Positions 1 to 64,000 of a stretch of DNA of 64,000 nt are shown piece after piece. Source of the stretch: Candidatus Saccharimonadales bacterium (lineage in GTDB: Bacteria; Patescibacteriota; Saccharimonadia; Saccharimonadales; JANWIN01). Position 1 is the stretch's first letter; each line of letters starts with the position of its first letter. The translations under genes were made by a program, and so were the position numbers. The DNA lies in contig JBBRLY010000012.1 in assembly GCA_038231155.1 (NCBI GenBank), positions 128,645-192,644 on the forward strand, in the 5' to 3' direction. The notes under the pieces are model-generated. The model was not told the origin of the DNA, searched no databases, and worked only from the letters and a program-made list of their open reading frames with translations.

Positions 1-1
1 C

Positions 2-547
2 GAAGTAGTTGATACACTCGAACAAGCTAAACAACAAGTACTTAGCTATATTCCTAAAGGCTCAGAGGTATTTACTTCTACTTCTAAGACACTTGAAAAT
101 ACCGGTTTGGTGCTTGAAATTAACCAGTCCGGTAATTATGATTCAGTGCGCAATAAACTTATGGAGCTTCAAGGTAAAGAAGGGGATGAAGTCGATAAAC
201 AGCGTCGACAACTAGGCGCCACACCGGAATTTATTTTAGGTAGCGTCCACGCTATAACTGAAACTGGAGAAGTCTTAATAGCCTCGGCTACCGGTAGTCA
301 GATTGGACCCTACGCCTATAGTGCCAAACAGGTAATCTGGGTAGTTGGTGCCCAAAAGATTGTTAAAGATATGAGCGAGGCCATGGACCGCTTAAAGACT
401 TATACTTTACCACTTGAAGATCAAAGGCTTAAACAAGCCCATGGACCTCATGTGACAAGTGCAATTAGAAAGATTTTAATAGTTGATAAAGAGTTTAATC
501 CTGAACGCATCAGATTAATTCTTATAAAACAAAATGTTGGGTTCTAA
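2..547 (+). CDS. LUD-domain (LutC/YkgG-like, DUF162) protein, 5' end cut by window edge
   Basis: The frame is open from base 2 (EVVDTLEQAKQQVLSYIPKGSEVF...) and runs into the listed 107..547 ORF. GATPEFILGSVHAITETGEVLIASATGSQ resembles LUD-domain proteins. Confidence 0.6.
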   Translation, partial: EVVDTLEQAKQQVLSYIPKGSEVFTSTSKTLENTGLVLEINQSGNYDSVRNKLMELQGKEGDEVDKQRRQLGATPEFILGSVHAITETGEVLIASATGSQIGPYAYSAKQVIWVVGAQKIVKDMSEAMDRLKTYTLPLEDQRLKQAHGPHVTSAIRKILIVDKEFNPERIRLILIKQNVGF

Positions 548-606
548 TCTGTCATCTCCAGCGATAATCGTTTTAGAATTTGTAGGGGGTCTAGATGCTT
601 CTGTTA

Positions 607-640
607 TTGACTAGTGATACACTTTTGATACACTTGTCGT
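607..640 (+). promoter_or_regulatory. Promoter plus probable operator of TA cassette 1
   Basis: TTGACT (607-612), 16-nt spacer, TACACT (629-634), then ATG at 641 only 6 nt later. A perfect direct repeat TGATACACTT occurs at 615-624 and 626-635 (11-bp period) and overlaps the -10. Confidence 0.45.
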
Positions 641-865
641 ATGAGTACAACAAAATCTAGAATCAATATTAGCGTACCCGAAGAGGTAAAGGTCGCATTG
701 TCTAATCTTGCTAAACGAGACCAAGTTCCCACTGCCACTAAAGCCGGCCATTTACTAGAGATTGGACTTGAGTTAGAAGAAGATGAGGCTTGGAATGAAA
801 TTGCAGCCAAAAGAGACACTAAGACAGCAAACTTTCATACTCATTCTGAAGTTTTCAAAAGTTAA
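641..865 (+). CDS. Ribbon-helix-helix (CopG/RelB-like) antitoxin
   Basis: 74 aa. The N-terminal RINISVPEEVKVALSNLAKRD is a typical RHH beta-strand/helix. Its stop overlaps the start of a RelE-like gene by 1 nt. Confidence 0.7.
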   Translation: MSTTKSRINISVPEEVKVALSNLAKRDQVPTATKAGHLLEIGLELEEDEAWNEIAAKRDTKTANFHTHSEVFKS

Positions 866-1143
866 TGTACGAAATTCTATACGAAGATAACGTGATAAAG
901 AAAGATTTGTCTAAATTAGATAGTGTTTGGAAAAAGAAAATCCAAGAGGCAATTGAAACTAAATTAATGTCTAAGCCAGAAGCTTATGGTAAACCTCTAC
1001 GCCGATCCCTAAAAAATTATATGAAGCTGAGAATTGGAGACTACCGAGTTATATATAGAATTGAAGAAAAAGAACGACAGGTTAAGGTACTTGTTATCAA
1101 ACATAGATCAGCTGTCTATGCGACTGCATCAAAGCGGCTTTAG
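865..1143 (+). CDS. RelE/ParE family type II toxin
   Basis: 92 aa. KPLRRSLKNYMKLRIGDYRVIYRIEEKERQVKVLVIKHRSAVY matches the RelE/ParE core (G-DYR-IY ... V..I.HR). Confidence 0.8.
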   Translation: MYEILYEDNVIKKDLSKLDSVWKKKIQEAIETKLMSKPEAYGKPLRRSLKNYMKLRIGDYRVIYRIEEKERQVKVLVIKHRSAVYATASKRL

Positions 1144-1147
1144 AACA

Positions 1148-1175
1148 TTCGAAAATCATCCCGTATAGCCAGCCA
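1148..1175 (+). repeat. 28-bp cassette-flank repeat, copy 1 (TTCGAAAATCATCCCGTATAGCCAGCCA)
   Basis: Begins 4 nt after the RelE-1 stop. It matches 1774-1801 at 26 of 28 positions. Confidence 0.8.
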
Positions 1176-1218
1176 ATCACTATGAACTAAGCATTCTTTA
1201 ATTATTAGTTAATACTAA

Positions 1219-1247
1219 TTGACCTACATATACAAATTATGTATGCT
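1219..1247 (+). promoter_or_regulatory. Promoter of TA cassette 2
   Basis: TTGACC (1219-1224), 17-nt spacer, TATGCT (1242-1247). The ATG at 1254 lies 6 nt downstream. Confidence 0.45.
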
Positions 1248-1253
1248 TTATGT

Positions 1254-1508
1254 ATGAGTAGTAAGACAGTCAATATCTCACTTCCTGAAGAATTATTAAA
1301 TAAGCTGGACAGCGCTGCTAAAGATGAATTTACTAGTCGTAGTGACTTTATACGTGATTCTATTGTCCGGAGACTTAAACATCAAAAAGTAGTCGATGAA
1401 TGGGGTGATGAGGGAGAGTGGGAGACAATCGTTGATTTTAGGTCTGTTAACTCTTCGGGGGTGCCGGCTGAAGAAGTGCTAGCTGCTCTCCAAAAACTAT
1501 CTAAGTAA
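1254..1508 (+). CDS. CopG/RHH antitoxin
   Basis: MSSKTVNISLPEELLNKLDSAAKDEFTSRSDFIRDSIVRRL is a classic CopG-type RHH. I prefer the 1254 start because the track start at 1239 lies inside the predicted promoter. Confidence 0.75.
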   Translation: MSSKTVNISLPEELLNKLDSAAKDEFTSRSDFIRDSIVRRLKHQKVVDEWGDEGEWETIVDFRSVNSSGVPAEEVLAALQKLSK

Positions 1509-1510
1509 TC

Positions 1511-1759
1511 ATGGTAGATAAAATCGCCAAGTTGCTCGCAAAACTACCTAAGAATGATCTCGTTCGGCTTATGGCGGTTGTCAATAAGATAGTATTATCT
1601 GATTACAATGATTTAGATATCAAGGTTCTTAAAGGGAATAAAAATATCTTTCGGGTAAGGGTAGGAAATTACAGAATTATTTTTAGTGTAATATCTAAAA
1701 AGAAAACGGAAATTATATCAGTAGCCAAGAGAAATGAAAAAACCTATAAGGATCTATAA
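1511..1759 (+). CDS. RelE/ParE-like type II toxin
   Basis: 82 aa. LKGNKNIFRVRVGNYRIIFSVISKKKTEIISVAKRNEKTY matches the RelE-like core. It lies 2 nt after the RHH gene. Confidence 0.7.
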   Translation: MVDKIAKLLAKLPKNDLVRLMAVVNKIVLSDYNDLDIKVLKGNKNIFRVRVGNYRIIFSVISKKKTEIISVAKRNEKTYKDL

Positions 1760-1773
1760 TTAGTCAAGTGACG

Positions 1774-1801
1774 TTCGAAAATCATCCTTTATAGCCAGCC
1801 A
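1774..1801 (+). repeat. 28-bp cassette-flank repeat, copy 2 (TTCGAAAATCATCCTTTATAGCCAGCCA)
   Basis: Lies 14 nt after the RelE-2 stop and is near-identical to 1148-1175. Confidence 0.8.
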
Positions 1802-1912
1802 TGACTTGCGGCAAAGGGGACCAAAATGTCTGATGTATGCTTGTTTTAGTTGTTGTGGCTTTGAAATAAGTATTACCTGAGATCTAAAACTTAATCAGGT
1901 ATAATCTAGCCC

Positions 1913-2464
1913 ATGAATAGTAAAGAAACCTTACCAACCAAACTGCTATGGGTAGATCTAGAAATGACCGGACTAGATCCAGTTAAAGATTTAATACTGG
2001 AAGTTGCCGCCGAAGTTACCGACTTTAACTTTAAAACCCTAGATAATTATGAAGTATGCGTGAAGCATAAACGTGAGCTGGTTGCTGAACGAATGCAAAA
2101 AAATAACTGGTGGGCAGATTTTCCAGCTAACCGTGATGAATTTTTGGGCAATTTAGAAAAAGGCAAACCGCTTAAAATTGCTGAACAAGAGCTCATTACT
2201 TTAGTGAACAAACATTTTGGTAATGAACCAGCTGTACTAGCTGGCAACTCTATATATAACGACCGAATGTTTATTAAACAGTGGATGCCAGCATTGGACT
2301 TAAAGCTTCATTACCGGATGCTAGACGTCAGTGCTTGGAAAGTCTTGATGCAGGGGAAATACGGAGTTAAATACGAAAAAAAGCAAGTCCACCGAGCCTA
2401 CGATGATATCCAAGCTAGTATTGCCGAACTCCAGCATTACTTGGATTGGTTTAAAAGCTCTTAA
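1913..2464 (+). CDS. orn: Oligoribonuclease (DEDDh 3'-5' exonuclease)
   Basis: LLWVDLEMTGLDP, AGNSIYNDRMFI and HRAYDDIQASIAEL are the Exo I-III motifs of Orn. Length is 183 aa. Confidence 0.85.
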   Translation: MNSKETLPTKLLWVDLEMTGLDPVKDLILEVAAEVTDFNFKTLDNYEVCVKHKRELVAERMQKNNWWADFPANRDEFLGNLEKGKPLKIAEQELITLVNKHFGNEPAVLAGNSIYNDRMFIKQWMPALDLKLHYRMLDVSAWKVLMQGKYGVKYEKKQVHRAYDDIQASIAELQHYLDWFKSS

Positions 2465-2526
2465 AAACAGTAAGATTATTATTTGTTAGGATACTAAACA
2501 AGCTTATTAATGGATTTAATGAACTT

Positions 2527-3186
2527 ATGACTGACCAGAATATAGTTAATCAAACTCAAAAATTTGTTAGAAAAAAACTTGAAGGTGAGGGAAGTGGTCA
2601 CGATTGGTGGCACATTGTAAGAGTCGTCAACAACGCCAAAACGATTGCTAAAAAAGAAGGTGGCGATCTGTTTGTAATTGAGCTCGCGGCTCTACTTCAT
2701 GATATTGCCGATTGGAAGTTCCATGATGGAGATAGTAGCATCGGCGCAAATATAACACGCCAATGGTTAACTAAAAAGGCAGTTGACCCATCAGTGATTG
2801 ATGAAGTGGCCTACATTGTTGAGCATATTTCATTTAAAGGTGGGACCAATTCTATGCCAATGCGGACAATTGAAGGCAAAATTGTCCAAGATGCCGATAG
2901 ACTAGATGCTGTCGGTGCTATTGGTATTGCCCGGGCCTTTGCCTACGGCGGCGCAGCCGGTAGACAGATCTATAATCCAGATATTAAACCCAAACAATAC
3001 CAATCGTTTGAATCTTTCAAGAACACCATTACCGAAAATCACACGATAAATCATTTTTATAAAAAATTATTACTTCTAAAAGATAATATGAATACTAAAA
3101 CCGCAAAACAATTGGCCAAACACCGCCACCAGTTTATGAAGGCCTATCTCCAGGAGTTTTATAAGGAGTGGGATGGCCACCAATAA
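2527..3186 (+). CDS. HD-domain phosphohydrolase (YedJ-like)
   Basis: GHDWWHIVRV..., LAALLHDIADWKF and QDADRLDAVGAIGIARAF fit the HD superfamily. Confidence 0.8.
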   Translation: MTDQNIVNQTQKFVRKKLEGEGSGHDWWHIVRVVNNAKTIAKKEGGDLFVIELAALLHDIADWKFHDGDSSIGANITRQWLTKKAVDPSVIDEVAYIVEHISFKGGTNSMPMRTIEGKIVQDADRLDAVGAIGIARAFAYGGAAGRQIYNPDIKPKQYQSFESFKNTITENHTINHFYKKLLLLKDNMNTKTAKQLAKHRHQFMKAYLQEFYKEWDGHQ

Positions 3187-3448
3187 GATTTTTTTAGGTT
3201 TTAAATCTAGATTTTCATAGTGTGAGCAATTTCACAGTTTTATATCATTTAACTGTTAGACTGTAAGGGCCACTTGCAAGCAGCTGGCTAAGACAAATAA
3301 TTCAAATAAATTGCGGTTTAACAAAAGTGGGTACTAACCCATGCCAGATCGCAATTGTTTTGAATCTTGCTTAGAGATTTAAATTCACTAAAACTTATTT
3401 CAATTACCCCGCAATCACTAATTTAGTGATTGTATAGGAGTCTATATT

Positions 3449-4138
3449 ATGACGGAAAATAAATTTCCGGAGTCTTGGCATGCCCGCCCGGAATCCACAT
3501 CACCTAATATCAATAAAATATCTAGAGCTGTTATGGTTTTAATAGCAACTGTTTCCGGAGCAGCCGGTCTGGCTCATTTAAAATCTAGTGAATCGCCTGA
3601 TAAAACTAAACATCTAGCAGTTGCCAGTGGTGCGCAGCCAGTCGGTGGTACCATCACATTTGACCGGGCGGAAGTCGTCTTATTTCATGCCAGGGCCCAT
3701 CTGGTTGATCAAATTAACTTGGATAATGCTAACATTGCAGCAGTTGAGCAGGTTAATGAGCATAGATTAAAGACTATTGCTGTTTTGAAGGCTGAAGCGT
3801 CAAATCAACATCAAAGTCAAACCAGTCACAACTCTGTCTTTAGTTCCTCGGTTTCACCAAACTATATCCCCGGAAGTCTAAGTGACCAACAATTTTTGGT
3901 CTGCACTCGGGCTCATGAGTCAGATACTTCCGGTGGTTATAAGGCAATCTCGCCTGGTGGACAATATTTTGGAGCCTATCAGTTTTTACAATCGACTTGG
4001 AATAACACGGCCATACATTCTGGCCATCCAAATCTTGTAGGACTACGACCGGACCAGGCTTCACCAATTGAACAAGACAGCGAAGCTTTAGCCTTAAAAC
4101 ACTGGCAGGGAAAAGCACCTTGGGGTGATCGCTGCTAA
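3449..4138 (+). CDS. Membrane-anchored secreted protein with C-terminal Rpf-type transglycosylase-like domain
   Basis: An N-terminal TM segment (AVMVLIATVSGAAGLA) is present. The C terminus CTRAHESDTSGGY...YFGAYQFLQSTW...PDQASPIEQDSEALALKHWQGKAPWGDRC aligns with the Rpf core (CES..., YGG.QF...W, QAS..EQ, W..C). Confidence 0.7.
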   Translation: MTENKFPESWHARPESTSPNINKISRAVMVLIATVSGAAGLAHLKSSESPDKTKHLAVASGAQPVGGTITFDRAEVVLFHARAHLVDQINLDNANIAAVEQVNEHRLKTIAVLKAEASNQHQSQTSHNSVFSSSVSPNYIPGSLSDQQFLVCTRAHESDTSGGYKAISPGGQYFGAYQFLQSTWNNTAIHSGHPNLVGLRPDQASPIEQDSEALALKHWQGKAPWGDRC

Positions 4139-4170
4139 CAGTTAAATCTGCTGCTTGTTACAATAGGTTA

Positions 4171-4494
4171 ATGAATCATAAGCAGGTGGAGAAATATCTG
4201 CTAGGTATGCCTAATGCTAAACTGGATTACCCATTTGGCGAGGATGTGGCCGTATATAAAGCCGGCGACAAAATGTTTGCTCTAATTTCTGAGAAGTCTG
4301 ATCCAGTTCGGATTAGTCTTAAATGCGATGCACTGCTAGCCGAAACATTACGCACTAAATACGAAACGGTCATGCCAGGCTATCACTTAAATAAAAAACA
4401 TTGGAATACTATTGTACTGACTGGTCAGATACCCTGGGCAGAGGTTCAAGGTTTAATTCGGCATAGTTACCAATTAGTAACAGGTGAGAAATAG
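4171..4494 (+). CDS. MmcQ/YjbR family DNA-binding protein
   Basis: LDYPFGEDVAVYKAGDKMFALI...PGYHLNKKHWNTIVL is the MmcQ/YjbR signature. Confidence 0.8.
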   Translation: MNHKQVEKYLLGMPNAKLDYPFGEDVAVYKAGDKMFALISEKSDPVRISLKCDALLAETLRTKYETVMPGYHLNKKHWNTIVLTGQIPWAEVQGLIRHSYQLVTGEK

Positions 4495-4522
4495 ATCAAC
4501 TGTCATTTTTGGTTTATAGTTT

Positions 4523-5143
4523 CTAAGTTTTTTGAGGTCCCTGAATAATCACGACATTGTTAAAGTTTGTCTTCAACACAGTTTTTTCACTATTACGGGT
4601 TGCTAATTTAAATTCAGATTGCAAAGATTGCTTGTAAGTATTGAGCTGATCTTGAATAATTTTAGTGAAAGTATCATCAAAAGTATCACTCTGGGCAGCA
4701 GAAGTTAGCTCTTGATCAGTCCGGCTATTTTTAAGAAGAAGTAAAGTCGGTATCGAAACGTTGTGATGGTATTGACTAAGTAAGGCCAGAGTCTGGTTCT
4801 GATTTGATTGAATACTAAGTTTAGTTGTCTCGGCCAGCACTTTAGTATCTCTAGAAACAGCGTCGGTAGTTCCTATCGTAGCTATCCGCACCAATTCGTT
4901 CTGTTGCTGGGCTAAGTTAACTAGTGATTGAATGTTAGTTTTACCGCCGCTACCAATAATAGATATAAAGACGATAGCAATTACCAAAAATAGAACTGCC
5001 CCAATGGAAACTATGGTGACACGCTGTTTTAAAGAGCCACTAAAGCGTTTCGGCTTACCAGTGTCCATAATAAAATCGTAAGGCGTGTTAGACCCATTCG
5101 GTATCGGTGCCGGTGGCGGAGCAGGCGGAACATTGGCATTCAT
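4523..5143 (-). CDS. Single-pass membrane protein, unknown function
   Basis: Pro-rich N terminus, one TM (VTIVSIGAVLFLVIAIVFISII) and a Gln/Thr-rich ectodomain. I recognise no motif. Confidence 0.5.
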   Translation of the reverse strand: MNANVPPAPPPAPIPNGSNTPYDFIMDTGKPKRFSGSLKQRVTIVSIGAVLFLVIAIVFISIIGSGGKTNIQSLVNLAQQQNELVRIATIGTTDAVSRDTKVLAETTKLSIQSNQNQTLALLSQYHHNVSIPTLLLLKNSRTDQELTSAAQSDTFDDTFTKIIQDQLNTYKQSLQSEFKLATRNSEKTVLKTNFNNVVIIQGPQKT

Positions 5144-5203
5144 ATAAGCATAATAATAAAGCTTTTGTGTTGTCGGTGCTAGAGCTTAGAAACAATAACT
5201 AAA

Positions 5204-5232
5204 TTGACAATAACGCAATAACTTGCTATAAT
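5204..5232 (+). promoter_or_regulatory. Consensus sigma-70 promoter (TTGACA-17-TGcTATAAT)
   Basis: TTGACA at 5204-5209, 17-nt spacer, extended TG at 5224-5225, TATAAT at 5227-5232. An AT-rich leader of about 57 nt without a Shine-Dalgarno sequence runs to the ATG at 5296. Confidence 0.55.
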
Positions 5233-5295
5233 GTATTTACAATTTAAACATAAATAAGTATTCTAAACATTAGCAAGTTCTTAAAATAATTCAAA

Positions 5296-5913
5296 ATGCC
5301 TTCACTTGAAACAGAAACACTAGCCGAAGTAGAACCAGAAAATACCCGCTTACGCGAAGCACGCCATAAACTAGCAGATCGTGCTGGTGTAACGATATCA
5401 GACGAACCCTATGCTCTTAGCAAAGAAGATGCTAGAGCGGTCTCTGGTAAAGACTTTGGTATGCCACTAGACGTAATAGCCAAGAAGAGTAAAGCCCTAA
5501 GAGGATTTGGTGAAATTGTCAGACGAAGATTAGATAACGCCGTTACTATGAAATTATATCAACGCCAGGTACCGTCTGGTGAAGCTGTTGAATTACTACG
5601 ACCATTTACGTCGTTGGATGAGCGGTTCGTCCAACATAAAGGTCTACAATCTCCGGCCGCTGAACTAAGTCGTTCCTGGGCAGTTATTAGCGCTTTTAAT
5701 TTACTGGGTGAAGATGGAATGAGTCACAAAGTTATGGCAGAACATTTAAGAGATGCTAAAGTCGGTTTATATAACTCACCAGAAAATGGTGCGCCAACAC
5801 TTGAAACCCGGACTATCGAACTAGTTAATGGCACAATTTGTGAAATGAATGCTTTAGCTGTTGGTGTTCCCGACCAAGTAATCGATACCCAAGTAGTTGT
5901 AATCCCCAAGTAA
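5296..5913 (+). CDS. Hypothetical protein
   Basis: 205-aa ORF behind a consensus promoter. I recognise no motif. Confidence 0.5.
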   Translation: MPSLETETLAEVEPENTRLREARHKLADRAGVTISDEPYALSKEDARAVSGKDFGMPLDVIAKKSKALRGFGEIVRRRLDNAVTMKLYQRQVPSGEAVELLRPFTSLDERFVQHKGLQSPAAELSRSWAVISAFNLLGEDGMSHKVMAEHLRDAKVGLYNSPENGAPTLETRTIELVNGTICEMNALAVGVPDQVIDTQVVVIPK

Positions 5914-5986
5914 CTTTTCAGTAACTTTTTAAACTAAGGGATAGCTAACCCTTTCAGCTTTAGTCTAACAGCTATAGACTATAAGT

Positions 5987-7735
5987 ATGGATGCAGTTGA
6001 GGATGTTAAAGGCCGACTTTCTATTGAGGATGTTATTAGCCGTTATGTAGAGCTTAAAAGAGCTGGGCGCAACTTCCGGGGCTTGAGCCCATTTAATAAC
6101 GAAAAGTCGCCTAGTTTTATGGTCAGTCCCGAAAAACAAATTTGGCATGATTTCAGTAGTGGTAAGGGTGGCAACATGTTTAGCTTTGTAATGGAAATGG
6201 AAGGCATAGACTTCCGAGGAGCACTGGAGCTACTAGCCCGCCAAGCTGGAATTGACCTTAGCCAATATCAAAAGAGTGGCGGTGGTCAGCGTACCCAGCA
6301 AAAACAGCGTCTAAGCGAAGCTCTCGAACTAGCCGCTAAATTTTATCAAGCCCACTTTAAAAAAAATCGACCATCGCTAGATTACATTATAAAAAAGCGT
6401 AAATTTACTAAAGAAACAGCCTTAAAGTTCCGAATTGGTTATGCACCTAACTCCGGTGATGCTTCAACCCGCTTTTTACTAAATAAAGGCTTTACACTTA
6501 ATGAACTTAAACAAGCCGGGTTAACTACCCAGCGCTACCAGCAACCTGGCGATATGTTCCGAGACCGCTTAATGATCCCTTTAATGGATCCATTTGGCAG
6601 TGTAATTGGTTTTACGGCCCGCACATTAGTTGATGAAGCTAATGCGCCTAAGTACATAAACACCCCCCAAACTATTCTTTATGATAAAAGCCGCCACGTT
6701 TTTGGTATGCATTTAGCTAAAGAAGCTATTAGAAAAAACGGTTATGTGGTTGTAGTAGAAGGCAACATGGATGTAATTGCCAGCCACCAAGTTGGAGTCA
6801 GTCAAACTGTAGCTACTGCCGGTACAGCTATCACCGAACAACACCTCAAAATGGTCGGGCGTTTAACACATGATGTACGACTCGCCTTTGATCAGGACCT
6901 GGCAGGACTAGCCGCCGCCGAAAGAGCCATTCCGCTAGCCTCTAAGCAAGATATATCACTGAGTATCTTAACTTTGACGAGTGCTAAAGACCCCGATGAA
7001 TTAATTCAAAAAGACCCAACGGCCTGGCAAAAAGCCATAGATAATCCCCAGTACGCCCTAGATTGGTTAATTGAGCGCTATCAAGATCAACTAGATCTAA
7101 CCGGAGCCCAGGGCAAACGCCAATTTACCGATATTTTATTCAAAGTCATTCGCCAACTTGATGATAGTGTCGAACAAGACCATTATATTAACCGTCTGAG
7201 TAAACTTATTGGTATCAATCCCGAAGCCCTGCGCACTAAACTAACAAAGGGAGCAGCCGCCAAACCGACACTTAAGCGTCGAACTTCGACTCCTGCCCAA
7301 GATGACGCCAGTCAACGCGAACTAATTAAAGCTCAAAATCACTTCCTAGCAATAATGTTAATGCAACCTGGACTGCGCATGTATTTAAAGCTTTTAACAG
7401 ATGATATTTTGCCCCAACCAGCTGCCAAAAAGCTACTTACTTATCTAAAAAAGTATCCTAAATTTGTGTTCGAAGAAACGGCCGAAGTACCCCCAGAGAC
7501 TAGAGAATATTGCCAAATTTTGGTATTATTATATGAGGAACTATATCAAGAAGTAGAGCTTTTGGATATGCGCTATGAGGCTGCCCAACTAAGGGCCCGT
7601 TTATTACAGCAATATGTTAAATTCCGCAAAACTGCGCTCGCTAAATTAATGCGAGATAATGGTGATTCTAATGAACTACTTACCCAAGCCAAAGAACTTG
7701 ATATGTTGCTTAATAGCACAAAAGGAGACAATTAA
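5987..7735 (+). CDS. dnaG: DNA primase
   Basis: The zinc-finger region has the usual cysteine positions replaced ([32 protein letters not shown]). A TOPRIM region is present ([22 protein letters not shown]). The gene is followed by and overlaps rpoD, as in the classic operon. Confidence 0.93.
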
Positions 7736-8856
7736 TGGCTGATGAAGATACAACTATAGATGACAGCGTAGTTGACCCAGCTCTAGAAAAAGCCCGGCAA
7801 GAACTACTAGAACTAGCTAAAAAAGATGGCCGCATTGATCAACACGTAATCTTCGCGAAAATCCCCGATACCCCTGAGAATATCGATATTTTAGATAGTC
7901 TTTATACTGAACTAGCTGATGCCGATATTGCTATAACAACACCCAATGAACCGGCAACTGGTAATTGGACGGGCGAAGACCCTGAAGCAGAAGTAGTTTT
8001 AGATGATCAAGTTTATCTAGATGATATTGCCGATGATTCAGTACGTCTATACCTGCGAGAAATTGGTAAGATTCCACTTCTAACAGCTGAGCAAGAACTA
8101 GCCTTAGCTCAAAGAGTAGTAAGCGGCGAAAAGCGGGCTAAAGACCAAATGGCCGAAGCTAATATGCGACTAGTAGTTAGCATTGCCAAGCGCTATGTTG
8201 GACGCGGACTAGATCTACTGGATCTAATTCAAGAAGGCAATACTGGACTACTAAGGGCCGTAGAAAAGTTTGATCCGGATAAAGGCTTTAAATTTAGTAC
8301 CTACGCCACCTGGTGGATTCGCCAGGCTATTACCCGAGCTATTGCTGACCAAGCTCGGACTATTCGTATTCCAGTACACATGGTGGAAACTATTAACAAG
8401 TTACTTCGTACCCAACGTCGACTAACCCAGGAACTAAACCGGGAGCCGACTAATGAGGAAATTGCCGAGGCCATGGAAATTGACGTCGATAAAGTTGAAC
8501 ACATTATGAAAATCAAGCAAGATATTTCTAGTCTTGATGCTTCTGTACGTGATGATGAAGAAGACAGCGTCCTGGGAGATTTCATTGAAGACGAAGATAC
8601 TATTTCACCAGAGGAATCAGCAACTGTGCAGCTACTTAAAGAGCATGTCAAAGATATGCTCGGAGCCCTAACCGAAAGAGAACAAAAGATTCTAAAACTG
8701 CGCTTTGGCCTAGAAGATGGTAAAAGCCATACCTTAGAAGAAGTAGGCCAAGAATTTAGCGTAACCCGCGAACGTATTAGACAAATTGAGGCTAAAGCTC
8801 TGGCCAAACTACGCAAACACCGTGACGCCCGTAAACTACACGATTACATTAAGTAA
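7735..8856 (+). CDS. rpoD: Primary-type RNA polymerase sigma factor
   Basis: Regions 1.2-4.2 are present: [77 protein letters not shown]. Confidence 0.95.
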
Positions 8857-8861
8857 AATCT

Positions 8862-8882
8862 TAAGACCTTTATCAGGTCTTA
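8862..8882 (+). terminator. Possible rpoD terminator hairpin
   Basis: TAAGACC (8862-8868) pairs with GGTCTTA (8876-8882) around a 7-nt loop. It starts 6 nt after the rpoD stop, and the downstream U-run is weak. Confidence 0.4.
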
Positions 8883-8915
8883 TCTCATATAAAATTTGCT
8901 ATAATTAATTTTCAA

Positions 8916-9365
8916 ATGACAGATGTTATTGACCAACAATTTGAACAGTACCGGCGGATGGCTGAGCAACAGCATCCGGAAGTACTGCCAGTATGTGTTC
9001 AAACGCTTCACTCAGCTATGGATAGTGCCTTGCAAAAAATAGCTGCTTTAGAAGCCCCGGCTGCAAAAAGTCTATATAAGAGAATTGGTATAACGGCCAC
9101 GATTACGGCGGTTGCACTTTATGATGTTTTACCTTTTGGTCAGGTTACGCATAATCAAAACTTAGCAATAATTACAGCTGGAACCGGCTTTGTAGTAATG
9201 GTAGGTCAGGCAGCCTTCGATTCTGCTAAAAAAATGAGAGACCAAAGCAGTAGATATGAGTTAATGAGCGAATACTTTCAGGTGAGGGATTTATATGACA
9301 GCGCCCACGAACGGGCCGTTGAAATGGGTGTAGTAACTCCACCAACGCAAGAAGGCCAAATATGA
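8916..9365 (+). CDS. Hypothetical membrane protein
   Basis: Two hydrophobic segments (ITATITAVALYDVLPF, LAIITAGTGFVVMVGQAAF). A TGcTATAAT box lies 10 nt upstream of the ATG. Confidence 0.5.
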   Translation: MTDVIDQQFEQYRRMAEQQHPEVLPVCVQTLHSAMDSALQKIAALEAPAAKSLYKRIGITATITAVALYDVLPFGQVTHNQNLAIITAGTGFVVMVGQAAFDSAKKMRDQSSRYELMSEYFQVRDLYDSAHERAVEMGVVTPPTQEGQI

Positions 9366-9931
9366 AAATAATCGGGATATCAGGTACAAATGGCTCAGGC
9401 AAGGACACCCTAGGTGAAGTTTTAGCTAAAAAACATGACTGGTTGTTTGTATCAGGAGCAGATTTTTTACGTGAGGAAGCTAGAAAAAGAAACTTGCCAA
9501 TTGAGCGCGAAGTTCTGAGAACTATTAGTGCCGAATGGCGCCGTACATATGGTCTTGGGGTCTTGGTAGATAAAGGCGTTGAACTATTCAATAAATCTGA
9601 TGGTAAATACAAAGGTTTAATCATAAGCCCAATGCGTAATCCTGGTGAAGCCCAACATGTTAAAGATTTAGGTGGAGTGCTGATATGGATAGATGCTAAT
9701 CCTGAAATAAGATACCAAAGAATTATTAAACGGCAGCGCAGCACAGAAGATCGAAAAACATTTAAGCAATTTTTAATGGAAGAAAAAGCCGAAATGCAAC
9801 CAAGTAAGCCTGGCGATGCAGCAACACTGAATATGTCAGCTGTAAAAGATAAGGCCACTATTTTTATTAATAATAACGGTAAAGAAGTTGATAAATATAT
9901 ATCAGAAGCAGAAATTGCCTTAGGACTTTAG
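9362..9931 (+). CDS. P-loop nucleotide kinase (dNMP-kinase/CoaE-like)
   Basis: An N-terminal Walker A (KIIGISGTNGSGKDTLGEVL) and a size of 189 aa fit small nucleotide kinases. The substrate is unknown. Confidence 0.55.
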   Translation: MKIIGISGTNGSGKDTLGEVLAKKHDWLFVSGADFLREEARKRNLPIEREVLRTISAEWRRTYGLGVLVDKGVELFNKSDGKYKGLIISPMRNPGEAQHVKDLGGVLIWIDANPEIRYQRIIKRQRSTEDRKTFKQFLMEEKAEMQPSKPGDAATLNMSAVKDKATIFINNNGKEVDKYISEAEIALGL

Positions 9932-9946
9932 TTATTCTGCTTATGC

Positions 9947-9974
9947 TTGCACGCTCAAAGTTAATATGTACAAT
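9947..9974 (+). promoter_or_regulatory. Putative promoter of sigma paralog A (TTGCAC-16-TACAAT)
   Basis: Its sequence and spacing are conserved with 11738-11765 upstream of paralog B. It is preceded by TTATGC (motif TTATGCTTGCA at 9941-9951). Confidence 0.45.
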
Positions 9975-10004
9975 AGCTTCAATCAATAACTGATTAGGTT
10001 TGAT

Positions 10005-11450
10005 ATGACACTTGATACTGAAGTTAGTCCAGAAATTTTAAGTCCAGAATATTATGCTGATCATAGTAGAAACTTTATGCGCAAAATTTTTAGCGGTCCA
10101 CGTTTTGATCAAATTGATGAGCTTGATCTGGATCATTTAAAATATGCTGCAAATGTTTTAGCCGAAGTCTACATTGGGTTTGATCAACCCCATAAACCTC
10201 AAGAACAAATCGTTGATGAAGCAGCTATGATATGGCAACGTCTAAATGGCTATAACCCTTATCAAATTTCTCAAAACTTTAATCTAAATGGTGTAGCTGA
10301 AGCAACTTCCAAGTTAAATTATTTAGCTAGAGTATTTAGTATAAGTTTACCCAAATCTGAACTAACCCAACTATTAGGTAATCTGATAGAAGTTCCATTT
10401 GAGAAACTGTCTGAAGCAGCCCAATCGGTCGGACCACTTGCTGTTCGACAGGCTTTAGAGGAAAAAGATAATTCACCAGAAAGTACCAGCAAAGTTAAAA
10501 AGACCAGACAAGAATTCTATAAATCTAATGACTCAGGTGCAGGTGAGGATTTAGTAAGAATGTATCTTGATGAAATCGGTACAATTCCTTTACTAACCAA
10601 AGACGATGAAGTTAAACTAGCACAAGCAATTGAAAAAGGCATAGCCGCCAATGAACTTTTGAAACTAGATGACCATTTATCTTCAATCAGACGACGACAA
10701 CTCCATCGTGAATCACTTCAAGGTGAGGAAGCTCATAGACAATTTGTAAATTCTAATTTACGTTTGGTAGTATCTATTGCCAAAAAATACCAATCTTCAG
10801 GGTTACCGTTGCTTGACCTGATACAAGAAGGCAATTTGGGACTAATTCACGCTGTTGATAAGTTCGATTGGCAAAAAGGATTTAAATTCAGTACCTATGC
10901 CACCTGGTGGGTTCGTCAATCAATACAACGAGGTATCTCAAACACCGACCGAATCATTAGATTACCGGTTCATGCCCATGATAAAATCGCTAAAATAAAG
11001 AAAGCTTCTAACAGTCTGGTTGAAAACCTAGGTAGAGAACCAACTATTTACGAGATTGCTAATCTATTAGAACTGGAAGCCGATCAGGTAGCAGACATGC
11101 TAGGCTATGCTCGCGAAACAGCATCTTTAAATGAACCAATTAGTGATGAAGGACCAACGGAGTTAGGTGAGAACGTTGAAGATCACGACGCTATTGCAAG
11201 TCTGAATGATGCCTTAACTACATTAGACATGAAAGATGTAGTACCAAAGATGCTGGATGTGTTAGATGAACGAGAGAGACAGATTCTAGTGTTAAGGTTT
11301 GGTATAGATGGTTGTGGTGAGCGGGAACTTTCGGAAATAGCTGAAGTACTTCACACCACTAGACAGAATATTAACCAATTAATGAATAGAGCTTTTGACA
11401 AACTACGTCATCCATCCAATGATGTTGGGGCACAGGAAATACTAACTTAA
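10005..11450 (+). CDS. Sigma-70 family factor (paralog A) with unrecognised ~185-aa N-terminal domain
   Basis: Regions 1.2-4 are present: [54 protein letters not shown]. The region 4.2 helix is divergent (TRQNINQLMNRAFDKLRHPSN). Confidence 0.9.
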   Translation: MTLDTEVSPEILSPEYYADHSRNFMRKIFSGPRFDQIDELDLDHLKYAANVLAEVYIGFDQPHKPQEQIVDEAAMIWQRLNGYNPYQISQNFNLNGVAEATSKLNYLARVFSISLPKSELTQLLGNLIEVPFEKLSEAAQSVGPLAVRQALEEKDNSPESTSKVKKTRQEFYKSNDSGAGEDLVRMYLDEIGTIPLLTKDDEVKLAQAIEKGIAANELLKLDDHLSSIRRRQLHRESLQGEEAHRQFVNSNLRLVVSIAKKYQSSGLPLLDLIQEGNLGLIHAVDKFDWQKGFKFSTYATWWVRQSIQRGISNTDRIIRLPVHAHDKIAKIKKASNSLVENLGREPTIYEIANLLELEADQVADMLGYARETASLNEPISDEGPTELGENVEDHDAIASLNDALTTLDMKDVVPKMLDVLDERERQILVLRFGIDGCGERELSEIAEVLHTTRQNINQLMNRAFDKLRHPSNDVGAQEILT

Positions 11451-11519
11451 CTAAATATCTAAGCTTACTTTTTATCTCATCAACTTAGGTTAAAGAGATT
11501 ATTAATAGAGGCTAGAAGG

Positions 11520-11607
11520 CAAGGTATAATGCCTTGAGAATTGGCAGTTGGCGACGTGACGAGTTTATTAGGCATAATGCCATTTTTTTGCAGGTAACAA
11601 TGGCATT
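11520..11607 (+). pseudogene. Relic copy of the promoter and 5' end of the flippase gene
   Basis: Aligns with 13323-13411 (CAAGGTATAATGCC...AGGCATAATGCCATTTTTTTGC.GG.AACA.TGGCATT), about three-quarters identical by eye. It has no open frame and contains in-frame stops. Confidence 0.7.
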
Positions 11608-11737
11608 ACTTATACGGTAATTGATAACAATTCAACATTTTAGGAATTTTGAGTAAATTTCTAAAGCAGCGTTGGATTAACCGGTAAGTAGAAATAATTA
11701 AATACTTTAATTAGATTACTAATAATTATGCTTGTGC

Positions 11738-11765
11738 TTGCAGACTATTAGTTAAGGCATACAAT
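11738..11765 (+). promoter_or_regulatory. Putative promoter of sigma paralog B (TTGCAG-16-TACAAT)
   Basis: Same architecture as 9947-9974. An AAGGA Shine-Dalgarno sequence precedes the ATG at 11796. Confidence 0.45.
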
Positions 11766-11795
11766 AGCCTATTACGAATAAGTGTAAGGAATAAA

Positions 11796-13265
11796 ATGAT
11801 AGATGATATGGACAAAGCTCCGGAGAATTTAAATCAGCCATTTGATACTGAGCCAGGTATCGATTTTATGAAGAATATATTTGGCGGAAATTTGTATGAT
11901 CAAATTGATGAATTTGATATGGACCATTTAGTATATGCAGCTGATGTTTTAGCTGAAACTTATTTAGGTTTTGATCAATCAAATAAATCTTTAGAACAAG
12001 TTATAGAAAATGCGGCCATAATTTGGCGGCGTATGAGGGGATTTAACACATACCAAATAATTGAGAGATTTAACATGTCCAGCATGCCAGCCGGTAACTC
12101 GACACTTAAACGAATAGCTAGAACTTTTAAGGTATATTTGACCAGGTCGGAGCTTAATCAGTTGTTTGATAATTTAGTGGAGGGACCAATAGACAATTCG
12201 GTTGACAGTCCCAGTTCAGCCGGAGCATTAGCGGTTTATCAAAGTATCGATTATAAAAACTATCAGGCTTCAACTAGGGAAACTCCAAAGTCTAAATCTA
12301 ATAAAGCTAAATCTAGTTTAGAGTACAATAACGATTCTAAAGTTAGTGCCGATGAGAATCTATTAAGATTGTATTTAGATGAAATCGGCAAAGTCCCATT
12401 GCTCACAAAACAAGATGAGGTTAGTTTAGCTCAAGCTATTGAGGCCGGCAAAGCCGCTCAGTCAAGACTAGAGGTTGAAGAGGGTTTGACTAAAGTTGAT
12501 CGTCAAGAGTGTCAAGAGTTGATAAGTGAGGGGTTAAGAGCCCATCGAAAATTTGTTGAGTCTAATCTACTTTTGGTAGTATCAATTGCTAAGAAATACA
12601 ATTCCAAGGGTTTACCACCACTCGATTTGATCCAGGAAGGTAATCTGGGGTTAATTCGCGCAGTTGATAAATTCGATTGGCAAAAAGGCTTTAAGTTTTC
12701 TACTTATGCTACTTGGTGGATCCGTCAGTTTATAAGACGAGGGATTGCCGAATCGGCTCGGACAATTAGAATGCCAGTTCACGCCCTTGAAAGTCTTGGC
12801 ACGATTGCCATGGCGACTAATGATTTAGCAGTTGAGATGGGCCGCAAACCGACCATTTCTGAAATAGCCCTGCGAGTCGGTTTGAAAGAACAAAAAGTTG
12901 AGGAATTGATGGCTTTACCCGATGATACCATCTCATTAAATAAATATATATTTGAAGGTGAAGGATTAGAAATGAGTGAGATAATTGAAGATCCTGTATC
13001 AAGTGAAGCTTTTGATAATAAACTGGGTGAGTATGCAATGGGAAAAATGACCGATTTTCTCATGACTATCTTAGACGACAAGGAAAGAAGGATTTTAGAA
13101 CTGCGCTATGGAATTGATGGTGGTGGTGTCCGTACTTTGGAACAAGTCGGTGAAGAGTTTCATGTAACCCGAGAGCGAATACGGCAGATCCAGGCCAAAG
13201 CAGAGGACAAACTGCGTCATCCATCAAATGCTCTCAACGTCAGAGATATCCTAGGCAAAAACTAA
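11796..13265 (+). CDS. Sigma-70 family factor (paralog B) with the same N-terminal domain
   Basis: [35 protein letters not shown] and [19 protein letters not shown] are present. Region 4.2 is canonical ([32 protein letters not shown]). The N terminus is collinear with paralog A. Confidence 0.9.
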   Translation: MIDDMDKAPENLNQPFDTEPGIDFMKNIFGGNLYDQIDEFDMDHLVYAADVLAETYLGFDQSNKSLEQVIENAAIIWRRMRGFNTYQIIERFNMSSMPAGNSTLKRIARTFKVYLTRSELNQLFDNLVEGPIDNSVDSPSSAGALAVYQSIDYKNYQASTRETPKSKSNKAKSSLEYNNDSKVSADENLLRLYLDEIGKVPLLTKQDEVSLAQAIEAGKAAQSRLEVEEGLTKVDRQECQELISEGLRAHRKFVESNLLLVVSIAKKYNSKGLPPLDLIQEGNLGLIRAVDKFDWQKGFKFSTYATWWIRQFIRRGIAESARTIRMPVHALESLGTIAMATNDLAVEMGRKPTISEIALRVGLKEQKVEELMALPDDTISLNKYIFEGEGLEMSEIIEDPVSSEAFDNKLGEYAMGKMTDFLMTILDDKERRILELRYGIDGGGVRTLEQVGEEFHVTRERIRQIQAKAEDKLRHPSNALNVRDILGKN

Positions 13266-13339
13266 ATGATCAACTCTTTTTGGATTGTTGATCAATATTA
13301 CGCAGCATTGTCTGTTTTTAGACAAGGTATAATGCCTGA

Positions 13340-14590
13340 GTGATTGCTAAGTGGAGAAAAGACGATTTTATAAGGCATAATGCCATTTTTTTTGCGGGCA
13401 ACACTGGCATTGGTTTTTTAAATTATTTGTTTTATCCAGTACTTGGGCGACTACTGCAACCGGCATACTTTGGTGAAGTTCAAACGCTGTTCTCACTATT
13501 TTCGCATATCGGGGCTTTTATGGGTGTGTTTGGCATGGTTGCCGTTAATATAGTGGCTAATCAAAAACATACAAAAAGTAGCAATACATTAGTTCTGGAA
13601 CTAGAAAAACTAACTTTCTTGATATCTATCGTATTATTTTTACTGCTACTTTTAACGCTTAGACCAGTTGCTAACTTCTTTCATTTTGGATCTGTTTATC
13701 CGTTCTTGGGTGTAGCAATAGCCATGATAATTGGGGTGCCGATTACTTTCCGAAGGGCTATTTTACAGGGGCTCCACAAATTTACTGACATCAGTATAGC
13801 TGGTCTGATCGGTGCGATTGGCAAATTAGTATTTGCCGTAATAGCAGTGGTTTTAGGTTATAAAACTGGTGGGACAATTACTGCTATCGTTATAACTCAG
13901 ATAATTTCTCTTATATATATAGAATGGCGACTACGCCTCAGTTCTTATGATTTCGGCGGCCAAACTCGAATTTGGTCTTGGCCTAATTTTGATCTTATTA
14001 CACCTGAACTTAAATACGCCGGACTGGTGTTAAGCGTATCTTTAATAATTGCTATTCAATTCACTTTGGATATATTGGCGGTTAAGCACTACTTTCCACC
14101 AGTGCAAGCTGGGCTATATGCTGGTATATCAACAGTATCCAATGTACTTTTCTTTCTAACTGGTTCAATTAGCGGAGTTTTACTGGCCAGTGTCAGACTA
14201 GGCCAAGGGGGAGCTAATTATATACTACTAAAGCGGTCTTTTAAGTTAGTTATAGGCCTTGGTGGCGCTACCTTACTTGTTTTTGTACTATTTCCTAGCA
14301 CCGTTATTCATATATTACTGGGATATAAATATTTACCAGCGGCCCATTATCTACCGACTATCAGTCTGGCGATGTTCATAGTTTCACTAGCTAACCTCTG
14401 TTATATCTACTTTATGGCCAAACGACGCTATATTATCAGCGTGCTAACTATAATCGGGGCTTTAACTACTTACATACTTATGCTTGCTAACCACGGTAGT
14501 ATTCAAGCTATAATTAATAATGTAATTGTCGGTAGTGTAATCATGCTGGCACTTGTGGTGGGCTACGGTTTTATCAGCCAATCCAATTGA
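13340..14590 (+). CDS. Wzx-like polysaccharide flippase (MOP superfamily)
   Basis: 416 aa with about 12 hydrophobic segments. The N terminus IRHNAIFFAGNTGIGFLNYLFYPVLGRLL is typical of polysaccharide biosynthesis (Wzx) proteins. A GTG start lies 6 nt after TATAAT (13328-13333). Confidence 0.7.
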   Translation: MIAKWRKDDFIRHNAIFFAGNTGIGFLNYLFYPVLGRLLQPAYFGEVQTLFSLFSHIGAFMGVFGMVAVNIVANQKHTKSSNTLVLELEKLTFLISIVLFLLLLLTLRPVANFFHFGSVYPFLGVAIAMIIGVPITFRRAILQGLHKFTDISIAGLIGAIGKLVFAVIAVVLGYKTGGTITAIVITQIISLIYIEWRLRLSSYDFGGQTRIWSWPNFDLITPELKYAGLVLSVSLIIAIQFTLDILAVKHYFPPVQAGLYAGISTVSNVLFFLTGSISGVLLASVRLGQGGANYILLKRSFKLVIGLGGATLLVFVLFPSTVIHILLGYKYLPAAHYLPTISLAMFIVSLANLCYIYFMAKRRYIISVLTIIGALTTYILMLANHGSIQAIINNVIVGSVIMLALVVGYGFISQSN

Positions 14591-14609
14591 TTAAAGGAGA
14601 GGAGGATAT

Positions 14610-15548
14610 ATGGAGTCCAATTTGATATCGGTAGTGGTGCCGGTTCATGATGAGGCTGAAAATATACCTTCTTTAGTTACTAAAATAGAACAAGCCTTAT
14701 TGAAAGTAGTCCAAACATTTGAAATTATCTTTGTTGACGATGGCAGTAGCGATGATTCACTTGGCATTATTAAAGCACTAGCTGAGAGTAATAAAAACAT
14801 TAAATACGTTGGTCTTACCCGTAACTTTGGTAAAGAACGGGCTATGACCGCTGGTCTACGCCGGTCTAAGGGTCAAGCCGCCATAATGATGGATGCCGAT
14901 CATCAACACCCACCACGTTTATTGCCAGAGTTTATTAAGTTATGGCAAGAAGGAGCTGAGGTAGTAATTGGTCTACGCAAAGGATCTGAAAAAAATGGAG
15001 CCTTTCGGGGACTGGCTTCCAAAACTTTTAATAATGGCTTAAGCCGTTTTAGCCACCAAGCTATCATTCCATATGCTACAGATTTTAGATTGCTTGACCG
15101 TAAAGTTATAGATGAGTTTAACCAGTTTACGGAGCGTAATCGATTAACAAGAGGACTTATAGACTGGCTAGGCTTTAAGTATAGTTTTATTGAATTTAAG
15201 GCAGAACCAAGGCTAAAAGGTAGTAGTTTATCAAAGCGTAAGTTGATGCAGTTAGCCGTTCACAGTTATGTATCTCATTCATTATTTCCCCTTAAAGTGG
15301 CAGGCTATCTTGGTGCTTTCATGACCTTATTAGCTGGAATCTTTGGTGTGTTTATTATAATTGAGCGATATATATTAAGTGATCCTTACAATCTCCATTT
15401 CAGCGGTCCGGCTATTTTAGCAACTATTTTGGTGTTTATGGTAGGTATAGTGCTAGTTAGCCTTGGGCTAGTTGCCTTATATGTTGCCAATATACATGAC
15501 GAAGTTATTAATCGGCCCTTATACGTAGTCAGGGAAGAGTCGGAGTGA
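14610..15548 (+). CDS. GT2 polyprenyl-phosphate glycosyltransferase (GtrB/CsbB/DPM1-like)
   Basis: ISVVVPVHDEAENI, IFVDDGSSDDS and MDADHQHPP form a GT-A DXD-type core. Two C-terminal TM helices are characteristic of GtrB-like enzymes. A strong Shine-Dalgarno sequence (AAAGGAGAGGAGG) is present. Confidence 0.85.
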   Translation: MESNLISVVVPVHDEAENIPSLVTKIEQALLKVVQTFEIIFVDDGSSDDSLGIIKALAESNKNIKYVGLTRNFGKERAMTAGLRRSKGQAAIMMDADHQHPPRLLPEFIKLWQEGAEVVIGLRKGSEKNGAFRGLASKTFNNGLSRFSHQAIIPYATDFRLLDRKVIDEFNQFTERNRLTRGLIDWLGFKYSFIEFKAEPRLKGSSLSKRKLMQLAVHSYVSHSLFPLKVAGYLGAFMTLLAGIFGVFIIIERYILSDPYNLHFSGPAILATILVFMVGIVLVSLGLVALYVANIHDEVINRPLYVVREESE

Positions 15549-16642
15549 ATATAGTATGGTTTACTTGGAAAGATTTAGATCATCCCTTGGCGGGAGGAGC
15601 TGAAGTGGTTAATCAGGAATTGGCTAAAAGATTAGTAGCTGATGGCCACCAGGTTAAATTTATAGTTGGTGGCTTTAACGGTTCCAAGCCAACAAAAAAT
15701 AAAGATGGATACCAGATAAATCGGGTAGGTGGAAGAGTGAGCGTTTACTATAAGGCCTGGCGATTTTATAAGCAACAGAACTTACAGCAATGGACTGATC
15801 TAGTTATCGACGAAGTTAACACTGTCCCTTTTTTTGCAAAGTTTTATAGCAAACGAACAACTATTTTGTTCATTCATCAACTTGCTCGCCAGATATGGTT
15901 CTATGAATTACCTAAACCAATTGGCTTTATTGGTTACATTCTTGAACCACTTTATTTAAGGATATTATCAAATCAAAAAGTTATTACTGTGTCCAAAAGC
16001 ACAAAAAAGGATCTGATAGTTCACGGCTTTAAATTAGGTAATATAAAAATCATTTCGGAGGGCTTGCAAATTAAACCGATCACTAAACTTAATTCAAAAC
16101 CATCAATACCAACCATCATATCGCTAGGGGCTATCAAACCTATGAAACGCACTATCGATCAAATTAAAGCTTTTGAGTTAGCCAAAACTAAAATACCTAA
16201 ACTAAAACTAGTGATAGCTGGCGCGCTGGAAGGTAGTTATGGCCAAAAGGTAATAAAATATACAAACAAAAGTCCTTATAAAGTCGATATAAAGTATTTA
16301 GGTAAAATCGGCATTAATCAAATGGTAAAACTACTGCAATCAAGTCATGTAATTGTTTCTACTAGTATTAAAGAAGGCTGGGGGTTAACTATCACAGAAG
16401 CTGCCAGCCAAGGCACACCGGCTGTAGTTTATGATGTTGACGGTTTACGCGATAGTGTAAGAAATAATTGGTCAGGATGTATTGTTTCTAACAGTCAAAT
16501 TCAAGAGTTAACTGAGAAAATAGAAAAGTTATTAAGAGATACTAAGTTTTATAACAAACTTCGTAAAAACGGGTGGCAGTGGAGCAAACAGATAAACTTT
16601 GATTTAAGCTACGCTCAGTTTAAGAAGGCAATAAGCTTATGA
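15545..16642 (+). CDS. GT4 (GT-B fold) glycosyltransferase
   Basis: The start reads DHPLAGGAEVVNQELAKRLVADGHQV. The C-terminal EGWGLTITEAASQGTPAVVYDVDGLRDSV matches the E-x7-E-type GT4 motif. Confidence 0.85.
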   Translation: MNIVWFTWKDLDHPLAGGAEVVNQELAKRLVADGHQVKFIVGGFNGSKPTKNKDGYQINRVGGRVSVYYKAWRFYKQQNLQQWTDLVIDEVNTVPFFAKFYSKRTTILFIHQLARQIWFYELPKPIGFIGYILEPLYLRILSNQKVITVSKSTKKDLIVHGFKLGNIKIISEGLQIKPITKLNSKPSIPTIISLGAIKPMKRTIDQIKAFELAKTKIPKLKLVIAGALEGSYGQKVIKYTNKSPYKVDIKYLGKIGINQMVKLLQSSHVIVSTSIKEGWGLTITEAASQGTPAVVYDVDGLRDSVRNNWSGCIVSNSQIQELTEKIEKLLRDTKFYNKLRKNGWQWSKQINFDLSYAQFKKAISL

Positions 16643-17361
16643 ATCAACTACCTGAGCTTGAGTTTAGTCGATTATATTCTCCAAATGATGCGAGAAGGAT
16701 AACAGATACACTTGACCATTTATTGCCACATCTTACAGTTGAAGATATCGTTTTAGTAGGAGGGTTAGCAATTAGGTATCACGTAATAAATGGAGGCCAA
16801 GATTACCCCCGAGGTAAAGTAGGTGACTTAGATATAATTGCAAAAGATGTTTCTGCTATACATTCAGATACTCACGAAGAATTCTTAATTGCGCACTACC
16901 ATCCACAGGATAGTTATTTAGCCATTGTAGACCCACAAACAAGAGTTAAAGTAGATATTTTTGACTGGAGCAGGCCACCGTATAAACCTGAAGCAGTGCG
17001 CTTTGACGAATGGATTGTTCAGTTACGAAGTGCCGAAGATCAACTAGCTGTAATAGCAAGTGATCTTCAAAAAGTGTTTCATGATATTAAAGTTGACCCT
17101 AAACAATTTAGTGATGCACAGGCATTGTTAACAATAGCTGATCCGGAAGGTGCTCAAAAAAGTTGGAGTGCTCTAAATGAAGGATCAATGGTTAAAGCTA
17201 TAGATAATGCCGAGGAACAAGCTAAAAAAAGACCAGACTTACTACAAAAAAATCCCTTTAGAACCTATAAACCCTACTGCAATGAATGCAAAGATACAGA
17301 TACATATCCGCTAACACCTCTACTTAAAATTGCTGCAGTATTTCAGTTGGAAACCACATGA
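16639..17361 (+). CDS. Hypothetical protein, possibly nucleotidyltransferase fold
   Basis: VGGLAIRYHV...GKVGDLDIIAKD resembles the G-[GS]...D-x-D pattern of Pol-beta-type nucleotidyltransferases. Evidence is weak. The gene is translationally coupled within the glycan cluster. Confidence 0.35.
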   Translation: MNQLPELEFSRLYSPNDARRITDTLDHLLPHLTVEDIVLVGGLAIRYHVINGGQDYPRGKVGDLDIIAKDVSAIHSDTHEEFLIAHYHPQDSYLAIVDPQTRVKVDIFDWSRPPYKPEAVRFDEWIVQLRSAEDQLAVIASDLQKVFHDIKVDPKQFSDAQALLTIADPEGAQKSWSALNEGSMVKAIDNAEEQAKKRPDLLQKNPFRTYKPYCNECKDTDTYPLTPLLKIAAVFQLETT

Positions 17362-19766
17362 AACACCCACTTGTGTCAGTAATAGTCCCAACCAAGAATA
17401 GTGAAGAGTTTTTGGACTTATGTTTGCAATCAGTAAAGAACCAAACGTATAAAAATATAGAACTAATTGTAGTGGACAATAGCTCAACTGATGGCACTAA
17501 AGACATTGCTAAAAAATATACTGTGAATGTTTTTAATAAAGGTCCTGAACGTAGTGCACAGGTCAATTTTGGAGTCACAAAAGCCAAAGGACAGTATGTA
17601 TATAAAGTTGATTCTGATTTTGTTTTAGATAATAAAGTAGTAAAAGAATGTGTTGATAAAACTAGAGAGGGTTTTGATGCAGTAGTAGTTCACAACACAC
17701 CAGATGATTCGGTGAGCTGGATCGCCAAAATCAGAAAGTTTGAAGTCGATATGTATAAATACGATATCGCACATTCATCAGCACGCTTTGTAAAAAAAGA
17801 ATTCTACAATAAAATTGGAGGGTTTAATGAAAGAATTACTGCTGGAGAAGATTATGATTTTCAAAATAAATTGAACAGGGCAGACTACAAAACAGGTTTT
17901 ATAGTTGCTGAAGCTTTGCACTTGGGTGAACCAAAACATTTTTGGCCGCATATGAAGAAATACTATTTATATGGAAAAGATTTTTCTAATTACAAAGAAA
18001 ATAATCCACGTGAATCCAAAACACAATTAAAGTTTGTAAGATCTATATATAAGAAGAATTGGAGAAAGTTTGTTAAACACCCATTAAGAACATCCCTGTT
18101 TTTTTATTATATTTCTTGTAAATTTATATTTGGAGGCCTTGGATATTTGGGAAATAGTAAGGTGACATTAAAAACTGTTACTCCTAATTTAATTAGTATT
18201 GATACTGATAGATCCGGGTTCCGTGGAGCATATATTTTCAAAAATTTAAATTTCTTTCCGCAACCAATGCAACCGGCAAAATTCCACTATAAAATCCAAC
18301 AAGGCAAAATTAAATCTCCAAGTTCATATGATTTTAGAAACGGGTATTATAAAAATATTGCAGATGAATGGTTTTATGAAAGAAGCCTTCTAGGATTAAA
18401 ATTAAAGTTCCACTATAACCAGACTACTCGTACTTTTACTTATAACCGTGCTTATAGACTTATAAGATTTGAATTAGGCAGCATTATTCCTTTTGGTAAG
18501 CATTTATCAGATATTATTACCATCAATTTGTTGCTTTCAAATATATGTGTTGCGCGCGGATTTGCGTTTATGTTTGAAGATGAAGTAGTTTGCGGTATAG
18601 CACCTTCTTTTAATGGGAAAACGAGCCTGCTTAAAAACGTAGTAGATAATGGCGGTAAATATATCGCTGAAGACATATTACTCTTAGATAATAAAAACCG
18701 TCAGGTCTACACAACCGAGCCTTTCGATAATAATTACGGCCGAAAGGTTAACAAGTTATTAAACACAAGTCTTAATAATAGTAAAATCATTTTAGAACCA
18801 CAGAAATTCAGTAGAATCATTTTACTTAGTAACCTTACTTCAGCAAGAAAAAAGCAATTACAAATGCATGATCCTACTGAATTCTTTATGCTAAACTCTC
18901 AGTTATTCAACGGAAACCTATTTGCTAAAACTTACATATTTGTTAATCAGCTAGGAGCTAGAATTCAAAAAGGAAATGATAAGATATCAGGTTTATTGCA
19001 TGGTTCAAAAATTGATGAAATTAGAAATTTTAACTTTTCAAAATTAATTCAAGACACTAAGCTTAACGAAGCTCACTGGCAAAAATTAGGTTCAAAATAT
19101 AGCAAAGCCTGGAAGCCCTTAGCAAAACAAAGAATGAGTAAATGTGAGCTAAGTTTTATCAATAATGCCATTCAAAAAGATAAGTCTAAAGTACTTGATG
19201 TAGGTATTGGTAACGGCAGAATTATTAAAAATTATCTAATAAAAAATAAGGTGGAAGAAATTTACGGAATAGATATAGCAAAAAACATGGTCGATCTTTG
19301 TGTAAAAAATTTAAGAGACAGTCGTATCAAAGACCTACGTGTAGTTAATATTTCTACAGATAAATTGCCATATAAAACCAAATTTGAAGTTATATCGGCC
19401 ATACGAGTACTTAAATATAATTCTGAGTGGAGAAGAATTATTCAAAAACTTAGTAGGCATCTCAATACAGACGGTGTATTAATTTTTAGCGTATCTAATA
19501 AAAATTCGTTAAATAGATTTTCTAAATATGATATTAAGTCCTACAAAACTACATTAAAAGAACTTAAAACACTGACAAAGGAATTTGGACTTGAAATAAT
19601 AGACGCGAAATCTTTTACACGAGTACCAGATAAATTTTATGATGTCTCAGATAAAATTACTTACCAAAAGCTAATAATACTGACCGAGAAAATCTTGCAA
19701 GCTATTTGCGGCTCCCAACTCTTCGGAAGAGAGCTATTTGTTGCAGTAAATAAGAAGTCTTCATGA
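17358..19766 (+). CDS. Tri-domain fusion: GT2 glycosyltransferase + HprK-C-like P-loop domain + class I SAM methyltransferase
   Basis: Residues 1-230: VSVIVPTKNSEEFL, IVVDNSSTDGT, AGEDYDF (GT2). Residues ~395-445: ARGFAFMFEDEVVCGIAPSFNGKTSLLKNVVDNGGKYIAEDILLLD (P-loop, HprK-like). Residues ~600-760: VLDVGIGNGRII...IYGIDIAKNMV...DGVLIFSV (methyltransferase motifs I, II and post-II). Confidence 0.7.
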   Translation: MKHPLVSVIVPTKNSEEFLDLCLQSVKNQTYKNIELIVVDNSSTDGTKDIAKKYTVNVFNKGPERSAQVNFGVTKAKGQYVYKVDSDFVLDNKVVKECVDKTREGFDAVVVHNTPDDSVSWIAKIRKFEVDMYKYDIAHSSARFVKKEFYNKIGGFNERITAGEDYDFQNKLNRADYKTGFIVAEALHLGEPKHFWPHMKKYYLYGKDFSNYKENNPRESKTQLKFVRSIYKKNWRKFVKHPLRTSLFFYYISCKFIFGGLGYLGNSKVTLKTVTPNLISIDTDRSGFRGAYIFKNLNFFPQPMQPAKFHYKIQQGKIKSPSSYDFRNGYYKNIADEWFYERSLLGLKLKFHYNQTTRTFTYNRAYRLIRFELGSIIPFGKHLSDIITINLLLSNICVARGFAFMFEDEVVCGIAPSFNGKTSLLKNVVDNGGKYIAEDILLLDNKNRQVYTTEPFDNNYGRKVNKLLNTSLNNSKIILEPQKFSRIILLSNLTSARKKQLQMHDPTEFFMLNSQLFNGNLFAKTYIFVNQLGARIQKGNDKISGLLHGSKIDEIRNFNFSKLIQDTKLNEAHWQKLGSKYSKAWKPLAKQRMSKCELSFINNAIQKDKSKVLDVGIGNGRIIKNYLIKNKVEEIYGIDIAKNMVDLCVKNLRDSRIKDLRVVNISTDKLPYKTKFEVISAIRVLKYNSEWRRIIQKLSRHLNTDGVLIFSVSNKNSLNRFSKYDIKSYKTTLKELKTLTKEFGLEIIDAKSFTRVPDKFYDVSDKITYQKLIILTEKILQAICGSQLFGRELFVAVNKKSS

Positions 19767-19787
19767 AACCAAGAAGGATTTGAAAAA

Positions 19788-20969
19788 GTGAGAATTATAC
19801 ATTTTGAACTTGCTAAAACTGGAAATGGTATCAGTGGGGGTGAGAGTTGCATGGTTCAAACGATTAAATATCTTGCTGCCAATAAAATTAGCAATGTTAT
19901 AGTTACAAATCAAAAAGGGCTCAAAGTGTATTCGTCTTTAGGAGTAAAAGAGGGTAAATATATTGAATATAAAATTGTAAAATCCATAAACAACGATGAT
20001 AATAGTTTATTAATCTTCTTTTCTTATATATTGGCAACATTTCGGTCCGCTAAATTGTTAAAAAAGTTTAAACTTCAAAAAGACGACCGACTAATATGCC
20101 ATTCTTATTTTTTCCCTAATTCTATTTCTACATATCTTTTGGCTAGAAGATATAGTAAACCTAAAGTTTTTTATTGGTATCACGCAGTAGCACCACCAAT
20201 ATTAAAAGGGTATAAAGGCGAGTTTACTAATGCTTATAATATTCCCACTCTTACAACAATTCACAACTCCTTTAATCAATATTTATACAGATTACTGACT
20301 CTTAAAAGTGGCGTGATAATCAATATTAACCCTTTTTATACCCAATACTTAAAAAAGAGATTTCCAAAAAATAAATTATTTACATTGAAATACTTTTCTA
20401 TAGTAAACGCAAGTGCTAAAATAGTTTCCAAAAAAAAATATGATATATGTTGGATAGGGAGATTCCAGGAATTAAAAGGCCTAGACGATTTTATAAAAAT
20501 ACTAACAATTGTTAAAAGAAAATACCCTAAATTAAAAGTTGTATTAATTGGTGGTGGTAATGAAAATAGTACAAACAAATTTCAGAAAAATATTAAAGCT
20601 AAAAGGCTCAACAGAACTGTTAACTATAAAGGTTTTATAATCACTAATAAGAGATTCAATTTTTTAAGTAGATCAAAAGTTTTTGCAATGACTAGTATTC
20701 ACGAAAGCTTTGGGATCGTTAACATCGAGGCTATGAAGTTAGGTATTCCAGTAGTTGCTTTTGACTTACCTACTTTTAAAATTTTTAAAAGAGGCATTGT
20801 AAAAGTTCCGATTTTAGACCATGAAAAGTTTGCTGATCAATTACTAAGGTTAATTAAAAATGAAAAATATAGAATAAATGTTGCAAAAGAAGCACGCATT
20901 TTTGCAAATTACTTTCAACCTAAGAAGACGCAAGAACAATTGTTAAAAATAATTACACAAATTTCATGA
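19788..20969 (+). CDS. GT4 glycosyltransferase
   Basis: The C-terminal HESFGIVNIEAMKLGIPVVAFDLPTFKIF matches the GT4 E-x7-E motif region. Confidence 0.75.
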   Translation: MRIIHFELAKTGNGISGGESCMVQTIKYLAANKISNVIVTNQKGLKVYSSLGVKEGKYIEYKIVKSINNDDNSLLIFFSYILATFRSAKLLKKFKLQKDDRLICHSYFFPNSISTYLLARRYSKPKVFYWYHAVAPPILKGYKGEFTNAYNIPTLTTIHNSFNQYLYRLLTLKSGVIININPFYTQYLKKRFPKNKLFTLKYFSIVNASAKIVSKKKYDICWIGRFQELKGLDDFIKILTIVKRKYPKLKVVLIGGGNENSTNKFQKNIKAKRLNRTVNYKGFIITNKRFNFLSRSKVFAMTSIHESFGIVNIEAMKLGIPVVAFDLPTFKIFKRGIVKVPILDHEKFADQLLRLIKNEKYRINVAKEARIFANYFQPKKTQEQLLKIITQIS

Positions 20970-23900
20970 ATAATATAAAAAAAAAATCGCTAGCCCTATT
21001 AACATTGTTTGTAGTAGCTATACCGATCTTAGCGCATTTTGGTATTCATACCATTCAAAGCTATACTGATTTTTTTATTCTAAATAGCCATAAGATACAA
21101 GATATTTTCTTTTCATGGACACAAAACAATTTAGGTCAATCAAATCTTAGTACGCTTTGGAGGATATTCCCTCTAGATTTTTATTATTATCCCTTAAATT
21201 ATATTATTCATATCCCTACTAACATTACACATAGTATCTTTCTATTCCTTTTGTTAAGCAGTGGATGTTTGTCATTTTATTTCTTTATCGGGGAATATTT
21301 TAATCGTCTTTTACCTCAGTGGGCTGTTTGGTTAAGTTCATTATTCTTTATTTTCAACGCCTATACCATGATTAACATTTCCGGTTCTTTTGCATTTTTA
21401 GCTGCTTATGTAGTCTTACCACTCCAACTTTTATTATTTATTAAAAGCATTCGCAATAAGAAGTGGTTTAAATATTTAATTTTGCTCGCAATAGTTAATG
21501 CCGCTGTGTTTGGCGTTAATCTAGCGTTTGCGTTTATAGACTTTGGTTTGTTGTTGGCATTTGGATTTTGGGAATGGGGAATATTGCATAACATAGAGTT
21601 TTGGGGAGTATTCAAGAGAATATTAATAGGAGGATTTTTTAGCTTGCTGTTATGTGTCTGGTGGTTTTATCCATTAACAGCAGGCAATAATTTAGATCGT
21701 CAAACATCATCATATGTATTAAACAGTGAAGGATTTTATAATTTAGACTCCAGAGTTGTTAATATATTTAGAAATTTTGGAGACTGGGGATTTTTTAGTG
21801 GTTATAAGGGGCAGGATTACCGACATTACGCACACTATTATAGAACAAACGCTTTGGTTATTTTTAGCACGTTTTCATTTTCAATTTTAATTTTAATAAG
21901 CTGTTTAGTTTTTCTTAAAAATAGGGAAAAGCGTTTTTATAAAAAAATATTATTCTTTTATCTTTTAATATTTGCTTTGCTGCCGGTAATAGGTGGGACA
22001 AACATAAGTTGGCCAACTCGCAGGGTGGCCATTTGGATATTTGCTAATGTACCCCTGGCTTTAATTTTCCGTAACACCTATAAATTTATGTCAGTGGTTC
22101 TTTTTTGCTACGCTACAATCCTGGCTCTATTTATTGGATACTTGGTATTGAAAATCAGGCAAAGAAAATTATCTAAAACATATGAAGTAATATTAGGTAC
22201 GGCTGTACTATCATTGATAATAATTAGTACTTTTCCTTTTTGGACCGGCAATTTGTATGAAAATAGCTCACAAACTACCAAACTTCCTTACTATTGGAAC
22301 CAGTCTGCAAGCTATGTTAATCAAAATTTGGATCCTTCAAAAGACCGTATTTTGCTATTACCCAACCAATACTTCCCTGTGTTTCAATGGCCTGAGGGTC
22401 GAAAATCATTTCCGGGTGAGTTTACGACCATAACTTTCAATACGCCAGTCGTATTTAACACCTGTAAAGGTTGTGGGCAATACTACACTTCTTTGGTGCA
22501 AAAATATATCTACGACAATTTGGAGAAAAAGAATTTTGATAAGTATTTGGGCCTCATCAATATTTCCACACTTTTGCAGCGCAATGATTACGACTATAAG
22601 TACTATAATGTTCAGTCACCTGACGAAATAAAATCTTTAATTTCTACTCATCATAATGTCCAATTGGGTAAAACTATAGGCAAACTTGATTTCTATAATC
22701 TAAAAAATTCTATTGTATACCCTAGGATATATAGTCCCGATCGTGCTATAACGGTTGACACACTAGACGATGCTCTCAATAGTTTCGATGATTTTAATCA
22801 ACAAGGGCATAAGAATGCGATTGTACTAACAGCTCAATTAAGTAAGCAGGACAAAATTACTCCAAATAATTCGAATGGTTACTTCAAATTATTCAATCAA
22901 GACAAGGCTAATATTAGAGGAGACACACTTGAACAATTCATCGATATTAGACAAGACTCTAGATACCAGCTAATCATGCGTGAGACTAAGAATTCAGTGT
23001 TTGTTAAAAAAGATAAAGACAATAATAAAAATGTAGATATCGCAAATCAAAGCGAAGTATTACATGAAGGCAAGTATGAATTTAGTACGCAAATTGAAAG
23101 AGAAAAGCAGAACTTAATATCAAATGGTTCGTTCGAACACGGAAATTGGCAAAAAACGGTGGGCGATTGTCAGCAGCAGATTGATAATCCTCCGGTTAGC
23201 ATGAAATTGGTAAACGATTCGACGCAAGGCAGTAGAGCTCTACAACTTTCTGCGGATTTGGAAGTAGCTTGCAATTACTCCGATCCAATAAAAAATTTCG
23301 ATAAAAATAAAAACTACGTTGCCTCTTTTGATTACAAAATACTGAAGGGTAAGTTTGCATCCTATTGTATTTGGGATGGCAATAGCTGCATTAACTCTAG
23401 GGAATTTAATAAAAAAGACTCTGATTGGCACCATATAGAAATATCTATTGAACCAAACCAGGGATCAAAACAACTTATAGTTTTTTTATATGCATCGGCA
23501 GCTGATGGAACGCCAGCGACTATTCGCTACGACAATGTTTCTATACGAGCTTTGAAGTATAACGTATTAAGTCAATTCTCGTTGTTACCTCAACACGTCA
23601 AGTTTGTGGATCCACTCAAGATTAGTTCTACAAGACAAATTAATCCTACACATTTCCAGATCCAGGCTTCAATTTATACAAGAGGCCTACTTGTTTTTCA
23701 AGAATCGTTCCATGCAGGGTGGCGAGCATTTATTCGTCCAACAAGTGGAAAGAAATTATCTTGGTGGGAATATCCGCTACTAAAAGAACCTGGATTTATG
23801 ATATCTGGTAAGAATCATATTATTACAAACGGATTTGGAAATGGTTGGTGGATTGATCCTGCTCAGATACCCAAAAATTTCCAAAGCGCTGACGGTAATT

Positions 23901-24166
23901 ATCAAATAACTTTAGAGTTTTGGCCCCAGCGATGGTTTTATGTAGGGTCTGTTATATCTGGCAGTACATTTATATTATGTATTGCATATTTAATTTATGA
24001 CTGGCGTAAAAAAAGTGATCCAACACCTAAAGGGAATCGACCTAAATTCTCACTTAGAGACTCTGGGGAATCTTGGATAACACAGCGAGTGAGAATAGAT
24101 ACTAGACAATTCCGGACTTCCCACAAACCGAGTGTGCCTAAAACCAAAAAGAGACTAGTGCAATGA
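20966..24166 (+). CDS. Large polytopic GT-C-type glycosyltransferase (AftD/DUF3367-like) with extracytoplasmic carbohydrate-binding-like domain
   Basis: There are about 13 N-terminal TM segments and a large soluble region containing NGSFEHGNWQKTVGDCQ...ALQLSAD...IRYDNVSI (CBM4/9-like jelly-roll pattern). A final TM follows (FYVGSVISGSTFILCIAYLIY). The family call is by architecture only. Confidence 0.55.
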   Translation: MNNIKKKSLALLTLFVVAIPILAHFGIHTIQSYTDFFILNSHKIQDIFFSWTQNNLGQSNLSTLWRIFPLDFYYYPLNYIIHIPTNITHSIFLFLLLSSGCLSFYFFIGEYFNRLLPQWAVWLSSLFFIFNAYTMINISGSFAFLAAYVVLPLQLLLFIKSIRNKKWFKYLILLAIVNAAVFGVNLAFAFIDFGLLLAFGFWEWGILHNIEFWGVFKRILIGGFFSLLLCVWWFYPLTAGNNLDRQTSSYVLNSEGFYNLDSRVVNIFRNFGDWGFFSGYKGQDYRHYAHYYRTNALVIFSTFSFSILILISCLVFLKNREKRFYKKILFFYLLIFALLPVIGGTNISWPTRRVAIWIFANVPLALIFRNTYKFMSVVLFCYATILALFIGYLVLKIRQRKLSKTYEVILGTAVLSLIIISTFPFWTGNLYENSSQTTKLPYYWNQSASYVNQNLDPSKDRILLLPNQYFPVFQWPEGRKSFPGEFTTITFNTPVVFNTCKGCGQYYTSLVQKYIYDNLEKKNFDKYLGLINISTLLQRNDYDYKYYNVQSPDEIKSLISTHHNVQLGKTIGKLDFYNLKNSIVYPRIYSPDRAITVDTLDDALNSFDDFNQQGHKNAIVLTAQLSKQDKITPNNSNGYFKLFNQDKANIRGDTLEQFIDIRQDSRYQLIMRETKNSVFVKKDKDNNKNVDIANQSEVLHEGKYEFSTQIEREKQNLISNGSFEHGNWQKTVGDCQQQIDNPPVSMKLVNDSTQGSRALQLSADLEVACNYSDPIKNFDKNKNYVASFDYKILKGKFASYCIWDGNSCINSREFNKKDSDWHHIEISIEPNQGSKQLIVFLYASAADGTPATIRYDNVSIRALKYNVLSQFSLLPQHVKFVDPLKISSTRQINPTHFQIQASIYTRGLLVFQESFHAGWRAFIRPTSGKKLSWWEYPLLKEPGFMISGKNHIITNGFGNGWWIDPAQIPKNFQSADGNYQITLEFWPQRWFYVGSVISGSTFILCIAYLIYDWRKKSDPTPKGNRPKFSLRDSGESWITQRVRIDTRQFRTSHKPSVPKTKKRLVQ

Positions 24167-25803
24167 AAAAGATATGGCTGAATTACGGCCTATTAGCACT
24201 ACTGATAATGGGTCCAATGCTACTTGGAGGTTACATCCTGACCTTAGACATGGTCTTTACCCCTCATATTCCAGCTCCAACAGTAATCAGTAACTTATAT
24301 ATCTTGCAGTGGCTAATGCATATTGTGAACTACGCATTACCTAGCCAAATCATTGAGAAGCTAATAATATTCAGTATTTTGCTAGTTAGCGGAGTAGGAA
24401 TGCACTTTTTAGCCAATCTAGTTTGGCAGCATGTAGCAATAGGTAAGAAACAGATATCAGAAAAATCTGTAGCTCTTTATACCGCTGGAGTGCTATATGT
24501 AATTAATCCATTTACCTATGAACGCTGGATGGCCGGTCACTATTTATTCTTGGGGGGTTACGCTTTATTACCATGGCTAATTCGTACCTGCCTAAAATTC
24601 GTTCATAAGCCCAGTCAACGAACTGCGTATCAATTGGCTTTATGGCTAACAGCTATCGCCCTAGTTTCTGTACACATTTTGGTAATAGCCTTAATAGCGA
24701 TATTAGTATCATTAGGCTTAAATTTTAAAACTAAGACCAAACAACTATTGAAGCCACTGGTCATATTTGTTCTAACTTTTATAACACTAAACTTATTTTG
24801 GCTGATCGGCGTCGTAAATGGCAGTTCACCGATAAATCAAACAATTAGAACTATAGATAACAGCCATCTGGAAGCTTTTACCACTTCCGCAAATCCTAAG
24901 GCAGGCTTACTACCCAATGTAATTGGACTACGCGGCTTTTGGCTAGAAAGATTTCATCGGTTTGCCCTACCAAGCGCCAATACCGGGCTTGGCGTCCTAA
25001 TATTTTTATTAGTTTTCAGTCTTATAGTTCTTGGTGCCCGTCAGCTTTGGCAAATTAATAAAAGACTGGCATTAAGTGTTGGCGGACTAGGGTTACTGGG
25101 CTTTATATTGGCAGCTGGGGTACATGCTCCCCTATGGGGCAGGGCAAATCGCTGGCTTATACTTCATGTTCCTGGAATGCGCGGATTCCGCGAACCGCAA
25201 AAATTCAGTGTTTTACTGGTTTTAGCCTACTGTATATTTGTTAGTTTTGGGGTTAACTGGCTAGCCAATAAACTGGCTTCTTATAAACCCAGCAGAGCTA
25301 ATTTAGCCTGGGGAAGCTTAGTATTGGTAGGACTTCTAACACCAACTATGCTACTAGGTTTTGGTGGCCAATTAAAACCAGTTAACTATCCGGCTAGTTG
25401 GTACAGTTTTAATAACCAATTAAAGACCGAAAAAGGCAGTTATAAAGTACTATTTTTACCGTGGCACCAGTACATGAGCTTTGACTTTAATCCCCGCATT
25501 ATTGCCAATCCGGCACCCAACTTTTTCGATAAACCTGTAATTGCCGGTGATAACTCCGAATTTGGCACGGTTTTTAGAGATACCTATAACCCGACTAGTG
25601 ACTATATAGAGCAAAAAATCCTTGGCCAGGCCGGAATCCCGGATATGGGCAGCCGACTAGCCAAAATTAATGTTAAATATGTGCTGCTAGCCAATGCCCC
25701 GGATACAAATAAATACGACTTTTTAAATCACCAATCCCAACTAAATGAAGTAGTGTATAGTTCAAGCCTCAGAGTTTATCTAAACACGGAGTATAAAACT
25801 TAA
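24163..25803 (+). CDS. Polytopic membrane protein, probable second GT-C-like transferase
   Basis: 546 aa with more than 10 TM segments and a C-terminal soluble part. It is translationally coupled to the upstream GT-C gene. I recognise no specific motif. Confidence 0.4.
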   Translation: MKKIWLNYGLLALLIMGPMLLGGYILTLDMVFTPHIPAPTVISNLYILQWLMHIVNYALPSQIIEKLIIFSILLVSGVGMHFLANLVWQHVAIGKKQISEKSVALYTAGVLYVINPFTYERWMAGHYLFLGGYALLPWLIRTCLKFVHKPSQRTAYQLALWLTAIALVSVHILVIALIAILVSLGLNFKTKTKQLLKPLVIFVLTFITLNLFWLIGVVNGSSPINQTIRTIDNSHLEAFTTSANPKAGLLPNVIGLRGFWLERFHRFALPSANTGLGVLIFLLVFSLIVLGARQLWQINKRLALSVGGLGLLGFILAAGVHAPLWGRANRWLILHVPGMRGFREPQKFSVLLVLAYCIFVSFGVNWLANKLASYKPSRANLAWGSLVLVGLLTPTMLLGFGGQLKPVNYPASWYSFNNQLKTEKGSYKVLFLPWHQYMSFDFNPRIIANPAPNFFDKPVIAGDNSEFGTVFRDTYNPTSDYIEQKILGQAGIPDMGSRLAKINVKYVLLANAPDTNKYDFLNHQSQLNEVVYSSSLRVYLNTEYKT

Positions 25804-25804
25804 A

Positions 25805-26287
25805 ATGGCTCAAAGACCAAGTTATAAGGTAGGAAACGAATTTATCCATCCCCGAACAGTCGATGTAAGACGGGTAAAGATGAGAAAACTATTTAGACCA
25901 GCGGGAAGAATAGTCCGGAGGGCAGTGGAACCCCCGGTACGAATCCAATTTAAGCCAGTTAAAGTTACCCCAACCACCAAGCATAGTTTTATAGATAGTT
26001 TTGCTTACGATCTATTATTTATTAGCATATCGGCATTTTTGTATGGCAATATCCCATATAGTGACGGTCTATTTTTAGCCTACCTTCTTGCTGCCTTAAT
26101 CTTCAAAATATCGTCTGAGAGGGTATTTAAATCAGCATTATTTTGCCTAGTGTTAATACCACTTTCAACGTTTATGCACAGGCAAGAATTAGCTAATAGC
26201 TTCGCTATATTTACTTTTTACTTCTTAAGTATTGGTGTAATAAAAGCTATTATGGAGTTACCAAAAACCAGTGGAAAAACATTGTAA
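25805..26287 (+). CDS. Small membrane protein
   Basis: A basic N terminus is followed by 3-4 TM segments. The gene lies 1 nt after the previous stop. Confidence 0.45.
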   Translation: MAQRPSYKVGNEFIHPRTVDVRRVKMRKLFRPAGRIVRRAVEPPVRIQFKPVKVTPTTKHSFIDSFAYDLLFISISAFLYGNIPYSDGLFLAYLLAALIFKISSERVFKSALFCLVLIPLSTFMHRQELANSFAIFTFYFLSIGVIKAIMELPKTSGKTL

Positions 26288-26380
26288 AAAATCTCACTTA
26301 CATTTTGTCTAAATCAGTATATGCTTAGTATACGTTGCAATAAAGTTGTAGCTATTTAAAAGTAAGGTATAAATAAGTTT

Positions 26381-26680
26381 ATGCAATTAAATAAACCAGC
26401 CAAGAAGTCGATTATCAATAAATTTATCTTCGGTACTGCCGGAGTTATATTAGCGGCCGCAATTGGCTATGGCACAGTAGCTGCTCAAAATACTTCTGAT
26501 ACCGGTACTGGTTATGTCACGGAAAATAATACCAATAACATCAATGTCAGTAATTCTAATAATCAGAACGCTTCAACTGGCAATGCGACTGTCAGTGGTA
26601 ATACCAACGGTGGAAACGCCACTAGCGGTAATGCTAGCAACTCCAATACGACTAATACCAATATTACCGTAACTAACTAG
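26381..26680 (+). CDS. Small secreted/anchored Asn-Ser-Thr-Gly-rich protein
   Basis: Signal/anchor segment FIFGTAGVILAAAIGYGTVAA. A 64-residue low-complexity region follows, with 9 N-x-S/T triplets (NTS, NNT, NVS, NAS, NAT, NAT, NAS, NTT, NIT). Confidence 0.6.
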   Translation: MQLNKPAKKSIINKFIFGTAGVILAAAIGYGTVAAQNTSDTGTGYVTENNTNNINVSNSNNQNASTGNATVSGNTNGGNATSGNASNSNTTNTNITVTN

Positions 26681-26798
26681 CTTCTTCGAAAATCTTAACA
26701 ATTGTTCTATAACTGTTTGCATTTATCTAATAAATATACTATAAATTAATGCTTAACTTCATTTAGAGGTTATTTATTTTTAATTCTAAGGTAATATT

Positions 26799-27032
26799 AT
26801 GAATTCCAAAGAACCTCAACCAGAACCAAGTGAAGCTGAGTTATTCGAAAAACCAGCTACGTCTCGCGTAATTGCGATTATGTTCATTACGTTTTTGGCA
26901 GTTGGGGGACTTAGTGCAGGTGAGGCCGAGATCCATGATCTTGTTACTAATGATAGCAGTGGCTTTAAAACTCATTTACCTACGCCCACTACAACCACCA
27001 CTTCAGATACTTTTAACATTGTTACTGGTTAA
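26799..27032 (+). CDS. Small membrane protein with Thr-rich tail
   Basis: 77 aa with one TM (VIAIMFITFLAVGGLSAG) and PTPTTTTTSD. Confidence 0.4.
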   Translation: MNSKEPQPEPSEAELFEKPATSRVIAIMFITFLAVGGLSAGEAEIHDLVTNDSSGFKTHLPTPTTTTTSDTFNIVTG

Positions 27033-27202
27033 ATCAATCATATCTTAGACAAGTTTATAAGGAATTTAAATCATCCGAAAACCGAACCCCGATGTTCTGT
27101 CTAATTTCTTATTTAACGGATAGATAAATATAACTTTTTTTCCTCTCTTATATATATAATATATAAAGAGAATAACTGACGTGGTGGGCAAGTAGGTAGC
27201 TC

Positions 27203-28012
27203 ATGAAGTTAAAATCAAAATCTGAACATCGTGGTCTTAACCCAAATCAAATAAATACTTTAAAAATGGTCTGTAAGTTTAGGTTTCTAACAGCACCTTT
27301 ACTAGCTGAAATTAAAGACCGTAAAAGCCGTCATGCAATGTATGAACATCTGGAGTTATTAGTTAAGCAAGGTTACCTCAGTAAACGAATATATAGTAAC
27401 GAACTATTTCAAAATAAAGCTGGACGTTACTGCTTAACTTCTAAAACCATAAGGCTACTTAGAACTGAGCACAACGTTCCAGAACGAAACTTGAGGGTCA
27501 TGTATAAAAACCACTTAGTTTCAGATGATTATGTCGACCACCTTGTCCAAGTCATAAAAGTCTATTTAAGCCTGAGAAAGATTTATCCCAATATGTTCCA
27601 TATATTTGCTAGATCGGAACTTGCCATATTTGATTATTTCCCAAGACCACTGCCAGATTTATATCTAAACCGTAGAAAAAGATCAGCTACAAGAACTTCG
27701 GAGTATATGCTTGAACTTTTCGGGGATATGCCTGGTTTTATAATTAAAAAACGTATAGACAATTATTTAGTTCATCGGGACTTAGGTGATTGGGAAGCAA
27801 GTACCGATACTAACTATCCGGACATACTGCTAGTTTTTTCTAATCTGAACCATCAGAAAAGAATATGCAAATACATCCGATACAAACTTGAAGACAGTGG
27901 TATGGACGAAGATATGACCTTTTATACGACTACAGAAAAACAACTAATTGCTGGGCAAAATAAAGCGATCTGGGCAAGTGTAATTGAACCGGAGATATTA
28001 AGAACTATATGA
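27203..28012 (+). CDS. Replication-relaxation family protein (winged-helix N terminus)
   Basis: LNPNQINTLKMVCKFRFLTAPLLAEI...HLELLVKQGYLSKR...GRYCLTSKTIRLL matches the Replic_Relax pattern (L..FRFLT...L..L...G.L.R.....Y.LT) known from actinobacterial plasmids and integrative elements. Confidence 0.55.
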   Translation: MKLKSKSEHRGLNPNQINTLKMVCKFRFLTAPLLAEIKDRKSRHAMYEHLELLVKQGYLSKRIYSNELFQNKAGRYCLTSKTIRLLRTEHNVPERNLRVMYKNHLVSDDYVDHLVQVIKVYLSLRKIYPNMFHIFARSELAIFDYFPRPLPDLYLNRRKRSATRTSEYMLELFGDMPGFIIKKRIDNYLVHRDLGDWEASTDTNYPDILLVFSNLNHQKRICKYIRYKLEDSGMDEDMTFYTTTEKQLIAGQNKAIWASVIEPEILRTI

Positions 28013-28052
28013 AATTTAGCAGGGACTTTGGGCTAATTGATTACAGTAACAA

Positions 28053-29228
28053 TTATATCTTTGACCAATTTTCGACAGCTCTATCAACTGTACTATGCAT
28101 AAAACCTAGTTCTGTTTCAGTAGATTCACCCTCAGATTCGGCTTTTTTGTATAACTTAATAGCATTAGTTGCGCAGGTCTTGGCCATTTCCTTGGCCTCA
28201 AGGGTTAGATCGGGATCATCAATAGCCTTATTTACAGTTGTCAAAAGCAATTGATTGGTTTCATCAATACCCGATAGATCTAATGGATCTTCTAGATCAT
28301 GCCTGTTATCTAGAAAAGTCTTAAATGCCTGGTTGGATTCCGGACATGGTGTTAAATTGCTTAAAGCTCGAAGGGCAACACGCATATCTTTAGTAGTTTC
28401 AAAACCACCATATTGACGCAGTGCCAAATCAATTAATGAAGCTGTTTCTGTAGCGTACTGACCAACTGGAACTTTAGCTAAAGCTCCAAACAGTAGTGGG
28501 AAAATCTTTCGGTGATAAGTTGGTAATTGTTCCAAGGAATTCGTCAATATAATCGGGGTGGAACTTTCAGGGACGGCAGCTTTTGGCAGGGCTCGGATTG
28601 CAAAATAAATGTTTGTCATTTCTACAATATTTGGCATATCTTTTTGGGCGATGTTTCCAAATCCATTGAGGGCTTTTTCGACAAGTTCAGATATCTTCTG
28701 CTTATCAAGATATCGAACATCTAAGGCAGTTAATGAATCGGCGAAATACTTTAAGGTTGTGGCGTAATTCTCTGGTCCAATACTGTTAGGACCTTGTCGC
28801 TTACGGCCCTCAATCCTGTCTAAAGATAATGATAGAAAATCTATTGGATGGGTTGCCATATCTTTAATGCCACTAATAATGCTATTTGTAATAACCGGAC
28901 CCGGTTCACCAAGATCATGAACAGTTTTTTCATCGCTGGGGCGAGCATTACCACCTAAAGATTGAAAATAACCATTAAATGGACCTAAATCAACACCAAT
29001 TAATCGGGCTATAGTAGCTAAACGCCGGGCATCCCAATCAGCATCGACGTTTGAAGCATGTGATTCATGGGCTTGATAGATAATATCATTAGCCTCTTGT
29101 TGTTGACGTAGATATGCTTCATTATCTGTATCAAAAGCATCATTAAATGCTTCTCGGTAAGCAGGTGAGGTAGTGATTTCAGCGAATTTTGAATCGCCTT
29201 GTAGAGTCATTACAATATTGTAACACAT
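28053..29228 (-). CDS. Hypothetical protein (helical, orphan)
   Basis: 391-aa ORF transcribed divergently from the giant SNF2 gene. I recognise no motif. The real start may be the MTLQGDS Met at 29210. Confidence 0.5.
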   Translation of the reverse strand: MCYNIVMTLQGDSKFAEITTSPAYREAFNDAFDTDNEAYLRQQQEANDIIYQAHESHASNVDADWDARRLATIARLIGVDLGPFNGYFQSLGGNARPSDEKTVHDLGEPGPVITNSIISGIKDMATHPIDFLSLSLDRIEGRKRQGPNSIGPENYATTLKYFADSLTALDVRYLDKQKISELVEKALNGFGNIAQKDMPNIVEMTNIYFAIRALPKAAVPESSTPIILTNSLEQLPTYHRKIFPLLFGALAKVPVGQYATETASLIDLALRQYGGFETTKDMRVALRALSNLTPCPESNQAFKTFLDNRHDLEDPLDLSGIDETNQLLLTTVNKAIDDPDLTLEAKEMAKTCATNAIKLYKKAESEGESTETELGFMHSTVDRAVENWSKI

Positions 29229-29409
29229 TTTACTTAAATAGTCTATAGATTAGTAATAAATATAGCTAGATAATTAACTAAAATCAACAGATACGATCAC
29301 AACAAATATTACTAAACTTTAAGAACGATAGCCGTAACACCTTATCATCGTATAAAATACACTAGCGCTTTAGTACAAAAAATATTATAATACCCCTGTT
29401 AGGTATTAT

Positions 29410-32400
29410 ATGTCAGAGGCAGCTGTTAACCCTGAATCAGAGGACACCCCTCAAGAACGGCCTGCGTTACCGGAACAATTAGGAGCACAGGCTATTAATG
29501 GCGCCTTAGCAGATGATTCATTTGTTATTCCTGAAGAAACATTGAATTTCGATTCTTATATTGAGGTACAGCCCGAAAACTTAACTAATGCCTTGTTAGC
29601 CAAAAAATGGGGAGTGAGTAAATCGCTAGTTAGAATAATTACAAAAAAATTTCGCGATCGTCATCAGGATGAACAGTTTGTGTTTAAAAGTAACAAGGAT
29701 AGTCGTGCAAAAAATACTAAGCCGATTATTGCTTATACCTCTGAACAAGTTAATCTCATGGAGCTAGAAGATAATCGCAATATTCAACCACCCGAAGGAG
29801 CAAAAACACCGAAAGAACTCGCAGAGATGTGGGGGATAAGCCTTGGTGCAGCTCGTGAGCGTATCAAGCGGTTCCAGGAAAAATATCCCACTCAAGAACT
29901 TAAGAAATATCGAGTAGATAGCTCCGATCGAAAAGTTCGAATTATTACAGCTGACCAGGCCGCGTTAATAGAAGACGAAAATCAATCTATTCCGCTAGAA
30001 GGATATTCCACAGAGGACATAGCGCAAGAACTTGGTATAAGTGAAAGTAATGCAAGAAAAATTGCCAGAAACTTTCGTGCTACACATCCTGACGAACCTC
30101 TTACACTTGTCAGAGGCTCAAAGTCCTCACATAATATATATAAGTATTCGGCTGAACAGGTTGAGATTATAAAATCCTCGTATGATCGTAGTCGTGCCGT
30201 GCCAGAAGGAACATTGTCAATCAAAGAAATAGCTGTCTTATGGGGTGTTAATATAACGAGAGCACGTAACACAGTTTCTTGGTTTATTCAACAAAACCCT
30301 GATGTACAGATCTTAACTGTAACTAATGGCTCGAGGCTTGAAAAGAGACTTACTACTGAACAAGCTGAACAAATAAGAAAGAACTCTATTGATAGTGCAT
30401 CATCAGATTATAAAAGCATACACCAAGCAGCTGAAATTTGGGGAGTAAGTGCGAGTGAAACGCGAAGAAGAATACAGGCTTTTTGCGACGCAAATCCTGA
30501 CCAGAGTATTGCTAAATTTAAAATTCCTGGGGCATATAAACGGGTTGCTCATTTAAATCTCGAGCAAATGCGGATTATGGAGAACTCCCACAATGTGTCT
30601 GACTCAGTGCCTGAAGGATCGAAAACCATACAAGAATTAACTAATATGTGGAATATAAATAAAGAAACAGTAATACGCATTACCAGGGAATTTCGTTCCA
30701 GATATCCCGAAGAACAATTCTATGTCGGTAAGGTGCCAGATATTAAAAGACGCGTGGCCTTTTACACACCACAACAAATAGAAAGAATGACAGTTGAACG
30801 ACAACTTGATAGTTTTGTGCTTGATGATTGGAAATCTGCTAAAGATTTATCTGAATTATGGGACGTAAGCTTAAGTACGGTTTATGCTCAAGCCCATGCT
30901 CTAAAGAAAAGAGATCCTGACCAGGTACTTATGAAATATCGAACAACTGATGATGGCCGACTAGCGCTTTACCTTAGCCCTTATCAAATTAAGTCAATTC
31001 AGGACTCTTTACGTTCGGTAATTGGCGAAAAAGAAGTATTATCGTCTAGCTTGATCAATACTCTTATCGATATACAGTCTGGTGAGAGCATGGATGCGGT
31101 AAAGTTTCGGGGGTTTGTTGAACTTTGGGGTGCTGAAAGATCAATCGACTTAATATATCAATTCCATCCGGAATATAAAAAGATCCCAGTACCTTATGTC
31201 AGAAGTATAATCGCCGATTATCTAGGTGACTTTTTAGTTATAAGAGGTGATCTTCGATTAGATAAATTAGAGATGGGACTGGAATTTCTTTCAGACCAAA
31301 ACCTAAAAGATGGTTTCATTGAAGTTGTCAAAAACAGTTGTTTAAGCAATTACAATCAGTCGAAAAAAGCCGGCTCAAAAGAACCAGATCTATCAATTTT
31401 AACTTCATATATTGATCACTTAAGAGAACAAACACTTATATACACTACTCCAGACCTGGACGACGTATTTGACGAAGTCCAAGACTATTTCAATTCACTA
31501 TTTGAGATAGTCAAGCCAACAAATATTGTTGATAAATTAAAAGAGGGCCGGGCATTCCCAGACTTAAACCAATACATAAACATTAAAGAAATTGAGACTA
31601 AACAAAGAATGCTAATTGCCGATGAAATGGGTGTTGGTAAAAGTGCTTCAGCTATTCTGGCTAAGGAAAACCTAGGCGTAAAAAGGGCTTTAATAGTAGT
31701 ACCAAGTAACGTGGTGGAAATCTGGCAAACATACTTATCAGACATCCAAAGCGAAGATGGCGAAACCAATGGTTACTTTAAACAAGGAGAAGCACCTCGA
31801 GTACTGACCGTCGACAGTCTGAAAGCCCTAAAAAACATAAACGCCGAAGATTATGACTATATCATCTTGTCCCATGAACGTCTAACCGACAAGTATAGAG
31901 CAGCATTAGAACAACTAGGCTTTGACATGTTAATTGTTGATGAAGCCCACAAACTAAAAAATCTTATAAGTGGAAGGCGAGCGGATAATCTAGTCAAACT
32001 GGCTGGAGCATCTAATCTAGAAGGTAGTCCGCAATATCTAGCATTACTTTCTGGTACCCCAGTACCAAATAAAATTGGTGACATTGCCATGGTTCTTAAA
32101 CTACTGTATCCAGAAAAATTTGAACACGTCGCAAATAAAGAACTAACAGCTCAACTATTACAGGGAGATGTCTTAGACCTTAGAAGTCTACTAGTACCAA
32201 GAATGCAAATGAAGTCCTTAGCCGAAAGTATTGATATGCCCAGACTAGAAGAAAAAGTCCACACTTATCAACTGTCACCCCAGGTCCAGCAAGCTTATGA
32301 TGTTTTACTTGATGAAGACGAATTAACAGCCACCGAGAAACTGCAAGTACTTCGAAAATTTGTGCTTAATCCTAGATTTTTTACTGACCTTGAAAGTGCA

Positions 32401-33984
32401 ACAGAAACAAAAGCTACCGATGTCGGTGTTAGCTTACGGACAACTTTTGAAACTAAAGATAAGGTTGTAATGTTCGTGAATGGCTATATTCAGGATGTCA
32501 TAAGAGGTAAAAACACCATATTTGCTGATCTTAACTTACCAGACGATGTCCTAATAAGAACAATTCATGTAAACGTTAGCAAGAGTCAGCGCCAAGCAAT
32601 TCAAAAGCAATTAAAACAACCGGGCAAAATGCTATTGGCAGTTAGCGGACAAACAGCTGATGTTGGTGTAGATTTTTCGGCTGCTGATGAACTGATCTTC
32701 TATAACGAACCGTGGACAGAATATGACAAACTCCAACAGCGAGGCCGCGTCTATCGACCGGGTCTAACCAAAGACCTAATTAGCCATAGCTATATTACCA
32801 GTGGCACAATAGAAGAGGGTATTCACTTTTATATTAAATCCAAATATGAAGCCGTCGAAAAGCTACTGCGCGGTATCCCACTATCGCAACTAGAGCGCGA
32901 ATTACTAACCTTCGATGAGAAAAAAGGTAACCCCAATCTTGAATATAATCCCGACTTAGCCAAGTTCTACTTATCTTCGGTTGATCGAATGCTTAAGTTC
33001 TTTAGTCATGGTAAGCAGGCTGGCGAACAAAACTTTGCCAAGTTTAAAGCCAAATACGGCAAGGAATATGCCCAAACATATTCGATTATGGGCAGTAGAA
33101 GTTATCAGGCAAACGTCAGTAGATTAACCGGTACTGTGATTGACCGGCAAGTCAGAGCCCGTAAACAAAATCCGTCAAAAATCCGAATATTAGACATCGC
33201 ATCTGGACCAGAAATTCTAAAACAGCATATTATTGAACCATATCAGAAACAAATATACAGCCTAGACTTTAATGAACATCATTTTAATGGCAAAAAAGGC
33301 AGGAAAATTGTCGGAAGCTACCTCAAATTACCAATTGCCGACAAGACAATGGATTATGCTAACCTGGCTCTGTCACTTCATTACACAAGTTTTATACCGA
33401 CACGCCAGGATTATGAACGGCTAGAAGTAATTAGGGAACTTAACCGTGTCTTAACTGTTGGCGGGCGGGCTGTAATTAGTTTAACCAACAATCTTGATCT
33501 TAAAAATACTCAAACTTTTTATGCCGCGGTTAGTAAGTTAGGTTTTAAAGTAGTACATGAATACAGCGGTGATGTTAAATCTGGTACCGCCGTAAGAACT
33601 CGATTAATTACTTTAGAAAAAATCAGTGATTGTGAAGCTACTTTAGATGCCGATATAAGTAAATTAGGGTCTGGGTTAATGCAAGGCTTAAAATTCAAAA
33701 GGACTAATGTAAAACTCAAAGATTCACGTAAAATTGCCACCAGTTTCACTATAGATGATAAAAAAACTATCCGCGCCAATATCAATAACCTTGATCGTGC
33801 AGTTTTAAAAGAAGAACAAACTATTTTAGCCGGTATGGAAAGATTAAAGAACCGATACCAAACGGTTGAACAAATACCCCAGGTCGAGATAAAAAAGCGA
33901 GGCTATGCCCGTACTTTTAATTCTAAAAACTACTTGTTATTTAAATACTTGAAGAATAGCAACGGTGCGGTAATCGTGAGATAA
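29410..33984 (+). CDS. Giant fusion protein: 7 tandem HTH-like modules + SNF2-family ATPase + class I SAM methyltransferase
   Basis: SNF2 motifs: ADEMGVGKS (I, nt 31618), VDEAHKLKN (II, nt 31939), LLSGTPVPN (III) and VSGQTADVGVDFSAADELIFYNEPWTEYDKLQQRGRVYRPG (V/VI). Methyltransferase: IRILDIASGPE (nt 33187), IYSLDF, LPIADKTMDYANLALSLHY, LTVGGRAVISL. The N-terminal repeats are listed as a separate feature. Confidence 0.85.
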   Translation: MSEAAVNPESEDTPQERPALPEQLGAQAINGALADDSFVIPEETLNFDSYIEVQPENLTNALLAKKWGVSKSLVRIITKKFRDRHQDEQFVFKSNKDSRAKNTKPIIAYTSEQVNLMELEDNRNIQPPEGAKTPKELAEMWGISLGAARERIKRFQEKYPTQELKKYRVDSSDRKVRIITADQAALIEDENQSIPLEGYSTEDIAQELGISESNARKIARNFRATHPDEPLTLVRGSKSSHNIYKYSAEQVEIIKSSYDRSRAVPEGTLSIKEIAVLWGVNITRARNTVSWFIQQNPDVQILTVTNGSRLEKRLTTEQAEQIRKNSIDSASSDYKSIHQAAEIWGVSASETRRRIQAFCDANPDQSIAKFKIPGAYKRVAHLNLEQMRIMENSHNVSDSVPEGSKTIQELTNMWNINKETVIRITREFRSRYPEEQFYVGKVPDIKRRVAFYTPQQIERMTVERQLDSFVLDDWKSAKDLSELWDVSLSTVYAQAHALKKRDPDQVLMKYRTTDDGRLALYLSPYQIKSIQDSLRSVIGEKEVLSSSLINTLIDIQSGESMDAVKFRGFVELWGAERSIDLIYQFHPEYKKIPVPYVRSIIADYLGDFLVIRGDLRLDKLEMGLEFLSDQNLKDGFIEVVKNSCLSNYNQSKKAGSKEPDLSILTSYIDHLREQTLIYTTPDLDDVFDEVQDYFNSLFEIVKPTNIVDKLKEGRAFPDLNQYINIKEIETKQRMLIADEMGVGKSASAILAKENLGVKRALIVVPSNVVEIWQTYLSDIQSEDGETNGYFKQGEAPRVLTVDSLKALKNINAEDYDYIILSHERLTDKYRAALEQLGFDMLIVDEAHKLKNLISGRRADNLVKLAGASNLEGSPQYLALLSGTPVPNKIGDIAMVLKLLYPEKFEHVANKELTAQLLQGDVLDLRSLLVPRMQMKSLAESIDMPRLEEKVHTYQLSPQVQQAYDVLLDEDELTATEKLQVLRKFVLNPRFFTDLESATETKATDVGVSLRTTFETKDKVVMFVNGYIQDVIRGKNTIFADLNLPDDVLIRTIHVNVSKSQRQAIQKQLKQPGKMLLAVSGQTADVGVDFSAADELIFYNEPWTEYDKLQQRGRVYRPGLTKDLISHSYITSGTIEEGIHFYIKSKYEAVEKLLRGIPLSQLERELLTFDEKKGNPNLEYNPDLAKFYLSSVDRMLKFFSHGKQAGEQNFAKFKAKYGKEYAQTYSIMGSRSYQANVSRLTGTVIDRQVRARKQNPSKIRILDIASGPEILKQHIIEPYQKQIYSLDFNEHHFNGKKGRKIVGSYLKLPIADKTMDYANLALSLHYTSFIPTRQDYERLEVIRELNRVLTVGGRAVISLTNNLDLKNTQTFYAAVSKLGFKVVHEYSGDVKSGTAVRTRLITLEKISDCEATLDADISKLGSGLMQGLKFKRTNVKLKDSRKIATSFTIDDKKTIRANINNLDRAVLKEEQTILAGMERLKNRYQTVEQIPQVEIKKRGYARTFNSKNYLLFKYLKNSNGAVIVR
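29572..31011 (+). repeat. Protein-level tandem array: seven ~66-74-aa modules (x-ELAxxWGVSxxxxRxxIxxFxxxxPdxx...(Y/T)xxEQxxxI)
   Basis: WG(V/I)S-type cores occur at residues 67, 141, 208, 278, 344, 413 and 484. Each is followed by a basic helix (RERIKRF, ARKIARNF, TRRRIQAF...), a conserved P-(D/E) and a (Y/T)-x-x-(E/Q)-Q helix. The modules are diverged, with no near-identical DNA repeats. Confidence 0.7.
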
Positions 33985-33991
33985 AATAAAT

Positions 33992-34519
33992 TTAGGACCA
34001 GTCTACAACAACTGAATCATCACCTACTAAGATGACGTTTCCAGTGCGTTCACTATTGGCTCCAAAATACTTGGCTACTTGTCCTGGGCGGGGGTATGAA
34101 TTACGAGAGGTTTCCACCCCATCTATACGGACACAACTATTTAAAGCACCAGTTCGCATGAATAATAAATGGGAACCGCGATAAGGCGAAACATAAACAT
34201 CAACTGGATAAGGACCAAACAAAGGTTTATCTAACCACTTAGAGTTTTCCTTGGCGGTTTGGGGGAGGACAGCAGTTATTTCAGCATGTTTCGAACCAAT
34301 AAATAATTGTTTACCAATTAGATCTTCAGCGACTGCTTCAGGTGTGCGTCCAAAGAACTCAATGGTTGCTTCATCTTGATCAACTAGACCATCAGCTGAT
34401 ACAACGTCAATACCTTGTTTTCCTAACCGAAGAACGAGTGAATCTAACTGTTGAGCAGACATTTCAGCTAAACCTTCACCTCGAAGTAATAACTCAATTG
34501 GAACTTCTTTTTCAGGCAT
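33992..34519 (-). CDS. Hypothetical protein with distant 3-methyladenine DNA glycosylase (Mpg/AAG)-like pattern
   Basis: FFGRTPEAVAEDLIGKQL, VDVYVSPYRGSHLLFM, CVRIDGVE and RPGQVAKYFG are collinear with Mpg blocks (FF.R....vA..LLGk.L, YVY..YG.h..lN, vLIRA.EP, GPGkL..alG). The E-T-E-A-Y catalytic block is absent (AEITAVLPQ). Confidence 0.3.
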   Translation of the reverse strand: MPEKEVPIELLLRGEGLAEMSAQQLDSLVLRLGKQGIDVVSADGLVDQDEATIEFFGRTPEAVAEDLIGKQLFIGSKHAEITAVLPQTAKENSKWLDKPLFGPYPVDVYVSPYRGSHLLFMRTGALNSCVRIDGVETSRNSYPRPGQVAKYFGANSERTGNVILVGDDSVVVDWS

Positions 34520-34623
34520 ATTTTAATTATTATACTATATTGAATATTTTTTGCAACTTTAGAACACTAACCCCCCTAGGATTTATTCTAAATAATGGTA
34601 TAATAATGAACAGACTATAAGAG

Positions 34624-35664
34624 GTGATGACGATGTCTATGGAACAACCCGCAAGAGATGAATCATTAGCTGAACGGTTGGCTGATTTGGAAATGGCTTT
34701 TGGACCGCATGGTGTCCTAGGTGAAATCGCCGCCGCGGCATTAGTTGAAAAATATGCTCTGTCGCCTCAAGAAGCTGCTGAAGTTATATTGCCACCAAGA
34801 CAACCTATGGAGCCTTATCAGGCTCGCTGGGAATTTGAACGAAACGCTAGTGAAAGGATAGTGCGAGCAACTGAAGCCCGTGCTGAAAGTGTTCTTAGTT
34901 TAGCGGTCCGACTGGGCATGATTAAAAATCGTATGCAAATCCAAGCCGATACAGATAAAATCGATGAAACTAAAGCACTCTTCGTAGTTGAGGGAGGTGC
35001 TAATAAAACGTCTGTGGTACGCCGTGAATTAGCTGTTGATGCTATGAGATTAATTTACGGTGATGAAGATGTGGCTGACCAAATCTTATATCAGTTTGGT
35101 TCTGGTAAATATAGAGTAGATCCGCTTAAAAATGGACAACCAAATCCGGAGTTTGACAAAGCACAGCAAATAGCTCAGCACCATTTACTTGGAGTTGATG
35201 GTTGGACTCAGTTTCAAGTTAGTTTAGCTAGTGCCAAGCAATCGGGTTATGAAACACTTACTACTATGGAGCTATGGAGTGATGATCCAATACCGGAAAT
35301 AGAGGACTTAGTTTATATGACACGAAATAATTCACCTACGCTAGGTCTTATTCAGCCCAATGATCATAACCATGGTTTACTAGATGGTCTATCGGCACTG
35401 GCTAATTTGGTTCATGCTAATCAATTGGATGGGGCACAACTAGTTGTGGCTACCAATGGTCAGTATCGGCCAAAAGACGAACTACAAGTAATGCAGTGGG
35501 CAAGGCAAAAGGCTATCAGAATGTCGGCTCCTACAGTAGTCTTGGGAGATGAGCCAGGCGATAGTTTTTATCACGCTGGACAGGAGATTACATCCGATGT
35601 TCGTCCACCACTTGTTTATGTCAATGAAATGGTTTTATTGCAGCGATTAAATAGTGCTAGTTAG
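34624..35664 (+). CDS. Hypothetical protein
   Basis: 346-aa ORF behind AGAGGTGA. The start is ambiguous (GTG 34624, or ATG 34627/34633/34639). I recognise no motif. Confidence 0.5.
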   Translation: MMTMSMEQPARDESLAERLADLEMAFGPHGVLGEIAAAALVEKYALSPQEAAEVILPPRQPMEPYQARWEFERNASERIVRATEARAESVLSLAVRLGMIKNRMQIQADTDKIDETKALFVVEGGANKTSVVRRELAVDAMRLIYGDEDVADQILYQFGSGKYRVDPLKNGQPNPEFDKAQQIAQHHLLGVDGWTQFQVSLASAKQSGYETLTTMELWSDDPIPEIEDLVYMTRNNSPTLGLIQPNDHNHGLLDGLSALANLVHANQLDGAQLVVATNGQYRPKDELQVMQWARQKAIRMSAPTVVLGDEPGDSFYHAGQEITSDVRPPLVYVNEMVLLQRLNSAS

Positions 35665-35677
35665 ATTAATGCCTAAG

Positions 35678-36031
35678 TTAATGTTCTGAGCGAGTTGCTA
35701 ATATAAGAATTTCTTCATCTGTTAGGTTATTTATCGTTGTGGCAAAACAGTCTACAACATATTCATTCAAATCTCCATTTGGCGGTAGACCTTCTAATTG
35801 GTGTTCATAGGCGAAATTAATCTGAACTAACTCTACATTACGAGCCATTAAGGCACCCACTAAATGGGCCGCAGCTGGTCTAAGGTTAATCCTTTCGCAT
35901 TGTTGATTAGAGCAGCGATAACGATAAAACCACTTAAGTTCAAGCTCACTTCGTTCGACTATGATTTTCATAGCTCGTGGGTTAATCATAGATGTTTCTT
36001 GTAAACAAGATTCACATGGGTCCAATAGCAT
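35678..36031 (-). CDS. Hypothetical small protein with Cys pairs (possible zinc ribbon)
   Basis: Has CESC near the N terminus and C-x5-C (CSNQQC). Confidence 0.4.
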   Translation of the reverse strand: MLLDPCESCLQETSMINPRAMKIIVERSELELKWFYRYRCSNQQCERINLRPAAAHLVGALMARNVELVQINFAYEHQLEGLPPNGDLNEYVVDCFATTINNLTDEEILILATRSEH

Positions 36032-36161
36032 AACAAGTAAAAGTATAGCCTTTTCTTAACTCTTTACTATAAGTCTAAGTCAACAGACGAGGAGACACAT
36101 TCATTATACCGATAGCTAAGCGTACATTCTTATAATCTAACTTAGAGGTATACTTATTAAC

Positions 36162-38816
36162 ATGGTTCAACAGGGACGCAAACGACTGGCAATTATTGAT
36201 GGTAAGTCAGTATTTTACCGTGGCTACTATGCGATGCCCAATCTAAGTACCAAAGATGGTATCCCAACCGGCGGGGTCTACGGCTTTGCGGTAATGGCAC
36301 TGGAAGTAATTAAACGGCTTAAACCAGATTATGTAGCTGTAGCTTGGGATAAACCCAAAACTAATATCCGAGCCAGGCTAAAAATCTATCCGGAATATAA
36401 GGCTGGCCGTAAACCAGCACCACCAGATTTTCATGCCCAAATACCAGTCTTACATGAACTTTTGAAAGCCTTTGGTTGGCCGCTTTATGAACTAGACGAC
36501 TTTGAAGCCGACGACATAATGGGCACACTAGCCGTACAAGCTCAGTCAAAAGACGTTGACACCATGCTTATAACTTCAGATCTAGATATGCTACAACTTA
36601 TTAATGACAATGTGCACGTTTACGCTTTAAAAACTGGACTATCCAATATTGAGCTATATAGTCCCAAAAGCTTTGAGGCCAAGTATGGAATATTCGTACA
36701 TCAATTTTTAGATCTTAAATCTTTAAAAGGCGATAGCTCAGATAATATCCCAGGAGTTCCGGGAATAGGTGAGAAGGGTGCTATCGAACTACTTAAGCAG
36801 TTTAAAACTTTAGACGGTGTATATGAAAATCTAGACCTTATTAAAGAAAATTTGCGCAAGAAACTGGAGGCCGGCAAAGAACTAGCCTACTTGAGTAAAA
36901 AATTAGCATCAATTTGGACAGATGCGCCACTAAAGCTTAATTTTAAAGAGGTAGACGGTACCAAATGCGATCCTATAGAGCTACAAAAATTAATGCAAAA
37001 ACTAGAATTTAGAACACTTGCCAGGCAACTACCAGAAATAATGACAGTACCAGAACTTACCATCGACAGGCAACTTACTTCGAGTGGTAGCTCCGGAAAC
37101 TTAACTATAGGTAAGAATACAGTTATTGATACTAGCGATAAGCTACAAGCTATCGATCTAACTAAATCCAAAGAAATTATTGTACATTCCCGGTCAGCCG
37201 GTAAACATGGTCGCGATCCCCAGCTGCTAATACTAAGTCCCGATGTTAAAACCACCTTCGTCTTGGATTTAACTAAACTTAGTCCAAGTTCCGTCAAAAC
37301 TAAGTTATTTGGTCTTGGTGCAGTAATTGGGTACGATCTTAAATCATATCTTAAAGTACTGCTTGGTATTGGCAGTCAATTACCAGAAATAAGCCATGAC
37401 GTGCAAATTGGAGCCTTTCTACTAAATCCACTTCAGCGCGATCAATCACTAAGTGGTCTGGCTCAAACTGCTATAGATTATGGCGGATCACCATTTGAAG
37501 ACTTGACAACAGTGGAACTAGCCAACCGAGCAGCTGAAGTCTCTGCCGTTATTAGAGCCCTTTATAAAAGTCAAAAAGCTGAGCTAGTTAAAAGTCCTAA
37601 ACTTAACAACCTAGCTCAAACTATAGAGTGGCCAATAATCCCAGTCCTAGCCAAAATGGAATACCAAGGCATTGAACTAGATACTAAACACTTAGAAGCA
37701 ATGGCAACTCAAGTTGATGACATGATTTCAGACTTACAACAACAAATTTATGGCCACGCTGACCATGAATTTAACATTTCTAGTCCAGCCCAACTAGCTG
37801 AAGTTTTATTTGACAAGTTAAACCTACCGAAAGAAGGAATTAAAAAGGGTAAAACCGGTTATAGTACGGCAGCCAGCGAGCTAGATAAACTACGATCTAC
37901 TCACCCGATTATTGACTTAATTACCCATTACCGCGAAGTTACTAAACTAAAAAACACCTATATTGATACTTTACCAGGGCAAGTCGATGAAAACTCCCGT
38001 CTGCACACAACCTACGCTCTGACTGTAGCCCAAACAGGTCGATTAAGCAGTAATGATCCTAATTTGCAGAATATTCCAGTACGAACAGAACTAGGTAAAG
38101 AAATCCGTACGGCCTTTATTGCCGGACCCCAAAAAGTATTAGTCGGTGCCGATTATAGTCAGTTTGAACTTAGGTTAGCGGCTTATCTATGCGGAGATAA
38201 AGACTTAATAGAGCAGTTTAATAAGGATATTGACGTTCATACAGCTACAGCCGCCCTAGTTTATGAGCGCGAGCCTGAGGATGTCACCAAAAATATGCGT
38301 AGAGCAGCTAAGGCTGTGAACTTTGGCATCATGTACGGCCAAGGACCACATGGACTGGTTCAAACCACTGGTATGAGCTATGAACAAGCTAAACACTTTA
38401 TCGATCGTTACTTTGAAGTTCGTCCCAAACTACTTAAATACATAGAGTCTATTCGCCAACAGGCTAGGGACAAAGGCTATGTCGAAACCTTATTCGGTCG
38501 CAGGAGACCTACTCCGGACATTCATTCCTCTAACTTTGTAGTTCGCGAAGCTGCCATGCGAGCAGCTGTAAACATGCCTTTTCAAGGCACCGCTGCCGAT
38601 ATTATGAAAATGGCCATGATTCACGTTGATAAAAAACTAGCCGGCACTGATTGTAAGATGCTACTACAAATTCATGACTCAATATTAGTAGAATGCCCCG
38701 CTAGTAGTGGTGAAAAAACTGCCAAATTACTTAAAGAGACAATGGAGAACGTAGTCAAACTACCTGTTAAGCTAACAGTAGATACTGACATTGGCAAAAA
38801 CTGGGGCGAGTTATAA
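36162..38816 (+). CDS. polA: DNA polymerase I
   Basis: 5'-nuclease domain: LAIIDGKSVFYRGYYA, LITSDLDMLQL, GDSSDNIPGVPGIGEKGA. Polymerase motifs: RLHTTYALTVAQTGRLSSNDPNLQNIP, DYSQFELRLAA, RRAAKAVNFGIMYG, QIHDSILVE. Confidence 0.97.
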   Translation: MVQQGRKRLAIIDGKSVFYRGYYAMPNLSTKDGIPTGGVYGFAVMALEVIKRLKPDYVAVAWDKPKTNIRARLKIYPEYKAGRKPAPPDFHAQIPVLHELLKAFGWPLYELDDFEADDIMGTLAVQAQSKDVDTMLITSDLDMLQLINDNVHVYALKTGLSNIELYSPKSFEAKYGIFVHQFLDLKSLKGDSSDNIPGVPGIGEKGAIELLKQFKTLDGVYENLDLIKENLRKKLEAGKELAYLSKKLASIWTDAPLKLNFKEVDGTKCDPIELQKLMQKLEFRTLARQLPEIMTVPELTIDRQLTSSGSSGNLTIGKNTVIDTSDKLQAIDLTKSKEIIVHSRSAGKHGRDPQLLILSPDVKTTFVLDLTKLSPSSVKTKLFGLGAVIGYDLKSYLKVLLGIGSQLPEISHDVQIGAFLLNPLQRDQSLSGLAQTAIDYGGSPFEDLTTVELANRAAEVSAVIRALYKSQKAELVKSPKLNNLAQTIEWPIIPVLAKMEYQGIELDTKHLEAMATQVDDMISDLQQQIYGHADHEFNISSPAQLAEVLFDKLNLPKEGIKKGKTGYSTAASELDKLRSTHPIIDLITHYREVTKLKNTYIDTLPGQVDENSRLHTTYALTVAQTGRLSSNDPNLQNIPVRTELGKEIRTAFIAGPQKVLVGADYSQFELRLAAYLCGDKDLIEQFNKDIDVHTATAALVYEREPEDVTKNMRRAAKAVNFGIMYGQGPHGLVQTTGMSYEQAKHFIDRYFEVRPKLLKYIESIRQQARDKGYVETLFGRRRPTPDIHSSNFVVREAAMRAAVNMPFQGTAADIMKMAMIHVDKKLAGTDCKMLLQIHDSILVECPASSGEKTAKLLKETMENVVKLPVKLTVDTDIGKNWGEL

Positions 38817-38826
38817 TAAGTATCTC

Positions 38827-39267
38827 TTACTTTACGTTCTTGTAGGGTAGATTGTGTAATTTAATACGGGACTTTAGCTGTTCGAATTCTCGATCTTTGT
38901 GTATTAATTTGGCGTCCAATCTTTCCGTCGTCGCAGCAATCCAGGCTTCGGCCATCGATAGTTGACAAGTAGCCTTTATGTCCGCAGCTATTAGACCAAG
39001 TTCTTCATCGCTCTCTATAACCATCAGAGGTAATTGCTTAAGACCAGCATAACTTAGCCTAGCTTTTTCAACCCCAGCTTGTTGCTGAATAATGTAGAAG
39101 AATTCCATAAGGGAAATGAAACAAATCCAAACTCTCTGACCTTCACCACTTTGGGCAAGCACAGTTTCAACTTCTTCTGCACCTGGCTCATCCTGGTGTA
39201 ATGTAAGTAAAGCTGAAGTGTCGAGTACAAAAAGCCCAACACTACTTGACGAACCGCTAGGCATCAA
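38827..39267 (-). CDS. vapC: PIN-domain toxin
   Basis: FVLDTSALLTL, the SLMEF region and a C-terminal LIHKDREFEQL fit a PIN fold. It overlaps the upstream antitoxin gene by 11 nt. Confidence 0.7.
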   Translation of the reverse strand: MMPSGSSSSVGLFVLDTSALLTLHQDEPGAEEVETVLAQSGEGQRVWICFISLMEFFYIIQQQAGVEKARLSYAGLKQLPLMVIESDEELGLIAADIKATCQLSMAEAWIAATTERLDAKLIHKDREFEQLKSRIKLHNLPYKNVK

Positions 39268-39475
39268 TCTGACGAGCTTTCAATAAGGCACTACTAAGAC
39301 CACTCGCGGGGCTAGAGCCACGGAATGACTTAATTGCATCTCTTGAGATAGGTACCACATAGATTATTTGACCATCAGCTACCCATTGTAATTGTTGTCC
39401 CGATTTAAGTCCGAATCGACGACGAACTTGAGCAGGTACTGCTGTTTGACCTCGTTCACTAATGATAGTTTTCAT
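39257..39475 (-). CDS. vapB: AbrB/SpoVT/MazE-type antitoxin
   Basis: MKTIISERGQTAVPAQVRRRFGLKSGQQLQW matches the swapped-hairpin barrel motif. I use the Met at 39475 because the longer track ORF adds a non-conserved hydrophobic leader. Confidence 0.7.
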   Translation of the reverse strand: MKTIISERGQTAVPAQVRRRFGLKSGQQLQWVADGQIIYVVPISRDAIKSFRGSSPASGLSSALLKARQIDA

Positions 39476-39578
39476 GCCGTTATTATACATGGCAGAATTC
39501 AACAATACAAGTAAAATATAGCATTTGACATGTAAATAATCCTTCATTGAACTGCCAGTTTAAGGATGGTTTGAGCCA

Positions 39579-40196
39579 GTGAGTGAGAGGCAAAGAATAG
39601 AAGTTAACGATGATGTCCGATGTTATTATTATGATATGAAATTATTAGCGGCTACCGAGTTTGGTAATCCTTTACTGCGTAAAAAAGCTCGTAAACTTAG
39701 CATTTCAGAGATAAAATCAGCAAACATCCAGAACTTGATTAAAAACATGCGATACACACTGATGTCTAAAAAAATGGGTGTTGGTATAGCTGCACCCCAA
39801 GTTGGCAAAAGTATTTCCTTGGCAGTCATAGCTATTCACCCAACCGCTCATCGTCCTAAAGTCAAAGCATTTGACCAGGTAATAATAAATCCTAAAATCC
39901 AAGCTAAAAGTAGCCTAAAACCTAGATGGGAAGGATGTTTAAGTGCCGGTAAAATACCTCTGTTTGCCAAAGTACCACGCTTCACCAAAATTACACTTAA
40001 ATATCTTGATGAGAATGGTCTTGAACAAACAAAACCGTTTAGAGGATTACCAGCCCAAGTTATTCAACACGAGATAGATCACTTAAATGGGGTATTGTTT
40101 GTTGATAGAGTTAAAGACACTAAAACTTACATGACCTTGGCTGAATATAAGAAACGAGTTGTGGCCAATCGCAAAAAAATTAAGTCAACAATTTAA
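39579..40196 (+). CDS. def: Peptide deformylase
   Basis: GVGIAAPQVG, EGCLS and QHEIDHLNG are PDF motifs 1-3. The true start may be the ATG at 39636 (MKLLAATEFGNPLLR). Confidence 0.92.
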   Translation: MSERQRIEVNDDVRCYYYDMKLLAATEFGNPLLRKKARKLSISEIKSANIQNLIKNMRYTLMSKKMGVGIAAPQVGKSISLAVIAIHPTAHRPKVKAFDQVIINPKIQAKSSLKPRWEGCLSAGKIPLFAKVPRFTKITLKYLDENGLEQTKPFRGLPAQVIQHEIDHLNGVLFVDRVKDTKTYMTLAEYKKRVVANRKKIKSTI

Positions 40197-40215
40197 ACCC
40201 ACAAAGATCTTATGC

Positions 40216-40244
40216 TTGCAATTACTAAAATTACTAAATATAAC
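40216..40244 (+). promoter_or_regulatory. Putative promoter (TTGCAA-17-TATAAC) sharing the TTATGCTTGCA motif
   Basis: TTATGCTTGCA lies at 40210-40220. A tandem ATTACTAAA x2 (40221-40238) fills the spacer. The ATG at 40251 is 6 nt after the -10. Confidence 0.4.
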
Positions 40245-40250
40245 TAACTT

Positions 40251-40922
40251 ATGCCAGTATTAGATTCCGCAGATGTGCTGCCTAAATACGAAGTTGATCC
40301 AGAGCAAATTTTTGATGCTTTGAATAATCCCGATTGCGGATTGGCATATGTAGCAATGCCCAAAGGCGTTAATCCCCAAGGTATGGTTGAGCACTATGCG
40401 GATTTGAGAAGACACAATCGTACCAACGAAAACACCTATTATTATGAATACGAGTATAGTCCGGATTATTATCCAACTATTTCTGATGAGCAAACCAGTA
40501 GGGCTATGGCCCAAGAGTTTCGTATAGTTTACGAAGCAATACGGGGCTACATAGATAATTTATTATTACCAAGAATTAAGGGGATAGATAACCTAAATCG
40601 TATTGCTGGTGGACAAATTCAAGTTCAAACTTTCAATAACCATAGAGGCTTACAAAAGATTCATACTGATCATGAAGCTCTAACTACCTATTTAGGGTCA
40701 TCCCAGCCAGGTCATATGGAAAAATTTCCCAATGAGGGATGGGTGCATGTCAATAAATTAGAACCGGGCTACGTACTATTATCTCGCCAAAGGCGATGGG
40801 GGCGAGAGGGCACTAATTTAAGGCAGTTAAAGGGAATTAGTCATTACGCAGATTGGCATAGTGAGGACATCAGTTCTGAAAGAGTTACAGGGATAGATTT
40901 TATTAGTTGGGTACCCAGATAG
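40251..40922 (+). CDS. Hypothetical protein (possible HxD...H metal site)
   Basis: 223 aa. IHTDHEA ... ISHYADWH is faintly reminiscent of cupin/2OG-oxygenase ligands. Not supported further. Confidence 0.4.
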   Translation: MPVLDSADVLPKYEVDPEQIFDALNNPDCGLAYVAMPKGVNPQGMVEHYADLRRHNRTNENTYYYEYEYSPDYYPTISDEQTSRAMAQEFRIVYEAIRGYIDNLLLPRIKGIDNLNRIAGGQIQVQTFNNHRGLQKIHTDHEALTTYLGSSQPGHMEKFPNEGWVHVNKLEPGYVLLSRQRRWGREGTNLRQLKGISHYADWHSEDISSERVTGIDFISWVPR

Positions 40923-40950
40923 ACAATTATCTTGTTAGTATTATATCGAT

Positions 40951-41241
40951 ATGAATAAATTATTTTTAGCTACATCATTCTCCACCCGAGTAGATCTAAA
41001 GAGCGGTAAGGTTAATACTAAGTTTAAGGAACAAATCGAAACTACAATTCAAGAATTAGAAAATGCCGGTTTTGATATTTATTGTGCTGTTGAGCGTGAG
41101 GGTTGGACTATTTCTTATGAGACTCAGGAAGTTGGCGTGCATAATGATTTATCCGAAATAGATAAAGCTGACGCCGAATTTGATGGTGAGATTCGTCTTT
41201 CTGAGGAACACAATGCTTATAAATGGGCCAATCAAAAATAA
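40951..41241 (+). CDS. Short ORF, possibly a truncated or chimeric remnant
   Basis: The N-terminal 70 aa (KLFLATSFSTRV...ELENAGFDIYCAVEREGW) look like the start of a nucleoside 2-deoxyribosyltransferase-like Rossmann protein. The ORF ends early in an unrelated tail (LSEEHNAYKWANQK). Confidence 0.3.
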   Translation: MNKLFLATSFSTRVDLKSGKVNTKFKEQIETTIQELENAGFDIYCAVEREGWTISYETQEVGVHNDLSEIDKADAEFDGEIRLSEEHNAYKWANQK

Positions 41242-41299
41242 GCCTATAAGCTGGTTTACGAAGTCAATAAACAAGCCGTTTTAAAGACCTTTGCTTAAT

Positions 41300-41860
41300 T
41301 CATTTAACTAAGGGAACAAAAATAAAACTGGGATGTTCTTTGGTTTTTAACTTACCGCGGGCTAACTTTGTAACTTCTTGAATAATACCGTTTACTGGCA
41401 CCACAATTTTGCCGCCGACCTTTAACTGATTTAATAGTTCCTTAGGAAATTCATTAGCATTAGCACTGACTAATATGCGATCAAAAGGGGCGTGTGCCAG
41501 TAGACCGATATCATCGCTAGCTAAAAAGAACTCCGTATTAAATACATTGGCAGCTTGGCAATTCCTGCGACCAAACTCCAATAACTCCGGTATACGCTCC
41601 ACACCGTAAACTGTACCCAATTTACCGACAATGTGACCGAGTAGGGCGGTTGTCCAGCCACTGCCGCTACCTAAATCTAAAACTTTTTGACCATGTTTGG
41701 CGTCCAGCCACTCTAACATTAAACGTACAGTGGTAGGCTGAGAATTTGTTTGGCCATAACCGATTGACAGCGGCATATCCAGTTGAGCCATAGACCGCAG
41801 CATTTTGGGTACAAAGTGTAGGCGTTTTACGTCATAAAATGCTTGGGTAATTGTACTCAT
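41300..41860 (-). CDS. pcm: Protein-L-isoaspartate O-methyltransferase
   Basis: VLDLGSGSGWTTALLGHIV, VYGVERIPEL, FDRILVSANANEFPKELLNQLKVGGKIVVPV. The start is set at MSTITQAF (41860). The longer track ORF would overlap the divergent neighbour. Confidence 0.85.
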   Translation of the reverse strand: MSTITQAFYDVKRLHFVPKMLRSMAQLDMPLSIGYGQTNSQPTTVRLMLEWLDAKHGQKVLDLGSGSGWTTALLGHIVGKLGTVYGVERIPELLEFGRRNCQAANVFNTEFFLASDDIGLLAHAPFDRILVSANANEFPKELLNQLKVGGKIVVPVNGIIQEVTKLARGKLKTKEHPSFIFVPLVK

Positions 41861-41960
41861 ACCACTTATATTATAAACCTGCAGTAAAGACACTGCTACC
41901 CCAGTCTTATTGCCAAACTGTCGCAATGGTGTTATTATATAATTGTTTAGAGAGTATATT

Positions 41961-42509
41961 ATGAGAGCTGCTGCAACATTTTTAGTCATAGTCTTATTGG
42001 TGTTTTTAACGATTATTATTTTTAGACATTCTCCCTCAAGTACCCAAAAAGGCACTACCTCCAAGGTTTTAGCCGATTACTCAGACAGCGATGCCCGAGT
42101 AGAACTGACTATTGCTGGACGTTTACAAGGCGATGATGTCCGCCGATCGATTACGATTGCCGTAGATCGTTACGCCCGAATGATTAGCATATTTCAAGGT
42201 TACCAAGGCAATATTTTAAAATCTGAAAGCTTTGTTAATAACCAAGACGCTTACCGGGCTTTTTTAGCAGCTATGAGTAATGAAGGCTTTAGCTTAAAGC
42301 GCAATCTAAAAAACCCTAAAGAAGACGGCACCTGTCCTTTAGGACTTCATTATAACTATGATTTTATAAGCAACGATGGACATGATTCACATTTATGGTC
42401 CAGTTCCTGTAGCGCTGGGACAATGGCCGGCCAAAGAGGCATTATTCAAACCCTATTTAGATCACAAATTACCGATTACGATAGATTTACGTCTGACGTC
42501 CAACTATAG
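41961..42509 (+). CDS. Membrane-anchored hypothetical protein
   Basis: MRAAATFLVIVLLVFLTIIIF anchor followed by a soluble domain with 4 Cys. I recognise no motif. Confidence 0.45.
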   Translation: MRAAATFLVIVLLVFLTIIIFRHSPSSTQKGTTSKVLADYSDSDARVELTIAGRLQGDDVRRSITIAVDRYARMISIFQGYQGNILKSESFVNNQDAYRAFLAAMSNEGFSLKRNLKNPKEDGTCPLGLHYNYDFISNDGHDSHLWSSSCSAGTMAGQRGIIQTLFRSQITDYDRFTSDVQL

Positions 42510-42529
42510 TTAGCTGATATAGTAGCCTC

Positions 42530-43093
42530 ATGATCAAAGCCGTTATTTTTGATTATTTTGGAGTGATTTGTTCAGATGAATATTGGAAGTTGGTTAAAGA
42601 AGATAAAAATATTCAAGGTGGCTTTCATGAGCTATCTAATGCCGTAAATAAAGGCGAAGTGCGCTGGGAGGCCTTTATTGATAAAGTTGCCACTAAAACC
42701 GGCAAAGATCCCCAGGAAATTCAAAACTTGTACGACAGTGAACAACTTAATCCAGAGATCCTGGCTCTGGTTGCCAAGCTTCGTAAAACTTATAAAACCG
42801 GACTGCTAAGCAATGCCCACTACGAATTTTTAGAACCAGTAATTGCCAAAACTCATCTAAATGAACTATTTGATACGATTGTCATATCCTCTGAAGTAGG
42901 TATGATTAAACCGCAACCGGAAATTTATCAGTACATAGTTAAACAATTAGGAGTTAAACCATCTGAAACCGTCCATATAGACGATATAGTCCGCCATGTG
43001 GAAGGTGCTAAACGAGCTGGCCTGCAAGCAATTTTATATAAAAACTTTAAGCAAATGAAAAGCGAACTGCAAGAAATTCTAGCCAAAGGTTGA
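42530..43093 (+). CDS. HAD-superfamily hydrolase
   Basis: AVIFDYFGV (motif I variant), GLLSNA (motif II), HIDDIVRHVEGAKRAG (motif III/IV). Confidence 0.8.
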   Translation: MIKAVIFDYFGVICSDEYWKLVKEDKNIQGGFHELSNAVNKGEVRWEAFIDKVATKTGKDPQEIQNLYDSEQLNPEILALVAKLRKTYKTGLLSNAHYEFLEPVIAKTHLNELFDTIVISSEVGMIKPQPEIYQYIVKQLGVKPSETVHIDDIVRHVEGAKRAGLQAILYKNFKQMKSELQEILAKG

Positions 43094-43144
43094 CGCTAAG
43101 GTTTATAATAAAAGCTAGAATTTAAAGATAAAAAGGAACAAATA

Positions 43145-43354
43145 ATGGCCATTATTGAAAGTGAATATGGTTTGACACATGAAATAGATTTTGGAGCTAT
43201 GGCCTTTTTTGGAACAGAGGCCCTGGAATCAGATATTCGGACTGAAGAAAGAGGCGAAACTCCGGAAATAATTCATATGGATATTGGCCGGAGAGTTGTC
43301 GAACGAACCGCAGGTGCTTCAGATACCAATCCTGATAACTATTTTTTTAGCTGA
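43145..43354 (+). CDS. Small acidic hypothetical protein
   Basis: 69-aa ORF with an AAAGGA Shine-Dalgarno sequence. Confidence 0.35.
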   Translation: MAIIESEYGLTHEIDFGAMAFFGTEALESDIRTEERGETPEIIHMDIGRRVVERTAGASDTNPDNYFFS

Positions 43355-43558
43355 TTTAACCAACTTTTGTAAGTCGTAAATATGTAATCGCAGGGCAGCT
43401 GCTGCTGAAGCGTTAGGGGCATGAATAGTTATTTGCTTGGGATGAATACTAATCGCTACAGGCTCATCAAATTTCTGAAGTACATAGTCTTTGATAACTT
43501 TTATTTCGTCAGGTTCATCCCATTTATCTGCCAAAATATCAGTTAAAGACTTTGTCAC
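43319..43558 (-). CDS. Small hypothetical protein (DUF721/DciA-like?)
   Basis: 79 aa. PKQITIHAPNASAAAALRLHIYDL resembles the DUF721 pattern (L.v.v.s..wa.eL). Weak. Confidence 0.3.
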   Translation of the reverse strand: MTKSLTDILADKWDEPDEIKVIKDYVLQKFDEPVAISIHPKQITIHAPNASAAAALRLHIYDLQKLVKSAKKIVIRIGI

Positions 43559-43627
43559 TTACTTATTATATCCTTAACTTTGGTAATGCTTATGTATAGC
43601 CATAATTATGATGATAGTCTAAACTAA

Positions 43628-44092
43628 ATGGATAATTTTTTTGAAAATTCCGAGATTTTAACTAACAGTGGTGTGGTGGCATTATCGGATTACCACGGTC
43701 GCAGCCTGGATGTTACAAATTTAGATCGCCAGACCGCCCTATATATAGCTCTACGTCTAACACTTGAACTTGATGCTATGTATCAAGAAATAGACGAAAA
43801 CTACCCCGGTATGTTTCTAGACGGGAAACCTTGGGATTTTAAAGAAGTCCAAGAACTTTCCAATTTGACTGATCTAAAAACGGAAGGAGCCGATATTTTT
43901 GGTGAAGTAAGACCAGCCAACGGGTATTGTGCAGTCTTAGTACAGCCGTGGGGAGATTGTTATCGCTTACTGGCCAATAATGCAAATGATTTTTCAGATG
44001 ATCCTGAACCTGATGCTGGAAGATTTTTACAAGCTGGCTTCATAGCAGTTTTAGATAGTATCGACTTGGGCAATCGTGAAACCTGGTATTAG
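43628..44092 (+). CDS. Acidic hypothetical protein
   Basis: 154-aa ORF. I recognise no motif. Confidence 0.45.
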   Translation: MDNFFENSEILTNSGVVALSDYHGRSLDVTNLDRQTALYIALRLTLELDAMYQEIDENYPGMFLDGKPWDFKEVQELSNLTDLKTEGADIFGEVRPANGYCAVLVQPWGDCYRLLANNANDFSDDPEPDAGRFLQAGFIAVLDSIDLGNRETWY

Positions 44093-44115
44093 TTAATTGA
44101 TATAATTGGGGTACT

Positions 44116-45018
44116 ATGCCGGAGTTACCAGAGGTTGAGACCATTAGATTAGGCTTAACTAAAATTATCCCTGGAAACAGAATTACCGGAGTTACTTATG
44201 ACTTCGAAAAATCTTTTCCCAACGCTAAAAGCGATGTCGACGAATTCTTACTTGGTTCTCAAATTAAAAATATTAAACGCCGCGGCAAAGCCTTATTAGT
44301 TGAACTCGATACTAACTATAGTCTAGTAATTCACCTTAAAATGACTGGCCAGTTAGTTTATGTCAAAAAATTAACTTTAGCAAAAACCGAAGAAAGATTT
44401 GGGGCAGGGCATCCTTCCAAAAGCTTAATTGGACAATTGCCAGACAAATCGACCAGGGTAATATTTGAATTAAATGGCAGTGATAATTTGTTTTTTAACG
44501 ATCAGCGTAAATTCGGCTGGGTTAGACTATTGCCTACAGCTGAAGTGCCAAACATCGATTTTTTCAAAACAATTGGCCCCGAACCACTCGGCAATGAGTT
44601 TACAGCTAGCGATTTTGCCACCAGGCTAAATCGGCGACCCAACAGTTCCGTAAAAGCTGTCATTTTAGACCAAACGATAATAGCCGGAGTTGGCAATATC
44701 TACTCCGATGAAAGTCTTTGGGCAGCTAAGATTCACCCAGCAACTTTAGTCAAAAATTTGTCCGAGCCCAAGATAAGTAAATTGTTTAATGAACTACGCA
44801 AAGTTCTAAAATTAAGTATTTTACGCGGTGGCTCAACCGATAGGAACTATGTCGACGCCTTGGGCAATCAGGGAAGTTACTTGAGCTTTGCTAAAGTCTT
44901 CCGTCGTCAGGGCCAAGCCTGTCCGCGTTGCGACAGAACTATTGAAAAAATACGTGTAGCTGGTCGGGGCACACATATATGTCCACACTGTCAAAAACTT
45001 GTCAAAGATAAATCATGA
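44116..45018 (+). CDS. mutM: Formamidopyrimidine-DNA glycosylase
   Basis: MPELPEVETIR N terminus, an H2TH region (ILDQTIIAGVGNIYSDESLW) and a C-terminal zinc finger CPRC...CPHC. Confidence 0.93.
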   Translation: MPELPEVETIRLGLTKIIPGNRITGVTYDFEKSFPNAKSDVDEFLLGSQIKNIKRRGKALLVELDTNYSLVIHLKMTGQLVYVKKLTLAKTEERFGAGHPSKSLIGQLPDKSTRVIFELNGSDNLFFNDQRKFGWVRLLPTAEVPNIDFFKTIGPEPLGNEFTASDFATRLNRRPNSSVKAVILDQTIIAGVGNIYSDESLWAAKIHPATLVKNLSEPKISKLFNELRKVLKLSILRGGSTDRNYVDALGNQGSYLSFAKVFRRQGQACPRCDRTIEKIRVAGRGTHICPHCQKLVKDKS

Positions 45019-45935
45019 TAATCACTTTGACTGGACCAAATAGCTTTAGGCTTAATAATGAAGTCAAAGATCTTATAAATAAGTATAGAGATAAGTTCGG
45101 AGATTTTGGACTTGAGAAATTAGACGGTGAGGAAGTGCCGTCTGCCAGGATGATAGAAGCCGCTCACAGCTTACCGTTCTTAGCTCCCAAAAAAATGCTA
45201 ATTTTACGAAACCCAAGCTTCCAAAAACAGTTTGCTGAAAGCATTGAGCAGGTTATAAAAGACGTTCCTGGGACTAATGATTTAGTTATTGTAGAACCCA
45301 AAATAGATCGTAGATCCAGCTACTTTAAGCTGTTAAAGACTAAAACTGAGTTCAACGAATACTTAGAACTAGATACTACACAACTGAACAACTGGATTGT
45401 TCAATATATAAAAACTAGTGGCGGTAGCATAAGCTCAACTGATGCAAATTATTTGATTGAAAGAGTCGGTCAAAATCAACTCTTGTTAGCCCAGGAACTA
45501 GATAAATTAGTTATTTATAATCCCAAAATAGCCCGCGATGCTATTGAATCATTAACAGAACGTTCGCCGCAAAGTTCCATTTTTGAACTTTTGGATGCCG
45601 CATTTAGCGGCAACACAGCTAAGGCAATAGAACTATATAACGAACAGCGGGCTCTAAAAGTCGAGCCCCAGCAAATCATTGCCATGATTGCTTGGCAGCT
45701 TCACGTTTTAGCCGTAATTAAGTCATCTGGCCAGCGTAGTATTGAGGAAATCGTTAAGCAGGCTAAGCTTAACCCCTATGTCCTACGTAAATCTGCTAAT
45801 ATTGCTAAAAATATACGTTTAACTGATGTAAAACTGTTGGTTGGACGGGCTTTTAGATTAGACCTGCGTTTAAAAACTCAGAATATTGATGCCAATGATG
45901 CTTTGCAGTACTTCTTACTGACAATTACTTTGTAG
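45015..45935 (+). CDS. holA: DNA polymerase III delta subunit
   Basis: 306 aa with the clamp-loader delta layout (ITLTGPNSF..., LILRNP, LLLAQELDKLVIY, IFELLDA). It overlaps mutM by 4 nt. Confidence 0.75.
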   Translation: MIITLTGPNSFRLNNEVKDLINKYRDKFGDFGLEKLDGEEVPSARMIEAAHSLPFLAPKKMLILRNPSFQKQFAESIEQVIKDVPGTNDLVIVEPKIDRRSSYFKLLKTKTEFNEYLELDTTQLNNWIVQYIKTSGGSISSTDANYLIERVGQNQLLLAQELDKLVIYNPKIARDAIESLTERSPQSSIFELLDAAFSGNTAKAIELYNEQRALKVEPQQIIAMIAWQLHVLAVIKSSGQRSIEEIVKQAKLNPYVLRKSANIAKNIRLTDVKLLVGRAFRLDLRLKTQNIDANDALQYFLLTITL

Positions 45936-46302
45936 TTTTCTTGGCAGGAGATTTCTTTGCAGCAGTTTTCTTAACAGGTGTCTTTTTAGTAGGGGCTTTT
46001 TTAACAACTGGTTTAGGGGCCGGTTTCTTCTTAGCGATGGATTTCTTAGCAGCTAACTTCACGCCGGCAGCTTTAGCTTGGGCAGCTAACTTACTTTTTT
46101 TACGAGCGGCTTTATTTTTACTTAAAACGCCTTTTTTAACAGCGGTATCAATAGCACTTTGGGCTTTTTGCAAGGCTTCAATTGTAAACTTAGACTTTAA
46201 GCTTTTAACTGAGTCTTTTACCAACCTTTTAGTCCGGACATTTCGAGCCGTAGCTTTACGACTGATACGTACCCGCTTTTTAGCTGATTTAATAATGGGC
46301 AT
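45925..46302 (-). CDS. rpsT: Ribosomal protein S20 with Lys/Ala/Pro-rich C-terminal extension
   Basis: MPIIKSAKKRVRISRKATARNVRTKRLVKDSVK is the S20 N terminus. The start is set at 46302; the track ORF extends upstream into non-S20 sequence. The tail is AAKKSIAKKKPAPKPVVKKAPTKKTPVKKTAAKKSPAKKTTK. Confidence 0.88.
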   Translation of the reverse strand: MPIIKSAKKRVRISRKATARNVRTKRLVKDSVKSLKSKFTIEALQKAQSAIDTAVKKGVLSKNKAARKKSKLAAQAKAAGVKLAAKKSIAKKKPAPKPVVKKAPTKKTPVKKTAAKKSPAKKTTK

Positions 46303-46486
46303 AAACTTCCTTAACCTGGACTTTAATATAACTATTGAAACCACACTATACAGAGGTAGGACTAGTTTGTAAACCCCGTAAGCTAAATTGATCAATCTGT
46401 TTAGATGCCCTAACTAAATAGTTGTTGAAATTAGCTTGGCTTTATGCTAGACTGACCTCTATAATCCGTTAAAATAAAAACTACAT

Positions 46487-48028
46487 ATGAATCCGCAACA
46501 AAGTCCATCTCAACCATTTATGGATCCTAAACAGAATCCCGCCGGGCGCCCACCCCAGCCGGCCTTGGATCCTAAACAGCAAGTGGCCGCACTACTAAAG
46601 GGAGCCGCTAATGTTCTAGTTACGGTTAGCGCCAACCCTTCGGTTGATCAACTAGCCAGCGCTATTGCTACTGGACTTGTATTAAATAAACTAGGTAAAC
46701 ACGCTACAGCGGTATTTAGTGGTCAAGTACCTTCTATAATTCAGTTCTTACAACCTGAAAAAAATCTATCTAAGTCAGCTGACAGCTTGCGAGATTTCAT
46801 TATCGCCTTGGATAAAGCCAAGGCAGATAAACTGCGTTATAAAGTTGAAGATAAGTTCGTAAAGATCTTTATTACCCCATACCATACTAATCTTAGCCAA
46901 AAGGACTTAGAGTTTAGCCAAGGTGAGTACAACATAGACGTAGTACTGGCCATAGGTGTTAAAAAGAAAGAGGATCTCGATCAGGCGATTATTGCTCACG
47001 GACGGATTCTACACGACGCCTCAGTAATTAGCCTTAACATTCAAGCTGGAGCCGATGTTGGTTCGATTAATCTGACATCACCTACGGCCAGCAGCTTAAG
47101 CGAAATTCTAGTAAGCATAGTCGAACTCATGAAGGAAGAAAATAAACCGATATTAGACTCTCAAATTGCCACAGCCTTTCTGACTGGTATAGTCGCCCAA
47201 ACTCAGCGCTTCAGTAATGCTAAAACTACACCTCAAACTATGAGTATTGCAGCCAGACTTATGAATGCCGGAGCAAATCAGCAACTAGTGGCTACAAAAC
47301 TGGAAGAGCCTCAACCAATACCGCAAGTAGCTTTGAAAACTCCACCACCACCAATTGCCGCCAAGCCAGCTAGCCCACCAAAGTTGCAGCCGGCTATATT
47401 GCCAAAACCAGCCCCACCGATGCCTAAACCTACGGCCGGAGTAATAGAGATTGACCATGACAATAAGCCATCAGCTAACAAGCCAGCTGACGGGGGAGAA
47501 GACGAAGATCCTGATAGTGTTGATAAAATCCAAATTGATGACGAAGGAACACTGCGCCGCTTAGCTGAACTTGAAGCGGCTGCCAGAGCCAAGGAAATTA
47601 GTGGAGAAACTCCTGCTGATGATCGAAAAGTCCTGCAAGACGCTCCTCAAACCGCTAAACCACTAAGGTTAAGCGATCCTCTAGCTCCACCAAGTTCTAG
47701 TGGTGATTCACTGGCTAGTCAGCCTAGCAGCGCGCCGTTACTAACTCACGATGTATCAGATACTCCGTCAATTCAACCTCCCGGTGGAAATGTTGCAAAT
47801 GACAAGACTTTAAGTGATATCGAAAAATCCGTTGATAGTCCTCATTTAGATACTAAAGTTGATGAGGTTAAAAGCGGTGGTTCAATAGGCCTACCACCCG
47901 TTTTACAAACTACTGATTCGCCGTCTACGGGCGGACCAACGCCGCCACCAGTCCCGCCACCACTGCCAATGGCTTCACCTCCCACTCAAACCAATTTGAG
48001 TGACCCCAACACCGGTGTGCCGTTATAA
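46487..48028 (+). CDS. Degenerate DHH (NrnA-like) domain protein with ~230-aa Pro-rich tail
   Basis: Collinear with NrnA blocks, but the catalytic residues are replaced: VLVTVSANPSVDQLASAI (vs H..PD.D..GS), ISLNIQAG (vs DHH), GIVAQTQRF (vs GI..DTG.F). The C-terminal half is proline-rich low complexity. Confidence 0.5.
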   Translation: MNPQQSPSQPFMDPKQNPAGRPPQPALDPKQQVAALLKGAANVLVTVSANPSVDQLASAIATGLVLNKLGKHATAVFSGQVPSIIQFLQPEKNLSKSADSLRDFIIALDKAKADKLRYKVEDKFVKIFITPYHTNLSQKDLEFSQGEYNIDVVLAIGVKKKEDLDQAIIAHGRILHDASVISLNIQAGADVGSINLTSPTASSLSEILVSIVELMKEENKPILDSQIATAFLTGIVAQTQRFSNAKTTPQTMSIAARLMNAGANQQLVATKLEEPQPIPQVALKTPPPPIAAKPASPPKLQPAILPKPAPPMPKPTAGVIEIDHDNKPSANKPADGGEDEDPDSVDKIQIDDEGTLRRLAELEAAARAKEISGETPADDRKVLQDAPQTAKPLRLSDPLAPPSSSGDSLASQPSSAPLLTHDVSDTPSIQPPGGNVANDKTLSDIEKSVDSPHLDTKVDEVKSGGSIGLPPVLQTTDSPSTGGPTPPPVPPPLPMASPPTQTNLSDPNTGVPL

Positions 48029-48100
48029 TCTAGTAAATTAAGAAAAGTTTCTAGACGATTATAGATTTTATTTTTATTAGAAACGTTGCATAATGTAATT

Positions 48101-48535
48101 ATGAGCGAGTTAGACCCATCTTTAAATGTTGTTAGTGCATTAGATAGTCTCAAAAAAGTTTTATCTTTAGAAAGACAAATTAGAAAAGAGCATACTGATG
48201 CTTTGAATACATTGAGTGAGTATTTAGAAGCTTCAAAGGGCAAGAGTTTTATGGTATCCGGTATAAGTCACAGCGCTGGCCAAAAGTTTATCCGTCAAAT
48301 AGGCGACCAATCCCGCGAAAGCTGGACATTTGCAGCCACCCATAGTTTGACAGAAGAAATCAAACCATTTGAAGCAAGAGAAATGGTTAACGGTGGAATA
48401 TCGAAAAGCCAACTGTTTTCAGGTACTTCTGTAGAATTGTTTTATCCAGGAGTAGATAATTTTAAGATTCTCGTTGGATTGGACAGTATTATTCAATTTG
48501 AGCCACTTAGTGACAGCGTTCCAACTATCAGCTAA
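48101..48535 (+). CDS. Hypothetical protein
   Basis: I prefer the ATG at 48101 (MSELDPSLNV), which is 6 nt after CATAAT (48089-48094). I recognise no motif. Confidence 0.45.
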   Translation: MSELDPSLNVVSALDSLKKVLSLERQIRKEHTDALNTLSEYLEASKGKSFMVSGISHSAGQKFIRQIGDQSRESWTFAATHSLTEEIKPFEAREMVNGGISKSQLFSGTSVELFYPGVDNFKILVGLDSIIQFEPLSDSVPTIS

Positions 48536-48555
48536 AGCTTTAAGTAAAGTCATAT

Positions 48556-49281
48556 ATGAATGGAATTTTATTGGTAGATAAGCCGGTGGGCTGGACTAGT
48601 TTTGACGTTGTGGCAAAAGTGCGCAATCTACTTAAAGAAAGCGGCAAATCCATATATGAAGTTAAAAAAGGTCAAAGTCCTAAAAAACTTCGTGTAGGAC
48701 ATACCGGGACTTTAGACCCTTTGGCAAGTGGCATATTGGTACTTCTCATTGGTAATTACACAAAATGTGCCGATGAATTTACTAAATTAGATAAAACATA
48801 TGAAGTCGAAATGAAACTAGGAGAAATAAGCACTACCGGAGATGAAGAAGGGAACAAACAGCTTGTAAGTAAGCAAATTCCAAGTGGGCAGTCGGTTATA
48901 GCTGCCCTAAAGTCATTTCAAGGCCAAATTGACCAAACTCCACCTAAGTATTCAGCAATTAAAATAAACGGACAGCGGGCCTATAAATTAGCTAGAGCCG
49001 GTAAAGATGTTCAAATGCAACCCAGAAAAATAACAATTTATAAACTGGAACCGACAAATTACTCATTTCCAATAGTAAAATTTAAAGCCGAAGTATCTAG
49101 TGGTACATACATTCGCAGCTTAGTAGAGGATATTGGCCAAAAACTGGGCGTTGGAGCTTATATGAGTGCTCTCCGGCGCACTCAAGTTGGCGCCTATAAT
49201 CTAAGCCAAGCACTTAAAATAACGGATATAACCCTCGATTTTCAAAGCATCACCACAAACCTATTGACAAATACACAATAA
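48556..49281 (+). CDS. truB: tRNA pseudouridine(55) synthase
   Basis: GILLVDKPVGWTSFDVV, the catalytic-Asp block VGHTGTLDPLASGILVLLIG, YSAIKINGQRAY, SSGTYIRSL. Confidence 0.93.
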   Translation: MNGILLVDKPVGWTSFDVVAKVRNLLKESGKSIYEVKKGQSPKKLRVGHTGTLDPLASGILVLLIGNYTKCADEFTKLDKTYEVEMKLGEISTTGDEEGNKQLVSKQIPSGQSVIAALKSFQGQIDQTPPKYSAIKINGQRAYKLARAGKDVQMQPRKITIYKLEPTNYSFPIVKFKAEVSSGTYIRSLVEDIGQKLGVGAYMSALRRTQVGAYNLSQALKITDITLDFQSITTNLLTNTQ

Positions 49282-49325
49282 ATTGCTATACTACGGAAGA
49301 TAGTTAAAAATAAAAAGGTTCTGAA

Positions 49326-49481
49326 ATGGCTAAAAAGCACAAACTAATCACTTCTTCTACTTTAAATGTAGAAACCGAATTGCTGCCTGCTAAAACTGTT
49401 ACCAAGCAGGACTATCTAAAATTAGGTGGTGTACGACTCCGGGAAATTGCTGATGGTCCATATATTGTAAACCTTCCGTAA
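49326..49481 (+). CDS. 51-codon ORF between truB and its displaced 3' fragment
   Basis: Not in the supplied track because it is under 60 aa. Sequence MAKKHKLITSSTLNVETELLPAKTVTKQDYLKLGGVRLREIADGPYIVNLP. It is preceded by TTGCTATACT (49284-49293) and AAAAGG. Confidence 0.3.
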   Translation: MAKKHKLITSSTLNVETELLPAKTVTKQDYLKLGGVRLREIADGPYIVNLP

Positions 49482-49493
49482 AAACCACCTCAT

Positions 49494-49692
49494 CCAATGG
49501 TAAAATTTAAAATCGAAGTTTCCAACGGCACCTATATCCGCAGTATGGTAGAGGATATTGGCCAAAAAATTGGGGATTGGGGCCTACACCAGTGCTCTAC
49601 GGCGCATTTCTGTTGGCCAATTTAAGCTAACTGAGGCTGTGCAAATACCAGGGTTAAATCAAGAAGCATTGCACCAAGCCTTGAATAATTAG
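49494..49692 (+). pseudogene. truB: Displaced, frameshifted second copy of the truB 3' end
   Basis: It translates as MVKFKIEVSNGTYIRSMVEDIGQKIG, then after a +1 shift GAYTSALRRISVGQFKLTEAVQIPGLNQEALHQALNN*. It is collinear with truB 49069-49281 (IVKFKAEVSSGTYIRSLVEDIGQKLGVGAYMSALRRTQVGAYNL). One extra A in the run at ~49566-49571 breaks the frame, and no 5' part is present. Confidence 0.8.
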
Positions 49693-49741
49693 CTTAGAGA
49701 GATTTACTTAATATCAAAAGTACGATGACTTTTTAGGGAAT

Positions 49742-50878
49742 TTACTGAATGCTCCAGTCTAGAGTTGTAGTAGAAGCAGGCGCGCTGTATTGAACGGTGC
49801 CAAGACGAGTTTTGGCTAAGTTAGTCGAGTTTACCGAATATATCTGATCAGATGAAGCACCAGCGCTATTATCTACCGCAATTGCACCACTGCTAGGCGA
49901 CCAATCTATATCACCCAGGCCGTTACTACCAGTAAATGAAGCTGCAATGTTATGTTTGCTAGCTAAGTTAATGATATGTAACTGAGCTGTTGAACCAAAG
50001 CTGTAGGTTCCATAGGCAAGTCGGCTACCATCTGGCGACCAGGTAGGGTTATAACAGTCATTACCATTGACTGTGCTACAAGTAACAACCACTTGGTTAC
50101 CAGAACCATTAGAATTTACAATATGGATATTGCCAGAACCACCGGCTGTGTAAGTTATTTGGCTACCATTTGGTGACCAAGCATTATGAGTACTTAAAAT
50201 AGAATTAACTCCAACAACTATATTAACCATGCCGCTACCATCACTATTGATGGCAAAAATACCTTTCTTACCTTCAAACCCGGCGCTATAAAAAAGTAGC
50301 CTATTACCGCCTGGAGACCACTGTAAGGCTAGAACCTCAGTAATTGTGCCAGAGGTGATCTTCTTATAATTTGTGCCGTCTGCGTTTAAAGTGTAAATAG
50401 CTGTGTTTGTAGTACCTGAGTTATATGGACCTTCATATATAGCTAGTTTCTTGGCAGTTTCTGACCAGGCAATTGATGTTATAAAAGATCCATCACTAAG
50501 CACTGGTGTTATACGTTTAGCGTTTAAACCGTCTGGAGACATACTATAAACCGCTGTTCCTGCAGGATTCGCATAAAATATCTTCGAGCCATTTGAACTC
50601 CAGGTCGGTAAACTACCAGCAATTTTAGTATTTTTGACTGTTCCTGAAGAACTAGCAGTATAAATATAATTAGTATTGGCAGTTTTCCCACCGTTAAAAA
50701 CTATAAGTGGTGCCGGTGTAACTAGATTTGAATCAATTTGCGGAACTGGTGTCTGAGCATGACTTTTAGATAATACATATCCTCCGATAGCACCAACCAT
50801 AACAATCACAACAATCGGAATTATTATATGATGGCCAAAGCCACTCTGACTTTTATGAAGACGACTAATAAAGATCAT
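49742..50878 (-). CDS. Membrane-anchored PD40/TolB-like beta-propeller protein
   Basis: N-terminal TM (HIIIPIVVIVMVGAIGGYVL) and repeated W-S-P-(D/N/G)-G-S-x-(L/I)-x-(Y/F) blades (WSSNGSKIFY, WSPGGNRLLFY, WSPNGSQITY, WSPDGSRLAY). Confidence 0.65.
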   Translation of the reverse strand: MIFISRLHKSQSGFGHHIIIPIVVIVMVGAIGGYVLSKSHAQTPVPQIDSNLVTPAPLIVFNGGKTANTNYIYTASSSGTVKNTKIAGSLPTWSSNGSKIFYANPAGTAVYSMSPDGLNAKRITPVLSDGSFITSIAWSETAKKLAIYEGPYNSGTTNTAIYTLNADGTNYKKITSGTITEVLALQWSPGGNRLLFYSAGFEGKKGIFAINSDGSGMVNIVVGVNSILSTHNAWSPNGSQITYTAGGSGNIHIVNSNGSGNQVVVTCSTVNGNDCYNPTWSPDGSRLAYGTYSFGSTAQLHIINLASKHNIAASFTGSNGLGDIDWSPSSGAIAVDNSAGASSDQIYSVNSTNLAKTRLGTVQYSAPASTTTLDWSIQ

Positions 50879-51028
50879 ATTTTTATTTCCTTAGTTTTAA
50901 TTTTTATCTGTTGCTTATGGTTAAAAGTATCTACTTTTGACCCATAAACGTCAAGCTGTATCTGTAAAAAAGTTTTAAAGACTTCTGAACGGTCTCCAAA
51001 AGTTTCCTAAATAGGAATGGAAATATTT

Positions 51029-51607
51029 CTATACTTGGGGAGTAGGACCCGCAACAGCCGATAGACCTTCATCTTTATCAATATACTTGCCAAGCTCAGA
51101 GTCGCTAAGTGCAGTTATTAATTGTTGGGCTTCATCGCCATTTAAGTAATGCGGTGCTGGCTGTTCGCCAGCTTTAACAGCATGTAGATAATCATGGAGG
51201 GCAGCAAGATCATCTTTTCCTTCAATTCTCTGTGCTAGGACAAGAAGAGGTGGTAGCTCCGGTAGACATATAACTCGATAAGTATTTTCGGAATCTCCAA
51301 ACTCAGCTATGTCTTCTTCCATCATATAGGGTGACTTATCGCTAAATAGTGAAAGGGCAACCTCAGCCCAACCTTCATTTGGCTCATAGCGAAGATATAT
51401 CGGCCTCATGGCATCGGCTTCACCTAGCTGCACGGGGAACTGAAAAGTACCTAAGTCGAATCCTACAAAATTAGGTTCTAAATCTTCTCCTGTGTTTTTT
51501 TTGACGTGATCAGCTAGCTCGGCACCTAAAGCCTGGGTGCGTTCTCTAACTGTTCTTGTAAGTAATACTTGAGGTGGCTCAGCTCCAGTTTTAGCTTCTC
51601 CGGTCAT
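51029..51607 (-). CDS. Acidic hypothetical protein
   Basis: 192-aa ORF. I recognise no motif. Confidence 0.45.
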   Translation of the reverse strand: MTGEAKTGAEPPQVLLTRTVRERTQALGAELADHVKKNTGEDLEPNFVGFDLGTFQFPVQLGEADAMRPIYLRYEPNEGWAEVALSLFSDKSPYMMEEDIAEFGDSENTYRVICLPELPPLLVLAQRIEGKDDLAALHDYLHAVKAGEQPAPHYLNGDEAQQLITALSDSELGKYIDKDEGLSAVAGPTPQV

Positions 51608-51763
51608 ATGGAAATCCTAATGATTTGATTCTAAATAACATAGTAATTATATCAGAGCCCTGTTTGTGAAATGTACCTTAGTTTTACATTCTTGACGACG
51701 GTATACTCGCGAAAAGTTTGCTATTGCAAAAGGGGACCTAATCTGTTAGACTACGTCCAAGAT

Positions 51764-52030
51764 ATGATCAGTGGTGAGAACAAAACTAAGACCATTGACG
51801 CTTTAGCAGAAAGCAAAAATGACACTGGCAGCAGTGCTGTACAGGTAGGCATTCTCACAAAGCGGATTGCTGAAATTACCGATCACTTAAAGACGCATAA
51901 GAAAGATCATGCCGCCCGAAGGGGACTACTGCAAATGGTTGGCAATCGCCGCCGTCATCTGCGCTACATAGCTCGTCAAGATAGTAAAAAATATCTAGAT
52001 TTAATCGATAAACTAGGCATCAGAAAATAG
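51764..52030 (+). CDS. rpsO: Ribosomal protein S15
   Basis: DTGSSAVQVGILTKRIAEITDHLKTHKKDHAARRGLLQMVGNRRRHLRYI is the S15 core. The start is set at ATG 51764 (88 aa). Confidence 0.92.
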   Translation: MISGENKTKTIDALAESKNDTGSSAVQVGILTKRIAEITDHLKTHKKDHAARRGLLQMVGNRRRHLRYIARQDSKKYLDLIDKLGIRK

Positions 52031-52180
52031 TTAGAAGTTAGATTACGCAATGAAGAAATTCATTACGAAATCTAGGATCTAAATTCTAGAATAATTAATA
52101 GTGTAGGCGACGGAGCACAGTCCCCTTAACAGCGGATTGAACCTCGTTACTTACCCTAGAGAAAGGAAAAGAGTACGAAC

Positions 52181-54316
52181 GTGAGTACAATTAATCCGTT
52201 TGGCAAAAAAATTATAAAAGTCGAGACTGATTTTTGTGGTAAACCCTTATCACTAGAAGTTGGTCGGGTTGGTTTTAGAAGTAGCAGTGCAGTTATAGCC
52301 CGCTACGGTGATACTGTCATATTAGCTACAGCTATGATTGGCGACAAACCTGCCGTAGGCTTTGATTATTTCCCATTAAGTATCGATTACGAAGAACGCA
52401 TGTATGCTGCCGGCAAGATTAGCGGTAGCCGATTTATTAAACGTGAAGGTCGTCCCAGCGATGATGCTGTCTTAATCGGCCGCATAATTGATCGTCCAAT
52501 CCGTCCACTGTGGCCCAAGGGCTATAGAAACGAAGTCCAAGGAGTCGTGACTGTCCTTAGCATTGATCCTAGTTTTAGACCAGACGCCATTGCCATGATA
52601 GCCATGAGTGCCGCCTTTATGTTAACCGGCGCGCCATTTGACGGTCCAATTGCTGGAGTCCGGATTGGCCAGGTAGATGGTAAGTTAACACCGTTTGCTA
52701 GTGCTGAACAACTAGATATCGGCTTGGATCTATTTGTAGCCGGAACTTCTGAGGCCATTATGATGGTGGAAGCCGGTGCCAATGAAGTAACTGAAGCTAC
52801 CATTGTAGAAGGCTTAAAACTAGCCCAGAGAGTTATCAAGCCAGCCGTAGAACTACAAAAAGAATTAATTAAAAAAGTTGGCGTAACTCCCCAGGAGTTT
52901 GAGCTACTGTTACCCGATAGTGATATTGAGCAGCGGGTAGAGACATGGCTAGCTGGAAAGTTAGGTGCCGGACTACGCATGCCGTACCCGGAACGTAACG
53001 ATCTGGTCAGTAACTTAAAACAGCAAATGCTAAGTCATTTTGAAGAAGCCGTAGGTGAAGGTTTTAGTGAAGTAAAACATGAATACCTCGATGCCTTTGG
53101 GCATGCCGTACATAATGATGTACGCCGTGGCATCGTAGAAGATAACATCCGTCCTGATGGACGTAAATTTGCTGACATTAGACAGCTGAGTAGTGAAGTC
53201 GGCATTTTACCCCGAACCCATGGCTCTAGCTTATTTACTAGAGGTGTTACCCAGGCTATGAATATTATTACTTTAGCACCGCTTAGCTATTCGCAAATGG
53301 TGGACACTATGGAGCGCCAAGGTGAAAAGCGTTACATGCACCACTATAACGCCCCGGGATATACTGTCGGAGAAATTAAGCGTATGGGTAGCCCCGGAAG
53401 GCGCGAAATTGGTCACAGCGCCCTTGCAGAGCGCGCCATATTGCCAATGATTCCAGCTGAAGATGAGTTTCCTTATGCTATACGATCAGTTACTGAAATT
53501 ATGAGTCAAAACGGCAGTACCTCTATGGCTGCTACTTGTTCAAGCACATTAGCCCTAATGGACGCCGGCGTACCACTTATCCGTCCAGTTAGCGGGGTAG
53601 CCATGGGTTTAATTAAAGATGGCGACAAAATAGTCGTCTTAAGTGACATTGCCGATGCCGAAGACTTTGCCGGAGATATGGACTTTAAGATAGCTGGTAC
53701 CGAAAAAGGAATTACGGCCCTACAAATGGACATGAAAGTTCATGGTTTGCCGGTAGATACTCTAGCCCAGGCTTTGGAACAATCTAAAAAAGCTAGAGCC
53801 ACCATTTTGGATCATATGCTTAGCACTTTAGCAGCTCCTCGTAAAGACATGAGTCCTTACGCACCACGAGTCGAATCTATTAAAATCAATCCGGAGAAGA
53901 TTCGTGAAGTCATTGGTAAAGGCGGTGAAATGATTAACAAGATTATTGCCGAAACTGGTGCCGAAATAGATATTAAAGACGATGGCACGGTATTTATTGC
54001 CAGCCCCGATAAACAAAGCATTGATGCCGCTATCCAATGGGTACAAAATTTAACCGAAGAACCAATCGTCGGCAGAATCTATGAAAATGTACCGGTAGTT
54101 AGTGTTATGGACTTCGGTGCCTTTGTGCAGATTTTGCCCGGTAAAGATGGCTTAGTACACGTTAGTGAAATGAAAGAAGAACGGGTTAATAAGCCCAGTG
54201 ATGTAGTTAAAGAAGGCGATAAAGTAAATGTTAAATTGGTGGCTATTGATGACCGTGGCCGTCTGCAATTAAGTATGAAAGCCGTACAACGCGAGAAAAA
54301 AGATGGTAAAGACTAA
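52181..54316 (+). CDS. pnp: Polynucleotide phosphorylase
   Basis: Two RNase PH domains (RPIRPLWPKGY, TRGVTQA..., GSPGRREIGHSALAERA), then KH (IGKGGEMINKI) and S1 (GAFVQILPGKDGLVHVSE). GTG start behind an AAAGGA Shine-Dalgarno sequence. The rpsO-pnp order is classic. Confidence 0.97.
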   Translation: MSTINPFGKKIIKVETDFCGKPLSLEVGRVGFRSSSAVIARYGDTVILATAMIGDKPAVGFDYFPLSIDYEERMYAAGKISGSRFIKREGRPSDDAVLIGRIIDRPIRPLWPKGYRNEVQGVVTVLSIDPSFRPDAIAMIAMSAAFMLTGAPFDGPIAGVRIGQVDGKLTPFASAEQLDIGLDLFVAGTSEAIMMVEAGANEVTEATIVEGLKLAQRVIKPAVELQKELIKKVGVTPQEFELLLPDSDIEQRVETWLAGKLGAGLRMPYPERNDLVSNLKQQMLSHFEEAVGEGFSEVKHEYLDAFGHAVHNDVRRGIVEDNIRPDGRKFADIRQLSSEVGILPRTHGSSLFTRGVTQAMNIITLAPLSYSQMVDTMERQGEKRYMHHYNAPGYTVGEIKRMGSPGRREIGHSALAERAILPMIPAEDEFPYAIRSVTEIMSQNGSTSMAATCSSTLALMDAGVPLIRPVSGVAMGLIKDGDKIVVLSDIADAEDFAGDMDFKIAGTEKGITALQMDMKVHGLPVDTLAQALEQSKKARATILDHMLSTLAAPRKDMSPYAPRVESIKINPEKIREVIGKGGEMINKIIAETGAEIDIKDDGTVFIASPDKQSIDAAIQWVQNLTEEPIVGRIYENVPVVSVMDFGAFVQILPGKDGLVHVSEMKEERVNKPSDVVKEGDKVNVKLVAIDDRGRLQLSMKAVQREKKDGKD

Positions 54317-54503
54317 AAAAAGATCTATAAGCATCTGGAATAGTCGACGCGGTAGCGCCGTAATAAGCTTGCTAGTGCTAATTGCCGCTTATTTTATGGG
54401 CTCCAGAGCCTTGGATACCGGTAGCTTACAACAGTACTTTCTACTTATTGTGCTGCTATATATATTTATAAATCGACTAATTCACGCCATCCGCGGTAAC
54501 TAG
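54303..54503 (+). CDS. Possible small membrane protein
   Basis: 66 aa with two hydrophobic segments. It overlaps the pnp 3' end by 14 nt. Coding status is uncertain. Confidence 0.25.
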   Translation: MVKTKKRSISIWNSRRGSAVISLLVLIAAYFMGSRALDTGSLQQYFLLIVLLYIFINRLIHAIRGN

Positions 54504-54559
54504 ATTTTAGATGAAACAGTTAGTCATTGACCAGAAATAAGTGAAGCAGGAAACTAACC

Positions 54560-55192
54560 ATGAAAAGTACCAAGCAAGTCCAGTTGGATAAAATTAAAGC
54601 AGATATTGTAAAAGATAAAATCTGCCCGGATTTGGCTGAATCAGCTACCAACTTAGTATTTGGTGATGGCAATGCCAATGCTGATATTGTATTTATTGGT
54701 GAAGCCCCGGGTAAGAATGAAGATCAACAAGGCTTGCCATTTGTCGGTGCTGCTGGTAAGTTTTTAAATCAAATGTTGGATATGATTGGGCTGAGCCGAG
54801 CTGATGTCTACATAACTAATATTGTTAAATATCGGCCGCCTGATAATCGTGATCCACTACCTGAAGAAAAAGCCCAATTTTTACCTTATCTTAAGCGTCA
54901 GCTGGAGATAATTAAGCCCAAGCTGGTCATTACTTTGGGCCGCCATAGCTTGAACTGCTTTTTACCAGATATGTCCATAAGCCTGGTCCACGGACAACCT
55001 AAAAGAATAAAACTACTTTCCCAGGTTAAGCAGTCAGCCGAAACTCACAAACAGCAAGTTTCAGATTTCTTGGTAGTCGTGATATTACCACTGTTTCATC
55101 CAGCCGCTGCCTTATATAACGGTGCCATGAAGCAAACGTTGATCGACGACTTTGCCCAGATCCCAGCAATATTAAATAAACTAAATAACTAA
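54560..55192 (+). CDS. Uracil-DNA glycosylase, family 4
   Basis: VFIGEAPGKNEDQQGLPFVGAAGKFLNQML and LPLFHPAAALYN are family 4 motifs A and B. Confidence 0.88.
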   Translation: MKSTKQVQLDKIKADIVKDKICPDLAESATNLVFGDGNANADIVFIGEAPGKNEDQQGLPFVGAAGKFLNQMLDMIGLSRADVYITNIVKYRPPDNRDPLPEEKAQFLPYLKRQLEIIKPKLVITLGRHSLNCFLPDMSISLVHGQPKRIKLLSQVKQSAETHKQQVSDFLVVVILPLFHPAAALYNGAMKQTLIDDFAQIPAILNKLNN

Positions 55193-55221
55193 CTTGAATC
55201 AGAAACTAAGGAGATAAATTA

Positions 55222-57234
55222 GTGAATAATTCCAAAGATAATAAAAATAACCCCGACAAGCCTTCTAGCCAAATTTCTATGGGCAGAGGCGCATCACGGG
55301 GGGCGGCTTTAAGAGCCCAAAAACGTAGTCGTGACGATGCTCACAAACTGCTTGAGCAACATGCTCCAGCTACCGTCAATCAGGGTACTAGACGAGCCAA
55401 TGTCATAACTGACGAACGCGACAAGTTGAAAATCACCTTTTTAGGTGGCCAAGAAGCCATTGGTGAGAAAAATATGCAAGTCATTGAATGGCAGAACGAT
55501 GCCGTAATTATAGATTGCGGCAATAATTTAAGCATAGATTTACCAGGTGTTAACTATACGATTGCCGACACAACCTATTTGCAAAGTATTAAGCATAAAA
55601 TTAAAGGCTATATCATTACCCATGGACATCTTGATCACTTAGGCGGTCTAAAGCATATTGTGCCACACTATCCAGCCCCAATCTATGGTTCTAAGTTTAC
55701 GCTCGGCGTAGTTGAAAAAACTTTTGATGATCTAGCAACTGAAACCGGCAACCGTTTTGATGTAAAACTTGTGCCAATGAACATAGATAACCACGAAAAG
55801 CTAAAAGCAGGAGTCTTTGGCATTGAACTAGTGCGTATCACCCATTCGGTTCCAGAATCGACAAGCGTGGTACTGGATACGCCGGTTGGTAAGATAATAA
55901 ACACTGGTGACTGGCGTTTAGACCCTGAACCACTAGATGAAAAGCCTACCGATGTTGAAAGATTAACCCAACTTGGTAAAGAAGGTGTTTTACTGCTAAT
56001 GAGCGATAGCACCAATACGCCCCTAATTGGCAGGACTCCAACTGAGGATACGCTTCAAGATAGCTTCCATGACATTATTGGTCGAGCTGAAGGTCGGGTC
56101 TTCATTGCTATCTTTTCCAGTAATATGAACCGTGTCCAAATGATCATTAATGCCGCTGTAAAGTCAGGTAGAAGTGTGGCCTTGGACGGCCGTAGCATGA
56201 TGACTTACGCTGAAATTGCTGTCCGACAAGGATTACTTAAAATTCCTAAAGGCCAAATTAGAGCGATGCGTGATATTGCCAATATGCCGGACGATAAAAT
56301 ACTGGTAGTTTGTACCGGTGGACAAGGTGAACCAAACGCTTCGTTGCAACGCATGGCCGAAGGTACCCATAAACACATTAAACTGCATCCTGGTGATACG
56401 GTGGTAGTTAGTTCTACGCCAATCCCTGGTAACGAAATTAGATATGATGAAATCGGCCAAGAGCTAGCTCACTTTGGAGTGCATCTGTTCCGTCACCCAA
56501 CTCACGAAGTTGATGGCGTTGGTCCGTTACACGTATCCGGACATGCCAGGCGTGATGAGTATCGAGAAATGTTACATATAGTTAAACCAAAGTTTTTCTT
56601 ACCTATATATGCTGGATATTTAAATCGTCGTTATTACCAGGACATGGCTATTGAAGAAGGCTGGCCCAGGAAAGACGTAATTATGGCCGATAACGGTGAC
56701 AGTATAACTTTCACCGCCAACACTTGGGAAAAATCCGGAGAAGTGCCGAACGGCAGTCTATTAGTCGATCAAACTGGATCACTAGTCAGTGGTGTGGTAG
56801 TTAAAGATCGCCTAATGTTAGCCGAAGAAGGCCTAGTAGCAGTTATTTTAACCGTCGATAAAAAGACCGGCGCACTACTTACTAGTCCGGACATCATTAG
56901 TCGTGGATTTATCTATATGCGCGATAGCGAAGAACTAATGACCAACTTCCGCGCCGAATTGCGCCGGGCTGTAAGCCAGCGTTTTAAACGGGTAGACCTA
57001 GACCGGTTTAAACAAGAACTTAAAGAACACATTACTCACTTCTTGTTTGAACAAACCGGCCGCAGCCCAATTGTTATACCAGTTGTTAATGTCATTGGTG
57101 GCAAGGGCGGGGAAAAGCCTGTTAATAACAGTGACAGTGTCGAAAAGCCAAAAAACGAAGAAGTCGAAGAGTTACAGAAGCATTTTCAACAAATGCGGGC
57201 TAAGTTACTCAATCAAGACGCCCGTATTGATTAG
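55222..57234 (+). CDS. rnj: Ribonuclease J
   Basis: Metallo-beta-lactamase HGHLDHLGG with beta-CASP layout (TGDWRLD, HVSGHARRDE). A basic N-terminal extension of about 75 aa is present. GTG start behind AAGGAG. Confidence 0.9.
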   Translation: MNNSKDNKNNPDKPSSQISMGRGASRGAALRAQKRSRDDAHKLLEQHAPATVNQGTRRANVITDERDKLKITFLGGQEAIGEKNMQVIEWQNDAVIIDCGNNLSIDLPGVNYTIADTTYLQSIKHKIKGYIITHGHLDHLGGLKHIVPHYPAPIYGSKFTLGVVEKTFDDLATETGNRFDVKLVPMNIDNHEKLKAGVFGIELVRITHSVPESTSVVLDTPVGKIINTGDWRLDPEPLDEKPTDVERLTQLGKEGVLLLMSDSTNTPLIGRTPTEDTLQDSFHDIIGRAEGRVFIAIFSSNMNRVQMIINAAVKSGRSVALDGRSMMTYAEIAVRQGLLKIPKGQIRAMRDIANMPDDKILVVCTGGQGEPNASLQRMAEGTHKHIKLHPGDTVVVSSTPIPGNEIRYDEIGQELAHFGVHLFRHPTHEVDGVGPLHVSGHARRDEYREMLHIVKPKFFLPIYAGYLNRRYYQDMAIEEGWPRKDVIMADNGDSITFTANTWEKSGEVPNGSLLVDQTGSLVSGVVVKDRLMLAEEGLVAVILTVDKKTGALLTSPDIISRGFIYMRDSEELMTNFRAELRRAVSQRFKRVDLDRFKQELKEHITHFLFEQTGRSPIVIPVVNVIGGKGGEKPVNNSDSVEKPKNEEVEELQKHFQQMRAKLLNQDARID

Positions 57235-57302
57235 ATTCCAATACATTTAGTTGCATAATATTAAAGCTTATGCTATACTACATATGTATTTAAAATATCA
57301 AT

Positions 57303-57608
57303 ATGACAGATTTCGATAAATTAGAAAATCGTTTAGAAGCCGATAACAGTCACGAATATCAGGACGGTCAACTACGATTTCATAAGGAACTTTCACCAAG
57401 CGCCATAACTAGTGAAGGGGATGAAATAGCCTCTCAAGAAGCTTTCAACGCCTTTGCAAAACTTCAAACAACTGCCGAGTATTATGAACTGCCAACCAGA
57501 GCTCACGAAATTGCCGCTATAGATGAAACAGTAGCGGGCCTTGGTAGAATTGCCACAGAATCTCAGGGTTCAGCTAAAGTCTTACAGTTCCCATCGGTCA
57601 ATAGCTAA
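57303..57608 (+). CDS. Small acidic hypothetical protein
   Basis: 101 aa with its own -10-like boxes upstream (TATACT, TAAAAT). Confidence 0.4.
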   Translation: MTDFDKLENRLEADNSHEYQDGQLRFHKELSPSAITSEGDEIASQEAFNAFAKLQTTAEYYELPTRAHEIAAIDETVAGLGRIATESQGSAKVLQFPSVNS

Positions 57609-57633
57609 ATAATATGATATAATAACATCTTAA

Positions 57634-57879
57634 ATGACTAACAATATACCATTTCCAGACGCCTATAAAGAACTACAAAAAGTCGGTCACCAAGACCAGT
57701 TTGTAAGAGCATTGTATGATGGCCGTGATCTAGAAACAACCGAATCGGAAACTGCTTTTGAAGACCTTGACGCCAAGAAAACTGTTGCTGATGCCGAAAC
57801 GATTACTCGTATGGCCGCCGATGCTCACGCCGCAGGCAAATTGGTTATTCATAACGACCACAGAAATAAAAGTGGCTAG
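57634..57879 (+). CDS. Small acidic hypothetical protein
   Basis: 81 aa. TGaTATAAT (57615-57623) lies 10 nt upstream of the ATG. Confidence 0.4.
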   Translation: MTNNIPFPDAYKELQKVGHQDQFVRALYDGRDLETTESETAFEDLDAKKTVADAETITRMAADAHAAGKLVIHNDHRNKSG

Positions 57880-57898
57880 AATCCTCTAAAACAGCAAA

Positions 57899-57927
57899 TT
57901 GACAAACGTTGTATTTATTGCTATAAT
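57899..57927 (+). promoter_or_regulatory. Consensus promoter TTGACA-17-TGcTATAAT
   Basis: TTGACA at 57899-57904 and TATAAT at 57922-57927 with TG at 57919-57920. The ATG at 57938 is 10 nt downstream. Confidence 0.55.
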
Positions 57928-57937
57928 ATAGTTCGTT

Positions 57938-58267
57938 ATGATTAACGAGGGTATCCCCACACCAGCTGATAACTTTGAAGACGAATTGCAAGCCGCTCGA
58001 AACGAAGCATTAGCTGCAACTAGTAGTCCAGTTAAAGAATTACTTTATGAATACGCAACCGATGAAGCCGAATATGAATTCCTAGCATTGGAATCAGAAG
58101 ATGATTTAGTTTTAGCAGGGCTTATAGGGCAGCGCAATAAGTTGGAAAGATTATCAAACCATGATGGTTTCGATAAGTCTATGATGGAAAGAGCCCTAAA
58201 AAGGCAAAAGCACTTAGTAGAAGCTCGTAAAAAAGAACTACAGGCTGAAAATAACCATAGGCCGTAG
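57938..58267 (+). CDS. Small acidic/helical hypothetical protein
   Basis: 109-aa ORF behind a consensus promoter. Confidence 0.45.
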   Translation: MINEGIPTPADNFEDELQAARNEALAATSSPVKELLYEYATDEAEYEFLALESEDDLVLAGLIGQRNKLERLSNHDGFDKSMMERALKRQKHLVEARKKELQAENNHRP

Positions 58268-58295
58268 TTGTAAAAAAGGGTATAATTTAACACCG

Positions 58296-60476
58296 ATGGC
58301 AAAGAAGAAAAAACAAACACGAAAAAAAGCCTTACAGCCAGAAACCGAGCAGTCTAGCTTTTGGCCTCTAGCTGGTGCCATTTTATTAATGATCGCAGCG
58401 CTGTTTATCTTATTAGGTGGATTTGGTACCGGTGGGCGATTACCTAAAGGACTATTTAGTGGTACTTATTGGGCGGTTGGTTGGGCAGCATTTGTGGTGC
58501 CAATTGTCCTTATATTCTTTGGTATAACCAAGTTTGCCAGTGAAAATAAGCGCGTACCGCTCGGTAAATTTATTAGTATGATAGCCGGCCTAGCTTTTAC
58601 TGCTAGTTGGTTTTACGTAGTCTTTGCTACTAAAGATAGTATTGGCAGTTATAGTGGTGGCCATGGTGGTGAAGTTGGAAAACTACTCGGCGGAACGGTA
58701 CTTAATGCCATCGATAAATGGCCAGCTGGAGTGATGTTCTTGGTATTTAGTATTATCGCCTTTTTCTTTGCCTTTGGCATCTCGCTTCAAGAGTTAGTTA
58801 AACTTAGTCATTTATTTAGACGAAAAGAAGAAGATACCGATCTTGCGGCCCTAAAGCAAAAAGCCACTGAAGGATTTAAATTAAATGAAGGCGTACCAGT
58901 GGAACATACCGGAGCCAGGGCCGTATTTAAAAGTAGCGCCCCTAAAGTAAGTTCAGAAAACCAAGTTGCTTTAACGGTTGCCAGTGATCCAGATTGGAAA
59001 TTCCCATCAGTTGATTTACTGAATCAAAAGCAAGATAAAGCCAATGCCGGAGATGTTAATGGCAACGCCAAAACCATTAAAGAAACTTTTGATAACTTCA
59101 ATATAAATGTCGAGATGGAAGGCGCTAATATTGGTCCGCGGGTTACCCAGTATACAATGCGTCCCCCAGCCGGAGTTAAGCTTACTAAAATTGCCGCCCT
59201 TGAAAATAACCTAGCTCTCGATTTAGCCGCCCAATCAATTCGCATCGAAGCACCAATACCTGGCAAGAAAGCCGTAGGTATAGAGGTTCCAAACGTTAAA
59301 CCAGCTACCGTTCGATTATCCAGCGTCTTTACTAGCCCGGCCTGGGATGAATTTAAAAATCCTTTGAGTTTAGCGATTGGTAAAGATATAGCTGGCAATG
59401 CTGTGGTTGGCTCACTTGAGCGAATGCCACACCTTTTAATTGCTGGTCAAACTAACTCCGGTAAGTCAATTATGATTAATTCATTACTAACAAGCTTGCT
59501 GTATCGCAATAGTCCCAGCGACCTAAAGCTAATTTTAGTTGACCCCAAACACGTGGAACTGTCACTTTATAACGACATCCCGCATTTGCTAACCAGCGTT
59601 ATAACTGAACCTGAAAAATGTATTAGTGCCCTTAAATGGGCGGTAGCCGAAATGGAAAGACGCTACCGTACTTTAGCGGAAGCTAAAACTCGTAACATCG
59701 TTGAATATAACCAACATAAGCAAGACGAGGGCATGCCTTATATAGTAATTGTGATTGACGAATTAGCTGATCTAATGATGATGGCGGCCCGCGATGTTGA
59801 AGCCTTGGTGGTTCGGGTAGCCCAAAAAGCTCGAGCTGTAGGTATCCATTTGGTAATTGCCACCCAGCGCCCCAGTGTCGATGTTATTACCGGTTTAATT
59901 AAAGCTAATATTCCAGCCCGGATTGCCTTTACTACGACTAGCCAGGTGGATTCTAGAACAATTATTGATCAAATTGGCGCTGAAAAACTTTTGGGAGCCG
60001 GTGATATGCTATATTCGACATCTGAAATGCCTAAGCCGAAACGTATCCAAGGCGCATTAATTGAAAGTGGCGAAGTCCAGGCCGTAACTGATTTTCTACG
60101 CTCTCAGCGACCACCGCAATATGACAGTGAAATCATTAGTCAACCAGTCCAATTGCACGGCCGAGGTGCTTCGATGTCCGACCTAGACACCGCTGATGAA
60201 CCAGTCTTCAAAGATGCTGTTGGTGTTGTAGTGGAAGCCCATAAAGCCAGCACCAGCTTGCTACAAAGACGACTGAGAATTGGTTATGGCAAAGCTGCTA
60301 GGTTAATAGAAAGTATGGAAGAACAGGGAATAATTGGACCACCGGATGGTTCTCGGCCACGTGAAGTCTTAGTTAGTAGCGTTGAGGAAGTGTTTAATGT
60401 GTCTGGCTCACAAGCATTAGCCCCTCAAGAAGTGTATGATGAAATACCAGATGAAGATGAAAACCAAAAGAGCTAA
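58296..60476 (+). CDS. ftsK: DNA translocase FtsK/SpoIIIE
   Basis: N-terminal TM segments, motor domain with Walker A (LLIAGQTNSGKS) and Walker B (YIVIVIDELADLMM), and a C-terminal gamma winged helix (STSLLQRRLRIGYGKAARLIESMEEQGIIGP). Confidence 0.95.
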   Translation: MAKKKKQTRKKALQPETEQSSFWPLAGAILLMIAALFILLGGFGTGGRLPKGLFSGTYWAVGWAAFVVPIVLIFFGITKFASENKRVPLGKFISMIAGLAFTASWFYVVFATKDSIGSYSGGHGGEVGKLLGGTVLNAIDKWPAGVMFLVFSIIAFFFAFGISLQELVKLSHLFRRKEEDTDLAALKQKATEGFKLNEGVPVEHTGARAVFKSSAPKVSSENQVALTVASDPDWKFPSVDLLNQKQDKANAGDVNGNAKTIKETFDNFNINVEMEGANIGPRVTQYTMRPPAGVKLTKIAALENNLALDLAAQSIRIEAPIPGKKAVGIEVPNVKPATVRLSSVFTSPAWDEFKNPLSLAIGKDIAGNAVVGSLERMPHLLIAGQTNSGKSIMINSLLTSLLYRNSPSDLKLILVDPKHVELSLYNDIPHLLTSVITEPEKCISALKWAVAEMERRYRTLAEAKTRNIVEYNQHKQDEGMPYIVIVIDELADLMMMAARDVEALVVRVAQKARAVGIHLVIATQRPSVDVITGLIKANIPARIAFTTTSQVDSRTIIDQIGAEKLLGAGDMLYSTSEMPKPKRIQGALIESGEVQAVTDFLRSQRPPQYDSEIISQPVQLHGRGASMSDLDTADEPVFKDAVGVVVEAHKASTSLLQRRLRIGYGKAARLIESMEEQGIIGPPDGSRPREVLVSSVEEVFNVSGSQALAPQEVYDEIPDEDENQKS

Positions 60477-61923
60477 TGACAAAAATTATAATTCCCAAAA
60501 ATTAGGGGCAGGCAGCTTCAGATATTGGCGGATTAGTCTTTTCACAGGTCTAATTGCAATAGTTGCTGGTTTATCTCAGTTATATACTTCCAGTGCTGCT
60601 ACTGGCAATCATGCCCAGTGTATTTATATAAATCCTAGTGAAACTTCAGTTCAACCAGGTCAAACTTTTTACGGCTGGGTTACCATGAAAAATGACGGCA
60701 CATCTACGTGGTCTGGCAATTACGGTGTTTTCCTGACCGATCCCTATAACACCTGGAATTTTGAAGGATATGGTTTATCCGGCAATGTTCCGCCAGGCTC
60801 CTCAAATACATTTTTATTAACCCTGCATGCGCCTAGCAAACCGGGAGTATATCCCTTCGGAGCCGCAATGACGGTGGTTTATCATACACCGTTTCCTAAT
60901 TATTGCCCACCTAAAAATATAACTGTTATAGCTCCACCTCCACCACAGCCAACGCCACAGCCAACGCCACAGCCAACGCCAAACCCGACACCTAAGCCCA
61001 AATCATCAGGTGGTGGCACGACTCCTAGATCTAGTCCCACTGCTAGTAACAATTCTAGTAATAGCCAGACACCAGATACTACGGCTCCAACTCCGCCAAC
61101 TGGGTTAATAGCTAATTTCGATAACCAAAAGCAAGTGGTTACCCTCAATTGGCAAGCCGCCACAGATAATCTGGCAGTCCAAACTTATCAGATTGAAAGA
61201 TCATTGGATCAACAAAATTGGGCTATTTTAAATTCTAATGATACTAATACAACTTATGACGATTCTTCGATTCAGTTTGGCACTCACTACTATTATCGAG
61301 TGTCAGCGATTGATTCATCTGGAAACTTCTCAGATTACGCGACAGCTGATGTAACTACCAGCAGCTTTCAACCTAACCTCAATCCAGATAGCGATACATT
61401 TGTAACATCTGACGATAAGATCGCCACTGTAACTATTCCGGCTGGCGCTGTATCAACTGCAGCATACTGTACATTATCTACCTCAACCGACACTTTGCCG
61501 CCTAACTTTTCTGGCTATAAGTTCATAAGTGGTCCTTATAGGCTGGTCTGCCGCAGCGCTAGCAGCACTACCATTAATAGTTTCAACAAACCTTTAGAAC
61601 TTTCGTCTCACCTTAGTAAATCAGTCGTAAAAGGTATATCAACCGTCGTTTACTTTGGTCAAAAGGATGATAATTCCTGGCAAAACTTAGTAGTATCGTC
61701 CCATAATAAAAAGCAACTTGTCGATAAAGTTAAACTCGGTAATTTCCGAACCTTTGTAGTTATGGGCAAACAAAAGAAATCTGCTTTCTGGGTAACTATA
61801 ATTAAGATATTCCTAATAATCGCTATTTTGCTATTTCTGTCTCGTTTAATCGCTAGACAGATTTTAAAAAGACGGGTAAAAAATCAAAATGAGGACTATC
61901 ACCGCAAAGCCGAAGGGCTTTAG
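60436..61923 (+). CDS. Surface protein paralog A: NBR1/CARDB-like Ig domain + PT linker + FN3 + conserved C-terminal domain + C-terminal TM anchor
   Basis: N-terminal anchor (ISLFTGLIAIVAGL). QPGQTFYGWVTMKNDGTSTWSGNYGVFL (Ig-like). PPPPQPTPQPTPQPTPNPTP linker. FN3 (LNWQAATDNLAVQTYQIERS...YYYRVSAIDSSGN). C-terminal TM plus basic tail. The exact start is uncertain because it overlaps the ftsK end. Confidence 0.7.
   Translation: MMKYQMKMKTKRANDKNYNSQKLGAGSFRYWRISLFTGLIAIVAGLSQLYTSSAATGNHAQCIYINPSETSVQPGQTFYGWVTMKNDGTSTWSGNYGVFLTDPYNTWNFEGYGLSGNVPPGSSNTFLLTLHAPSKPGVYPFGAAMTVVYHTPFPNYCPPKNITVIAPPPPQPTPQPTPQPTPNPTPKPKSSGGGTTPRSSPTASNNSSNSQTPDTTAPTPPTGLIANFDNQKQVVTLNWQAATDNLAVQTYQIERSLDQQNWAILNSNDTNTTYDDSSIQFGTHYYYRVSAIDSSGNFSDYATADVTTSSFQPNLNPDSDTFVTSDDKIATVTIPAGAVSTAAYCTLSTSTDTLPPNFSGYKFISGPYRLVCRSASSTTINSFNKPLELSSHLSKSVVKGISTVVYFGQKDDNSWQNLVVSSHNKKQLVDKVKLGNFRTFVVMGKQKKSAFWVTIIKIFLIIAILLFLSRLIARQILKRRVKNQNEDYHRKAEGL
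60943..60978 (+). repeat. Perfect 12-bp tandem repeat x3 (CCACAGCCAACG) encoding PQPT units
   Basis: 60943-60954, 60955-60966 and 60967-60978 are identical. A degenerate fourth unit follows. Confidence 0.9.
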
Positions 61924-61934
61924 GGTTAAATATA

Positions 61935-63410
61935 ATGAAATCCCCGACTATTCCCAAGAAGCCTAAAGCCAAAGCTAAACAATTGCAGCAAAATACTTCA
62001 AATTATGGATTGTTGGCAAAAGGCAGAATTTTGATCTTTTCAATACTAATAACCATGACTGGCGGTGTTATTTTTTTATATTCATCATCAGCATCAACAT
62101 TATCGGTCACCGGTCGAGTATATGATGTCCGAACTAACCTAGGTATTGCCGGTGTAATTATTTTTGGCTGCAACAATAACGGTTCTACCCATACCAACAC
62201 CAATGGCTATTGGCAATTTCCAATCAGTTCAGGTCAAGGTTATTGTGCCCGAGTGGAGTCCGGTATACCAAGTGGCTGGACCGGGCCCTCCAATAATAAC
62301 CAGCCCGAGCACGCTAGCTCAGCAACCTATGAAGGTCAAATAGCCGGCGAAAACTGTTACCACAACCCCTCCTGCAACGGAATAATACAAACCTGGGACC
62401 GACCAGTTGATAGTAATGTAGATTTTCGATATTCGTCTCCGGCTCCTCCTCCACAACCAACCCCGACCCCGACCCCAACACCTAACCCCACGCCAAGTAT
62501 AAATCATGGCTCCTCACCTAGAACTAGCCACACTAACAACTCAAGTGCTCCATCAACACCTGATACCACACCACCTGCAGCGCCTACCGGGTTAATAGCT
62601 AATGTCGATAATGAAAAACAAGTTGTTTCATTAATCTGGCAGGCAGCTTCTGACAATGTAGCCGTGCAGACTTATCAAATAGAAAGATCCCTAGATCAAC
62701 AAAACTGGTCTATTTTGACTTCAAATAATACCAACACTAACTATGATGACTCATCTATTCAATTTGGAACGCACTATTTTTATAGAGTAGCTGCGCTTGA
62801 TACATCGGGGAACATCTCCGGTTATGCCTCGGCTGATGTTACAACTGGCAGTTTTCAGCCTAACCTAAATCCGGATTTCGATACTAACCTATCGTCAAGT
62901 GACAAGATCGCTAAAGTTACTATTCCAGGTGGCGCTGTATCTACAGCTGCTTACTGCACTTTATCTGTTTCACTCGACAGCTTGCCACCTAACTTTTCTG
63001 GCTATAAGTTCATAAGCGGTCCATACAACTTGGAATGTCGTGACTTAAACAGTACAGTTATCACCAATTTCAATAAACCTCTAAAACTTACGGTTCATTT
63101 AAGTAAATCGGCCGTAAAGGGTGTATCAACAGTGACTTACTTTGGTCACAATGATAATAATAGCTGGCAAATTCTAGTCGTAACTTCTCATGATAAAAAA
63201 CAATTTATAGACATCGTTAAATTAAATAATTTCCGAACTTTTGTGGTAATGGGCAAACAAAAGAAATCTTCTTTCTGGGTAACTATATTTAAGATATTCG
63301 TGATAATCGCTATCTTGCTAGCCTTAACCCGGTTCATCGCCAGACAGATTTTAAAAAGACGCGTCCAAAATCAAAATGAGGACTATCATCGCAAAGCCGA
63401 AGGGCTTTAA
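61935..63410 (+). CDS. Surface protein paralog B: carboxypeptidase-regulatory-like domain + PT linker + FN3 + conserved C-terminal domain + TM anchor
   Basis: SVTGRVYDVRTNLGIAGVIIFG...TNGYWQF (CarboxypepD_reg-like). From DTTPP (nt 62562) to the end it is collinear with paralog A from nt 61075, about four-fifths identical by eye. Confidence 0.7.
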   Translation: MKSPTIPKKPKAKAKQLQQNTSNYGLLAKGRILIFSILITMTGGVIFLYSSSASTLSVTGRVYDVRTNLGIAGVIIFGCNNNGSTHTNTNGYWQFPISSGQGYCARVESGIPSGWTGPSNNNQPEHASSATYEGQIAGENCYHNPSCNGIIQTWDRPVDSNVDFRYSSPAPPPQPTPTPTPTPNPTPSINHGSSPRTSHTNNSSAPSTPDTTPPAAPTGLIANVDNEKQVVSLIWQAASDNVAVQTYQIERSLDQQNWSILTSNNTNTNYDDSSIQFGTHYFYRVAALDTSGNISGYASADVTTGSFQPNLNPDFDTNLSSSDKIAKVTIPGGAVSTAAYCTLSVSLDSLPPNFSGYKFISGPYNLECRDLNSTVITNFNKPLKLTVHLSKSAVKGVSTVTYFGHNDNNSWQILVVTSHDKKQFIDIVKLNNFRTFVVMGKQKKSSFWVTIFKIFVIIAILLALTRFIARQILKRRVQNQNEDYHRKAEGL

Positions 63411-63436
63411 GCTTAAAGCAGTACCGATGGCTAGCT

Positions 63437-63465
63437 TTGACTAAACTAGCTAAATAGCTTATAAT
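63437..63465 (+). promoter_or_regulatory. Consensus promoter TTGACT-17-TATAAT for rpsF
   Basis: TTGACT at 63437-63442 and TATAAT at 63460-63465. A leader of about 65 nt ends in a GAAGGAG Shine-Dalgarno sequence. Confidence 0.55.
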
Positions 63466-63536
63466 CTATCTGTTAAAACTTATTCAGGTTGCTGCAACTA
63501 CAGCTAGTAGCCCAGATGTCCAAGAGAAGGAGTTAA

Positions 63537-63941
63537 ATGGAACAATACGAAGTTGCTATATTATTTGACCCAGGTCTAGAAATTGATCTGGATAAAACTA
63601 CAGTCAAGATTGAAAAGATTTTTAAAGATAACGGCGGTAAACTTTTAAACGAAGATAATTGGGGCAAGCGTAAACTGGCTTATCCAATTAACAAACAAGA
63701 CCACGCCCTATACGTTTTCTATAATCTGCAATTACCATGTGAAGCTGTGCAGAAAATAGAAGCTGCCTTAAATATTACAGATGAGGTTATTAGATTTCTA
63801 ATAACCAAACCAGATCTTAAGGCCATGGCCAAAGCTGAAGCAGCCAGGGCCGATAAAGCCAAGAAGGCAGCTGAACGAGGTGAATCGGCTGCTAACGAAG
63901 CTTCCGAAGACAGTGCTAAATCAGTAGAGGAAGAAGAGTAA
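63537..63941 (+). CDS. rpsF: Ribosomal protein S6 with acidic C-terminal tail
   Basis: YEVAILFDPGLE...WGKRKLAYPINKQDHALYVFYNL is the S6 core. A Glu/Ala-rich tail follows. Confidence 0.9.
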   Translation: MEQYEVAILFDPGLEIDLDKTTVKIEKIFKDNGGKLLNEDNWGKRKLAYPINKQDHALYVFYNLQLPCEAVQKIEAALNITDEVIRFLITKPDLKAMAKAEAARADKAKKAAERGESAANEASEDSAKSVEEEE

Positions 63942-64000
63942 TGCTAAGGCTTGACTTCATTACTGCCCAACTGTACCGTAAAAATATTAATAACTCTAAG

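Follow-up and report, generated by a model that had tools for sequence, protein, structure and literature searches.

How does an intact housekeeping gene come to be followed, a short distance downstream, by a second and broken version of its own 3' end? The truB locus raises this question in the 64-kb window, the whole stretch of DNA analyzed here, from an uncultivated member of the Saccharibacteria (Saccharimonadales), and the features concerned are collected in Table 1. When DNA integrates into the 3' end of a gene, it typically leaves the gene with a restored end and the original one displaced. An earlier note on this DNA had read the locus in that way, as the result of site-specific integration of a cassette of ~ 425 bp or as the remnant of a larger island.

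Table 1. Features of the truB-rpsO region, in window coordinates
Feature	Coordinates	Strand	Description
truB	48556-49281	+	Intact tRNA pseudouridine-55 synthase gene, 241 aa; Pfam TruB_N + TruB_C_2
Copy 1	49066-49281	+	In-frame truB 3' end, codons 171-241; first repeat arm
Longest block common to both copies	49123-49143	+	21 nt, GTAGAGGATATTGGCCAAAAA, encodes VEDIGQK; partner at 49548-49568
Strong sigma-70-type promoter	49264-49292	+	TTGACA-17-TG-n-TATACT; 11/12 matches plus TG
ORF51	49326-49481	+	Orphan 51-codon ORF, probable small gene from its codon usage
Putative illegitimate junction	49482-49492		truB homology starts abruptly right after the ORF51 stop
Copy 2	49491-49692	+	Frameshifted truB fragment, codons 171 to stop; pseudogene piece
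A6 run	49564-49569	+	Single extra A breaking the copy 2 frame; truB has A5 at 49139-49143
Propeller gene	49742-50878	-	378-aa PD40/TolB-like beta-propeller protein with N-terminal hydrophobic segment; Pfam PD40
192-aa gene	51029-51607	-	Hypothetical acidic protein; part of the truB-rpsO cargo
Second rpsO-type promoter	51724-51752	+	TTGCAA-17-TG-n-TAGACT; ends 11 nt before the rpsO ATG
rpsO	51764-52030	+	Ribosomal protein S15; directly after truB in relatives
pnp	52181-54316	+	Polynucleotide phosphorylase; well-conserved flank, candidate homologous anchor

The protein encoded by truB clears the NCBIfam equivalog model TIGR00431 with 228.7 bits (cut-off 151.45), and the nearest TruB proteins in a search of 5.8e9 proteins, at 65% identity, belong to Saccharimonadales/Patescibacteria. 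The last ~ 70 codons of the gene recur 425 bp downstream, with 210 bp between the truB stop codon and copy 2. This duplication, previously judged by eye at ~ 75-80% identity, is real: blastn inside the window aligns the two copies over 138 nt with one gap at 76.1% identity (E 8.8e-23), and an ungapped repeat of 81 nt (49068-49148 and 49493-49573) is 80% identical. Formal alignment had been set as the test of whether the downstream fragment resembles truB, and tblastn with TruB gives significant matches to copy 2 in two frames (49494-49574 and 49558-49647, E 7e-15). The ORF in the second of these frames, 49558-49692, matches TruB_C_2 with an E value of 4.6e-5.

Copy 2 has a TAG stop of its own (49690-49692), and its frame is broken by one additional A, both as described in the earlier note; removal of one A yields a continuous 66-codon reading, HPMVKFKIEVSNGTYIRSMVEDIGQKLGIGAYTSALRRISVGQFKLTEAVQIPGLNQEALHQALNN. 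It starts at codon 171, inside the conserved end of the catalytic domain, and the His171 codon (CAT) of copy 2 lies on the junction, at a position occupied by Tyr in 93% of relatives. Among the 15 columns that are conserved to at least 90%, copy 1 deviates at one and copy 2 keeps 13; of the two columns at which copy 2 deviates (272 sequences), one is the column at the junction. Because deletion of a single A restores 66 codons and 13 of the 15 conserved residues are kept, copy 2 was probably inactivated fairly recently. An estimate of ~ 8% neutral decay of copy 2, made with 33 sequences that showed three changes at their invariant columns, was withdrawn; 272 sequences give two. The longest block common to both copies encodes the most conserved peptide. 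By our own estimate, ~ 0.3 identical runs of 21 nt are expected by chance at 80% identity, so that the block, being of about chance length, gives no evidence for an att core.

The substitutions between the two ends offer a greater level of detail about their history. Differences are distributed over the three codon positions as 12:11:26, synonymous sites are near-saturated, and dN/dS is 0.23 (bootstrap 95% range 0.10-0.47). A dN/dS of 0.55 is the expectation for one copy decaying neutrally since a local duplication, and only 0.9% of bootstraps reach this value, in agreement with the earlier view that a simple local duplication does not account for so much divergence. As the differences are mostly synonymous, each end evolved as part of a functional gene in a lineage of its own, and the two were joined later; the substitution pattern thus supports the derivation of one truB end from another lineage. 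An old tandem duplication in place, comprising the truB end and downstream DNA, with later divergence of the redundant copy, could produce the direct-repeat layout and its 425-bp period. However, the observed dN/dS excludes a long neutral branch, copy 2 is free of stop codons and carries one indel despite the near saturation at third positions, and the spacer is not repeated after copy 2. The substitution pattern refutes such a duplication at about p = 0.01, and we find it hardly credible. The stop-free reading does not by itself discriminate as a test of neutral decay, the probability of no stop being 0.19 at 24% divergence.

At the DNA level, the copies are 75% identical to each other (58% at third positions), and any sampled relative reaches at most 70% and 56%, respectively. 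The other lineage would hence be a sister lineage and not a distant donor. Alignment with the truB genes of relatives, which the earlier note had proposed as the way to recognize the native copy, showed each copy to be closest to the other and singled out neither of them clearly as native. A single-protein scan of reference genomes found no close TruB relatives, and family-alignment scans gave 160 loci, none with more than 60% identity. A two-row profile of both truB ends, run in a large protein search, returned only truncated proteins with at most 63% identity and no donor or ancestor; no sequence closer than 63% to copy 2 was found in the protein search, and no genome with a TruB identity above 65% in the collections searched. 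Three short proteins consisting of TruB_C_2 only (P0123, P0124 and P0137) were considered as orphan ends and rejected as products of contig edges or frameshifts.

A promoter reaches from the end of truB into the spacer between the two copies. Its -35 element (TTGACA, 49264-49269) sits inside the last codons of truB and is separated by 17 nt from TATACT (49287-49292), with a TG upstream, and the whole is the top promoter match within 48400-52200. The earlier note had described a promoter-like box here; the box is real and better than described, and what had been missed is its identity. In relatives, TGnTAnAAT directly follows the truB stop, ahead of rpsO, and one related locus (L014) has an identical TGCTATACT. 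Judged by this equivalent position, the TGCTATACT box 3' of copy 1 is the predicted conserved rpsO promoter, which in the window faces ORF51. The 51-codon ORF between the copies is present as the earlier note had reported, and its codon-usage score corresponds to the 60th percentile of real genes, a score reached by 1% of spurious ORFs, indicating that ORF51 is probably a real small gene. The search of other genomes for this ORF that had been called for was run, and ORF51 matches itself only, both among 5.8e9 proteins and among 1.84e9 representatives; it has no match in Pfam, PHROGs or NCBIfam. An AlphaFold2 model of ORF51 was unusable for a fold search (pLDDT 56, pTM 0.20).

The spacer (49282-49492) resembles neither truB nor anything else in the window, and comparison with 86 related loci gave no similarity either. 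As for an RNA element, Rfam returned nothing, whether at its gathering score or with E ≤ 1, and the fold z-score of the spacer is -1.17. Homology to truB starts at 49491-49493, next to this unrelated DNA, and no spacer-like sequence follows copy 2. Past either stop codon, no homology of the tails to each other, to the rpsO leader or to relatives beats shuffled controls; in the best case (49281-49302 and 51740-51764), 19 of 22 positions matched, and 427 of 2000 shuffles reach that score.

The wider context of the repeat is the interval between truB and rpsO, which the earlier note had not considered. Here this gap is 2,482 bp, the second largest among 34 loci with truB and rpsO in order; the median of these, window included, is 81 bp, and 21 of the 33 related loci have a gap of at most 120 bp. 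Since truB abuts rpsO in relatives, the whole 2,482 bp is extra DNA at this locus. The cargo between the two genes varies among lineages of Saccharibacteria. No other locus has the propeller gene in its truB-rpsO gap, and the product of this gene matches the NCBIfam TolB-propeller model below the cut-off. The 192-aa protein has no family match in Pfam, PHROGs or NCBIfam and no homologue in 169 loci or in phage records. A protein clustered with the propeller protein (P0146) was tried as an independent contig across the junction and turned out to be an unrelated antitoxin-like fragment.

Could an integrating element have left this arrangement? An integrase-bearing element carrying a replacement end may have hit the truB 3' end, with deletion leaving 210 bp between attL and attR, or a cassette of 425 bp may have been mobilized in trans; the 21-nt block could then act as the core. 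Yet neither the DNA between the repeats nor any of the 43 large ORFs of the 64-kb window yielded an integrase, a transposase or another recombinase, and the repeats are 76-80% identical rather than identical. The arrangement does not recur either, since a search for insertions at truB elsewhere, which the earlier note had suggested, covered 166 further truB loci and detected a second truB end in none. Among 2.9 million viral contigs, none carries a piece of a truB end or a relative of ORF51, phage and plasmid records gave no match, and in the papers searched truB is nowhere reported as an att site, the only matches being false ones to the surname Trubl. Site-specific integration, the central claim of the earlier note, is on these grounds very improbable. 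A circle of ~ 425 bp holding a truB end, the promoter and ORF51 could instead have integrated by a single crossover within the homologous 200 bp, for example in the 21-nt block, making both copies chimeras of host and donor. A single crossover gives exactly this layout, with direct repeats around a unique segment and the old end downstream (PMC2935791), and the frameshift lies at the 3' edge of the block. Nevertheless, a RecA-type crossover in DNA of 76-80% identity with only 21 identical bases is unfavorable, the block encodes the most conserved peptide, which is enough to account for its identity, the two copies show no step in divergence over their length, and no circular or free form was found among viral contigs or phage and plasmid records. 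We consider such a crossover improbable. As for the sequence data themselves, the source is a metagenome-assembled contig in which two co-occurring strains or species might have been stitched together, and the Logan contig that equals the window base for base over 8,156 nt, junction and A-run included, is not independent of it. If the assembly graph had gone wrong at the one 21-mer that the copies share, however, the product would be a clean chimeric truB and not tandem ends with unique DNA between them, the frameshift of copy 2 is unexpected for a live allele of a co-occurring strain, and the same proteins and neighbors occur on three contigs (NCBI, Logan). The chance of such an artefact is slim indeed.

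The locus can be best explained by a recombination scar in the variable truB-rpsO slot, where DNA of one Saccharimonadales lineage meets that of a sister lineage, a reading to which we give a probability of roughly 0.55. The left block would be contiguous and comprise truB with copy 1, the rpsO-type promoter and ORF51. The right block, from the other lineage, would begin in mid-truB at codon 171 and run through copy 2, the propeller gene, the 192-aa gene and the second rpsO promoter into rpsO, a single illegitimate junction linking the two. We infer that the simplest mechanism is homology-facilitated illegitimate recombination (HFIR) of linear DNA after natural transformation, in which a homologous crossover in a conserved flank would secure one end and the other would be joined without homology. 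The junction has no homology, and the foreign DNA is diverged (dN/dS 0.23, sister lineage), both as HFIR would have it. HFIR was defined in the competent bacteria Acinetobacter baylyi, Streptococcus pneumoniae and Pseudomonas stutzeri (PMC3240628), and cultivated Saccharibacteria have been shown experimentally to be naturally competent, with integration of linear DNA through ComEC (PMC10633639). No com or recA genes were identified within the 64-kb window. Following the event, the truB fragment would have been functionless and have acquired its +1 A frameshift later, with truB intact throughout, and ORF51 would have been left as the sole gene downstream of the strong promoter from which relatives express rpsO. 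The proposed scar is a one-off, seen in a single instance, and gives no evidence of a mobile cassette or a new system.

As to which of the two ends is foreign, the evidence leans weakly, at somewhat better than even odds, toward a host of the left-hand lineage, with copy 2 as a passenger that came in with the cargo genes and was anchored in rpsO/pnp. Since PNPase is far better conserved than TruB (72-80% and 57-67% amino-acid identity to relatives), pnp is the likelier homologous anchor. The host has a mean GC3 of 0.319 (sd 0.065), close to which lie copy 1 (0.32) and ORF51 (0.29), whereas copy 2, at 0.42, is at the host 95th percentile (~ p = 0.05), S15 being similar at 0.40. The cargo genes beside copy 2 have host-like values of 0.28 and 0.30, which fits poorly with a simple donor richer in GC3. 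The same kind of event may also have taken place with the polarity assumed in the earlier note, which held the in-frame end to be the replacement and the downstream end to be ancestral. In that case copy 2 would have been the original end of the host truB, and between it and rpsO would have lain the propeller gene, the 192-aa gene and the promoter. An incoming truB 3' part from a sister lineage, with the rpsO promoter and ORF51, would have recombined homologously in or upstream of truB, its far end joining illegitimately at host codon 171; the gene would thereby have been restored and the old end pushed 425 bp downstream. The architecture fits this course equally well: some 425 bp or more of incoming DNA would suffice, truB is kept intact, hence a neutral event, and copy 2 is left contiguous with the genes leading to rpsO. 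Against it, copy 1 and ORF51 are host-typical in GC3 and codon usage, copy 2 is the one near the edge of the host range and has the longer branch whether amino acids or third positions are compared, and the homologous anchor would have to be sought among genes of low conservation (TruB, a 513-aa protein with 45-70% identity, a 149-aa orphan) and not in rpsO/pnp. None of these points is decisive. GC3 and branch length lean weakly away from the polarity of the earlier note, which seems to us somewhat unlikely.

Comparison with known systems helps to place the proposed scar. With HFIR it shares the joining of foreign DNA through one junction without homology, a conserved flank as anchor and a competent host clade (PMC3240628, PMC10633639), and the outcome is an insertion, probably with loss of resident DNA. 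In contrast to HFIR observed in competent bacteria, the event here is deduced from one natural product, and the donor would be a sister lineage. Resident DNA has a homeologous counterpart of the incoming truB end, and the scar would show up as a repeat for this reason. C-terminal displacement in rhs, CDI and T6SS loci likewise leaves an intact gene, a small ORF and a detached 3' end with a piece of the upstream region (PMC2935791, PMC5361080). The mechanisms proposed there are also HFIR or a circle with a single crossover, HFIR having been put forward for the layout in which a new end displaces the old one (PMC5361080). However, the gene here is a housekeeping TruB equivalog and not a polymorphic toxin, both ends are orthologous TruB_C_2 domains rather than alternative toxic tips, nothing marks ORF51, which has no family or relative, as an immunity protein, and there is neither an array nor a recurrence in 166 loci. 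Tyrosine-integrase islands and prophages in the 3' ends of tRNA or protein genes resemble the locus in the direct repeats of the target-gene 3' end and in the intact gene; they differ from it in that here no integrase is present, the repeats are 76-80% identical with 210 bp between them, and no free form or second occurrence is known from the searches.

Variable cargo slots between conserved core genes, whose contents turn over by homologous recombination in the flanks, form a further point of comparison, as the truB-rpsO gap holds differing genes between conserved flanks in Saccharibacteria. Flank-to-flank replacement in such slots is scarless, whereas here an illegitimate join on one side left a gene fragment. 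One may speculate that truB-rpsO is a dedicated cargo slot in which small promoter-bearing cassettes such as ORF51 are swapped between lineages via the truB 3' end as a handle, akin to rhs-like tip displacement on a housekeeping gene; we see little likelihood in this. Equally doubtful is its corollary, that the window would have captured an intermediate in which the displaced end is still to be seen, the sole such case to date.

The locus reveals no new mobile element or system, and it carries a caution: a restored gene end together with a displaced one is not always the product of site-specific integration. If the recombination scar is the right reading, the locus would be a clean natural footprint of DNA exchange between lineages of Saccharibacteria with an illegitimate join, in a group whose natural competence has been shown only recently and whose routes of gene gain are poorly documented. 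The conserved rpsO promoter, split from rpsO and now facing the orphan ORF51, may in addition offer a small example of a route by which new genes come to be expressed.

In the genome of an uncultivated member of the Saccharimonadales (Patescibacteria), a real recombination scar is found between truB and rpsO, where a xenologous truB fragment lies in a variable inter-gene slot. The final ~70 codons of truB (end 1) are present again 425 bp downstream as a frameshifted second end (end 2). The repeat contains an ungapped stretch of 81 nt at 80% identity, is recovered by blastn with 76% identity across 138 nt (E 8.8e-23), and in a gapped alignment extends to both stop codons. The second-frame ORF of end 2 matches Pfam TruB_C_2. 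The A-run at 49564-49569 in end 2 consists of six A, while the corresponding truB run has five; removal of one A restores a 66-codon reading that ends at its own TAG. The earlier note's duplicated end with its own stop and an extra A is thereby borne out, and the 51-codon ORF (ORF51) lies between the copies as it described. In a search of 5.8 billion proteins, the closest TruB is 65% identical and is named Saccharimonadales/Patescibacteria. TruB, ORF51 and the neighboring proteins of the window are found on NCBI and Logan metagenome contigs only.

Features of the truB-rpsO locus and of other parts of the window
Feature	Coordinates	Strand	Block	Remarks
dnaG	5987-7735
Sigma-70 paralogues	7735-8856, 10005-11450, 11796-13265			RpoD-like, regions 1.2-4
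Glycosyltransferase and polysaccharide cluster	13340-24166			GC 0.28-0.34 at 17358-24166
1524-aa protein	29410-33984			HTH motifs, SNF2-type helicase, methyltransferase domain
149-aa orphan gene	48086-48535			between 513-aa protein and truB
truB	48556-49281		left	Pfam TruB_N and TruB_C_2; above NCBIfam TruB equivalog cut-off
truB end 1	49066-49281		left	in frame
rpsO-type promoter			left	between end 1 and ORF51
Spacer	49282-49492			211 bp
ORF51	49326-49481	+	left
truB end 2	49491-49692		right	frameshifted
Propeller gene	49742-50878	-	right
192-aa gene	51029-51607	-	right
Second rpsO promoter box	51744-51752		right	TGTTAGACT
rpsO	51764-52030	+	right
pnp	52181-54316	+

Homology to truB sets in abruptly at 49491-49493, at most 10 bases past the ORF51 stop. 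The spacer has no similarity within the window or to 86 related loci (blastn, tblastx), and no homology is demonstrable past either stop codon. The abrupt start next to an unrelated spacer points to one illegitimate junction, with a block of one lineage on the left and a block of another on the right.

Each block carries its own promoter of the same type. In relatives, an extended -10 box, TGnTAnAAT, directly follows the truB stop (L002 5700-5762, L004 5715-5746, L012, L014, L015, L021, L022, L024 and L028), only 10-45 nt ahead of the rpsO ATG, which implies that the rpsO leader of this clade is very short. The box of L014 is identical to that of the window over nine letters, TGCTATACT, indicating that the latter is a conserved rpsO promoter. 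It forms part of the best promoter match of the region (TTGACA-17-TATACT plus TG, 11/12), with the -35 within the final truB codons. The earlier note was right to single out a promoter-like box, but was unaware that it is the rpsO promoter shared by relatives, here facing ORF51. Promoter and leader after end 1 (AAT-TGCTATACTACG--GAAGATA, 49281-49302) resemble those of rpsO (AATCTGTTAGACTACGTCCAAGATA, 51740-51764) with 19/22 matched, a non-significant score reached in 427/2000 shuffles, although the functional positions are equivalent.

ORF51 starts 33 nt downstream of this near-consensus promoter. Its codon usage ranks at the 60th percentile of the genome's real genes and is equalled by only 1% of spurious ORFs. 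No relative turned up among 5.8 billion proteins or when 1.84 billion representatives were searched exhaustively, and ORF51 yields no family match, no confident structure and no link to mobility. Judged by codon usage and promoter, ORF51 probably encodes a small orphan protein that is expressed.

The nearest long-contig relatives have in common the gene order fpg, holA, rpsT, a large hypothetical gene, truB, rpsO, pnp, udg and rnj, and their rpsO starts 33-67 bp past truB. Across 34 loci in which truB and rpsO occur in this order (33 relatives and the window), the gap has a median of 81 bp; it is at most 120 bp in 21, 121-400 bp in 4 and above 400 bp in 9, including the window, whose 2,482 bp are the second largest. 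Contents differ by lineage (a PGDYG-domain gene, a 131-aa protein, an ABC-F ATPase), and throughout the Saccharibacteria this gap acts as a variable slot (L007, L008, L010, L011, L016, L026, L087, L088 and L089). The 149-aa orphan gene upstream of truB matches no family and lacks a homologue in the 169 loci; its position is taken by a 250-aa gene in L004 and by nothing in L002, which makes it another small slot of variable content. In L088, truB (165-829) is apparently split by a frameshift into TruB_N (161 aa) and TruB_C_2 (60 aa), as is pnp in L021 (6811-8915) and L028 (3029-5147); sequencing errors or genuine pseudogenes may account for these cases.

Elsewhere in the window, the three consecutive sigma-70 paralogues directly downstream of dnaG are unusually many for a small genome. 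The glycosyltransferase cluster, markedly low in GC, may be an envelope island gained by horizontal transfer; an 802-aa GT2-methyltransferase fusion and a 1066-aa GT-C/AftD-like protein are among its products. The 90%-identity cluster that holds the propeller protein is represented by an unrelated 54-aa antitoxin-like fragment beside a PIN gene; this P0145/P0146 grouping is a clustering artefact of the protein collection.

An assembly artefact is an unlikely source of the second end. The window is identical to a Logan contig, which hence offers no separate assembly. However, an error through the sole shared 21-mer would yield a clean chimeric gene rather than tandem ends, a frameshift is unexpected for the live allele of a co-occurring strain, and the same gene order is present on three contigs. 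Over 56 ungapped codons, the ends differ at codon positions 1/2/3 by 12/11/26, with a dN/dS of 0.23 (bootstrap 95% range 0.10-0.47). One copy drifting neutrally after duplication in place would give 0.55, a value reached by only 0.9% of bootstraps, and a second spacer copy, looked for behind end 2, is absent. An old local duplication is rejected on these grounds. The earlier view that the ends are too diverged for a recent simple duplication is upheld as well. Compared as DNA, each copy is the nearest relative of the other (75% identity overall, 58% at third positions), and end 1 reaches at most 70% and 56%, respectively, with any sampled relative. The second lineage is hence sister to the host and closer to it than any database sequence. 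Of the 15 columns with a conservation of at least 90% among 272 TruB sequences, end 2 keeps 13, one deviation being His171 on the junction codon, which indicates that it was part of a working gene until fairly recently. As judged from these comparisons, the two ends stem from two lineages.

Site-specific integration into the truB 3' end, the mechanism initially proposed, fails on integrase and recurrence and survives at most as a remnant scenario. Integrase, transposase and other recombinase domains are absent from ORF51, from its neighbors and from all 43 large ORFs of the window, whose content is housekeeping and envelope genes. The longest identical block of the 76-80% identical repeats spans 21 nt (49123-49143 and 49548-49568), close to our estimate of the chance limit, and codes for VEDIGQK, the most conserved motif. 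Comparing every locus's own truB end with all 169 loci gave a convincing second site in the window's own contigs only. Neither a truB-end fragment nor an ORF51 relative was found in 2.9 million viral contigs, the 2.48-kb segment had no match among phage or plasmid records, and the literature searched held no report of truB as attachment site. Homology-facilitated illegitimate recombination (HFIR), in which linear DNA is joined with homology at one end and without it at the other (PMC3240628), has been proposed for loci whose old end is displaced by a new 3' end and a small gene (PMC5361080); in the rhs literature, the same layout is attributed to a circular intermediate and a single crossover (PMC2935791). 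The arrangement seen here fits either route. We prefer HFIR because a crossover within only 76-80% identical DNA is unfavorable.

The host is one of the two lineages, and the block of the other would have come in by one event, whose second boundary would be homologous and show up only against close relatives. The earlier note took the in-frame end as the replacement; weak evidence leans the other way, and we favor end 2 as the incoming passenger at odds of about 5:3. The GC3 of end 1 (0.32), ORF51 (0.29) and the truB 5' part (0.29) fits the host distribution (mean 0.319, sd 0.065, 66-codon windows), whereas end 2 (0.42) lies at its 95th percentile and on a longer branch, at amino-acid and third positions alike. 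In addition, conservation is far higher in rpsO and pnp than in truB and the genes upstream of it, which makes the former pair a better recombination anchor between diverged lineages. Against a foreign end 2, the adjacent propeller and 192-aa genes are host-like in GC3, and a value of 0.40 is seen for S15 itself.

Natural competence is established for cultivated Saccharibacteria, which integrate linear DNA through ComEC-dependent homologous recombination (PMC10633639). HFIR-type acquisition from a sister lineage is the most likely origin of the scar. It represents neither a mobile cassette nor a new system, but one more case of a type of event already known.
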